A stretch of 64,000 nucleotides of DNA from Takakia lepidozioides (taxonomy: Eukaryota > Plantae > Bryophyta), in assembly GCA_030704615.1 (NCBI GenBank), contig JAKLZA010000356.1, forward strand, positions 4,905-68,904, written 5' to 3'. The notes beneath the pieces are model-generated. The model had not been told where the DNA came from and made no database searches. It saw only the letters and a program-made list of their open reading frames with translations. The first letter of the stretch is position 1; every line of letters starts with the position of its first letter. This document shows, piece after piece, positions 1 through 64,000 of the stretch. Both the position numbers and the translations under genes were made by a program.

Positions 1-344
1 GTGTAGAGGGCTGGAATAGGCTCTAAGACAGATGCTATGGCCAATGAGAGTGCTTGAATGAGTGCTCACAAGGGCTGGGAACCAGCAGGGCTTGGTTGTT
101 TGCCATTGAGTTTAGTGGCGTGTTTGGGGAGGCTAAGTGAGAAAGAAGGCTTGGTTTGTGGCAACCACCTCATGGCTTAGGGCTACTATGGTGGTGTGTG
201 GGAGCCGAAAGAGCAAGGATACCTTGCTGATTTCCTCACAGCCACCATAGCTCGGTGGAAAGAAGCCTAGAGTCCAAGAGACACAAACCCTAGCTTGGCG
301 TGGCTAAACCCCTTGGAGAAATGGCTAAACTGCCAGAGCGGCCA

Positions 345-1870
345 TGTGTGGGGCTGTGACAGGCTGTGGCAAGCTGTGACAGGCTGTGCCCTGTGCCCTG
401 TGGGGCTGTGACGGGCTGTGCCCAGTGGCCTGTGGGGCTGTGATGGGCTGTGGCAAGCTGTGATGGGCTGTGATGGGCTGTGACAGGCTGTGCCCTCTGG
501 CCTGTGGGGCTGTGACGGGCTGTGATAGGCTGTGGCAAGCTGTGACAGGCTGTGATGGGCTGTGATGGGCTGTGACAGGCTGTGCCCTGTGCCCTGTGGG
601 GCTGTGACGGCTGTGTCAGGCTGTGACAGGCTGTGCCCAGTGGCCTTTGGGCTTGACGGCTGTGCGGGCTGTGACAGGCTGTGCCCTTAGGCCTGTGGGC
701 TGTGTGACGGGCTGTGACAGGCTGTGCCCATGGCCTTGGGGCTGTGACGGGTGACAGGCGTGGCAAGCTGTGACAGGCTGTGATTGGGGTTGTGATGGGC
801 TGTGACAGGCTGTGCCCTGTGGCCTGTGGGGCTGTGACGGGCTGTGTCAGGCTGTGAGAGGCTGTGCCCAGTGGCCTTTGGGGCTGTGACGGGCTGTGCA
901 GGGCTGTGACAGGCTGTGCCCTGAGGCCTGTGGGGCTGTGATGGGCTGTGACAGGCTGTGGCGAGCTGTGACAGGCTGTGCCCATGGCCTTTGGGGCTGT
1001 GACGGGCTGTGAGGGGCTGTGACAGGCCGTGCCTGAGGCCTTTGAGGCTGTGACGGGCTGTGAGGGGCTGTGACAGGCCGTGCCCATGGCCTTTGGGGCT
1101 GTGACGGGCTGTGAGGGGCTGTGACAGGCCGTGCTTGAGGCCTTTGGGGCTGTGACGGGCTGTGAGGGGCTGTGACAGGCCGTGCCTGAGGCCTTTGAGG
1201 CTGCTGTGATGGGCTGTGAGGGGCTGTGACAGGCCGTGCCCATGGCCTTTGGGGCTGTGACGGGCTGTGAGGGGCTGTGACAGGCCGTGCCTGAGGCCTT
1301 TGGGGCTGTGATGGGCTGTGACGGGCTGTGACGGGCTGTGAGGGGCTGTGACAGGCCGTGCCATGGCCTTTGGGGCTGTGACGGGCTGTGAGGGCTGTGA
1401 CAGGCCGTGCCCATGGCCTTTGGGGCTGTGAGGGCTGTGAGGGGCTGTGACAGGCCGTGCCTGAGGCCTTTGAGGCTGTGAGGGGCTGTGAGGGGCTGTG
1501 ACAGGCCGTGCCTGAGGCCTTTGAGGCTGTGACGGGCTGTGAGGGGCTGTGACAGGCCGTGCCTGAGGCCTTTGAGGCTGTGACGGGCTGTGAGGGCTGT
1601 GACAGGCCGTGCCTGAGGCCTTTGGGGCTGTGACGGGCTGTGAGGGGCTGTGACAGGCCGTGCCCATGGCCTTTGGGCTGTGAGGGGCTGTGAGGGGCTG
1701 TGACAGGCCGTGCCTGAGGCCTTTGGGTTGGGGGCTGCGACAGGCTGTGCCCAGTGGCCTGTGGGACTGTGACGGCTGTGACCAGTGAGCTGTGTGGGCC
1801 TGTGCTGGTCTGTGGTGGCCCGTGTTGACCTGTGGACGGCCTGTGCTGACTCGTGGAGGCACTGGTGGAC
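345..1870. repeat. GCTGTG-based minisatellite (~10-bp units such as GGGCTGTGAC/AGGCTGTGAC; ~60-bp higher-order unit in the right half)
   Basis: Directly visible tandem repetition; it explains the repetitive minus-strand ORFs. It lies upstream of Gypsy gag and may be part of that element's 5' region. Confidence 0.9.
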
Positions 1871-2726
1871 TGCCTAAGGACTGGCATGTGGTCTGGAAGG
1901 CCGAATTTTGAAGCTCGTGGAGGGCGGTTTGAGGAGTATCTTCATGATATTCCCATGGTCATGCAAGTGAGGGTAGAGAGGAGAGGCAGAGTGTTGGGAT
2001 GAGAGCATGCTGGGGTTAGGCATTGCTTTAGCTTCTCTTCCTCGTAGTTTCCACCCTCTCATTAGGCCAAGACCTTTCCGTAGGTGGAGGCAAGAGTCAG
2101 TCCGGGTTTGGGCTGGGGTGTCCTTGCAGGAGCAACACCGTGGAGTTGTTTTTGGTGTGGGGGAGTTGTCGATCTGATTTCTTGTGTTTGGATCCCCTCC
2201 ATACCTGCATGCTTGACTGTGCGCCATGCTAGTTTTGTGTGGGCGCTTGTTTTTATAGGTGATTGGTCCGGATTTGATCACCGGCCAGTCCTAGAGCATG
2301 CTGTCGATGGTGAGGCTGGGGTGATGACCAGCCAGACCATCATTGTTTCTCCTGTGGTGAGGTTGGAGGTGATGACCAGCCAACCATAGGAGTGCTTGCG
2401 GTGGATGCAGGTACAGGTGTAGGCTATGTTAGGAACTTAGTATTCCAAACCATAAGCCGCAACAGGTTCTCTACCCGGTTACCTTGTGGAGAGGGGGTTA
2501 GGGACATGTTCATGACCGGTTGAGTGTCAACACGGAGGTGCCACTAGTTGCTGGGGACAGTGCCGGTTCGAGCACTAGCGATACTAGTGGGTACACGAGA
2601 CGAGGTGTGCGGTTTAGGCCACCTTCACCTCCTGTGTCTTCTACGGAAGGTTCTGATTCGGATTGTGAATCAGGAGGACTCATACCGGCGGTGCAAGTTG
2701 TTTCTTTGCCATTGTTGTGGGACACA

Positions 2727-3952
2727 ATGGAGGAGATGTATGGAGCTACCAAGGGGCCACGAAGGTACTCTGGGGCGGTGGGCACCATCGAGTTGGATGA
2801 TTTTATCCAAGAGTTTGATAGTTGGTGTGATTTGCAGCAAATGCGCAATCCACAACTATTTACGCCTTTCATGGCATGGAAGGGCTGTTTCAGCACCTTG
2901 AGGGGCCGCCTATGGATGATTACCATGAGTTCAGGCGGGGGCATGAGGTTGAGATCGAGGAGTGGAGGATGTACTGGTCACCCGACTATGTCTCCATCAC
3001 TAGGGGCACTAGAGCCACGAGGGCAGTGGCTACACCTGCCGCTGCACCGGCAGCTTCAGCAAGCAGCAGTGGGACTGGTGGTACAGTAGCTACGACGTCC
3101 ACCCAAGCCACTACCGCACCAGCACTAGCACCCGTGCCTGCCTTCAACCCTGTTGTGGAGTTCTTCGAAGAGTTGAGAGGGAACTACCAAGGGGTGAGGA
3201 CAGAGAAGTTGCGGAGCTTGCAAGAGTTCCAACGGAAGCCGACCGAGAGCTTGAGGGAGGCTTTCACTCGCATGAGGCGCTTGATAAATGTAACCCAAGG
3301 GGTTACGGAAGCTCAGGCAGTCCAATTCTGGTATGGGATATTGGACAAGGAGCTGAGGAGAAGGGTGCGGGATGCAACTCTCCTACAAGCGGCCCAACCC
3401 ACCTTAGCAAATGTGTTTTTGCTGGCAGAGCGGATAGAGCTCAACATGGTGGAGGAACGAGTGGTCATGGTGGGATTTGCTAAGGAGACACCACGGGGTA
3501 GTGGTGCTCCTAGCCAACCACTACCTCAACGTGCTCAAGGCAACAAGGGGGCTCAGGTGAAGCTCAGGGAAGGGCAGAGAGGACCTCAGATGCAGGGGTC
3601 TCTCCCTTCATTTGCTGGCCAACAACGGGCGGATGTGGTGTGCTGGACATGTGGAGGACCCCATGTCAAGAAGGATTGTCCAGAGGGAGGCAAAGGGCCG
3701 GCACATGCACAGCCTGCACAGTTACAGTGTGGGCATTGTGGCAAACACGGGCATGGAGAGGCTCAGTGTTATGGTTTGCATCCTGAGTTGCGCCCAGGCC
3801 AGTTCCAAGGGAACAATGGTGGCCGGGGGCGAGGTGGAGCAGCCCAGAGGGACGAGGTGGCCAGCCACGAGGCCAAGGGCAAGCTCAACGTGGCCAAGGA
3901 CGCGGAGGTCAGGGTGTTGACCAAGGCATGGCCAACCGGCTTCAGCAGCTAG
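2727..3952 (+). CDS. gag: Gag of Gypsy copy A (frameshifted), two zinc knuckles
   Basis: FQRKPTESLREAFTRM (major-homology-like), CWTCGGPHVKKDC and CGHCGKHGHGEAQC; 1-bp shifts near 2880 and 3850. Confidence 0.85.
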
Positions 3953-5073
3953 AGCAGAGGCTCGCTGCCATGGCTACAGCTCAGGTGGTACCGGCTCTAA
4001 GGCCGGATGGTCCACCTCCTGCTCCTGAGGGAGGAGATATGGGAGGCATGGGATTCATGTGTGGAGCAGCACTACCACTAGTGCAGGTGGAGTCTGCTGC
4101 AGCCGTGACTCGAGGAGCAGCACGAGTTCCTGAGCCACGAGGTGCAGAGGTGGAGTTGGATCCACAGCGTGGGGAGGCAAGCCGTCAGGCTAGGCTTCCT
4201 CAGTCATTCACATTGGCGGAGACAGTGTCGACGCCATCCATGGCACCTAGTTCTCGCCCGACTGTTACCGAGGCGGAGGTTACTATGCCATTGGGGAGAG
4301 CTACACGGGTAGCACCACTACCTAGTGTTGCCAAGGCTACGGCAGCTAGTGTGCTGCTAGGAGCGGCCACATCTGTGTGCCAGGCTCCATTGTTCTCGGC
4401 TACCATGATTGCGACGCCGGGGGTAAGACCAGCTGAGGTGTTCAGGCTGGCAGCTACACTCTGTGAGAGTGGGGAGGTTACTTCATCTTCTGCGGAGATA
4501 GTGGGAGGTGTAGTGCCGGAGGGATCCTCGGATTTGAGGGTCAAGACTGCCACGGCGGCGCCATGGCAAGCTGCAGCTGCCAGGTTGATGGAGCTGCCAG
4601 CTAGGCCAGCCATTGAGCGCGCCATGGTGACACCTGGAGTTGTCATGTTAGACAACCAGGATGGCATTTTCTGTTTGAGTGGACCGGCAGGCAAGAGGTA
4701 CCGGCCACTGCGGGTCTTGTTGGACTCGGGAGCTCAGCCATTGATGCTGGGCAGAGCTGCTATTGCAGGCTTGGGCCTCACGGAGGCGGATATGGAGCCT
4801 TGTCCTTTCCAGATACAGACGTCTTTGGGAGGATCGGAGCAGGCTCGGGGCATGACACGGCGTGAGTTGGCTATCAGACTACGGCCGGATCACCCTACAG
4901 ATGGCTCAGTGATGCGAGCCAAGGCCATTGTGACAGACGCAGTCTCATACGATGTCCTGGTTGGTGGGGCAGTGTTGTACCCATGGGCTTCACCCTGGAT
5001 TTTTGGGAGGAGTCAGCTTCCTATAGGCCTGCATGGCAGTCAGGGGAGGGCCGGCGTGTGCAGCTCCCTGTGA
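3928..5073 (+). CDS. Linker plus retroviral-type aspartic protease
   Basis: VLLDSGAQ active site and YDVLVGG C-terminal motif. Confidence 0.85.
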   Translation: MANRLQQLEQRLAAMATAQVVPALRPDGPPPAPEGGDMGGMGFMCGAALPLVQVESAAAVTRGAARVPEPRGAEVELDPQRGEASRQARLPQSFTLAETVSTPSMAPSSRPTVTEAEVTMPLGRATRVAPLPSVAKATAASVLLGAATSVCQAPLFSATMIATPGVRPAEVFRLAATLCESGEVTSSSAEIVGGVVPEGSSDLRVKTATAAPWQAAAARLMELPARPAIERAMVTPGVVMLDNQDGIFCLSGPAGKRYRPLRVLLDSGAQPLMLGRAAIAGLGLTEADMEPCPFQIQTSLGGSEQARGMTRRELAIRLRPDHPTDGSVMRAKAIVTDAVSYDVLVGGAVLYPWASPWIFGRSQLPIGLHGSQGRAGVCSSL

Positions 5074-5233
5074 CGTTCATAGGAGGAGTTGCGGTTGCCC
5101 AGCGAGGCAAGATGCCGACACTAGCAGCATTCACAACGGCAGTGAGTTGGCCTAGAGAGTTGCTTGAGGGCAATGCTCATTCAGAGGATGTACCACCTCC
5201 GGGAGAGCAGGATGACATGTATGGTATGGCGGA

Positions 5234-6420
5234 TTGCCTACCATGGTTGCTCAGACTCCATTGTGGGGCACGAGCAAGGATTTGCAGCGGGATGCTGATC
5301 GACGGGTGCAACAAGCCTGGGTGGAGGCTTTTGTACCGTCAGGAGAGGAGGAGAGTGTGGGGATTGCACCAGGACCACCTCAATTGTCTCCATTGGACAC
5401 CACACCTATTGTGTGGCAGTATCCGGATGAAGGCATTTGTCTTCTGGACTTGTTTGGCGGGATCAGCACCGGATTGGCTGTTGTGTTACAGGCAGGTGTA
5501 CGAGTTCGGCATTACCTGTATGTGGAGAGGGATGAGACTGCACGACGCGTTTCACTTCGCCATGTTGCTCAGTTGGTGCAGCGGTACCCTGAGTTGTTGT
5601 CGGTATCTGCAATTCGTGGATATCAGCAGGCCTTGCCAGCAGACATTTCGTTGCTGGGGGCGCAGGATTTGGAGCGGGTTGGCTCCATTGATCTGGTAGT
5701 GGCAGGTTGGCCCTGCCAAGGGCATTCATCAGCCGGGCATGGCAATGGATTGCGAGACTCAAGGTCGGGTCTGTTTTGGGAGATGGTGCGGGTTTTGCGC
5801 CACTTGCAGCTTCATCAAGCTGTATCTCCAGCATACATCTTGGAGAATGTGCCACTGATGGGCGATTCTCGGGCCAGGGTGATGGCCAGTGTGCATCAAG
5901 TCCGGTCGTGGCTTGGGTCAGCAGTGTTGCTAGATGCAGCTACAGTGGGGTCACGAGCTCATCGTCCACGGCTATGGTGGACTAACTTGATGCCACCCGC
6001 ACTGCTCAAGCGTGCATTTGATGGGGTGCAGCGGCCAGCACATCTCACAGTGGATAACATTCTGGACACAGGGAGGCAGTCTCAGCGTGTGAGACACGAT
6101 GACTGTTCGCCTTTGGCAGTGGTCAACAAGGTGGGTCAACCACGGGCAGCATTACCTACACTGCTCAGCTTCCCAGGATCGCATGCTTTCCGGGATAGTG
6201 GACCTGGCCTCCTGTGGGATGCTCAGTTGCAGCAGGTAGTGGAGCTGACGAGCGTGAGCGGGCAATGGGTTTTACCACTGGTACCACGGCGGTGTCGTCT
6301 CTTTCTGAGGCATCACGTCGTCAAGTGTTGGGGCAAGCAATGGATCTCAATTGCTTGACCTGGATTATCAGCTTGGCTCTAGCTGAGCAACGCAGAGTGC
6401 GGAGTACACTTCCCTCAATG
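5234..6420 (+). CDS. C5 cytosine DNA methyltransferase domain (DNMT3-like) inside Gypsy copy A
   Basis: Motifs I LLDLFGGISTG, II YVERD, IV AGWPCQGHS, VI YILENV, VIII RAHRPRLWW, then IX ERERAMGF and X QVLGQAMD after a frameshift near 6245. Confidence 0.92.
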
Positions 6421-6675
6421 GTCTCTCTGCCTACCGAGACGGTTCAAGCAGTGAGTGGGGCGAGCATGTGAGGACCACGGGGTGCATGCATCCATGGCAC
6501 ACGTGGGAGGTGCTCGAGGGTTCAGAGGGAGTTGGCAGCCAAGGCGGCTGTGATAGATGAGGTTGGGGATTCTTCTCGGGTTGAGGAGGTCCTCAATGAT
6601 GAGATGATGGGGCAGGATGAGGTCTTGTCATTGACTGAGCAGGCAGGGAGTACTGCTCAAGAGGTTGCAGCATAG

Positions 6676-8276
6676 CAACCACGGGACGCGTTCTCTACCT
6701 CTAAGCCCACTGGACTTAAGGTTGTAGTTACGGAGGACAATTGGGAGCCTGACATTGGACCCATTGTCACCGGAGGAGAGAGACGACGTATACGGCGGTT
6801 CCTGAGGGCTTACAGGAATTGCTTTGCCTTCAGTTTGAAGGACTTGGGAGCACTGAAGGGTCAAGAGATCCGTATTGAGTTGGCCACTGACACGCCAATC
6901 TTTCGGAGACCCTATAGATACAGTGACATGGAGAGGTCTTTGATTCAGATGAGGACTCAAGATCTCTGGGAGGCAGGTTTGGTGGAGCTCTCTGGTGGAG
7001 AGTATGCTTCAGCCACAGTGATGCCAGCCAAGAAGGATGTCTATGGCAAGTGGACGGAGAGACGTATGTGCGGTGATTACCGGCCTGTAAATCGTCAGAC
7101 CAAGTCCGATAAGTATGCCATGCCAACACCAGAGGAGATCTTTGATGCCATCGGGCATGCTAAGGCCTTTAGCACTTTGGATTTACGATCCGGATATCAC
7201 CAGTTGCCAATCAAGGAGGCGGACAAGCAGAAGACGACATTCTGGGGGATCAATGAGCACGGCAAGGATTGCCTATATCAGTGGCGGTTCTTACCATTTG
7301 GGCTTAAGAATGCTCCTGCAGAGTTTCAGAGAGTCATGGATAGGATTCTAGCAGGGGTGGACTTTGCTCGGTGCTACATAGATGACATCATCATCTTTAG
7401 TGTTACGATGGAGGAGCATGAGAGACACCTTCAGATGGTATTGGAGCGCTTGAGAGCGCACGGATTGAAGTTGCATCCGGGGAAGTGCAAGTTTTTCCAC
7501 AACCAGATTGAGTATCTGGGTCACATGATATATCCTGGAGGATTGGGGGTACAGCAAACTAAGGTAGAGGCCATTGCACAAATTCCACGCCCCACGGATG
7601 TGAGCCGAGTTCGAGCTTTCATGGGGTTGGCAAACTATTATAGACGGTTTGTCAAGGGATTTAGTACCATTGCAAAGGCTCTAACCAAGCTGACCAAGGT
7701 GGACCAGGAGTGGCAGTGGGAAGATGAGCAGGAACGAGCTTTTCAAGAGCTCAAGGCGAGGTTGACCTCGGCGCCTATCTTGAGACGACCTATCAGGGGG
7801 CGTCCTTTCAGCTGCATACGGATTGGAGCATGCTGGGGCTTGGAGCGGTGCTCACACAGGTGGATGATGAGGGAAGAGAGTTCGTAGTGGCTTACGCTAG
7901 CCGCTCGAACAACGCTGCAGAGGCTAAGTACAGCTCATATGAGGGAGAGTGCTTAGCTGTAGTGTGGGCCGTGGCACACTTCAGGTGCTATCTATACGGC
8001 AATCTTTTCACCCTTGTCACGGATCACCAGCCACTCAAGTGGTTGATGGAGTCAGACAAGCTTACGGGGAAGCTTGCACGGTGGGCACTTATACTCCAGG
8101 AGTATGACTTTCAGGTTGTGCATCGACCGGGTTTGGTCAATCGGGATGCGGATGGATTGAGTCGCAATCCATGCATGAGCCAGCAGGATGACACTGGAGC
8201 TCGGTGGCATGGGGAGACGGACGAGGAGATGGTGCCGGGATGGCACGCATCTGCATTTTTGTGTATCTTGGCATAG
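6676..8276 (+). CDS. pol: Reverse transcriptase and RNase H, Gypsy copy A (frameshifted)
   Basis: RMCGDYRPVN, LDLRSGYHQ, LPFGLKNAP, YIDD; RNase H AYASRS, TDHQPL, ADGLSR. Confidence 0.95.
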
Positions 8277-8303
8277 GGAGGTCAGATTGGACCTACAATA
8301 GGG

Positions 8304-9806
8304 ATGACTGTAGACGGAGTGTCTGAGGACCCTGAGGCTAGTGATGAGCTAGGTGGTGCCAGAGATATACATGAGGATTCGGCTGTGTTGGACTACCTCC
8401 GCACGGGAGACACGGCAGCCATTGTGACTGCCAGGGAGAGGGATCGGATCCTGCAACGAGCCAAGAGGTTCAATGGGAGGGGATACACCTACTTCGAGTG
8501 TGGGAGAATGGTCGGGTGAGGATTGTGCCTCACCCCACACAGCGTGCACGGTTAGTGCGGCATGCCCATGAGGAGTTGGGGCATTTTGGAGTGCGACGCA
8601 CTCACAGTTTACTGCAGGGGCAGTATTGGTGGCGTGGTATGCATACAGAGGTGCGACAGTTCGTGGCTAGGTGCATGGTGTGTGACAGGGTGCGTGCTTC
8701 ATTCAACGCCCCTACACCACAGTTGCATCCTTTACCAATCATGGGATTGGGCTACAGGTGGAGTCTTGACTTCGCAGGACCGTTGCCACTGACTATGCGC
8801 CACCACAATATGTGTTGGTGATGGTGGAGCACTTCTCCAAGTGGATTGAGTTGGTTCCATTGCCTGACAAGGCTAGTGAGGGGGCTGCGTATGCATTCTT
8901 GGATCGTGTGCTTAGCCGATTTGGTGCTCCAGCTGAGGTACTCACGGACCAAGGGAGAGAGTTTTTGGGGGAGTTTCAGGCTTTGTGTGATAAAGCCTTG
9001 ATAGACCACCGCACCACTTCTCGGGATCATCCTGAGGCCGATGGCTTAGCAGAGAGAGTTGTTCAGACGGTGAAGAGGGGTTTGCGCAAGTATGGCTTGC
9101 AGAAGGACACCTAGGAGATTGGGATCTTCAGGTTCCTTGGTTAGCCATGGGCTAAAGGTTCAGCAAACAAGCATCACTTGCCTCCTTCTCACCATATTTC
9201 CTTCTCTTTGGCCGAGAGCCGGATTTGCCTGCAGCCATTCGTAGGGACACTGCTCAAGTCCTTAACCTTGACGATCCGGACGTGTGGGTACGTGCATGTG
9301 ATCAGCGTGCAGAGTTGTTCAAGAAAGTCATGCCCATGGCTTTTGAGAACCTTGCCATTGCACAGCACCGTGATACGTTGAGGTATGCCACTATACGTGG
9401 TGGAGGATATCGTCCTGGGGTTCGGAGGTTTAGCCCTGGTGACTATGTTTATTTGCAGCAGACTGCTCCTACGACTCTGGATGTTACTGCAGGGCGTGTT
9501 ATTCTGAGGGTTCGAGAGGTGTTGCCCTCAGGGGTCCTGATCTTGGAGGGTCGGGATGGCATGACTTGGAAGGACCATGTGCGTAATTGTGCGCCATGTC
9601 ACCTTCCCAATGTCGATGGCAGAGTTGACCCAAACTTGGCAGTGGTACCTGCAGGTTTGAGGTGCATGCTTTGTGGGTCTGCCAAAGGGGCAGCCACCAT
9701 GCTGGTGTGTGATCGATGCTCAAGGGGTTGGCATATGGGATGCTTGACACCACCTCTTGAGAAGGTTCCTGACGGAGATTGGTTGTGTCCACACTGCTTG
9801 GGATAG
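8304..9806 (+). CDS. Integrase with C-terminal PHD finger, Gypsy copy A (frameshifted)
   Basis: HEELGH..CMVC zinc motif; SLDFAGP / TDQGREF / GLAER DDE triad; CMLC..CDRC..H..C..CPHC (C4HC3). Confidence 0.92.
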
Positions 9807-10066
9807 TGGCAGTGGACATGACTGGAGGCAGCTAACAAGACATGGGAGGCCAAGCTCATAGGAGTCAATACATGAGATCCCAAGCTCAAGTTCACAGGTT
9901 GCAAGACGGCGACTAATGATGGGGCAACTCTTGCACCCGGCCTCTTGATCTATCGAGTTTGAGTGTAGTAGGGATAATGGTGGAGGACTTAGTGAGGCTA
10001 TGGTCACTATCACATCTTGTGGCTACCTGGACTTAGAGGGACCTAAGCACCAGCTAGGGGGGCAAT

Positions 10067-10254
10067 TGTGTGGACTAGTGACTGCCATAGTGGGCAGCAT
10101 AATGGCAGCCTAGTGACTGACTAGTTGTAGCCTAGTGGTTGGACTAGTGGCTGGACTAGTGGTGGACTAGTAGTATACTAGTGTGTGGTGTGCACATGTG
10201 TTGTGTGGTTTTGGACAGCGATGTAGTTGTGTAGCGATATGTATGCGCACGACA
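10067..10254 (+). repeat. Truncated 3' LTR (first 188 bp)
   Basis: Nearly identical to the start of the full LTR at 29848; breaks after GCACGACA. Confidence 0.9.
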
Positions 10255-12377
10255 CCTTTCTTCTGCAACCATAGAACCAAATCCCCCGTCTTAAAAGTTT
10301 TTAACTTGCCTTCATCAAACTGTTCCTTTCGCTTCATCTGAATTTTGGTCATATTATCAGCTGCATCAGCACGTACTTCTTCCACATGGTATAATTCATG
10401 TTTCCTGACCTTGATGGAGTCTTGCAATTCTATTCTTTTTCCCCACTCCGTTCTCATGGTAGGTAACAGGAATTCCACTGGAAGTAAGGCTTCCATACCA
10501 TAAACTAATTGGAATGGTGTATACTTAGTGGTGACTTTATATGAAGTCCTGTTTGACCACAAAGCTGTCAGCAGCTTTGTATCCCAATCCGTTCTGTTTG
10601 CATTGACTATCTTAGCCAAGATAGTACATAGTATTTTGTTGGTAGCCTCTGCCTGCCCATTACCCTGTGGGTAATATGTTGTACTCTTTCTATGCACAAT
10701 CATAAACTCTTTAGTCAACAACTCAATGGTCTCATTCATGAAGTGACTTCCCTGATCACTGATAAATTCTAAGGGACAGCCAAATCGTGTAAGTATGTTC
10801 TCGTACAGGAACCTTGCTGTGGACTTGGCTGTGTTGTCCCTCAAAGCTTTAGCTTCCACCCACTTTGTAGTATAATCAGTGGCTGTAATTATGTACCTGT
10901 TTCGTGTATTTTTGGATGGTGGGTTAATTGGTCCAACAAAGTCTAGTCCCCATTTCTGAAATGGTTCCGTAGGCATTGTAGGATGCAAGGCCATCCTTCC
11001 AGATCTCTGCAAAGGTCCTAGCCTCTGACATTCATCACACTTCTGACAATACTCGTGTACATCTTTGAACAAAGTAGGCCACCAGTATCCTGCGAGTAGT
11101 ATCTTTCTACTGGTAGTCTCTTCTCCAAAATGACCTCCAGCCACTCCTTTATGAACTTCCGCCAAAACTTTATTTACTTCATGGTGGTACAAGCATCGTT
11201 TTAGTACTCCATCAGGTCTTAACTTATACATTCTGCTTCCTACCATAGTATAAGGTAAAGCTTTGATAGCGATTCTCTTCCTCTGCTCCTTACCATAACT
11301 AGGTGGGCACTGACCATGAGCAAGGTAGTATCTGATTGGCCACTGCCAATCTAACCAGTCATCTGCACTTCCCTGCACCTCCACTGCAAAGAGACTCGCA
11401 TCTGGTAATTGATCATCTATTCCTGTGGCTGGTTCTCCTGTTGACAATCGTGACAAATGATCCGCCACAAGATGCAGTCTCCCAGGCTTGTAAACAACCT
11501 CGAACTCAAACTCGTGCAAGATTATCAACCATCTTGCTATTCTTCCGCTTATCAAAGGTTGTTTACCAGGTATATCAGAGCCTGGTGATCCACATAGAAC
11601 ATAAACTTCTTGCCCAACAGGTAATGCCTGAATTTCTTCACTGCATAGATCATTGCCATCTTTCTGTTGTGCTATAGTTCCTTTCAGCACTGTTCATCAA
11701 CCGGCTAGCATAGTACACACGTGAATCTATATTCCCTGTAACATTCTGGGCTAACACCGCTCCCAACGCTTCTCCTGATGCATCGCAGTGAACATGGAAT
11801 ACTACATGCCAGTGAGGGTTAATCAGCACAGGTGTAGTTGTTACTGACAGTGTAAGTTCCTCAAATGTCTGTTGACATTCAGCTGTCCAGGCAAACACTG
11901 CATCTTTCTTCAGTAGTTTGCTCAATGGTGCTGCTATTTGTGCATACCTTTTGACAAATCTCCTGTAATAACTGGTTTGCCCAAGGAATCTCCGTAGACT
12001 TTTAACATTCACTGGTGGTGGAGAGGCTTTAATGGACTCTGTCTTTCTGGGATCCACAAGGAGTCCCTTCTTACACACAATGTGTCCCAGAAGCACCCCT
12101 GAGTTCACACAGAAAGTACACTTCTCTGGATTCAGGCCCAGACCTCTCATCCTGCATCTGGCCAAACATAACTCCAATTTATGCAAGTGCTCACTCTTAG
12201 AGCTGTACACACTGAAATCATCCAAGAATACCTGCATGAAATCATCCAGATACTCATGAAAAGATTCACTTATCACTCTCTGAAAGGTCGCTGGTGCATT
12301 ACAAAGTCCAAAGGGCATGACTTTGTATGCATAAGCCCCCCAGTCTGTGATGAAAGCTGTTTTCCCTTGGTCTTCTT
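10255..12377 (-). mobile_element. Internal fragment of a second Gypsy family (partial RT-RH-IN), copy A
   Basis: MPFGLCNAP, FLDDF, HCDASG, GGHF..CQKCDEC, WGLDFVGP, ISDQGSHF, GQAE; truncated at both ends. Confidence 0.92.
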
Positions 12378-12756
12378 CTAGGGGTTGAGACTTGACCCTA
12401 TGTTTGTGAGTGCCTTGAGCGCATGCTTGCCCATAGTGAGCAAGATTTTTGTCGCTAAACAAGGAGAAGCAAACATAAAAAAGCTTACGGTTGGAGCGAA
12501 AAGTGCCTCATTCTTCAATTAGAGAACCTTATCTCGTGAGGGCGGGAGTCCTTGCATAAGACATAATAGTCTTATAGCATCCCTTTAGGCACGATAGGCG
12601 CACTTTGTATGCATTTGTCTTGGTTTCCATTGCATTTGTATTTGGGTCCTAACCGGCCCCCCTTAAAATTTACTGTGTCTTTTTCCAGTATTTTTTTTAC
12701 TTTTTGTTACCTTTGCAAGCCTTTGTTGACCACCCTAAACCCTAAACTCTTTTTCC

Positions 12757-13809
12757 ATGGCGGAACTAGCAGGTAACAAACGTCCATGTCCTAGCTTAGG
12801 CGTCGGCCCTTCTCATGCATCCGCGTCTTCTTCTTCTAGCATGGATATCTCCATTCCTCCCCCTTTGCTTGCATTTGTGCATACATCGGTCAAGGAATTC
12901 AAAAGTCTTAGGCATGAGCATGAAAAGACTTCCAAGTACCTTCAGAAATTGCAAGTGCAATTCGAAGAAGGCACCATACCCAACTCCCTTAGAATGAGTC
13001 CTCCTAAACTTCAAATAGGAGATCCCGAGGCCCAATCCGTCCTTGATGCGAGCCTGGCCGAATGCACAACCGCATATCGGATCAAGTGCTTTGAAGCACT
13101 CATCAAAGCCCAAGAATCTCGACTTGCTAGCTTGACCCACAAGCTCGAGCAATCGAAACCGGTCTTTGAGACTCGCCTCTCGGATTTGATTTCGCCTTTA
13201 CGATCCTTAAATTTGATAGGTGACAAGTCTAAGTCTTCCATCGAGTCGTGGCATCTTCATCTTAGCAATCTCTTTGTTACTCATGTAGATGCATTTCTCA
13301 TTCACAAACAACTTTCCGACGTCAGCAAGGCCGCGGCTATCGCCGCTCGCAACGTTGCTCGGGAAGGTGCTATGGAAGAAGCGGAGACCCTCCCTGTGGA
13401 ACCGTCCATTGCTACCCTCGTGAAACGCGAGGTGGTCAAGGAAGTACTCAAGGAGGTGAAGAAGGTGGTGAATTCCATCCAGGTGAAACCTAAGGCCCAG
13501 AAGCTTGGGACCAAACCGGCTAGTAAGCCTAAGGCGAATCCTGGCGGAAAGTCGGGAAACGGCAAGCAGCAGAAAGGTATCCGGGTCTCCACCCGTTCTG
13601 CTGCGTCACCTACCTCTTTCAACAAGAGGTCAGGCCCGAACCGCACAACCGGTTCTGGTACGGGAGGCCGAAAACCTTCAGCGAGGGTCAACGGAAAACC
13701 GGCCACGACGAAGGGTGTGACGACGACGACGACGAAGACGAAGCGGCCATACGTACCTCCTCACAGACGCGGGGGCGCACGAGGAGTCTCTTCTGGTACC
13801 CGCTCGTAG
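12757..13809 (+). CDS. PLE ORF1: coiled-coil protein with basic C-terminal tail
   Basis: 350-aa ATG ORF conserved in PLE1, PLE4 and PLE5; heptad-like helical segments and a K/R-rich tail. Confidence 0.8.
   Translation: MAELAGNKRPCPSLGVGPSHASASSSSSMDISIPPPLLAFVHTSVKEFKSLRHEHEKTSKYLQKLQVQFEEGTIPNSLRMSPPKLQIGDPEAQSVLDASLAECTTAYRIKCFEALIKAQESRLASLTHKLEQSKPVFETRLSDLISPLRSLNLIGDKSKSSIESWHLHLSNLFVTHVDAFLIHKQLSDVSKAAAIAARNVAREGAMEEAETLPVEPSIATLVKREVVKEVLKEVKKVVNSIQVKPKAQKLGTKPASKPKANPGGKSGNGKQQKGIRVSTRSAASPTSFNKRSGPNRTTGSGTGGRKPSARVNGKPATTKGVTTTTTKTKRPYVPPHRRGGARGVSSGTRS
13554..13615 (+). promoter_or_regulatory. -1 programmed ribosomal frameshift signal (G GGA AAC plus pseudoknot)
   Basis: Heptamer in ORF1 phase; stems 13566-74/13596-604, 13582-86/13591-95 and 13575-79/13611-15; -1 frame open from 13533 to 15665. 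Confidence 0.8.
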
Positions 13810-15665
13810 ACCCGAAGGCTTACGCTTTGTTGCTCTTTGCTAGGAAGACTCCCTCCCAAGTGGAATGCAGGGTCACCAACACTGCTATCCACAACTATAG
13901 CAAGAGGGTTCTCTCCTTTGCGGAGCGACAACTCCTGGGCCTTGGTCTCAATTACATTCCTCGTCCTCTTCCCCCTTCCCGATCTTCAATCATCACCGAA
14001 TTCAACAATTTTGCTCGAAGCTTGAGGTTGCGAACGTCCTTCTCCGGCAAAGACAACGACGAGGTTCCTCTTTGGCGCGTTCCGAATCCATCATTCAATC
14101 CGCCAGTGGAATCTCAACCGCTCGAGGCCATCATTCGAGAAGGTAATGATCTTTTGTCTAGCCGTTTGGATCGAATCGCCCGCAATGCACGACCTTGTCT
14201 GCCGAGACACTTGAGACTTGCTCTCAAAAGATTGAGGTCGGATCCGGACCTTGTCATCAAGCCGGCCGACAAAAATCTTGGTCTTGTGCTTATGGACAAG
14301 TCTTGGCACATGCAAGAGGCGATGCGGCAACTCTCAGACACCGAAGTTTATCGTCCCGTGGATTCCGTACCGTGGGAAGAACTTTGGTCGAGGTTGGAGG
14401 TGCTGGCTTGCCATCCAATCTACAGGTTTGCGATCTCCACCAAAGAATGGAATTACATCCGCCAACGCCCTCGGTCGTCCACGGACTTTCGAGCTTGTGC
14501 TTTGTACTTCATTCCGAAGGTGCACAAACCCGTGCTTGTTGGAAGACCCATTTGTTCCTACAACGACTACATCTTCGAGCATGCTTCAATTTGGCTCCAT
14601 CACCAACTCCTTCCGGTACTTCTCAAGGAACCCACTCATTTGGTTGATTCTCTCACGCTTCTTCGAGAGGTTTCCCAACTCGAGGTCCCCTCGCATGCTC
14701 TTCTTTTTACGTTTGACGTGGAATCTCTATATCCCAGCATCATCACCGAGCTCGGCTTGTATGAGCTCGAATGTGCTATTGGAGGTAATTTCACCAAACA
14801 CAAAAAAGACCTGATCATGACCCTCGCTGGATTAGTCTTGAAACACCATTACCTTGAGTTCAATGGTAGTTTTTGGCACCAAATTCGCGGGACGGCCATG
14901 GGGAGCAACTTTGCAGTTGTTTACGCTTGTTTGTTCCTCTGTCGGTTGGAGATGTACATGGAGTACGTGTGCCCATCGGAGCAAGAGCTGCTTTATCTTA
15001 AGCGCTATATCGACGACGGCTTTGGCATCTGGGTAGGCTCCGAAAAGAGCCTCCGGTCCTGGTTACGGAACTACGGTTCCATGTTCGATGGCATCAAAAT
15101 CACGACCGCCATAAGCGCGACGTCCGCCGACATCTTGGATATCACCTTCCTCAAAGGAGACGACTTCATCCAAACTCGACGGCTCTCTACGAGATGTCAT
15201 CAAAAGGCCCAGAACAAGTATCAATACTTGCCTTGGTCCTCGTGGCATCCACATCACCAAAAGAAAGCTTTCGTCATCGGCGAGCTCCAACGGTACGTAA
15301 TACGAGAAAGCACCATCCAAGGGTTCAACCATTTGCGACTTTTGTTTTACAAACGTCTTCGAGCCCGAGGTTATCCGGCGGCGTTCATCCGGAGTTGCTT
15401 CACCAAGATCTCCTACGACCTCAGATCCGCTCTACTCGACCAACAGACGCAACGCGCAGTTGAGGGTAAACGGGCCCCCCTTGTTCTTAAGCTCGACTAC
15501 TCTTCGTACACTCGAGCCTTGAACTTGGGGGCCACCCTAAACCCTAGACTCCACGAGTTGCTTCAGCAAGTCCCGGAGCTTCGGTTTCTTCCTCGAGCGA
15601 TGATTTGTTGGAGGAATCCGCGAAAGCTGAGTTCATTCCTAGTTAAATCTAGAATGATAGGATGA
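13560..15665 (+). CDS. PLE ORF2 reverse transcriptase (no endonuclease), probably fused to ORF1 by frameshift
   Basis: IKPADKNLG, YFIPKVHK..GRPI, TFDVESLYPSI, GTAMGSNFA, RYIDDG, SSWHP..RGYP; no ATG near the start of the frame. Confidence 0.93.
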   Translation, partial: RQAAERYPGLHPFCCVTYLFQQEVRPEPHNRFWYGRPKTFSEGQRKTGHDEGCDDDDDEDEAAIRTSSQTRGRTRSLFWYPLVDPKAYALLLFARKTPSQVECRVTNTAIHNYSKRVLSFAERQLLGLGLNYIPRPLPPSRSSIITEFNNFARSLRLRTSFSGKDNDEVPLWRVPNPSFNPPVESQPLEAIIREGNDLLSSRLDRIARNARPCLPRHLRLALKRLRSDPDLVIKPADKNLGLVLMDKSWHMQEAMRQLSDTEVYRPVDSVPWEELWSRLEVLACHPIYRFAISTKEWNYIRQRPRSSTDFRACALYFIPKVHKPVLVGRPICSYNDYIFEHASIWLHHQLLPVLLKEPTHLVDSLTLLREVSQLEVPSHALLFTFDVESLYPSIITELGLYELECAIGGNFTKHKKDLIMTLAGLVLKHHYLEFNGSFWHQIRGTAMGSNFAVVYACLFLCRLEMYMEYVCPSEQELLYLKRYIDDGFGIWVGSEKSLRSWLRNYGSMFDGIKITTAISATSADILDITFLKGDDFIQTRRLSTRCHQKAQNKYQYLPWSSWHPHHQKKAFVIGELQRYVIRESTIQGFNHLRLLFYKRLRARGYPAAFIRSCFTKISYDLRSALLDQQTQRAVEGKRAPLVLKLDYSSYTRALNLGATLNPRLHELLQQVPELRFLPRAMICWRNPRKLSSFLVKSRMIG

Positions 15666-15837
15666 TTTTGTAGTGCAAATGTCCCTAGCATTATTAATTT
15701 TGCCTCTTTGATAGCCCTAGTGTTGATGTTAAAGTCAAAGGGTTCCAACAATTAATTTGGACCATTGACTAATTAATGCAGTCTTGACTTGGAGGCTAAA
15801 TTAGTGCTTTAGTGGCATTATTATTGCCTTGGGAATT

Positions 15838-15883
15838 ATCCCATATCGTTTGCACATAGTGAGGGTGCTTTTCTAGTATATAA
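15838..15883 (+). promoter_or_regulatory. Candidate plant snRNA-type promoter (USE + TATA) in the PLE 3' UTR
   Basis: ATCCCATATCG (10/11 match to RTCCCACATCG) at 15838-48; TATATAA at 15877-83. Same motif at 19379, 36145 and 53977. Confidence 0.55.
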
Positions 15884-15915
15884 GGATAGGCTTGGCTCTT
15901 AGGACTTCATCTCTT

Positions 15916-15971
15916 GGTGTTCCACTGATGAGCTTGAGCAATCAAGCGAAACTTGTTTGGAATAAAACACC
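15916..15971 (+). ncRNA. Type I hammerhead ribozyme (PLE1)
   Basis: TTCCA-CTGATGA-GCTTGA(GCAA)TCAAGC-GAAA-C-TT-GT-T-TGGAA; predicted cleavage after 15957. Confidence 0.9.
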
Positions 15972-16787
15972 TTAACTCTTTTTGTGTCTCCACATTTAGA
16001 GAAGTCGAGAGTCTAGTCCTTGCCCGCCCGGGCAACTTGGATCGAAGGGGTGCTCGGCTCCGAGGGGAATCCCAACCCTTGGATACTTCCGAGGCCTTTT
16101 TTCTTTCCAAAGCACGGGCGTATAGAGCCTTCCGTTTGACGCCATCTTAGCCACCGCTTACAATGGGGAAGGCGGCTGGGGGTATATGGTAATCGTGTCG
16201 GGCAAGCTAATTTAGCCCCGACTACACGGTTCCCCCTGTCGTACGCCCGATGGTCGGAGAGAAGGGATTTGGTTGATCCTCCCTCGAGTTCATCTCGAGC
16301 GATCAGAGGACTATGGGCATGCGCAAGCCTCTGCCGACCTAACCTTCTCGTCGATGACCTTATGCGGTAATCCCTCCCATTCTTCCTTAGAGGTACGAAC
16401 CTCTTTTTGAAGGTGGGGCATATAAGTTTTCCAACTAGGGGTTGAGACTTGACCCTATGTTTGTGAGTGCCTTGAGCGCATGCTTGCCCATAGTGAGCAA
16501 GATTTTTGTCGCTAAACAAGGAGAAGCAAACATAAAAAAGCTTACGGTTGGAACGAAAGTGCCTCATTCTTCAATTAGAGAACCTTATCTCGTGAGGGCG
16601 GGAGTCCTTGCATAAGACATAATAGTCTTATTGCATCCCTTTAGGCACGATAGGCGCACTTTGTATGCATTTGTCTTGGTTTCCATTGCATTTGTATTTG
16701 GGTCCGAACCGGCCCCCCTTAATTTTTACTGTGTCTTTTTCCAGTATTTTTCTATTTTTTGTTACATTTGCAAGCCTTTGCTAACAA

Positions 16788-16932
16788 CCCTAAACCCTAA
16801 ACCCTAAACTTGTTTGCCCGGATCGTGTTTATCTTGCACCCGGTGCATCCGCGTTGTACTACTACACTTGTTTTGACGCTTTATGTAAACCCTAAACCCT
16901 AAACCCTAAACCTTAAACCCCTAAACCCTAAA
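16788..16932 (+). repeat. Two CCCTAAA telomeric arrays separated by a ~77-bp spacer (end of PLE1)
   Basis: Visible repeats, including CCTTAAA/CCCCTAAA variants; same structure at ~20328-20466. Confidence 0.92.
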
Positions 16933-16934
16933 CT

Positions 16935-19900
16935 TGTGGAACCGTCCATTGCTACCCTCGTGAAACGCGAGGTGGTCAAGGAAGTACTCAAGGAGGTGAA
17001 GAAGGTGGTGAATTCCATCCAGGTGAAACCTAAGGCCCAGAAGCTTGGGACCAAACCGGCTAGTAAGCCTAAGGCGAATCCTGGCGGAAAGTCGGGAAAC
17101 GGCAAGCAGCAGAAAGGTATCCGGGTCTCCACCCGTTCTGCTGCGTCACCTACCTCTTTCAACAAGAGGTCAGGCCCGAACCGCACAACCGGTTCTGGTA
17201 CGGGAGGCCGAAAACCTTCAGCGAGGGTCAACGGAAAACCGGCCACGACGAAGGGTGTGACGACGACGACGACGAAGACGAAGCGGCCATACGTACCTCC
17301 TCACAGACGCGGGGCGCACGAGGAGTCTCTTCTGGTACCCGCTCGTAGACCCGAAGGCTTACGCTTTGTTGCTCTTTGCTAGGAAGACTCCCTCCCAAGT
17401 GGAATGCAGGGTCACCAACACTGCTATCCACAACTATAGCAAGAGGGTTCTCTCCTTTGCGGAGCGACAACTCCTGGGCCTTGGTCTCAATTACATTCCT
17501 CGTCCTCTTCCCCCTTCCCGATCTTCAATCATCACCGAATTCAACAATTTTTGCTCGAAGCTTGAGGTTGCGAACGTCCTTCTCCGGCAAAGACAACGAC
17601 GAGGTTCCTCTTTGGCGCGTTCCGAATCCATCATTCAATCCGCCAGTGGAATCTCAACCGCTCGAGGCCATCATTCGAGAAGGTAATGATCTTTTGTCTA
17701 GCCGTTTGGATCGAATCGCCCGCAATGCACGACCTTGTCTGCCGAGACACTTGAGACTTGCTCTCAAAAGATTGAGGTCGGATCCGGACCTTGTCATCAA
17801 GCCGGCCGACAAAAATCTTGGTCTTGTGCTTATGGACAAGTCTTGGTACATGCAAGAGGCGATGCGGCAACTCTCAGACACCGAAGTTTATCGTCCCGTG
17901 GATTCCGTACCGTGGGAAGAACTTTGGTCGAGGTTGGAGGTGCTGGCTTGCCATCCAATCTACAGGTTTGCGATCTCCACCAAAGAATGGAATTACATCC
18001 GCCAACGCCCTCGGTCGTCCACGGACTTTCGAGCTTGTGCTTTGTACTTCATTCCGAAGGTGCACAAACCCGTGCTTGTTGGAAGACCCATTTGTTCCTA
18101 CAAGAACTACATCTTCGAGCATGCTTCAATTTGGCTCCATCACCAACTCCTTCCGGTACTTCTCAAGGAACCCACTCATTTGGTTGATTCTCTCACGCTT
18201 CTTCGAGAGGTTTCCCAACTCGAGGTCCCCTCGCATGCTCTTCTTTTTACGTTTGACGTGGAATCTCTATATCCCAGCATCATCACCGAGCTCGGCTTGT
18301 ATGAGCTCGAATGTGCTATTGGAGGTAATTTCACCAAACACAAAAAAGACCTGATCATGACCCTCGCTGGATTAGTCTTGAAACACCATTACCTTGAGTT
18401 CAATGGTAGTTTTTGGCACCAAATTCGCGGGACGGCCATGGGGAGCAACTTTGCAGTTGTTTACGCTTGTTTGTTCCTCTGTCGGTTGGAGATGTACATG
18501 GAGTACGTGTGCCCATCGGAGCAAGAGCTGCTTTATCTTAAGCGCTATATCGACGACGGCTTTGGCATCTGGGTAGGCTCCGAAAAGAGCCTCCGGTCGT
18601 GGTTACGGAACTACGGTTCCATGTTCGATGGCATCAAAATCACGACCGCCATAAGCGCGACGTCCGCCGACATCTTGGATATCACCTTCCTCAAAGGAGA
18701 CGACTTCATCCAAACTCGACGGCTCTCTACGAGATGTCATCAAAAGGCCCAGAACAAGTATCAATACTTGCCTTGGTCCTCGTGGCATCCACATCACCAA
18801 AAGAAAGCTTTCGTCATCGGCGAGCTCCAACGGTACGTAATACGAGAAAGCACCATCCAAGGGTTCAACCATTTGCGACTTTTGTTTTACAAACGTCTTC
18901 GAGCCCGAGGTTATCCGGCGGCGTTCATCCGGAGTTGCTTCACCAAGATCTCCTACGACCTCAGATCCGCTCTACTCGACCAACAGACGCAACGCGCAGT
19001 TGAGGGTAAACGGGCCCCCCTTGTTCTTAAGCTCGACTACTCTTCGTACACTCGAGCCTTGAACTTGGGGGCCACCCTAAACCCTAGACTCCACGAGTTG
19101 CTTCAGCAAGTCCCGGAGCTTCGGTTTCTTCCTCGAGCGATGATTTGTTGGAGGAATCCGCGAAAGCTGAGTTCATTCCTAGTTAAATCTAGAATGATAG
19201 GATGATTTTGTAGTGCAAATGTCCCTAGCATTATTAATTTTGCCTCTTTGATAGCCCTAGTGTTGATGTTAAAGTCAAAGGGTTCCAACAATTTAATTTG
19301 GACCATTGACTAATTAATGCAGTCTTGACTTGGAGGCTAAATTAGTGCTTTAGTGGCATTATTATTGCCTTGGGAATTATCCCATATCGTTTGCACATAG
19401 TGAGGGTGCTTTTCTAGTATATAAGGATAGGCTTGGCTCTTAGGACTTCATCTCTTGGTGTTCCACTGATGAGCTTGAGCAATCAAGCGAAACTTGTTTG
19501 GAATAAAACACCTTAACTCTTTTTGTGTCTCCACATTTAGAGAAGTCGAGAGTCTAGTCCTTGCCCGCCCGGGCAACTTGGATCGAAGGGGTGCTCGGCT
19601 CCGAGGGGAATCCCAACCCTTGGATACTTCCGAGGCCTTTTTTCTTTCCAAAGCACGGGCGTATAGAGCCTTCCGTTTGACGCCATCTTAGCCATCGCTT
19701 ACAATGGGGAAGGCGGCTGGGGGTATATGGTAATCGTGTCGGGCAAGCTAATTTAGCCCCGACTACACGGTTCCCCCTGTCGTACGCCCGATGGTCGGAG
19801 AGAAGGGATTTGGTTGATCCTCCCTCGAGTTCATCTCGAGCGATCAGAGGACTATGGGCATGCGCAAGCCTCTGCCGACCTAACCTTCTCGTCGATGACC

Positions 19901-20468
19901 TTATGCGGTAATCCCTCCCATTCTTCCTTAGAGGTACGAACCTCTTTTTGAAGGTGGGGCATATAAGTTTTCCAACTAGGGGTTGAGACTTGACCCTATG
20001 TTTGTGAGTGCCTTGAGCGCATGCTTGCCCATAGTGAGCAAGATTTTTGTCGCTAAACAAGGAGAAGCAAACATAAAAAAGCTTACGGTTGGAACGAAAG
20101 TGCCTCATTCTTCAATTAGAGAACCTTATCTCGTGAGGGCGGGAGTCCTTGCATAAGACATAATAGTCTTATTGCATCCCTTTAGGCACGATAGGCGCAC
20201 TTTGTATGCATTTGTCTTGGTTTCCATTGCATTTGTATTTGGGTCCGAACCGGCCCCCCTTAATTTTTACTGTGTCTTTTTCCAGTATTTTTTTACTTTT
20301 TGTTACCTTTGCAAGCCTTTGCTAACAACCCTAAACCCTAAACCCTAAACTTGTTTGCCCGGATCGTGTTTATCTTGCACCCGGTGCATCCGCGTTGTAC
20401 TGCTACACTTGTTTTGACGCTTTATGTAAACCCTAAACCCTAAACCTTAAACCCCTAAACCCTAAACT
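16935..20468 (+). mobile_element. PLE2: 5'-truncated within ORF1, head-to-tail after PLE1
   Basis: Starts at TGTGGAACCG inside ORF1; RT to 19205 with 1-bp indels; full 3' UTR and telomeric arrays. Confidence 0.92.
19457..19512 (+). ncRNA. Type I hammerhead ribozyme (PLE2)
   Basis: Identical to 15916-15971. Confidence 0.9.
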
Positions 20469-22674
20469 TGTGGAACCGTCCATTGCTACCCTCGTGAAAC
20501 GCGAGGTGGTCAAGGAAGTACTCAAGGAGGTGAAGAAGGTGGTGAATTCCATCCAGGTGAAACCTAAGGCCCAGAAGCTTGGGACCAAACCGGCTAGTAA
20601 GCCTAAGGCGAATCCTGGCGGAAAGTCGGGAAACGGCAAGCAGCAGAAAGGTATCCGGGTCTCCACCCGTTCTGCTGCGTCACCTACCTCTTTCAACAAG
20701 AGGTCAGGCCCGAACCGCACAACCGGTTCTGGTACGGGAGGCCGAAAACCTTCAGCGAGGGTCAACGGAAAACCGGCCACGACGAAGGGTGTGACGACGA
20801 CGACGACGAAGACGAAGCGGCCATACGTACCTCCTCACAGACGCGGGGGCGCACGAGGAGTCTCTTCTGGTACCCGCTCGTAGACCCGAAGGCTTACGCT
20901 TTGTTGCTCTTTGCTAGGAAGACTCCCTCCCAAGTGGAATGCAGGGTCACCAACACTGCTATCCACAACTATAGCAAGAGGGTTCTCTCCTTTGCGGAGC
21001 GACAACTCCTGGGCCTTGGTCTCAATTACATTCCTCGTCCTCTTCCCCCTTCCCGATCTTCAATCATCACCGAATTCAACAATTTTGCTCGAAGCTTGAG
21101 GTTGCGAACGTCCTTCTCCGGCAAAGACAACGACGAGGTTCCTCTTTGGCGCGTTCCGAATCCATCATTCAATCCGCCAGTGGAATCTCAACCGCTCGAG
21201 GCCATCATTCGAGAAGGTAATGATCTTTTGTCTAGCCGTTTGGATCGAATCGCCCGCAATGCACGACCTTGTCTGCCGAGACACTTGAGACTTGCTCTCA
21301 AAAGATTGAGGTCGGATCCGGACCTTGTCATCAAGCCGGCCGACAAAAATCTTGGTCTTGTGCTTATGGACAAGTCTTGGTACATGCAAGAGGCGATGCG
21401 GCAACTCTCAGACACCGAAGTTTATCGTCCCGTGGATTCCGTACCGTGGGAAGAACTTTGGTCGAGGTTGGAGGTGCTGGCTTGCCATCCAATCTACAGG
21501 TTTGCGATCTCCACCAAAGAATGGAATTACATCCGCCAACGCCCTCGGTCGTCCACGGACTTTCGAGCTTGTGCTTTGTACTTCATTCCGAAGGTGCACA
21601 AACCCGTGCTTGTTGGAAGACCCATTTGTTCCTACAAGAACTACATCTTCGAGCATGCTTCAATTTGGCTCCATCACCAACTCCTTCCGGTACTTCTCAA
21701 GGAACCCACTCATTTGGTTGATTCTCTCACGCTTCTTCGAGAGGTTTCCCAACTCGAGGTCCCCTCGCATGCTCTTCTTTTACGTTTGACGTGGAATCTC
21801 TATATCCCAGCATCATCACCGAGCTCGGCTTGTATGAGCTCGAATGTGCTATTGGAGGTAATTTCACCAAACACAAAAAAGACCTGATCATGACCCTCGC
21901 TGGATTAGTCTTGAAACACCATTACCTTGAGTTCAATGGTAGTTTTTGGCACCAAATTCGCGGGACGGCCATGGGGAGCAACTTTGCAGTTGTTTACGCT
22001 TGTTTGTTCCTCTGTCGGTTGGAGATGTACATGGAGTACGTGTGCCCATCGGAGCAAGAGCTGCTTTATCTTAAGCGCTATATCGACGACGGCTTTGGCA
22101 TCTGGGTAGGCTCCGAAAAGAGCCTCCGGTCGTGGTTACGGAACTACGGTTCCATGTTCGATGGCATCAAAATCACGACCGCCATAAGCGCGACGTCCGC
22201 CGACATCTTGGATATCACCTTCCTCAAAGGAGACGACTTCATCCAAACTCGACGGCTCTCTACGAGATGTCATCAAAAGGCCCAGAACAAGTATCAATAC
22301 TTGCCTTGGTCCTCGTGGCATCCACATCACCAAAAGAAAGCTTTCGTCATCGGCGAGCTCCAACGGTACGTAATACGAGAAAGCACCATCCAAGGGTTCA
22401 ACCATTTGCGACTTTTGTTTTACAAACGTCTTCGAGCCCGAGGTTATCCGGCGGCGTTCATCCGGAGTTGCTTCACCAAGATCTCCTACGACCTCAGATC
22501 CGCTCTACTCGACCAACAGACGCAACGCGCAGTTGAGGGTAAACGGGCCCCCCTTGTTCTTAAGCTCGACTACTCTTCGTACACTCGAGCCTTGAACTTG
22601 GGGGCCACCCTAAACCCTAGACTCCACGAGTTGCTTCAGCAAGTCCCGGAGCTTCGGTTTCTTCCTCGAGCGAT
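20469..22674 (+). mobile_element. PLE3: same 5' truncation as PLE2, 3'-truncated near the end of RT
   Basis: RT stops at ...CGAGCGAT and joins directly to Gypsy gag sequence. Confidence 0.92.
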
Positions 22675-24922
22675 CACCTTGAGGGGCCGCCTATGGATGA
22701 TTACCATGAGTTCAGGCGGGGGAATGAGGTTGAGATCGAGGAGTGGAGGATGTACTGGTCACCCGACTATGTCTCCATCACTAGGGGCACTAGAGCCATG
22801 AGGGCAGTGGCTACACCTGCCGCTGCACCGGCAGCTTCAGCAAGCAGCAGTGGGACTGGTGGTACAGTAGCTGCGACGTCCACCCAAGCCACTACCGCAC
22901 CAGCACTAGCACCCGTGCCTGCCTTCAACCCTGTTGTGGAGTTCTTCGAAGAGTTGAGAGGGAACTACCAAGGGGTGAGGACAGAGAAGTTGCGGAGCTT
23001 GCAAGAGTTCCAACGGAAGCCGACCGAGAGCTTGAGGGAGGCTTTCACTCGCATGAGGCGCTTGATAAATGTAACCCAAGGGGTTACGGAAGCTCAGGCA
23101 GTCCAATTCTGGTATGGGATATTGGACAAGGAGCTGAGGAGAAGGGTGCGGGATGCAACTCTCCTACAAGCGGCCCAACCCACCTTAGCAAATGTGTTTT
23201 TGCTGGCAGAGCGGATAGAGCTCAACATGGTGGAGGAACGAGTGGTCATGGTGGGATTTGCTAAGGAGACACCACGGGGTAGTGGTGCTCCTAGCCAACC
23301 ACTACCTCAACGTGCTCAAGGCAACAAGGGGGCTCAGGTGAAGCTCAGGGAAGGGCAGAGAGGACCTCAGATGCAGGGGTCTCTCCCTTCATTTGCTGGC
23401 CAACAACGGGCGGATGTGGTGTGCTGGACATGTGGAGGACCCCATGTCAAGAAGGATTGTCCAGAGGGAGGCAAAGGGCCGGCACATGCACAGCCTGCAC
23501 AGTTACAGTGTGGGCATTGTGGCAAACACGGGCATGGAGAGGCTCAGTGTTATGGTTTGCATCCTGAGTTGCGCCCAGGCCAGTTCCAAGGGAACAATGG
23601 TGGCCGGGGGCGAGGTGGAGCAGCCCAGAGGGGACGAGGTGGCCAGCCACGAGGCCAAGGGCAAGCTCAACGTGGCCAAGGACGCGGAGGTCAGGGTGTT
23701 GACCAAGGCATGGCCAACCGGCTTCAGCAGCTAGAGCAGAGGCTCGCTGCCATGGCTACAGCTCAGGTGGTACCGGCTCTAAGGCCGGATGGTCCACCTC
23801 CTGCTCCTGAGGGAGGAGATATGGGAGGCATGGGATTCATGTGTGGAGCAGCACTACCACTAGTGCAGGTGGAGTCTGCTGCAGCCGTGACTCGAGGAGC
23901 AACACGAGTTCCTGAGCCACGAGGTGCAGAGGTGGAGTTGGATCCACAGCGTGGGGAGGCAAGCCGTCAGGCTAGGCTTCCTCAGTCATTCACATTGGCG
24001 GAGACAGTGTCGACGCCATCCATGGCACCTAGTTCTCGCCCGACTGTTACCGAGGCGGAGGTTACTATGCCATTGGGGTGAGCTACACGGGTAGCACCAC
24101 TACCTAGTGTTGCCAAGGCTACGGCAGCTAGTGTGCTGCTAGGAGCGGCCACATCTGTGTGCCAGGCTCCATTGTTCTCGGCTACCATGATTGTGACGCC
24201 GGGGGTAAGACCAGCTGAGGTGTTCAGGCTGGCAGCTACACTCTGTGAGAGTGGGGAGGTTACTTCATCTTCTGCGGAGATAGTAGGAGGTGTAGTGCCG
24301 GAGGGATCCTCGGATTTGAGGGTTAAGACTGCCACGGCGGCGCCATGGCAAGCTGCAGCTGCCAGGTTGATGGAGCTGCCAGCTAGGCCAGCCATTGAGC
24401 ACGCCATGGTGACACCTGGAGTTGTCATGTTAGACAACCAGGATGGCATTTTCTGTTTGAGTGGACCGGCAGGCAAGAGGTACCGGCCACTGCGGGTCTT
24501 GTTGGACTCGGGAGCTCAGCCATTGATGCTGGGCAGAGCTGCTATTGCAGGCTTGGGCCTCACGGAGGCGGATATGGAGCCTTGTCCTTTCCAGATACAG
24601 ACGTCTTTGGGAGGATCGGAGCAGGCTCGGGGCATGACACGGCGTGAGTTGGCTATCAGACTACGGCCGGATCACCCTATAGATGGCTCAGTGATGCGAG
24701 CCAAGGCCATTGTGACAGACGCAGTCTCATACGATGTCCTGGTTGGTGGGGCAGTGTTGTACCCTATGGGCTTCACCCTGGATTTTTGGGAGGAATCAGC
24801 TTCCTATAGGCCTGCATGGCAGTCAGGGGAGGGCCGGCGTGTGCAGCTCCCTGTGACGTTCATAGGAGGAGTTGCGGTTGCCCAGCGAGGCAAGATGCCG
24901 ACACTAGCAGCATTCACAGGCA

Positions 24923-26200
24923 GTGAGTTGGCCTAGAGAGTTGCTTGAGGGCAATGCTCATTCAGAGGATGTACCACCTCCGGGAGAGCAGGATGATATG
25001 TATGGTATGGCGGAATTGCCTACCATGGTTGCTCAGACTCCATTGTGGGGCACGAGCCAGGATTTGCAGCGGGATGCTGATCGACGGGTGCAACAAGCCT
25101 GGGTGGAGGCTTTTGTACCGTCAAGAGAGGAGGAGAGTGTGGGGATTGCACCAGGACCACCTCAATTGTCTCCATTGGACACCACACCTATTGTGTGGCA
25201 GTATCCGGATGAAGGCATTTGTCTTCTGGACTTGTTTGGCGGGATCAGCATCGGATTGGCTGTTGTGTTACAAGCAGGTGTACGAGTTCGGCATTACCTG
25301 TATGTGGAGAGGGATGAGACTGCACGACGCATTTCACTTCGCCATGTTGCTCAGTTGGTGCAGCGGTACCCTGAGTTGTTGTCGGTGTCTGCAATTCGTG
25401 GATATCAGCAGGCCTTGCCAGCAGACATTTCGTTGCTGGGGGCGCAGGATTTGGAGCGGGTTGGCTCCATTGATCTGGTAGTGGCAGGTTGGCCCTGCCA
25501 AGGGCATTCATCAGCCGGGCATGGCAATGGATTGCGAGACTCAGGTCGGGTCTGTTTTGGGAGATGGTGCGGGTTTTGCGCCACTTGCAGCTTCATCAAG
25601 CTGTATCTCCAGCATACATCTTGGAGAATGTGCCACTGATGGGCGATTCTCGGGCCAGGGTGATGGCCAGTGTGCATCAAGTCCGGTCGTGGCTTGGGTC
25701 AGCAGTGTTGCTAGATGCAGCTACAGTGGGGTCACGAGCTCATCGTCCACGGCTATGGTGGACTAACTTGATGCCACCCGCACTGCTCAAGCGTGCATTT
25801 GATGGGGTGCAGCGGCCAGCACATCTCACAGTGGATAACATTCTGGACACAGGGAGGCAGTCTCAGCGTGTGAGACACGATGACTGTTCGCCTTTGGCAG
25901 TGGTCAACAAGGTGGGTCAACCACGGGCAGCATTACCTACACTGCTCAGCTTCCCAGGATCGCATGCTTTCCGGGATAGTGGACCTGGCCTCCTGTGGGA
26001 TGCTCAGTTGCAGCAGGTAGTGGAGCTGACGAGCGTGAGCGGGCAATGGGTTTTACCACTGGTACCACGGCGGTGTCGTCTCTTTCTGAGGCATCACGTC
26101 GTCAAGTGTTGGGGCAAGCAATGGATCTCAATTGCTTGACCTGGATTATCAGCTTGGCTCTAGCTGAGCAACGCAGAGTGCGGAGTACACTTCCCTCAAT
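24923..26200 (+). CDS. C5 cytosine methyltransferase domain, Gypsy copy B (frameshifted)
   Basis: LLDLFGGISIG, AGWPCQGHS, YILENV, RAHRPRLWW, ERERAMGF. Confidence 0.9.
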
Positions 26201-26456
26201 GGTCTCTCTGCCTACCGAGACGGTTCAAGCAGTGAGTGGGGGCGAGCATGTGAGGACCACGGGGTGCATGCATCCATGGCACACGTGGGAGGTGCTCGAG
26301 GGTCAGAGGGAGTTGGCAGCCAAGGCGGCTGTGATAGATGAGGTTGGGGATTCTTCTCGGGTTGAGGAGGTCCTCAATGATGAGATGATGGGGCAGGATG
26401 AGGTCTTGTCATTGACTGAGCAGGCAGGGAGTACTGCTCAAGAGGTTGCAGCATAG

Positions 26457-29400
26457 CAACCACGGGACGCGTTCTCTACCTCTAAGCCCACTGGACTTAA
26501 GGTTGTAGTTACGGAGGACAATTGGGAGCCTGACATTGGACCCATTGTCACGGAGGAGAGAGACGACGTATACGGCGGTTCCTGAGGGCTTACAGGAATT
26601 GCTTTGCCTTCAGTTTGAAGGACTTGGGAGCACTGAAGGGTCAAGAGATCCGTATTGAGTTGGCCACTGACACGCCAATCTTTCGGAGACCCTATAGATA
26701 CAGTGACATGGAGAGGTCTTTGATTCAGATGAGGACTCAAGATCTCTGGGAGGCAGGTTTGGTGGAGCTCTCTGGTGGAGAGTATGCTTCAGCCACAGTG
26801 ATGCCAGCCAAGAAGGATGTCTATGGCAATTGGACGGAGAGACGTATGTGCGGTGATTACCGGCCTGTAAATCGTCAGACCAAGTCCGATAAGTATGCCA
26901 TGCCAACACCAGAGGAGATCTTTGATGCCATCGGGCATGCTAAGGCCTTTAGCACTTTGGATTTACGATCCGGATATCACCAGTTGCCAATCAAGGAGGC
27001 GGACAAGCAGAAGACGGCATTCTGGGGGATCAATGAGCACGGCAAGGATTGCCTATACCAGTGGCGGTTCTTACCATTTGGGCTTAAGAATGCTCCTGCA
27101 GAGTTTCAGAGAGTCATGGATAGGATTCTAGCAGGGGTGGACTTTGCTCGGTGCTACATAGATGACATCATCATCTTTAGTGTTACGATGGAGGAGCATG
27201 AGAGACACCTTCAGGTGGTATTGGAGCGCTTGAGAGCGCACGGATTGAAGTTGCATCCGGGGAAGTGCAAGTTTTTCCACAACCAGATTGAGTATCTGGG
27301 TCACATGATATATCCTGGAGGATTGGGGGTACAGCAACTAAGGTAGAGGCCATTGCACAAATTCCACGCCCCACGGATGTGAGCCGAGTTCGAGCTTTCA
27401 TGGGGTTGGCAAACTATTATAGACGGTTTGTCAAGGGATTTAGTACCATTGCAAAGGCTCTAACCAAGCTGACCAAGGTGGACCAGGAGTGGCAGTGGGA
27501 AGATGAGCAGGAACGAGCTTTTCAAGAGCTCAAGGCGAGGTTGACCTCGGCGCCTATCTTGAGACGACCTATCAGGGGGCGTCCTTTTCAGCTGCATACG
27601 GATTGGAGCATGCTGGGGCTTGGAGCGGTGCTCACACAGGTGGATGATGAGGGAAGAGAGTTCGTAGTGGCTTACGCTAGCCGCTCGAACAACGCTGCAG
27701 AGGCTAAGTACAGCTCATATGAGGGAGAGTGCTTAGCTGTAGTGGGGCCGTGGCACACTTCAGGTGCTATCTATACGGCAATCTTTTCACCCTTGTCACG
27801 GATCACCAGCCACTCAAGTGGTTGATGGAGTCAGACAAGCTTACGGGGAAGCTTGCACGGTGGGCACTTATACTCCAGGAGTATGACTTTCAGGTTGTGC
27901 ATCGACCGGGTTTGGTCAATCGGGATGCGGATGGATTGAGTCGCAATCCATGCATGAGCCAGCAGGATGACACTGGAGCTCGGTGGCATGGGAGACGGAC
28001 GAGGAGATGGTGCCGGGATGGCACGCATCTGCATTTTTGTGTATCTTGGCATCGGGAGGTCAGATTGGACCTACAATAGGGATGACTGTAGACGGAGTGT
28101 CTGAGGACCCTGAGGCTAGTGATGAGCTAGGTGGTGCCAGAGATATACATGAGGATTCGGCTGTGTTGGACTACCTCCGCACGGGAGACACGGCAGCCAT
28201 TGTGACTGCCAGGGAGAGGGATCGGATCCTGCAACGAGCCAAGAGGTTCAAGTGGGAGGGGATACACCTACTTCGAGTGTGGGAGAATGGTCGGGTGAGG
28301 ATTGTGCCTCACCCCACACAGCGTGCACGGTTAGTGCGGCATGCCCATGAGGAGTTGGGGCATTTTGGAGTGCGACGCACTCACAGTTTACTGCAGGGGC
28401 AGTATTGGTGGCGTGGTATGCATACAGAGGTGCGACAGTTCGTGGCTAGGTGCATGGTGTGTGACAGGGTGCGTGCTTCATTCAACGCCCCTACACCACA
28501 GTTGCATCCTTTACCAATCATGGGATTGGGCTACAGGTGGAGTCTTGACTTCGCAGGACCGTTGCCACTGACTATGCGCCACCACAGATATGTGTTGGTG
28601 ATGGTGGAGCACTTCTCCAAGTGGATTGAGTTGGTTCCATTGCCTGACAAGGCTAGTGAGGGGGCTGCGTATGCATTCTTGGATCGTGTGCTTAGCCGAT
28701 TTGGTGCTCCAGCTGAGGTACTCACGGACCAAGGGAGAGAGTTTTTGGGGGAGTTTCAGGCTTTGTGTGATAAAGCCTTGATAGACCACCGCACCACTTC
28801 TCGGGATCATCCTGAGGCCGATGGCTTAGCAGAGAGAGTTGTTCAGACGGTGAAGAGGGGTTTGCGCAAGTATGGCTTGCAGAAAGGACACCTAGGAGAT
28901 TGGGATCTTCAGGTTCCTTGGTTAGCCATGGGCTACAGGTTCAGCAAACAAGCATCACTTGCCTCCTTCTCACCATATTTCCTTCTCTTTGGCCGAGAGC
29001 CGGATTTGCCTGCAGCCATTCGTAGGGACACTGCTCAAGTCCTTAACCTTGACGATCCGGACGTGTGGGTACGTGCATGTGATCAGCGTGCAGAGTTGTT
29101 CAAGAAAGTCATGCCCATGGCTTTTGAGAACCTTGCCATTGCACAGCACCGTGATACGTTGAGGTATGCCACTATACGTGGTGGAGGATATCGTCCTGGG
29201 GTTCGGAGGTTTAGCCCTGGTGACTATGTTTATTTGCAGCAGACTGCTCCTACGACTCTGGATGTTACTGCAGGGCGTGTTATTCTGAGGGTTCGAGAGG
29301 TGTTGCCCTCAGGGGTCCTGATCTTGGAGGGTCGGGATGGCATGACTTGGAAGGACCATGTGCGTAATTGTGCGCCATGTCACCTTCCCAATGTCGATGG

Positions 29401-29587
29401 CAGAGTTGACCCAAACTTGGCAGTGGTACCTGCAGGTTTGAGGTGCATGCTTTGTGGGTCTGCCAAAGGGGCAGCCACCATGCTGGTGTGTGATCGATGC
29501 TCAAGGGGTTGGCATATGGGATGCTTGACACCACCTCTTGAGAAGGTTCCTGACGGAGATTGGTTGTGTCCACACTGCTTGGGATAG
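26457..29587 (+). CDS. pol: RT-RNase H-integrase-PHD, Gypsy copy B
   Basis: Same motifs as copy A; integrase and PHD are continuous in the 534-aa ORF 27983-29587. Confidence 0.93.
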
Positions 29588-29847
29588 TGGCAGTGGACAT
29601 GACTGGAGGCAGCTAACAAGACATGGGAGGCCAAGCTCATAGGAGTCAATACATGAGATCCCAAGCTCAAGTTCACAGGTTGCAAGACGGCGACTAATGA
29701 TGGGGCAACTCTTGCACCCGGCCTCTTGATCTATCGAGTTTGAGTGTAGTAGGGATAGTGGTGGAGGACTTAGTGAGGCTATGGTCACTATCACATCTTG
29801 TGGCTACCTGGACTTAGAGGGACCTAAGCACCAGCTAGGGGGGCGAT

Positions 29848-30364
29848 TGTGTGGACTAGTGACTGCCATAGTGGGCAGCATAGTGGCAGCCTAGTGACTG
29901 ACTAGTTGTAGCCTAGTGGTTGGACTAGTGGCTGGACTAGTGGTGGACTAGTAGTATACTAGTGTGTGGTGTGCACATGTGTTGTGTGGTTTTGGACAGC
30001 GATGTAGTTGTGTAGCGATATGTATGCGCACGACAGCTGTCAAGTTATTTTACCACTAGTGTGAAACTAGCTAGGAAATAGCTAGCTTTTACATATTGAC
30101 ATTTGGGATTGGCCCAAGTGTCAATCCAGGGGTCAAGGCAGATTTAGGCCCTGGAGTGGTTATCTTCACGGCAAGCGCATGAGGCTCATCTTTCTCGAGT
30201 TGAGCCTCACCGCGCCTAGCTATGGCGCCGTAGTGTGGATTCCCCATGGCGTGGGGTGCACTTGGCTTGACTTGTATTTGAGTGATGAGGTTATATATGC
30301 ATGAGTTTATGCTTCAGCTTTGTGAGCTCGCATGAGCTTGTGCTTGTATCCTTCTTCTTTATCA
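29848..30364 (+). repeat. Complete 517-bp LTR (TG...CA)
   Basis: Follows the purine tract; begins TGTGTGG, ends TTTATCA; TATATAT near 30292. Confidence 0.85.
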
Positions 30365-30365
30365 T

Positions 30366-30553
30366 TGTGTGGACTAGTGACTGCCATAGTGGGCAGCATA
30401 ATGGCAGCCTAGTGACTGACTAGTTGTAGCCTAGTGGTTGGACTAGTGGCTGGACTAGTGGTGGACTAGTAGTATACTAGTGTGTGGTGTGCACATGTGT
30501 TGTGTCGTTTTGGACAGCGATGTAGTTGTGTAGCGATATGTATGCGCACGACA
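30366..30553 (+). repeat. Second, truncated LTR copy (188 bp)
   Basis: Same breakpoint as 10067-10254. Confidence 0.9.
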
Positions 30554-32677
30554 CCTTTCTTCTGCAACCATAGAACCAAATCCCCCGTCTTAAAAGTTTT
30601 TAACTTGCCTTCATCAAACTGTTCCTTTCGCTTCATCTGAATTTTGGTCATATTATCAGCTGCATCAGCACGTACTTCTTCCACATGGTATAATTCATGT
30701 TTCCTGACCTTGATGGAGTCTTGCAATTCTATTCTTTTTCCCCACTCCGTTCTCATGGTAGGTAACAGGAATTCCACTGGAAGTAAGGCTTCCATACCAT
30801 AAACTAATTGGAATGGTGTATACTTAGTGGTGACTTTATATGAAGTCCTGTTTGACCACAAAGCTGTCAGCAGCTTTGTATCCCAATCCGTTCTGTTTGC
30901 ATTGACTATCTTAGCCAAGATAGTACATAGTATTTTGTTGGTAGCCTCTGCCTGCCCATTACCCTGTGGGTAATATGTTGTACTCTTTCTATGCACAATC
31001 ATAAACTCTTTAGTCAACAACTCAATGGTCTCATTCATGAAGTGACTTCCCTGATCACTGATAAATTCTAAGGGACAGCCAAATCGTGTAAGTATGTTCT
31101 CGTACAGGAACCTTGCTGTGGACTTGGCTGTGTTGTCCCTCAAAGCTTTAGCTTCCACCCACTTTGTAGTATAATCAGTGGCTGTAATTATGTACCTGTT
31201 TCGTGTATTTTTGGATGGTGGGTTAATTGGTCCAACAAAGTCTAGTCCCCATTTCTGAAATGGTTCCGTAGGCATTGTAGGATGCAAGGCCATCCTTCCA
31301 GATCTCTGCAAAGGTCCTAGCCTCTGACATTCATCACACTTCTGACAATACTCGTGTACATCTTTGAACAAAGTAGGCCACCAGTATCCTGCGAGTAGTA
31401 TCTTTCTACTGGTAGTCTCTTCTCCAAAATGACCTCCAGCCACTCCTTTATGAACTTCCGCCAAAACTTTATTTACTTCATGGTGGTACAAGCATCGTTT
31501 TAGTACTCCATCAGGTCTTAACTTATACATTCTGCTTCCTACCATAGTATAAGGTAAAGCTTTGATAGCGATTCTCTTCCTCTGCTCCTTACCATAACTA
31601 GGTGGGCACTGACCATGAGCAAGGTAGTATCTGATTGGCCACTGCCAATCTAACCAGTCATCTGCACTTCCCTGCACCTCCACTGCAAAGAGACTCGCAT
31701 CTGGTAATTGATCATCTATTCCTGTGGCTGGTTCTCCTGTTGACAATCGTGACAAATGATCCGCCACAAGATGCAGTCTCCCAGGCTTGTAAACAACCTC
31801 GAACTCAAACTCGTGCAAGATTATCAACCATCTTGCTATTCTTCCGCTTATCAAAGGTTTGTTTACCAGGTATATCAGAGCCTGGTGATCCACATAGAAC
31901 ATAAACTTCTTGCCCAACAGGTAATGCCTGAATTTCTTCACTGCATAGATCATTGCCATCTTTCTGTTGTGCTATAGTTCCTTTCAGCACTGTTCATCAA
32001 CCGGCTAGCATAGTACACACGTGAATCTATATTCCCTGTAACATTCTGGGCTAACACCGCTCCCAACGCTTCTCCTGATGCATCGCAGTGAACATGGAAT
32101 ACTACATGCCAGTGAGGGTTAATCAGCACAGGTGTAGTTGTTACTGACAGTGTAAGTTCCTCAAATGTCTGTTGACATTCAGCTGTCCAGGCAAACACTG
32201 CATCTTTCTTCAGTAGTTTGCTCAATGGTGCTGCTATTTGTGCATACCTTTTGACAAATCTCCTGTAATAACTGGTTTGCCCAAGGAATCTCCGTAGACT
32301 TTTAACATTCACTGGTGGTGGAGAGGCTTTAATGGACTCTGTCTTTCTGGGATCCACAAGGAGTCCCTTCTTACACACAATGTGTCCCAGAAGCACCCCT
32401 GAGTTCACACAGAAAGTACACTTCTCTGGATTCAGGCCCAGACCTCTCATCCTGCATCTGGCCAAACATAACTCCAATTTATGCAAGTGCTCACTCTTAG
32501 AGCTGTACACACTGAAATCATCCAAGAATACCTGCATGAAATCATCCAAATACTCATGAAAAGATTCACTTATCACTCTCTGAAAGGTCGCTGGTGCATT
32601 ACAAAGTCCAAAGGGCATGACTTTGTATGCATAAGCCCCCCAGTCTGTGATGAAAGCTGTTTTCCCTTGGTCTTCTT
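30554..32677 (-). mobile_element. Second Gypsy family fragment, copy B
   Basis: Near-identical to 10255-12377 with the same junctions. Confidence 0.92.
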
Positions 32678-35600
32678 CTAGGGGTTGAGACTTGACCCTA
32701 TGTTTGTGAGTGCCTTGAGCGCATGCTTGCCCATAGTGAGCAAGATTTTTGTCGCTAAACAAGGAGAAGCAAACATAAAAAAGCTTACGGTTGGAGCGAA
32801 AAGTGCCTCATTCTTCAATTAGAGAACCTTATCTCGTGAGGGCGGGAGTCCTTGCATAAGACATAATAGTCTTATAGCATCCCTTTAGGCACGATAGGCG
32901 CACTTTGTATGCATTTGTCTTGGTTTCCATTGCATTTGTATTTGGGTCCTAACCGGCCCCCCTTAAAATTTACTGTGTCTTTTTCCAGTATTTTTTTTTA
33001 CTTTTTGTTACCTTTGCAAGCCTTTGTTGACCACCCTAAACCCTAAACTCTTTTTTCCATGGCGGAACTAGCAGGTAACAAACGTCCATGTCCTAGCTTA
33101 GGCGTCGGCCCTTCTCATGCATCCGCGTCTTCTTCTTCTAGCATGGATATCTCCATTCCTCCCCCTTTGCTTGCATTTGTGCATACATCGGTCAAGGAAT
33201 TCAAAAGTCTTAGGCATGAGCATGAAAAGACTTCCAAGTACCTTCAGAAATTGCAAGTGCAATTCGAAGAAGGCACCATACCCAACTCCCTTAGAATGAG
33301 TCCTCCTAAACTTCAAATAGGAGATCCCGAGGCCCAATCCGTCCTTGATGCGAGCCTGGCCGAATGCACAACCGCATATCGGATCAAGTGCTTTGAAGCA
33401 CTCATCAAAGCCCAAGAATCTCGACTTGCTAGCTTGACCCACAAGCTCGAGCAATCGAAACCGGTCTTTGAGACTCGCCTCTCGGATTTGATTTCGCCTT
33501 TACGATCCTTAAATTTGATAGGTGACAAGTCTAAGTCTTCCATCGAGTCGTGGCATCTTCATCTTAGCAATCTCTTTGTTACTCATGTAGATGCATTTCT
33601 CATTCACAAACAACTTTCCGACGTCAGCAAGGCCGCGGCTATCGCCGCTCGCAACGTTGCTCGGGAAGGTGCTATGGAAGAAGCGGAGACCCTCCCTGTG
33701 GAACCGTCCATTGCTACCCTCGTGAAACGCGAGGTGGTCAAGGAAGTACTCAAGGAGGTGAAGAAGGTGGTGAATTCCATCCAGGTGAAACCTAAGGCCC
33801 AGAAGCTTGGGACCAAACCGGCTAGTAAGCCTAAGGCGAATCCTGGCGGAAAGTCGGGAAACGGCAAGCAGCAGAAAGGTATCCGGGTCTCCACCCGTTC
33901 TGCTGCGTCACCTACCTCTTTCAACAAGAGGTCAGGCCCGAACCGCACAACCGGTTCTGGTACGGGAGGCCGAAAACCTTCAGCGAGGGTCAACGGAAAA
34001 CCGGCCACGACGAAGGGTGCGACGACGACGACGACGAAGACGAAGACGAAGCGGCCATACGTACCTCCTCACAGACGCGGGGGCGCACGAGGAGTCTCTT
34101 CTGGTACCCGCTCGTAGACCCGAAGGCTTACGCTTTGTTGCTCTTTGCTAGGAAGACTCCCTCCCAAGTGGAATGCAGGGTCACCAACACTGCTATCCAC
34201 AACTATAGCAAGAGGGTTCTCTCCTTTGCGGAGCGACAACTCCTGGGCCTTGGTCTCAATTACATTCCTCGTCCTCTTCCCCCTTCCCGATCTTCAATCA
34301 TCACCGAATTCAACAATTTTGCTCGAAGCTTGAGGTTGCGAACGTCCTTCTCCGGCAAAGACAACGACGAGGTTCCTCTTTGGCGCGTTCCGAATCCATC
34401 ATTCAATCCGCCAGTGGAATCTCAACCGCTCGAGGCCATCATTCGAGAAGGTAATGATCTTTTGTCTAGCCGTTTGGATCGAATCGCCCGCAATGCACGA
34501 CCTTGTCTGCCGAGACACTTGAGACTTGCTCTCAAAAGATTGAGGTCGGATCCGGACCTTGTCATCAAGCCGGCCGACAAAAATCTTGGTCTTGTGCTTA
34601 TGGACAAGTCTTGGCACATGCAAGAGGCGATGCGGCAACTCTCAGACACCGAAGTTTATCGTCCCGTGGATTCCGTACCGTGGGAAGAACTTTGGTCGAG
34701 GTTGGAGGTGCTGGCTTGCCATCCAATCTACAGGTTTGCGATCTCCACCAAAGAATGGAATTACATCCGCCAACGCCCTCGGTCGTCCACGGACTTTCGA
34801 GCTTGTGCTTTGTACTTCATTCCGAAGGTGCACAAACCCGTGCTTGTTGGAAGACCCATTTGTTCCTACAAGAACTACATCTTCGAGCATGCTTCAATTT
34901 GGCTCCATCACCAACTCCTTCCGGTACTTCTCAAGGAACCCACTCATTTGGTTGATTCTCTCACGCTTCTTCGAGAGGTTTCCCAACTCGAGGTCCCCTC
35001 GCATGCTCTTCTTTTTACGTTTGACGTGGAATCTCTATATCCCAGCATCATCACCGAGCTCGGCTTGTATGAGCTCGAATGTGCTATTGGAGGTAATTTC
35101 ACCAAACACAAAAAAGACCTGATCATGACCCTCGCTGGATTAGTCTTGAAACACCATTACCTTGAGTTCAATGGTAGTTTTTGGCACCAAATTCGCGGGA
35201 CGGCCATGGGGAGCAACTTTGCAGTTGTTTACGCTTGTTTGTTCCTCTGTCGGTTGGAGATGTACATGGAGTACGTGTGCCCATCGGAGCAAGAGCTGCT
35301 TTATCTTAAGCGCTATATCGACGACGGCTTTGGCATCTGGGTAGGCTCCGAAAAGAGCCTCCGGTCCTGGTTACGGAACTACGGTTCCATGTTCGATGGC
35401 ATCAAAATCACGACCGCCATAAGCTCGACGTCCGCCGACATCTTGGATATCACCTTCCTCAAAGGAGACGACTTCATCCAAACTCGACGGCTCTCTACGA
35501 GATGTCATCAAAAGGCCCAGAACAAGTATCAATACTTGCCTTGGTCCTCGTGGCATCCACATCACCAAAAGAAAGCTTTCGTCATCGGCGAGCTCCAACG

Positions 35601-36346
35601 GTACGTAATACGAGAAAGCACCATCCAAGGGTTCAACCATTTGCGACTTTTGTTTTACAAACGTCTTCGAGCCCGAGGTTATCCGGCGGCGTTCATCCGG
35701 AGTTGCTTCACCAAGATCTCCTACGACCTCAGATCCGCTCTACTCGACCAACAGACGCAACGCGCAGTTGAGGGTAAACGGGCCCCCCTTGTTCTTAAGC
35801 TCGACTACTCTTCGTACACTCGAGCCTTGAACTTGGGGCCACCCTAAACCCTAGACTCCACGAGTTGCTTCAGCAAGTCCCGGAGCTTCGGTTTCTTCCT
35901 CGAGCGATGATTTGTTGGAGGAATCCGCGAAAGCTGAGTTCATTCCTAGTTAAATCTAGAATGATAGGATGATTTTGTAGTGCAAATGTCCCTAGCATTA
36001 TTAATTTTGCCTCTTTGATAGCCCTAGTGTTGATGTTAAAGTCAAAGGGTTCCAACAATTAATTTGGACCATTGACTAATTAATGCAGTCTTGACTTGGA
36101 GGCTAAATTAGTGCTTTAGTGGCATTATTATTGCCTTGGGAATTATCCCATATCGTTTGCACATAGTGAGGGTGCTTTTCTAGTATATAAGGATAGGCTT
36201 GGCTCTTAGGACTTCATCTCTTGGCGTTCCACTGGTGAGCTTGAGCAATCAAGCGAAACTTGTTTGGAATAAAACACCTTAACTCTTTTTGTGTCTCCAC
36301 ATTTAGAGAAGTCGAGAGTCTAGTCCTTGCCCGCCCGGGCAACTTG
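32678..36346 (+). mobile_element. PLE4, left part (ORF1 33059-34117, RT to ~35972); interrupted in its 3' UTR
   Basis: PLE sequence stops at GGCAACTTG and resumes at 49902. Confidence 0.92.
36223..36278 (+). ncRNA. Hammerhead ribozyme (PLE4), probably inactive
   Basis: Core reads CTGGTGA: invariant A6 changed to G at 36235. Confidence 0.8.
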
Positions 36347-36424
36347 AAGGGAAAATTGCACTTTTGACAGTTGTGCTCATGATATTTTGTCTTCCGCTCA
36401 TGCCAATTCCTAGCGACATGTGCA

Positions 36425-36790
36425 AATATGGCGCCGAATTTCGCGGTAATAGGGTCCGTAACCTGAAAAAACGGCGACGTATTTCGCGGCAATAGGTCTC
36501 TCTGGCGAAAAATGGTGCCGAATTCCGCGGCTATAGGTCCCCTCATGACAGGTAATTCGGCGCCATTTTTCCAGTGCATGTTCGGACTTAGCCAGTTTTC
36601 GGCCCAAAAAAGAGAAATTCGGCGCCATTTTTCCAGACACGGTACCAGTGCATGTTGGGACTTAGCCAGTTTTCGGCCCCAAAAAGAGAAATTCGGCGCC
36701 ATTTTCCCAAACACAGGTACCAGTGCATGTTGGGACTTAGCGAGTTTTCGGCCCAAAAAGAGAAATTCGGCGCCATTTTTCCAGAAATGG
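36425..36790. repeat. Subterminal array of AATTCGGCGCC sites (74-bp units)
   Basis: GGCGCC at 36430, 36559, 36621, 36695, 36769. Confidence 0.85.
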
Positions 36791-36940
36791 CCCCAGAACT
36801 GCTTCTGTTGGATCTCAGTTTGAATGGAATATTGCCTCATTCCAGGAGTTTTGGGGTGCATTTCATTACACTGCAAAAAATAAGTCTGATACAGCAAAAT
36901 GCATTTGAAAATATCCATATGGAGGATTCCGTTTGCCCCA

Positions 36941-39900
36941 TCAATGATTTCTGGAATCCCTAAGAAGGAGTTTGTGCAGCTCGTTCACGCTCAACGCCGG
37001 TGCATGAATAAAGTCATCAATAGTCACGTTCATCCTCAACCTCTTCAGGTAAATGTAATACAGATGCTTGCACGGATAATACTTCGAACCCTTCTTTGCT
37101 TCCATCAACGAGAAGTCCGTACAGTTGCAAGTCGGCTCCACTCCAATCGTAATTGTGTATACATCGTCGCGTACAGCCGAGCCGGCCGTTGCCATCCGAT
37201 ACACACGCCCAAGGCCGGGTGGGGGTACGTCCACGGAGCTCTGAATAGTGCAAGCCATCCCAAGAGCATTGGCAATCCGAGTCTCATTCAACTTGTTGGG
37301 AGGGTGTCGTCTCTTCACTCTTCCGAATCGCATTGTGGGATGTGCAGAATTGTCCAATCCGTCTCTACTGGACCGAGCAGTATGCAATGGCTGGGTCTGA
37401 GGAACCGGAAATGCGTGGGCCGGGATGTCTGTGCGTTGCACCATTCGAAATCCTGCTGCAGATAGAGCATCCGCCTCATTCTGAGAGAGGCTGCAACCCG
37501 GTGCAACAGGCCAGACGCCCGGAGGCTCCGGCATTCCCTGAATCCCGTACTTGGGCTTGCCAAATACACAGGTCATTATGTCGTGCCTACAGAACCAAAA
37601 TGTCTGCGTTGTGGCGTGAGCAAATGTGGGAGTCAAAAATCTGCCGCTGAAACAAGGTGCAGGTACAGCACCGTGTGGGTTCCTCCGAATCATCTCACCA
37701 CAGCGTGCTCTCGTATCCACCCGGATGGCGCAACACTTCCCTCGAAATGCCGGCAATGTCCTCGCAATTCTCCACTGTGACTCCGACACTCTTGTCTCCA
37801 CAATGGGAATGTTGTATTGCTTTACTACAGATGGCTCGTTATGTTGCCGGGGCACGCGCCCTGTGCTCAAAGGAGATGGCGATCTTGAACGTGCAGGACT
37901 TCCGGTGCTCGACGAGACCTCCTCGGACAACATCACCGGACCACGAGGGAGCGTGCGAATATTCTTGTCAGCTCGCCATGAATCCTCTTCTCCGCCAGGT
38001 GCCTCGTCAAGTCTTCGTCTCACTGGACGGGTATGAACATCTCCTTCCAAATGTTGGCCTCTTCGCAGCAATGGCGTGTCCCGAAGGCCCTCTCGCAAGG
38101 CCGCCGCCCACTTCCGAGGATTCTTCGATCTGGAGGCAGTCCGCATCAGCATTTCCTGCCTGTCCGGCCCCAAGCCCCACTGTTTCCCTTTCAAGAACTC
38201 GTTGTACCTGCATTGCTGCATAATTGACCTCACAATGTCCTCCGTTGTGGCAGTGAGGATGTCCACCAGATGCGCCGCAGAGGAGGCACGCCAGGAAGAG
38301 TGCACTGATTCGGCCATGTTTGTCGTGGGCATGTCGGTGTCGGAGTCGAGACACATTTCCTGCACAAGCACATGTTGAGGTTACAAGCAAGTTACAAATA
38401 TGGCCAAGAATAATATCCAACGGGACGCGAATTCGTGCAACTCACCTCCCGCATATAGTCGCCGAACTGGAGGAAACGATAATGCCACCATGCTAGCCAA
38501 CTGACCATTGCTCCTTCGTCTGATTTCCTTACAGCACCTGACGATGTCCACCAAGCCCGTATGCATGCAAACTGTGTCTCTGCATCATCCAAGGTGGGAG
38601 CGCGCTTCCACGCAAGGCACATGGAACGGTGCTCCTCTCTGAAATCTGGCGCCACGAGCCTGGTTGTGTACTGCGAAAGGCTCTGCAGAAAGTGGAACCC
38701 ACAAGATCTCTCCTTGCCTTCCATGGGAACATTGGGGTCTTGCCCGTACACCCTTCGGATGGCAGCCCAATTTGCTTGTGCGTTGTCCGCCATGAAACCA
38801 CGGAAATTGAGAGGGGGCAATCCCGCCTTGGCCATCTGTTCGTTTATTCCCTGCCAAAGAAGCATCTCCGATTGTGTGTCCTCTCCTTTCATCTCACAAA
38901 TAGCAATTGTCATTAGCATCCTGCAGTGGGTGTCGTAGACATGTGCACCCATTGTCACCCACTGGTGATTTGTAATTCGCTTGATATGGTCGAACATGAC
39001 CCAACTGTTTGACAAGTTCCCACTCGTCATCCTGTCGACCAGTTCGACGCCACTGCCAGGTCCACACGTGGACATTTTGAATACGAAACAACGATCTGCC
39101 TCAGTCCCTTGTCCTGGAAACCTACTTCCATGAATGTAGTCATATCCACATCGTCGCTTCACCTCCAGAATGGAGTGCATATCCGAGCCACGCCCAATTT
39201 TCTGTTTGCAAGAGACAATGTGGTTTCGGACATTCGGTGAACATACGTGGGACACCGACTCGAGCAATGCCTCCATTTCCTTCTCGTCGAGAGGAACTCT
39301 ATCCGAGCCGTCTTCCGACATAATTCTGGCCAATGCCATCTTATGGGCGGCTTGGAGCTGTATCTGTTTGGGTTTGGCACCCGGTCTCAACTTAACCTCC
39401 TCCTGAACGAGCTGCTCTGCTTCGTGGGCAGCCTCCCGCGAGTTCCCCCTCGCCAATTTGTGACAATGGGAACCAACGTGTATGCAAGCTCGGGTGAGGT
39501 CAGGGAAACGGTGCAACACATAGAACTGCTTGGCATTACAAACAGACATGCAGTGTGGTGGTTCTTTGCAATGCGCACACTTAAATGTGGAGTTCGGAAC
39601 CTTCTCCTGAGCTCGAAATGGTTGGTGAGCTGTGCCTGTCCAATCGGTCTCGTTCCTGTGACCTCTGGATTTAAAGTGGAAGCAAGTTGGGGAGAAACAC
39701 CGCAACGCGCCCGCACAAACAACGTAGCGCACCCGCACACCATCAAGCATCTTCATGCTGGTGGTTTTGGTAACGCACCAAGGATGACCGTCATGTTTTC
39801 TATCCATATCTGTCAACATTCCGGACGCCCTCGAGTAGTCCGCCCGAGGAGGGAACTCAAAGAAGACATTACCGTCGACGTCGGCGGGAAGGCATGTAAC

Positions 39901-40532
39901 CGATTTAATTGCGAACTTGCTGTAGTCCAGCCCGGCCAGCTCCGACCGGTGTCCCTCCAGGTGAAGCCCTCGCAAATTTCTAGAATAGATCGAACTGCGG
40001 TGCTCGTGCTGGGAATATGACTCCCTCCTCCACTGACGTCCATTGAGGACTTGCCTGATCTCCAGGACGACCTCGGAACTTCCATGACCTCGTCTGAGTC
40101 GGACAGGTTGTGAACAACCCGGTTCTCGGTCGTCTTCATGGATGGGTTCGGCTCTGGATTTACTTCGTTGCGGACTTCTCTCTTTGAGGTACCCACTCTC
40201 TGATTCGCGGATTGTTTCGTGGAAGGCGCCAGGATAGACGGTGCATTTGGCGGGCAAATGAAGTCCCCAACAGCCCTGTATATGACGCTGTCCGATGGTG
40301 GAACTCGCCATTCCCTGCCATCGCCGAAATCATCGTGGAGCACAACAATACTCTCGACAACAAGGCCGTTTGAGTCCTTCCTTTCCTCCTCCAAAAAAAC
40401 CGACCCCGGTTTCAGGTGGTATCGAACGCACAGATATTTCTCCATCACCCGGCAGGTGTCCCCTCTGCACGGAAATGAAGCTCTATGCTCGTGAGGAGGG
40501 CAGTACACTGTAGCGCTCGGGTTTTCCGCCAT
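36941..40532 (-). CDS. MULE-family DDE transposase with Cys/His-rich N-terminal domain and C-terminal SWIM finger
   Basis: WVMFD, FMADN, SCGFH (CxxH), TTNMAESVH; SWIM TCNCTDF..PCKH. In-frame GT-AG intron 38445-38360; frameshift near 39980; start inferred at MAENP (40532). Confidence 0.82.
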
Positions 40533-40829
40533 GGGAGATGTGCACACAAGACTGCCAGGATGGCGTGCGGGGAAGCTCCCTGGTAGAAGGGGGTGCAGCG
40601 ATGGGAATGAATGCGATGCCGATTTGTCCGAGCGACGAAGCCTGATCCAAATCCAGGGAGCCAACTATCTCAAAAATCCACAGTCAGAGTGTTAATGAAC
40701 CTTGTCTCCGGAATGCGGCCCCTCGTCTTTGCGCAATAACTGCCAACGGTATGCAGTCAGAAAGTGGGGGGCCGTCCGGATGATGACGGCTGAAGGGGAT
40801 AAGCCGGCACCGTGCCGTCACATTACTAC

Positions 40830-43110
40830 CCCCGAATGGAAATTCGGCACCCAACATCCAACAGAGGAAGCCCGGATGAAGTCGCCTCGGGCGCAGAGGC
40901 CGGAGTGTGTGCGACAGATAACATCTTCTGGATGGAGATTCGGCGCCGAATTTCCATCCGGTCCCCCCAAAGGGAGTCGTGTCGGGGGGTCAGGCCGAAA
41001 ACTGGACGGCATAAAAACATCCCCAGATGGAAAAACGGCGCCGAATTTCCATCCGGGGCGATTCGGATGCAGTCGGGGAGGGGGGAGTGGCCTGCAGTTG
41101 GCTGTCACATTTCAACCCCCGGACGGAAATTCGGCAACGAATATCGAACAGGGGACGCCCGGATGAAGTCGCCTGGGGCACAGAGGCCGGCCAGTGTGCG
41201 ACAGAGAACATCCCCTGGACGGCCATTCGGCGCCGAATTTCCATCCGGGCCCCCCAAAGGAAGTGTTGTCGGCGTGTCAGAGCGAAAACTGGCCGACATA
41301 AAAACCTCCACAGATGAGAAAACGGCGCCGAATTTCAATTCGGGGCCGTTCCAATGAAGTCGGGGAGGGGGGAGAGGTCGGAACCTGGCAGTCATATTTC
41401 AACCCCCGGGACGGAAATTCGGCACCGAATATCCAACAGAGCGGCGGAGAGGCGGCACCTCTCCGACAGAGACCATCCCCCGGATGGAGATTCGGCGCCG
41501 AATTTCCATCCAGCAGGTAAGTGGAATCTCGGATGGATGGAGATTCGGCGCCGAATTTCCATCCAGCAGGTAAGTCGGATCGGTGCCATATGGATATTCG
41601 GCGCCGAATTTCCATCCTGCAGGTAATTCGAATCGTGGATGAATGGAAATTCGGCGCCGAATTTCCATCCAGCAGGTAAGTCGGATCGGTGCCATATGGA
41701 TATTCGGCGCCGAATTTCCATCCTGCAGGTAATTCGAATCGTGGATGAATGGAAATTCGGCGCCGAATTTCCATCCAGCAGGTAAGTCGGATCGGTGCCA
41801 TATGGATATTCGGCGCCGAATTTCCATCCTGCAGGTAATTCGAATCGTGGATGAATGGAAATTCGGCGCCGAATTTCCATCCAGCAGGTAAGTCGGATCG
41901 GTGCCATATGGATATTCGGCGCCGAATTTCCATCCTGCAGGTAATTCGAATCGTGGATGAATGGAAATTCGGCGCCGAATTTCCATCCAGCAGGTAAGTC
42001 GGATCAGTGCCGTATGGATATTCGGCGCCGGATTTCCACTCGCCATTTATTTCTGAGCGAGGAATTACCTTCGTGCAGGTAATTCCCATATAAGAATTAC
42101 CTTCGTGCAGGTAATTCGCATACAAGAATTACCTTTGTGCAGGTAATTTCCAGATGACAATTACCTTCCTGCAGGTAATTCCAATCGATGTTTATTCCTC
42201 GTCCAGAATTACCTGCACAAAGGTAATTCTCATCTGGAAATTACCTGCATGAAGGTAATTCTTGTATGTGAATTACCTGCACGAAGGTAATTCTTATATG
42301 GGAATTACCTGCACGGAGGTAATTCCTCGCTCAGAAATAAATGGCGAATCGAAATTCGGCGCCGAATATCCATATGGCACCGATCCGACTTACCTGCAGG
42401 ATGGAAATTCGGCGCCGAATTACCTGCTTGAAGGAAATTTGGCGAACCGCCCTACCTGCGCGGATGGAAATTCGGCGCCGGATTTCCATCCGCGCGCATC
42501 CGAATTACCTGCTTGAAGGAAATTTGGCGCACCGCCATCCTACGCGGATGGAAATTCGGCGCCGGATTTCCATCGCGCGCATCCGAATTACCTGCGCGGA
42601 TGGAAATTCGGCGCCGGATTTCCATCCGGACGCATCCGAATTACCTGCGCGGATGGAAATTCGGCGCCGGATTTCCATCCGCGCGCATCCGAATTACCTG
42701 CTTGAAGGAAATTTGGCGCACCGCCCTACCTGCGCGGATGGAAATTCGGCGCCGGATTTCCATCCGCGCGCATCCGAATTACCTGCTTGAAGGAAATTTG
42801 GCGCACCGCCCTACCTGCGCGGATGGAAATTCGGCGCCGGATTTCCATCCGCGCGCATCCGAATTACCTGCTTGAAGGAAATTTGGCGCACCGCCATCCT
42901 ACGCGGATGGAAATTCGGCGCCGGATTTCCATCCGCGCGCATCCGAATTACCTGCGCGGATGGAATTTCGGCGCCGGATTTCCATCCGCGCGCATCCGAA
43001 TTACCTGCTTGAAGGAAATTTGGCGAACCGCCCTACCTGCGCGGATGGAAATTCGGCGCCGGATTTCCATCCGCGCGCTTCCGAATTACCTGCGTGAGGG
43101 AAATTCCGGG
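40830..43110. repeat. Central intergenic palindrome arrays (287-, 53/106- and 85-bp units) around a large inverted repeat centred at ~42193
   Basis: Repeated GGAAATTCGGCGCCGAATTTCC and AATTACCT-N6-AGGTAATT. Confidence 0.92.
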
Positions 43111-43694
43111 ACTGTTTTCGTCTATTTTCTTCCGACATGGAGGGCTTCATCCGACATTTAATTGCGCAGTTGGGCAATAAATGTCGACGGCCGTCGCTTA
43201 TTATTCGGGCTGGCGACGCATGGCTTCCTGGACACGTACCCTAAATCTCATGCTATACTTGGCTTAACATGGTATTCCAGGCATGTACCCCAAAAAAGGA
43301 GATCTTTTTGGCTGGGACTTATGCCGCCTGAAGGGCGTGGCTCTCCTGAGAGAGACCTCAGATCCAGACCGCGGCGGAAGTTGAAAGCTCTGTACTACGG
43401 ACGACGGCCAATCTCTCGCATGGCCAAACTGAAGCTCCAGCAGGAGATTCCAGTGTCTTGCTCACAACCTGCGCCAACTGAAGCCGAGTACTCTCAGGCA
43501 AGCCACTTCTGCTTTCGGTTTGTTCGATTTCTTTTTTGCTTTCGCTTCGTTACCTCGCTTTGTTTCTGCATCTTCATCCTGGCTTTGCTTTATGAGTGAA
43601 CTTTAGATAGTTGACTGAACCTTAGATTGTTTGCAATGCGTGTGCAAATCCGGCAGCTCTGGAGAAGGCTGCTTGTGCATGTCATTCTTAGGCA

Positions 43695-46600
43695 ATGGTT
43701 GCATTTGTTTTCATTGTTGTTGCATGGCTCTCCATACTTCCTAAACTTGTTATGTTTTCATTTTTGCTACATGATTGCTGCTATGGTGGTTGCGCTGCTG
43801 CTTTTTGCACCACTGTTGGTGTTCACGATTTTTGTCAATCACAGAGTGACGACGAGCCCGGCACGCTGGTGGTATCATCGACAGCTCCAACTCATCGCAT
43901 GTTTGAATCGCCCAACTTGGGGCGAGAGGGCAAACTTAAATCTTTTGTTGGTGGACGGGAGGACTTGCAACGAGATTACGATAGAGTAGGCATTGGGGAG
44001 GTTGGTGCAGGCGGCATGGCAGGTGAAGGGCGTGAGGACATGAGGACAGCAGATCCGGCAATGGAGGTTGTTCATGCACATGCAGTAGGGCCCGCCCACG
44101 CAAAGAAAAAGAAGAAAGCTAAGCACATGCAATCCCCGGCGAGAGAGCAGTCACGGGCTGCGGAGGGGGGAGTGAGCAGTGCGCGCGAGGGTGTCAGTTC
44201 GCCTCAATCAAAGGTGGTCGTCCTGGAGGGCTCCCCTGTTGCTAGCCCTAGTAAGAAACAGAAAGCCCGTGAGAGGGCAAAAGAGAGGGCAAAAGAACAG
44301 ACGAGACAGAATGCTAGCAAGGAGGAAAGACAAAAGGCAGCTGAAGAGGCCCGGGGTGCCCAAATGACAGATGCCAATGTAAGCGAGGGACACACAGAGA
44401 CGGTGGATCCCTACAAGACACCACAGAGAGGCAGTAGCACACCGGTTAGACCATCGCGGGCAAGTGCAGCCCCCGCAATTACCCATACGGTGGAGAGTGG
44501 AGGAGAGGAAAGAACACCTGAAAGAGCACCGATTGTGCAAGTTCGAGGTGAAGCCAGGGAGAGGGCAGTAGAGACGACGAGAGTGCTGGAGGTGGTTTCG
44601 CAGGTGGCTGACCCTGTTGAGGAGGACGACATGGATGTTTCTGACCAGGATGACATTCTCCCGGACATCCCCAGGCCCCAAACCCGGAGCATACAGGCTG
44701 GATTTGGCGGTCTTGGTGGGCTGCCGGAAAACCCCTCTGCAGCAGACGTCATGTCTGAGGCGGATATGAAGTTGGCCGCTGCCAAGATGTTGGAGGCAAC
44801 CCACAGCAACATTGGCAGGGTGCTGGGGGCATGGTGTACCCGGCCAAGCTTCGAATTCCCCTTTGCCGCTTGGTGTCATTGCAGGTGGTGAGACCTGCCC
44901 TCCCAGGCGATATCGACAAGCTGAAATTCTCTTTCCGGGATGGATATCGAATGGGGTCTGCCGCCTTTTACGTTTCCATTGAGAACGACCACGGAGCTTC
45001 CCGTGCCCACACTTCCGATGAGGTGGACAAATGGGTCCCCATTGGCAAACGCGAAATGAGGAGTTCGAGAGATCGATTGCTAGTGATCCTCTTTTCCAGC
45101 ACATGTCCGGTAAGATGTTCTACGTGTGGGACGGCAATCATCGCCTCCTGGCATGGATGGAGCACATTGCCCAAGCCCACCCCAACGATCTCGATTGGCA
45201 TTTCGCCGTCGATTGTGTTGTGCTGAAGGTTGCGGGGCCCAAAGATCGCAGTCTTCTCAAAGCTGCAATGGCCGACATCAACTCGTAAGCTACAACCCCT
45301 CTCGCTTTTGGACTTTGAATTTGGAAGTCATTTCATTGCGAATCCTCATATATGATGAAAATTCCCATTTCAGTATTGTTTGATGGAAATGTGGCACTGC
45401 AGGGTGACTGAGAATGCCTTCATTGCCACCAACTTGTCCCATATGCTCTTCCGAGTGAAGGATGTCGGGAGGCAGGGGGTGGAAGAGTTTGCCAATTCCC
45501 TCAGTGCCGACCTCCTGCGCAAGTCGGAGGCAAAGGCAGACAGAACCTGGTATAGGCTGAGCGTCGACGCCATGGTGGACTACATATTTCGGGTAAAGCT
45601 CCTGCAGTTTTGTTGAGCTAATTTGTCTCTCCTCCCCCAATAGAAGAAATTGTGTTGAGCAGGATCTCTAATCTTATGTGCTGCTTTTCGACAGACGAAA
45701 ATACAGCAGGATTTGGCACATGCGCGGAGGTTCTACATGGAGTCAGAGGAGAAGAATCCAACCCTCCCGGAACTCGAATCGTATGTCAAAGCTGCGGAGG
45801 TGAGGGCCCGCATAAAGTACAAGTCGCGGATGGTAAAGTACGTGGCCATAGCTGATCCCGCCCTTGGTGCCGACTTTCTGGTGGAGGTGGGAAAGCACTA
45901 CTCTCGCGCTCTGAAGCCCACGATGACATTGGAGAAGCTCCATCGTCTAGCCACATCCTGTGTGGATGCAACAGAAAAGGTGATACATTCTTAACCAAAT
46001 TGTGGTGGCAACAACTCCTTTTTGTGGTGTTTGGCGCTTACGAATATGCTGGGTGGTTGGACAGACCCGGTGGCTCCAAATCTGGAATGGTTCCCAAAGT
46101 ACCAGGGACATGTGGAGCTTCCCCAAACCGGACAAACTCTCTGACCCCACATTCGACATGTGGATGAACCGCATGACATGGTGGTTTCAGGTACTTCCCC
46201 ACGCTTCGTTTGGGGCTTGTACTCTAGTAGGGGGTTGATTCATTGTATTTTTTGAGGAAAGCGATCTGATGGACAATCTCCACAGGTGACGACGAATGCG
46301 CAAGAGCAGCTGGACACACAAGCACATCAGTTCAAGATGGAGATATCTCCTGCAGCAGAGAGCCTGCGTGACTATGTGACGAGGTACTTTCTGCTCTACA
46401 AAACCAACCTATTCTTTCGGGAGATAGCAGATGCTCGCCGGAGCCACGAGTTCACCGACCAGCCGAACGCGGACAAAGCAGCAATGCGCCTTCTGTACAG
46501 GTACATACGCGCTGCCTTTCTTTCAAGTCCTGGCATTTCAGGATGTTAGAGGCCTAAGTGGTGTTAGGGAAAATGGCGCCGAATTTCCAGTCAGGGCTCC

Positions 46601-49600
46601 GAAAATGGCAAAGTCCCTAGACTGGCTGGCCCGGAACTGGAAATTCGGCGCCATTTTCCAGTTCCAGGCCCTATTGCCGTTCAGGGACTTAGCCATTTTC
46701 GGGCTAAGTCCCTAGTGTGGCTGGCCCGGAACTGGAAATTCGGCGCCGTTTTCCAGTTCTAGGCCCTATTGCCGTCCAGGGACTTAGCCATTTTCGGGCT
46801 AAGTCCCTAGACTGGCTGGCCATGAAGTGGAAATTCGGCGCCATATTCCAGTTCCAGGCCCTATTGCCGTCCAGGGACTTAGCCATTTTCGGTCTAAGTC
46901 CCTAGGGTGGCTGGCCCGGAACTGGAAATTCGGCGCCGTATTCCAGTTCTAGGCCCTATTGCCGTCCAGGGACTTAGCCATTTTCCGGCTAAGTCCCTAG
47001 ACTGGCTGGCCCTGAAGTGGAAATTCGGCGCCATATTCCAGTTCCAGGCCCTATTGCCGTCCAGGGACTTAGCCATTTTAGGTCTAAGTCCCTAGGGTGG
47101 CTGGCCCGGAACTGGAAATTCGGCGCCGTATTCCAGTTCTAGGCCCTATTGCCGTCCAGGGACTTAGCCATTTTCGGGCCAAGTCCCTAGACTGGCTGGC
47201 CCTGAAGTGGAAATTCGGCGCCATATTCCAGTTGTAGGCCCTATTGCCGTTCAGGGAGTTAGCCATTTTCGGACCTCATTGGGTTTTTCATGAATGCAGG
47301 TACTGTAAGTTCTCGCTTTTGGAGAAAGGTCATCTGTCTTTCGAGCCACCATTCTTCCTGGCATGGAGGAACCCTGGGGCTGACTCCATGTACACTGACG
47401 ATATTGTGAAGGAGTGGCATCTGGAACATTTGCGTGATTGCCCTTGGTATGTGGACCTTCCGCCCGGCTCGCTCGACCCATCCGAGTTTCAATTGAAGCT
47501 GGATGCTGAATTCCGACGAAACCGGGCTCCGCTGCCTCCGTTGGGTGCAAAAGAGGCAAAAGCGCTTGCGAACTCCAGGAAAGCGGCAGAGCTTGCTCAG
47601 GCAGGAATTCAAGAGAAATTGCATGAGAAGAGTAAAGGTCAAAGGAAAAGGACAAGGAAACAGGTGACTGCAGTAACACCCAAAAAGAAGAAAACCATCG
47701 GGGCATCGGAGGAGGCGCAGGAGGGGACCCAAGAGAGTGACTCCGACGCCGATTTTGTTCAAGGTCCTGCGACTGCTGTTGCTCCTACCCAGTCACCGGT
47801 CGTCCGGGTTCCCAAGTCAGTTCGGAGTGGGACTGGCTCTGCCAAGAAGTTGGCATTTGAGGGCGAGCCTACACGGCGGTATTCGGCGGTGACGTTTACG
47901 CACAGGCCAAAGCTAGAACCTCCAACCATCATCCAATGCGTCAATGAGAGCTTCCTTGACGCTCTCGCTGCCAGGGCGAAGAAGGTGGCACACAACAAGT
48001 CTCTGGCGGAGCAGAAGGGAAAAGCCAAGAAGAGGGCTGCCGGTACAGAGCCTAAAGACACCCCTGGTTTTGAAGCCATGATGGAATTCTTCACGGCTGT
48101 GAGCACGAATTGCAAGAGCACTCGGGGGGGGGTTGAGGTGGAGAGAGCTTGCGACATGATTCTCCTCGACATTCCAGATGGGGAGCTGCTGGAGGGCCTG
48201 GATGGTGTGCCCACCTGGAACAGGTTTACTGAGGACTACTGGAAAGCCGGGTTTGGGCTGGCGGGGATGCTTCTGGATGACGGTGGATGTGTGGTTGTCC
48301 TTGCCACGAGAGGGAAGACCACAGAGAATGCGGTGGCAAGGTGGACACCGAAAAGTGTCACCCCGGTCCTCCTCAGAAAATGGTTCTGCATCAGTACGCA
48401 GGGGTTGCGAACAGAGGGCCAAAGTGTAAGTTATCAATCTATTGCATTCACTTCATATTGTGGTGTATGTTAAGTAGACCCTGGAATTGATCCCTTCTTT
48501 GTTGGATGTGCAGACATTGGTGTTTGAGGCATATTGCTTTGTGAAGAGAGGGTCTACGTTCAAATTCCGCAACGACGGTCGTCTTGTTGATGCCGCTGTG
48601 GACCCTGTAACCTACGATGTCCTCTACAACTATGTGCCCCACTCTAGTATGCCGAAGGACACAAAGACAGGCAAACCGTGGCGGTACAGCCGGACCCGAA
48701 GCCCTGCTTTCATCCAAACCCTCATGGAGACGTGCTCGGATGTCCAAGGGCGGATTCTGGACCTCACATGCGGCACGGGTAAGCCTTCACGTGCTCAGTT
48801 TGTCCCCTGGCCCCATTGCAATTGCATGCCGCAAGCTATTAACCGCCCGCTTTGTTCCTCAGGTGCTTCAATGTGGGCAGGGACGTTGTCCGACAGGCAT
48901 GTGTTCGCCTTCGAGCCAGATACTGCCCTCCACAACTCGGAACTTGCAGCGGCTGAACGTCTGCCGAAAGAGGAAGAGGCATCCTCGGAGGATGAGGAAA
49001 AATCCGAGAAGGAGCAGGGGGAGGAAGTTGGGATCGAGGCCGAGGAGCCCCCGGTTTACGAGTGAGTGGTGGCATTGTAAGTTGCCTCCAGATTTTGTGA
49101 GGCACCTCCCTCCGCTCTCTTATTTCATTGAAAACCCTTTCTGGTTGTGCTGGTATTGACATTCTTCAAGTGGATTTGTTCTTACTGTAGGATGCCAAGT
49201 ACTGCCGGAGGGACGTCTACACCGGAGTTCATGGGCAGGAGGAACGTGCCTTTTTTTGCCAGGGGAGATTTCATGCCTAGTCCAGAAAGGGAGTACATCC
49301 TGCCTACTTATGCTGCCCGGCTTGCTTCGGTGTCCATTAGGAGGTGTTCCGAACGTAGTCGTGTACAGCAGATTTTAGACGAGGCAAGCCTCAAGAAAAT
49401 GAAGATGAGGGAGGAGGCAGCAGCTATTAGAGCCCGTCGGGCTCGTAGATTTGTGTTGGATTCTGCTGAGGAAAGTGGGGGAGAAGACGCAGAAGATTCC
49501 CAGGAGGTGAGGTGGACAGTCCCCCAAGGAGAGGACGGGATTTTTGAGAGGCATAGTGGAACTGATGCATCACAGAGCTCGGAGGATGAGGGGGATGAGG

Positions 49601-49650
49601 GGGATGAGGAAGAAGGTGGGGCAAGTTCCTCGGAGGGTGTAGGAGAGTAG
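43695..49650 (+). CDS. Multi-exon accessory gene: ParB-like domain plus beta-class amino (N6A/N4C) DNA methyltransferase-like domain
   Basis: YVWDGNHRLLAW (DGNHR 45130-44); DMILLDIPDG (DIPD 48168-79); LLDDGG; ILDLTCGT|GASMWAG..FAFEPD joined in frame by intron 48779-48862. Other GT-AG introns at ~45286-45402, 46501-47299 and 49062-49190. The 5' exons are uncertain. Confidence 0.72.
46570..47275. repeat. Intronic tandem array, 95-bp unit (190-bp dimer), one AATTCGGCGCC site per unit
   Basis: GGCGCC at 46647, 46742, 46837, 46932, 47027, 47122, 47217; units are internally palindromic (CTAAGTCCCT...AGGGACTTAG). Confidence 0.92.
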
Positions 49651-49813
49651 TGCCCATTCCGGCTATGACAGTTAGAACACACTTGTATAGACGTGGCTTG
49701 CCACAAAATTTGCAATAAAATGTTGCATTTTAAGTCCACTGGTGCCACATTCCAACTTCACATGACCCTATTTCCGTGCCTCCTAACCCTATTTCCGTGG
49801 ACTCACAATGGTC

Positions 49814-49888
49814 TGCTCATGCTTTTTTTTTTTCCGCTCATGCTCATGCCGCTCATGCTCATGCCGCTCATGCTCATGCCGCTCATGA
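49814..49888. repeat. GCTCAT(GCC) subterminal repeats at the right end of the DNA transposon
   Basis: Visible tandem; the motif also occurs at 36374-36403. Confidence 0.8.
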
Positions 49889-49901
49889 AATAGCAGCCCC
49901 C

Positions 49902-50679
49902 GATCGAAGGGGTGCTCGGCTCCGAGGGGAATCCCAACCCTTGGATACTTCCGAGGCCTTTTTTCTTTCCAAAGCACGGGCGTATAGAGCCTTCCGTTTG
50001 ACGCCATCTTAGCCACCGCTTACAATGGGGAAGGCGGCTGGGGGTATATGGTAATCGTGTCGGGCAAGCTAATTTAGCCCCGACTACACGGTTCCCCCTG
50101 TCGTACGCCCGATGGTCGGAGAGAAGGGATTTGGTTGATCCTCCCTCGAGTTCATCTCGAGCGATCAGAGGACTATGGGCATGCGCAAGCCTCTGCCGAC
50201 CTAACCTTCTCGTCGATGACCTTATGCGGTAATCCCTCCCATTCTTCCTTAGAGGTACGAACCTCTTTTTGAAGGTGGGGCATATAAGTTTTCCAACTAG
50301 GGGTTGAGACTTGACCCTATGTTTGTGAGTGCCTTGAGCGCATGCTTGCCCATAGTGAGCAAGATTTTTGTCGCTAAACAAGGAGAAGCAAACATAAAAA
50401 AGCTTACGGTTGGAGCGAAAAGTGCCTCATTCTTCAATTAGAGAACCTTATCTCGTGAGGGCGGGAGTCCTTGCATAAGACATAATAGTCTTATAGCATC
50501 CCTTTAGGCACGATAGGCGCACTTTGTATGCATTTGTCTTGGTTTCCATTGCATTTGTATTTGGGTCCTAACCGGCCCCCCTTAAAATTTACTGTGTCTT
50601 TTTCCAGTATTTTTTTTTTACTTTTTGTTACCTTTGCAAGCCTTTGTTGACCACCCTAAACCCTAAACCCTAAACTTGT
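49902..50679 (+). mobile_element. PLE4, right part (rest of the 3' UTR plus CCCTAAA x3)
   Basis: Resumes exactly at GATCGAAGGGG. Confidence 0.9.
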
Positions 50680-53600
50680 GAGGGAGTCCTTGCATAAGAC
50701 ATAATAGTCTTATTGCATCCCTTTAGGCACGATAGGCGCACTTTGTATGCATTTGTCTTGGTTTCCATTGCATTTGTATTTGGGTCCGAACCGGCCCCCC
50801 TTAATTTTTACTGTGTCTTTTTCCAGTATTTTTCTACTTTTTGTTACCTTTGCAAGCCTTTGCTAACCACCCTAAACCCTAAACTTTTTTCCATGGCGGA
50901 ACTAGCAGGTAACAAACGTCCATGTCCTAGCTTAGGCGTCGGCCCTTCTCATGCATCCGCGTCTTCTTCTTCTAGCATGGATATCTCCATTCCTCCCCCT
51001 TTGCTTGCATTTGTGCATACATCGGTCAAGGAATTCAAAAGTCTTAGGCATGAGCATGAAAAGACTTCCAAGTACCTTCAAAAATTGCGAGTGCAATTCG
51101 AAGAAGGCACCATACCCAACTCCCTTAGAATGAGTCCTCCTAAACTTCAAATAGGAGATCCCGAGGCCCAATCCATCCTTGATGCGAGCCTGGCCGAATG
51201 CACAACCGCATATCGGATCAAGTGCTTTGAAGCACTCATCAAAGCCCAAGAATCTCGACTTGCTAGCTTGACCCACAAGCTCGAGCAATCGAAACCGGTC
51301 TTTGAGACTCGCCTCTCGGATTTGATTTCGCCTTTACGATCCTTAAATTTGATAGGTGACAAGTCTAAGTCTTCCATCGAGTCGTGGCATCTTCATCTTA
51401 GCAATCTCTTTGTTACTCATGTAGATGCATTTCTCATTCACAAACAACTTTCCGACGTCAGCAAGGCCGCGGCTATCGCCGCTCGCAACGTTGCTCGGGA
51501 AGGTGCTATGGAAGAAGCGGAGACCCTCCCTGTGGAACCGTCCATTGCTACCCTCGTGAAACGCGAGGTGGTCAAGGAAGTACTCAAGGAGGTGAAGAAG
51601 GTGGTGAATTCCATCCAGGTGAAACCTAAGGCCCAGAAGCTTGGGACCAAACCGGCTAGTAAGCCTAAGGCGAATCCTGGCGGAAAGTCGGGAAACGGCA
51701 AGCAGCAGAAAGGTATCCGGGTCTCCACCCGTTCTGCTGCGTCACCTACCTCTTTCAACAAGAGGTCAGGCCCGAACCGCACAACCGGTTCTGGTACGGG
51801 AGGCCGAAAACCTTCAGCGAGGGTCAACGGAAAACTGGCCACGACGAAGGGTGCGACGACGACGACGACGACGAAGACGAAGCGGCCATACGTACCTCCT
51901 CACAGACGCGGGGGCGCACGAGGAGTCTCTTCTGGTACCCGCTCGTAGACCCGAAGGCTTACGCTTTGTTGCTCTTTGCTATGAAGACTCCCTCCCAAGT
52001 GGAATGCAGGGTCACCAACACTGCTATCCACAACTATAGCAAGAGGGTTCTCTCCTTTGCGGAGCGACAACTCCTGGGCCTTGGTCTCAATTACATTCCT
52101 CGTCCTCTTCCCCCTTCCCGATCTTCAATCATCACCGAATTCAACAATTTTGCTCGAAGCTTGAGGTTGCGAACGTCCTTCTCCGGCAAAGACAACGACG
52201 AGGTTCCTCTTTGGCGCGTTCCGAATCCATCATTCAATCCGCCAGTGGAATCTCAACCGCTCGAGGCCATCATTCGAGAAGGTAATGATCTTTTGTCGAG
52301 CCGTTTGGATCGAATCGCCCGCAATGCACGACCTTGTCTGCCGAGACACTTGAGACTTGCTCTCAAAAGATTGAGGTCAGATCCGGACCTTGTCATCAAG
52401 CCGGCCGACAAAAATCTTGGTCTTGTGCTTATGGACAAGTCTTGGCACATGCAAGAGGCGATGCGGCAACTCTCAGACACCGAAGTTTATCGTCCCGTGG
52501 ATTCCGTACCGTGGGAAGAACTTTGGTCGAGGTTGGAGGTGCTAGCTTGCCATCCAATCTACAGGTTTGCGATCTCCACCAAAGAATGGAATTACATCCG
52601 CCAACGCCCTCGGTCGTCCACGGACTTTCGAGCTTGTGCTTTGTACTTCATTCCGAAGGTGCACAAACCCGTGCTTGTTGGAAGACCCATTTGTTCCTAC
52701 AACGACTACATCTTCGAGCATGCTTCAATTTGGCTCCATCACCAACTCCTTCCGGTACTTCTCAAGGAACCCACTCATTTGGTTGATTCTCTCACGCTTC
52801 TTCGAGAGGTTTCCCAACTCGAGGTCCCCTCGCATGCTCTTCTTTTTACGTTTGACGTGGAATCTCTATATCCCAGCATCATCACCGAGCTCGGCTTGTA
52901 TGAGCTCGAATGTGCTATTGGAGGTAATTTCACCAAACACAAAAAAGACCTGATCATGACCCTCGCTGGATTAGTCTTGAAACACCATTACCTTGAGTTC
53001 AATGGTAGTTTTTGGCACCAAATTCGCGGGACGGCCATGGGGAGCAACTTTGCAGTTGTTTACGCTTGTTTGTTCCTCTGTCGGTTGGAGATGTACATGG
53101 AGTACGTGTGCCCATCGGAGCAAGAGCTGCTTTATCTTAAGCGCTATATCGACGACGGCTTTGGCATCTGGGTAGGCTCCGAAAAGAGCCTCCGGTCCTG
53201 GTTACGGAACTACGATTCCATGTTCGATGGCATCAAAATCACGACCGCCATAAGCTCGACGTCCGCCGACATCTTGGATATCACCTTCCTCAAAGGAGAC
53301 GACTTCATCCAAACTCGACGGCTCTCTACTAGATGTCATCAAAAGGCCCAGAACAAGTATCAATACTTGCCTTGGTCCTCGTGGCATCCACATCACCAAA
53401 AGAAAGCTTTCGTCATCGGCGAGCTCCAACGGTATGTAATACGAGAAAGCACCATCCAAGGGTTCAACCATTTGCGACTTTTGTTTTACAAACGTCTTCG
53501 AGCCCGAGGTTATCCGGCGGCGTTCATCCGGAGTTGCTTCACCAAGATCTCCTACGACCTCAGATCCGCTCTACTCGACCAACAGACGCAACGCGCAGTT

Positions 53601-54978
53601 GAGGGTAAACGGGCCCCCCTTGTTCTTAAGCTCGACTACTCTTCGTACACTCGAGCCTTGAACTTGGGGGCCACCCTAAACCCTAGACTCCACGAGTTGC
53701 TTCAGCAAGTCCCGGAGCTTCGGTTTCTTCCTCGAGCGATGATTTGTTGGAGGAATCCGCGAAAGCTGAGTTCATTCCTAGTTAAATCTAGAATGATAGG
53801 ATGATTTTGTAGTGCAAATGTCCCTAGCATTATTAATTTTGCCTCTTTGATAGCCTTAGTGTTGATGTTAAAGTCAAAGGGTTCCAACAATTAATTTGGA
53901 CCATTGACTAATTAATGCAGTCTTGACTTGGAGGCTAAATTAGTGCTTTAGTGGCATTATTATTGCCTTGGGAATTATCCCATATCGTTTGCACATAGTG
54001 AGGGTGCTTTTCTAGTATATAAGGATAGGCTTGGCTCTTAGGACTTCATCTCTTGGCGTTCCACTGATGAGCTTGAGCAATCAAGCGAAACTTGTTTGGA
54101 ATAAAACACCTTAACTCTTTTTGTGTCTCCACATTTAGAGAAGTCGAGAGTCTAGTCCTTGCCCGCCCGGGCATCTTGGATCGAAGGGGTGCTCGGCTCC
54201 GAGGGGAATCCCAACCCTTGGATACTTCCGAGGCCTTTTTTTTTTCCAAAGCACGGGCGTATAGAGCCTTCCGTTTGACGCCATCTTAGCCACCGCTTAC
54301 AATGGGGAAGGCGGCTGGGGGTATATGGTAATCGTGTCGGGCAAGCTAATTTAGCCCCGACTACACGGTTCCCCCTGTCGTACGCCCGATGGTCGGAGAG
54401 AAGGGATTTGGTTGATCCTCCCTCGAGTTCATCTCGAGCGATCAGAGGACTATGGGCATGCGCAAGCCTCTGCCGACCTAACCTTCTCGTCGATGACCTT
54501 ATGCGGTAATCCCTCCCATTCTTCCTTAGAGGTACGAACCTCTTTTTGAAGGTGGGGCATATAAGTTTTCCAACTAGGGGTTGAGACTTGACCCTATGTT
54601 TGTGAGTGCCTTGAGCGCATGCTTGCCCATAGTGAGCAAGATTTTTGTCGCTAAACAACATAAAAAAGCTTACGGTTGGAGCGAAAAGTGCCTCATTCTT
54701 CAATTAGAGAACCTTATCTCGTGAGGGCGGGAGTCCTTGCATAAGACATAATAGTCTTATTGCATCCCTTTAGGCACGATAGGCGCACTTTGTATGCATT
54801 TGTCTTGGTTTCCATTGCATTTGTATTTGGGTCCGAACCGGCCCCCCTTAATTTTTACTGTGTCTTTTTCCAGTATTTTTCTACTTTTTGTTACATTTGC
54901 AAGCCTTTGTTAACCACCCTAAACGCTAAACCCTAAACCCTAAACCCCTAAATCCTAAACCCTTAACCCTAAACTTGT
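50680..54978 (+). mobile_element. PLE5: short pLTR, intact ORF1 (50893-51948), intact RT (to 53804), 3' UTR and degenerate telomeric array
   Basis: Near-identical to PLE1; array at ~54916-54973. Confidence 0.93.
54055..54110 (+). ncRNA. Type I hammerhead ribozyme (PLE5)
   Basis: Intact CTGATGA and GAAA core, stems as in PLE1. Confidence 0.9.
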
Positions 54979-57310
54979 GGAGATCCTTACATAATCTTGT
55001 ATATTTGTTGAGCGATCACCACTTGTATTTAAGAGTGATCAGGTCAACCGAATGATCACCCAATTTTGAATGACCTGCCAAGCTCGTGATACAATTATGC
55101 TAAATGCCCTTGTTTGCATGTAGACCTCGCCCTGGTTTGGAGCTTTGGAGGTCGGATCTCTCAGAGCTCGTTGTGGTTGTTTATGTTTCATATTCAATTT
55201 TTTAGTAAGCTAAAAAGGTATTGGTATTCTATAGAATGAGCTTGGAAAATTGAATGTAATGTTCAAGGCAGTTAATTTTGGCATGTTCTCTTAGTTACTC
55301 ATTGTGCAAGTTTTTGGTGCAGGATACTAGGGACTCTTGGCAATTCTTGGTCAGTTCTACTCATTTATGTTTCTACCCTTGTCTACTTTTACAGGCTAAG
55401 GGAGTCTGGCTCTTGCACCAAGTCAAGTTGAAGACTAAATTTCATTAAGTTCCTTCTACATGATTTGAGGGCCATCATTCACTTTTCCCGATTGTGGTTT
55501 CACATCCTTGGGCATTGTTGGTCCAATGAGAAAGCCTAAAATTTGTACGGTCAATTATAGAAATTGTATCATTCTACTGCTGCTTATACTTAGCATGGTT
55601 AGTACATGCAATAAACTTCTGAACCTCTCCACATGTCTTGAACTTTGGGGTTCGAATTTGTGAGTTCATAGGGCTATCTTTCAGAGTGTCCTTTGCAAAT
55701 ATTATCTTGGTGCGACTGATGGATTACCTTTAAGTAGACACTTGTAGGGGTTGGCTTGTTAGTGCCTCCTAGTTAGAGTTTCAAGAAATCGTGGTCTGAT
55801 TCATTATAGATTTTAATCTAAACAAACCACCAGAGTCCTCAAAAGTTTTAGGGTTTAGGGTACTTCACCCTAAACCCCCCATTTCGATTCAGCATTGAAG
55901 CAATATCTTTGTTTTTCATAAACTTAGTGAAATTTTTAGCATTTGAAATTTATAGCATGAAACAACGTTGTTGTCAAATTGAAAGTACTGCTCTATAAAC
56001 AGCCTCTGGTTTCATATACAATGAAGTGCCTTTCTCTTTTCTTGTTTTGTTCCGAGGAATAATAATGACACATCAACAATAATGAATACCTTGTTTACTC
56101 GAGCGAAAACTGAAACAGAAGTTTTAGTTTTGTCTTTATCACATCTACATTATCTGATGGAAAGCTAAGCTTGAAGAGTGAACTGTGAGTTCAACATGGA
56201 ATCACGATTACATGGGAAGCCCAGAAACAGGGATGTTATCAGAATTGGTGAAACCACCTATGCAGTTGCGGAGTCAAATCCTGCCTCAATGGCAACATTC
56301 AACATGACGTGCCGGAGAACAAGATAAGAGTGCATCAACTCGAATTTGAAATCACGGAGTCACTAACTGAGGCTGTCATGGCCAAGGCCATCTGCAGAGT
56401 CCAAAAAATCCAGTAAGGCCAACAAAGACATCTCCTAAACATTAAGAAAAACAGTGCTGTCATTGTACTGTACAGATCTATTGGACCTTGACCAAAAAAA
56501 CCTCTATACACTCTGGGTACAAGAATCTCTGGTTCATTCTCCTAGAGTGTACACAGATGGCAGAATGAGGTTCATGGGTTTCCAAAAATTAAACCAGCAA
56601 CACTTGTCTCCAAGAACTAAGTTCTTCGTAGCAACATTCTGCACATATCAAAATTCAGTGTACACGCCCAGCAGGGATGCCCTCCCTATGAGCAAGATCG
56701 CCGAGTTTCTGCACATGTTCCAACATGACTTCCAGTTGCACACACTCTCTCTTGCGATCTTCAGTACTGGTGATGGGTCGTGAAATACCAAAATCGATCA
56801 AACAAACACCTTAATGCCCCCTAAATCAACCAAGATATTAGGGCATCGAATGTCCCCATGAAGAAGTGCACAGCAGCAAGTGCATCAACAGTCGCTTCCA
56901 CCGCCTCTAGTCAAAACTCCTGCAAACGACACATCCAACATATTAGACAACCACTTTGCTACAAGCTTAAGCAAGAACCGCAGACTCAAATAAGCGGGAT
57001 GCCCAGTTCAGAGCAGACAACTCTTTCGAAGAATTACAGTGCAATCAGAATGAATTCCAACAGCTCCAGTTTTCTGGGATTCCCTCTCATTTGGCCAACA
57101 ACAATTACCTCTCATTCTTTTTAGTCTGTTTGATTAGATCATCTAGAATTATGTGAAAAACTGGAGGTGCCATAAAACAGTGTACAAAAGGTCAATCAGA
57201 GAATATAGGTTAAAGAGAATCCAATTGCAGATTTAAGAGCAGAGCCTCAAACATGTAGCAACTAAGGACAAGGTTTTACCACCTTGCACAAACATCAGCA
57301 AACATCAAGG

Positions 57311-58745
57311 TCACAAAATGAGAGATGAATGAGGATAAACCCACTCTGATAGCCAAGGATGTTGTAATGCCTGTGATGAACTGAGTTGTTTGTCAGTGAG
57401 CTTCCTTATAAAGTCTTCAGCATGTGCTGTCCTTGCAACGGGGATATACTCATCCAGGAGTTTGCCAACACTATACATGTCTGAAAAGGGCGTATACTGG
57501 TTGCCCTCATACATCTCCGGACACCAGGCTGAGAAAGGCTGAAATCCATCAAACAATTTGAAAGGAAAATCTGCTACAGATTCGAGGTCGATGAGCATGA
57601 AATCTGTATCTGAAAGGCGCACAATATTTGGGAGTCGGATATCCCTGTGCACCAGGCCTGCACTGTGGAGGATAAATAAGGCTTGGCAGACACACTGAGC
57701 CATCCACCTGCATTCCTCTTCAGACTCCAATCTGCATTGGTATCCAAGAGGACCAAACTCAACTCTGTAGGATCCATGAGCAGTTTCGAAAGGCAATGCC
57801 ACCATCTGCGGCAGAAACTTACATGTTCTCGCGCAGCAACATAAGCCCTCTTTATCATGGTAATATCCGTCCCCTGGTCAGCACTATAACTAGAAAAGTC
57901 TCTAATGTGCTTCGCCACTTTGTCATCATAAAAGTAAATACTCCTCCTTCCATCCGGTGACTTTTCCAAAGAAAACATGGCACGGCGACCTGGGACTACC
58001 GGAACAGAGTCATGCATTTTCTTCATTAGCTGGAAGGCATAGCCTACGCTGATGAGTAAAAAATGGCAGCGATCAGAAATATCTGATAGGTTAAGACGTC
58101 GACCCACTGGATACAACTCCTTCGGACCTCTCCTGCCGATGTACACCCACTGAAATTCAGTGCCTGCTGCTATGTAGCCTAGGATAAATTTCAATTCCCC
58201 ATAAAACATCGGATTAAGCGACCTCATCTTAGAACGAAGATCGATTTCAGCTGCAAGCAAGTTGCCAACCTTGTCTTCACCTACTAGGAAGGTGCATCCA
58301 AAGGCTATGCCAATCGTATCAGGCCTTGTCCTGTGTGCAGTAGTTTGGCTGAAACTGTACCGCGCCCTTTCAGTAGAATTGAACGAAAAATGTGACCTTA
58401 AAACCGGCCACATATTGCTTGAAAAAGCCAAAGAACTCTTGCAAGCCGCCGCATGCAACGAGGAACGATGTTTGTATCTCGGTGACTATCTCCTCAAGTT
58501 GGCGCGATAGGAAGGCTCCCACTAAACAAGGAAGTCTTGAACCATCTGTCTCGATTAAAACATTTGCCGCCAACTCGGGCATTGTTGTTGATACAGACAC
58601 ATAGGTCTGCGGCGTTACAGGAAGCTTCCGATGCTGCTCAGGGAACAATACCTTTTCAAGACCGGCCTTATTTTGGGGGAGCTCAGGTAGCTGTGGGAGC
58701 AGCATGTACCTGATCCAAGCTTCGGAACGATCATTGCGATAACCT
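57311..58745 (-). pseudogene. Crinkler-like restriction-endonuclease-fold plus protein kinase gene (two frameshifts; pseudogene or assembly errors)
   Basis: RPD..FLVGEDK (PD-(D/E)xK-like), then VHRDIRLPNIV, LIDLE, SDMYSVG, ALQHPW. Confidence 0.65.
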
Positions 58746-59242
58746 GCTTGAGATGTATCACAAACAACAGCAACAAAATGATGACTCAGAATAACAATAG
58801 AAGTGGATGCAAGGACGGCAAGCACTCACAAGTGAACGACCAAAATGACAGTCAACTACCAGAATATCAAGAGCAGAAGTTACCATGATCGGTGACAAAC
58901 GAACCCCTCACTATCAGCAAACTCAGGCCACAGGACCCTAAGAATCTCAAATCAGCACAAGGCAACTCGTTACTCTAGCTAATCATTGTCCAGACAAACT
59001 CCAGAAACAAAACCTAAGTATCAAGAACTCCACAAATACTCGATGCAACAAATAAAGACAACCCTAGGCACTCACGAGAAATGAGGGGTTTGAACGATAC
59101 TACTCATATTTGCAGCCACGCATCAAACAAACCCTAGTTATGAAAAGAATCAAGAAAAGATCCCAGCATCAGCAACCTAGTGCCAAGAATCTACACAACC
59201 TCTGAATTACACCAAACGGGACGTTGGGGATTTAGGGGACCC

Positions 59243-62200
59243 TGCGGGAGTAAACATAACCTACGGGACAAACAGCTCCAGTAAGTACAAGAAGACATAC
59301 CTACAACCCTTGCTACGAAAGCCTTGAAAAAATTTATGGAGTGAAGGCAAGTGGAGCTTCTGCCTGCCTTCACAAAGTTTGCAAAGCTTTCAAAAAACCT
59401 TGAAACGATCTGGTGACAACAAACCCTAAGTACTTAAACCTCACTATTAGCAAACTCAGGCCGCAGAGCCCTAAGAAACTCAGACCGCCACAGGAAAACC
59501 TAAAATATCCCGATGACAAAACCCCGATGACAGGGAGAAGGGTTTACCACTGCCTTACTTGTGTCTGTTGTTGAAGGAGCATCCTGGGTCCAAGGAATCG
59601 CTTGACTGCTTAAACTACTCGAACTCAAGACAGAGAAAAACAAAGAAAAGCAACAAAAGCAGGAAGAAAAGCAAAACCCTGCTACCTGTTGTAGGTGCTA
59701 CAAAATCTTTGAGAAGTATCCCACAACAGATGTATGTGACCAACCCATGTTGTTGAGTTGCATCTATCATGTAGTGCTCAACCACAATTCCACATATAAA
59801 TAACAAACAACCGTGTCTTTCAAAGGACCCTCCTCACATTTTACTTGTTAACATGGATCTATCGAATGAATAAACTGCGTGTATCAACCGTACACAGGAT
59901 CACACACGGGATTGGGAGAAGCTGTTGAAAACCCCGAGTGCACAACGCAGCCAAGAGAAACCAAAAAATTGCAAACACTTGACTCCATGCTACGCATTGA
60001 ACGAATCATCGAACAAATCAGCAACTGCAGCGGGTTCAACAATCAACTGCCCATCAAGAATTCAAATGTGCCTGCCATCATCAGAATTGCAGACATAAAA
60101 ACAAACGGGCTCAGACTGCCCTAGGCAACCCATCGACATTCACCAGACTCTCTCCAGGACGCACTATCTGACACCCTAGCTAATGGGTGAACACTGCCAC
60201 AGAAGATTTTGCAGCCAAGGCGGTTTTGGTTAACTCACATAAGTCTGCGGGAGTAGTAAACATAACCTACGGGACAAACAGCTCCAGTAAGTACAAGAAG
60301 ACAACCCTACAACCCTTGCTACGAAAGCCTTGCAAAAATTTATGGAGTGAAGGCAAGTGGAGCTTCTGCCTGCCTCACAAAGTTTGCAAAGCTTTCAATA
60401 ACCTTGAAACGATCTGGTGACAACAAACCCTAAGTACTTAAAACCTCACTATCAGCAAACTCAGGCCGCAGAGCCCTAAGAAACTCAGACCGCCACAGGA
60501 AAACCTAAATTATCCCGATGACAAAACCCCGATGACAGGGAGAAGGGTTTACCACTGCCTTTACTTGTGTCTGTTGTTGAAGGAGCATCAACCTGCTTAA
60601 AGGTATAGTCTCCTGGGTCCAAGGAATTGCTCCCAAGCAGCAGAACTCCCTCTTGATTAAACAAATCCCCATATTGATTTGCATTGTCATCGGGTGTCTA
60701 GAGGGCAAGTATGAAAATAAAGTAACCCACTTCAAAGGGAAATCGTTAACCGCACGTCACTACCCTAACACTAGTCATAGCTAAGAAACAAACTAATCAT
60801 GAAGAATTGTCCCTTTTCTTTCCACTATTGTTCTATTGTTGTTCTATCTTGAATCTTTGGCATTCCGTCCTTAAGCTCCCGACGAGATGAATTCAAGGTC
60901 AGATGGTGGGTCAGCTGGCAACATATGCCCAACACCAGATATCCTAAGTTAATCGACTCTATATCTTGGAAACAGGACCGCCCTGTCAAACAGGCTAAGT
61001 CTGGCAGAAGAGAAGAGAGTAGAAGAGATCTCAAGGACCTGGACCTGGAGCCGCAAGTCTTGACCCTGCTGGATAAATCTGACTAGAGGCTGTAGTGTCC
61101 AAAGCCATGTCTTTTGCCATGAGATTGTGTCTGATGAAAATGAAGTTAGGCAGAAAACTTCCCTGAACCTGTTTCCAGTCAGTGACATGGGGGAGGACAT
61201 CTTGGATGACCTCAAGGGTCTACCCACTCTCGGCACTAGACTGAAATTTAAACTCAGGGCAGGAAGCCTACCTTTGAACAGCAAACAGAAGCAGAGAGGA
61301 AAGAGAGAGTGCAATTGCCCGTTGTGTGGGCAATCTGAAGACAGTATTCATTTTTTGATACACTGTCCAGGGTTCTCTCACCAAAGAGACGCTCTCTTCA
61401 AATCTATCAAGGGAATTGTGCCTGTACCCCTGTTTACCAACTTTGAAAGTCTCGAGGCTGAGCCGAAAGCCCAGGCCCTGCTGAGGCCTAGTTTTGGGCA
61501 AATCACACACAGCAGATTGATGCTTGTGTGAAGGGATTTCTAGAGGATATCTGGAAAACCCGGATTAATTCTATATATCAAGGTAAGTCTTACTACCAAC
61601 GTCAGCCCCTGAGAGGTAGGTTCTATCCCTTTTGTTCCCGCTCAAACTGGGGCGGGGGTCAATGTCCACAAGGCTACATAAGTCACCAACAACCACATTC
61701 TGTCATCGACCAATTAACGGCTCAAAACATGCGCACAATTTCGGCTAGAGCTTTCTATCCTCTGAAGATGGTACTCAAGAAATCGTAAAGTTTGAACAAC
61801 ACTACTGATTCGCAGGTCACATGCATCAAAGTACTGACGCTACCAAGAAGCTGCTTGTAATGCTAAAAATATGCAAATATCTCAAGATACTAGATTCAGT
61901 TTGAAATACCCTGTCCTAACAAACAACCGTGTCTTTCAAAGGACCCCCCTCATAATTTACTTGTTAACATGGATCTATCGAATGAATAAACTGCATGTAT
62001 CAACCGTACACAGGATCACACACGGGATTGGGAGAAGCTGTTGAAACCCTGAGTGCACAACGCAGCAAGAAACCAAAAAAATGCAAACACTTGACTCCAA
62101 GCTACGCATTGAACGAATCACAAATCAGCAAACTGCAGCAGGTTCAACAATCAACTGCCCAATTGTCTTGCGAGAATTCAAATGTGCCTGCCCATCATCA

Positions 62201-62517
62201 GAATTGCAGACATAAAAACAAACGGGCTCAGACTGCCCTAGGCAAACCCATCGACATTCACCAGACTCTCTCCATGACGCACTATCTGACACCCTAGCTA
62301 AGGGTGAACTCTGTCACAGAAGGTTCTGCAGCCAAGGCGGTTTTGGTTAACTCACATAAGTCACCAACAACCACATTCTGTCATCGACCAATTAACAGCT
62401 CAAAACATGCGCACAATTTCGGCTAGAGCTTTCTATCTTCTGAAGATGGTACTCAAGAAATCGTAAAGGTTTGAACAACACTACTGATTCGCAGGTCAAA
62501 TGCATCAAAGTACTGAA
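59243..62517. repeat. Diverged local duplications (59243-59600~60245-60630; 59805-60245~61920-62362; 61677-61835~62356-62517)
   Basis: Matching blocks visible by eye; the ORF track shows the duplicated MYQPYTGSHTGLGEAVE. Confidence 0.8.
60850..61600 (+). mobile_element. Degenerate 3' fragment of a LINE ORF2
   Basis: KFKLRAGSLPLN..CPLCGQSEDSIHFLIHC C-terminal zinc knuckle; boundaries approximate. Confidence 0.65.
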
Positions 62518-64000
62518 GAGAGAACAGAAACTCATTCTTCACACATTGGTAGCAAACCCTACAAAACTTACACTCACCAGACTCCCTCCTTGACGCCTAT
62601 CTGATCACCCTAAACCATCAACATGGTTTCCATAACCAACAATCCCACAAAGAAAGTAGCCTGCGAAGACAGACACAACACCGTTCAACCAAGAAGCAAG
62701 AGACGTAACAAAAATCAGATGAAGATTTGAAACCCTAACCCTGTACATACTCTTGGGATGCCATTGAGCCCATCCAAAACTGTTGCGGTTATGGTTATGG
62801 ATGCAAAAAATCCAAGAGAGCTCAGAGACACAAAGGAAGACTCCCTCTCCCTCACAATAAAAATAGAAGTGGATGCGAGCACAAGTGAACTACCAAAATG
62901 ACGGTTTAGAGTTAGGGTTTCAGGCCACACAACACTTTAAACCTGCCATCATCTGCCGCAATCTGACCGACCACTGCGCTTCAAGAGATTCAGAAGGGCT
63001 TGCCCTCTGACCTTGCACGAAAAGTGCCCACAAAGGTTCACGGGCCAGACATTTCCAAGAAGCAGTGCAATGCAGCAAGCTCAACAAAAATCGCAACTCA
63101 AACCATAGAACATGATCCGGCAACTTTTTCTTCAGCCATTCTCTGAGGGTAGGAGGCGCTGCCCGCAGCAATCTATCAACCAACAAAATGACTAGGAATA
63201 TAAATTGGACGCTGCCATACGCTGGCTCTTTCAGACTGCTCGACAGCTCTATGAGCAGCCTGATTAGCATCGTTCTAGAAAATACATTCTAGAGAATTAC
63301 CCTGGGTGATGCCTACCTGCAGGATATTGCAGGGAAAGGAAACAAAGAGAACTCATTCATTCATCAGGAGTAACTACAGAGAACCAGATAAGGAAAAACT
63401 TAAGTAATCTGCTGTAGAGCCATACATACGAGAAAGAAGTACAGATAGAGGCAAACATACTTGCAGGTGGTTCTGAAAGAACATCGGAATGACCATCAAT
63501 CAACGGCAATGACTGCATTGGCGTCCAGATTAAGGTCTGTTGAATCTTCGTCCAGGTGAGGGGTCGTGACACCATCTGTATCCACGGGAATAAGAACCCC
63601 TTGAAAGAGTTATAGTGCCTGACTTCAAACCCAGGCGTTTGCCTAGCGTTATGAGACTGATTCTGCCATCTTCTTTCGCTCAACATAGAGACTGGAGACT
63701 CCACTCACTTCTGAAACTTGATGATGGGGGGGACCATAGCTGCACCTTCTCAGAACCGATCAGCAGGTTGGCAGAAGCCACGTCAATGGAGAGCTGCAAA
63801 AAACACTCAAAAAATGCAGCATACTTGCCTTGAATCAATAAAGATTTCAAATGCATGAATGGTTACTTTATAACCGTCCGCAGAAGAAAGCACAACGAGA
63901 GGGAAAAACATCTTAAGGTAATGTGCGAAGGAAAACGCTATGAGGATCAAAAATTCAGAAACTAACCTCAATCCTCTCACACAGGAAAATGCTGTCAGCA

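Follow-up and report, generated by a model that had tools for sequence, protein, structure and literature searches.

The cassette lies within a 64-kb window, by which the whole stretch of DNA analysed (64,000 nt) is meant; all features described here are on the forward strand. It is part of a Penelope-like element (PLE) with two ORFs located in different frames. ORF1 (12757–13809) encodes 350 aa and is followed by a 612-aa ORF for a Penelope-type reverse transcriptase (RT; 13827–15665), which lacks a GIY-YIG endonuclease. Downstream of the RT, a leader/tail region extends from the predicted ribozyme cut to an internal telomere-like tract (15958–16787) and constitutes the 5´ UTR of the downstream unit in tandem arrays; the equivalent leaders in relatives measure 150–480 nt. 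Three C-strand telomere-type repeat units (16788–16808) close the tail of the element. The full-length copy is preceded by a partial upstream leader (12378–12746), a pseudo-LTR remnant that is 96.5% identical to 16435–16802 and contains neither promoter nor ribozyme. This remnant includes a two-unit telomere-like tract (12733–12746), and the ATG of ORF1 follows 10 nt later. A short tract about 10 nt before the ORF1 ATG is also found in four related families (L002, L006, L007 and L008), and this shared placement indicates that the tract belongs to the element. The ATG is only 10 nt past the tract, which leaves no space for a separate ORF1 promoter.

The RT ORF contains PLE RT motifs and has 154 relatives with E values down to 1e-225, which carry PF28514, PF26215 and PF00078. 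The best relatives are plant proteins (Cryptomeria, Selaginella and Ginkgo), and Closterium is also represented. GIY-YIG (PF01541) is confined to distant RT matches of at most 30% identity. A Pfam scan of ORF1 and the RT ORF gave no match, even at an E value of 10. The RT motifs and relatives bear out the Penelope-like identity that a preliminary description of this DNA had assigned to the carrier element. Element tails end in telomere repeats at 16788–16808 and 20329–20349, and 5´-truncated copies begin at 16935 and 20469, directly after the repeat tracts. LTR and Mutator-like insertions suggest that the array is internalised or subtelomeric. Judged by its sequence anatomy (ORF1, frameshift, RT and telomere-repeat tails), the host is an endonuclease-less, telomere-attaching PLE and as such an ordinary addition to a known class. 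ORF1, the frameshift and a PLE-type RT without GIY-YIG are likewise present in the endonuclease-deficient PLEs of the Athena and Coprina clades and of Selaginella, and reverse-complement telomere-repeat tails, head-to-tail chains and a hammerhead in the terminal repeats are also shared (PMC8557442, PMC4209133, PMC6431247). Two differences were observed. In rotifer PLEs, the telomere repeats stand immediately past the hammerhead, whereas a leader of 0.15–0.83 kb lies between them here. For the Selaginella hammerheads, a canonical form with a complete helix III is described, in contrast to the 2-bp helix III of this element.

The cassette opens with a USE-like element, ATCCCATATCG (15838–15848), which matches the plant consensus RTCCCACATCG (10.1101/2025.01.12.632625) at 10 of 11 positions. 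The single mismatch is a C-to-T change inside the CCCACAT core, scored against a general plant consensus that may not be that of the host. A TATA box, TATATAA (15877–15883), is located 28 nt past the USE-like 11-mer and 48 nt before the CUGA box of the ribozyme; with TATAAGG taken as the box, the gap between USE and TATA becomes 30 nt. The TATA box is followed by an Inr-like TTCATC (15906–15911), in which A15909, located 32 nt past the first TATA-box T, is the predicted start. A type-I hammerhead (15916–15971) begins with helix I 33 nt after the TATA box and has a predicted cut at 15957/15958. A T5 run (15979–15983) starts 21 nt after this cut. The USE-like motif, the TATATAA 28 nt downstream, the hammerhead about 33 nt past the TATA box and the TTTTT at 15979–15983 were thus all found where the preliminary description had placed them.

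Four copies of the cassette, starting at 15838, 19379, 36145 and 53977, are present in the 64-kb window, as had been claimed. Copy 2 (19379–19524) is identical to copy 1. Copy 3 (36145–36290) has the core CUGGUGA and a U-to-C change in helix I, and a Mutator-like insertion begins 57 nt downstream of it. Copy 4 (53977–54122) carries the same helix I change. Only 2 of 161 positions vary, namely the core A-to-G change in copy 3 and the helix I U-to-C change in copies 3 and 4. This agreement is uninformative on selection because the whole elements that carry the four cassettes are about 99% identical. The USE-like 11-mer alone is also within chance, with approximately 0.7–1 such match expected in 64 kb. 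It is through comparison with relatives, at the level of sequence, that the cassette rises above chance.

The hammerhead has the core of a type-I ribozyme (CUGANGA ... GAAA, a cut after UH, and helices I and II). The 5´ strand of helix I (15916–15924) leads into the CUGAUGA box (15925–15931). Helix II (15932–15947) is a 6-bp stem capped by a GCAA (GNRA) loop and is followed by GAA at 15948–15950. Helix III consists of AC/GU with a UU loop, H17 is U15957, and the cut is predicted at 15957|15958; the 3´ strand of helix I (15958–15971) contains a 5-nt bulge. No hammerhead was detected in the window by Rfam at the gathering threshold, and the best permissive match was to Hammerhead_3 (19.6 bits versus a gathering score of 48.5). 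The Rfam models cover PLE variants with a minimal helix III poorly and are insensitive on the relatives as well. The ribozymes of the relatives were located by pattern searches and alignments. Across 14 relatives, the pairs of helices I and II are kept through compensatory double changes.

In all relatives, helix III forms a perfect palindrome of 6 nt (ACUAGU, ACAUGU, AUGCAU or ACCGGU), which corresponds to the known dimer design of PLE hammerheads (PMC4209133). The ACUUGU of this element is the only non-palindrome, and a self-dimer would hold two U-U mismatches. Two base pairs closed by a 2-nt loop are unable to form in the monomer; folding without helix III gives -14.9 kcal/mol, compared with -15.7 kcal/mol for the minimum free energy (MFE) fold. 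The window contains no hammerhead with a complementary ACAAGU helix III. An earlier suggestion that the ribozyme pairs in trans to rescue its short stem III agrees with the palindromic helix III of the relatives; ACUUGU itself lacks self-complementarity. RNAalifold on extended regions revealed no outer clamp of helix I. A pairing between UCAUC and GAUGA was considered as a conserved switch and rejected, as families with a CUGAAGA core keep UCAUC.

Related loci were gathered by exact protein look-up and by one metagenome scan with RT alignment. The comparison covered 15 families with a hammerhead after the RT, which represent seven deep lineages with a between-lineage RT identity of 38–57%. A sixteenth hammerhead-bearing family, L010, was added later. 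Two loci, L008 and L089, end before the ribozyme position, and no hammerhead was found after the RT in the Selaginella locus L001. The 15 families were aligned over a region reaching 120 nt upstream and 110 nt downstream of the CUGA box. Conservation in this region is limited to the TATA box and the ribozyme core, and the other non-coding DNA is unalignable. The T-A-T-A and the next A are invariant or nearly so, and the full TATATAA occurs in 8 of the 15 families; in these loci, TATAWAW has a background of 5.6e-4 per nt. The preliminary description had made its proposal depend on conservation of the motif in related PLEs, and the TATA box is kept in every related lineage examined. Non-plant relatives have no such TATA box.

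The distance from the TATA box to the CUGA box divides the families into two groups. In group A (this element, L002, L005/7, L006 and L011/20), the distance is 47–53 nt. In group B (L010/25, L013, L014, L016, L017/24, L018 and L023), it is 37–38 nt. An Inr-like TCA, with its A 29–33 nt after the first T of the TATA box, is present in six of the seven group A families. Group B has a TGTA with its A at 23–26 nt after the TATA box, which is likely the counterpart of the group A TCA. From the conserved position of the TCA, transcription is predicted to begin near 15909, only a few bases short of helix I. This predicted site falls inside the range of 15905–15910 in which a start had been expected. 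The motifs, their conservation and their geometry are direct observations.

The USE-like motif is less widely distributed than the TATA box. The 15 families were searched for TCCCACATCG with at most two mismatches and a gap of 15–35 nt from the TATA box, and matches were found in four: this element (28 nt), L005, L011 and L020 (each 22 nt). L005 carries a second USE-like copy at a 4-nt gap. At a background of 4.4e-4 per position, approximately 0.14 matches are expected over the 15 families. This element was left out of the statistic because it had prompted the test; among the six other lineages, the motif is present in two, both at the 22-nt gap, with a binomial estimate of about 1e-3. The block GAATTRTCCCATA is common to this element and L002, where the gap is 29 nt, and L014 has TCCCACATCC farther upstream of its TATA box. 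In group B, CT-rich or (CT)n DNA is found where the USE would stand. By these sequence matches, the USE-like motif is recurrent and commoner than chance, yet absent from half of the related families. Its presumed conservation in relatives is accordingly borne out as a recurrence at a fixed 22-nt gap in some lineages, and it is not universal. In plant and moss snRNA promoters, the spacing between USE and TATA is 23–25 nt for Pol III and 32–34 nt for Pol II (PMC8287931; 10.1101/2023.10.25.562971), and the 28-nt spacing of this element fits neither class.

T-runs downstream of the ribozyme are also enriched. A run of at least four T within 65 nt of the cut is present in 14 of 15 families, compared with a control fraction of 0.44. 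A run of at least five T within 85 nt is present in 10 of 15 families and in six of seven lineages (control fraction 0.19), with both thresholds picked after the data had been seen. The distance of the run from the ribozyme varies from 5 to 156 nt across the families, and L016 has a T6 inside loop II. An Rfam scan of the window detected no snRNA gene, and inspection by eye revealed no plant snRNA 3´ box after the ribozyme.

Several known systems resemble the cassette in part. The type-3 promoters of plants (snRNA, U6 and telomerase RNA) have a USE-like 11-mer, a TATA box, a start about 30 nt later and a downstream T-run, as here (PMC8287931); they differ in that the cassette has a C-to-T change in CCCACAT, a 28-nt spacing between the two classes and a USE-like motif that half of the related families lack. 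Newt satellite 2 is a tandem hammerhead repeat with an snRNA-type Pol II promoter within the repeat (Coats et al., 1994, cited in PMC2220036), and repeats of this type are now viewed as PLE-dependent retrozymes (10.64898/2026.07.22.740005). Satellite 2 is an animal, non-coding 330-bp repeat with snRNA promoter elements of the vertebrate type; the element here comes from a plant, has coding capacity and carries a USE-like motif of the plant type, the spacing of which is non-canonical. In the Nicotiana benthamiana retrozyme NbRZ1, the LTR promoter starts upstream of the hammerhead, and self-cutting of the primary transcript removes the cap (PMC9695139). Plant LTR retrozymes are unlike this element in being non-coding and Gypsy-mobilised, with type III hammerheads and without telomere repeats. 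Among PLEs, transcription of Penelope of D. virilis and of Chlamys-3_cRei starts in an upstream partial tandem copy or pseudo-LTR, as proposed here (PMC2377424, PMC8557442). The Penelope promoter is internal, TATA-less and overlaps an intron; the cassette has a strict TATA box and an Inr-like motif and shows no evident intron. A TATA or USE module ahead of the ribozyme was not found described for endonuclease-deficient PLEs in the searchable literature.

HeT-A offers a parallel of another kind. It is a telomere-specific element that forms head-to-tail arrays, and a promoter at its 3´ end transcribes the downstream neighbour, an arrangement for which Danilevskaya et al. reportedly used the words 'promoting in tandem' in 1997. 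HeT-A is a non-LTR (LINE-type) element with a poly(A) tail and has neither a ribozyme nor a TATA/USE module. The likeness is one of way of working, not of family membership.

With modest confidence, we favour the reading that the cassette is the promoter–ribozyme module of the PLE pseudo-LTR and that it transcribes the downstream unit in a HeT-A-like manner. This was one of two options in the preliminary description, and it fits the anatomy best, the agreement being one of geometry. The TATA box and the Inr-like TCA, joined in this lineage by the USE-like element, would start transcription at about 15909, just before the hammerhead. The transcript would pass the ribozyme, the 0.83-kb leader and the short telomere-like tract and continue into ORF1 and the RT of the downstream unit, and the 3´ end of one unit would in this way drive its downstream neighbour, as in HeT-A and PLE pseudo-LTRs. 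Alone, the hammerhead is unable to close its 2-bp helix III, and its relatives have a dimerising build. It may trim a capped 5´ piece of about 50 nt, or it may separate units in read-through RNA. From the sequences we infer a working promoter, its start site, its polymerase and cleavage in vivo.

This reading of a 3´ promoter for the downstream unit is consistent with the architecture of the related elements. No other conserved promoter element was seen between the RT stop and the next ORF1. In the compact relative L007, only about 430 nt separate the RT stop from the next ORF1 ATG, and they comprise, in order, about 165 nt, the TATA box, 47 nt, the ribozyme, a leader of about 150 nt, the telomere-like tract and 10 nt before the ATG. 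L002, L003 and L007 assemble as closed cycles, which correspond to head-to-tail arrays or circles. Tandem units are present in the window itself and provide the geometry of a promoter facing its neighbour. The full-length copies in the window carry 203–370 nt of upstream leader, which indicates that the template RNAs begin well upstream of ORF1. The start sites of Penelope and Chlamys are likewise within the pseudo-LTR (PMC8557442). For the long RNA, Pol II is more likely than Pol III, given the many T-runs of the leader and the retention of TATA box and ribozyme in group B despite its lack of a USE; group A may yield a short Pol III product besides.

Certain observations oppose the favoured reading. 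The leader contains T5 and T6 runs, and the USE spacing of 28 nt leaves the polymerase ambiguous. Cutting right past the start would strip the cap from the element's own mRNA. No copy in the window begins at the predicted start or at the cut site, and the full-length copies here have no intact upstream module. In addition, insertion of a lizard PLE in vitro needs no hammerhead cleavage, with no reads that ended at the cut site (PMC11167929), and Penelope, the one PLE whose promoter has been characterised, has an internal promoter without a TATA box (PMC2377424).

The other option of the preliminary description, which we consider rather unlikely, is an snRNA-type Pol III gene that produces a ribozyme RNA of about 75 nt from approximately 15909 to the T5 run (15979–15983). 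This small RNA would pair via helix III with the hammerheads in long transcripts and provide the second half of a dimer. The USE-like motif with its 10/11 match to the plant consensus is compatible with such a gene, as are the TCCCACAT motifs of L005 and L011/L020, which are placed exactly 22 nt from the TATA box and thus near the Pol III spacing of 23–25 nt. The excess of T-runs (10 of 15 families with at least five T in the 85 nt after the cut, control 0.19) would supply terminators, although their distances of 5–156 nt and the post hoc thresholds weaken this argument, and the T6 in loop II of L016 would stop Pol III within the ribozyme. Precedent comes from a schistosome hammerhead repeat, which has a Pol III promoter (cited in PMC2220036). 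Conversely, the spacing of 28 nt in this element and 29 nt in L002 belongs to neither polymerase class, and group B retains the TATA box and the ribozyme while CT-rich DNA replaces the USE. The palindromic helix III of all relatives implies that a partner is needed, but ACUUGU lacks self-complementarity and has no ACAAGU partner within the window. Finally, ORF1 and the RT would still require another promoter, and no other conserved one was seen.

In a further, distinctly improbable scheme, a dual-use SNAPc-type promoter is combined with a dimer-only ribozyme. Here, a Pol III RNA of 75–120 nt reaching to the T-run would act as the trans partner that switches on the cutting of long Pol II transcripts. 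The resulting unit RNA, with 5´-OH and cyclic-phosphate ends, would be ligated into a circle of about 3.5–3.9 kb, the telomere overhang would prime on its internal telomere-like tract, and rolling-circle reverse transcription would generate head-to-tail arrays. If this scheme were true, chromosome ends would be extended by an autonomous 'retrozyme' with coding capacity.

It is very improbable that the TATAAA-like block is instead a near-upstream poly(A) signal, which would end the ORF1–RT mRNA about 200 nt past the RT stop and make the USE-like motif incidental. The block does lie 165–210 nt downstream of the RT stop in all families, and ATAAAA or TATAAA, similar to plant poly(A) signals, is found in several variants. 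However, the invariant T-A-T-A and the TATATAA of 8 of the 15 families represent the TATA-box consensus and not AAUAAA, the distance of the block is fixed to the downstream ribozyme and not to the RT stop, and an Inr-like TCA follows at the canonical 29–33 nt. Genomic copies also run through the ribozyme and the leader to the telomere-like tract, which argues that template RNAs are not ended here. Hardly probable at all is a role of the conserved upstream blocks as RNA, in RT binding or as a ribozyme accessory in read-through RNA, instead of as a DNA promoter: the RNA of a PLE is recognised by its RT through 3´ regions (PMC11167929), an upstream TTGTA and a downstream TACAA could clamp helix I in some families, and UCAUC at 15907–15911 can pair with the core GAUGA in the MFE fold of this element, but the TATA and TCA blocks have no covarying partner, the pairing is not conserved in the CUGAAGA-core families that still have UCAUC, RNAalifold found no structure beyond helices I and II, and in both identity and spacing the motifs correspond to a core promoter.

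The favoured reading of a promoter–ribozyme module that serves the downstream unit touches two open questions, the role of hammerheads in PLEs and the transcription of telomere-attaching PLEs that lack an endonuclease. In the searchable literature, the hammerhead of plant endonuclease-less PLEs was nowhere found described as preceded by a conserved TATA/Inr-like module and a recurrent USE-like motif. The conserved TATA/Inr-like core before the ribozyme gives a testable start at about 15909 and a defined 5´ product from 15958. The module also lets one ask whether the ribozyme serves to remove the cap or to define unit ends, or whether it depends on a partner. The recurrent USE-like motif, the T-runs and the precedent of newt satellite 2 suggest that snRNA-type promoters are possibly old companions of PLE hammerheads.

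The helix III hexamer of the window hammerhead (ACUUGU, 15951-15956) is the sole non-palindromic hexamer among 16 related families, and differs from ACUAGU by one base. ACUUGU would form a perfect pairing with no partner but ACAAGU, and the window contains no such partner. A stretch of approximately 80 nt (16802-16884 and 16921-16940) that has no relation to the element is flanked by the three telomere-type units of the tail and a longer telomere-type tract. The stretch starts with CTTGTTTG and therefore has AAACTTGTTTG in common with the hammerhead at 15949-59, a match to the helix III region that may be a coincidence. CTTGTG forms the join to the truncated copy at 16935.

The leader, which lies between the ribozyme cut and the internal telomere-like tract, carries on its minus strand an ATG ORF of 184 aa (16013-16567) that recurs in other copies. 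No Pfam family matches this antisense ORF, which is probably spurious. Within the RT coding region, all copies contain a two-unit telomere-like stretch with a single mismatch (15535-15548; also at 19075, 22608, 35842 and 53674).

Other mobile sequences adjoin or interrupt the leaders. At 12378, the truncated leader borders on LTR-retrotransposon sequence with an integrase (10167-12462, minus strand; 2520-9806, plus strand). A duplicate of the 10-16 kb block, 99.7% identical, lies at 30364-36346. In the third copy of the element, a Mutator-like insertion (36347-49901) breaks the leader 57 nt past the T-run. The insertion contains a 53-nt tandem array (41378-42116) and a 95-nt tandem array (46512-47367).

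Short repeats also occur next to the predicted promoter in related Penelope-like elements. In locus L005, the TCCCACATTG motif is found twice in tandem, 18 nt apart, upstream of the TATA (3507-3534), and locus L007 has a short tandem repeat with a unit of approximately 22 nt at the equivalent place (2740-2790). Motifs in this upstream part of the predicted promoter seem to duplicate readily.

The units at 16935-20468 and 20469-22674 are adjacent, are truncated at the same 5´ position (corresponding to 13395) and have an identical junction structure, which points to one tandem duplication and not to two separate insertion events. The contigs of the related loci L002 and L003 (from Logan) and L007 (from ENA) are circularly permuted and overlap at their ends by 30 and 115 nt, so that their units of approximately 3.9 and 3.75 kb assemble as closed cycles. 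Such assemblies would represent perfect head-to-tail arrays or else molecules that are circular.
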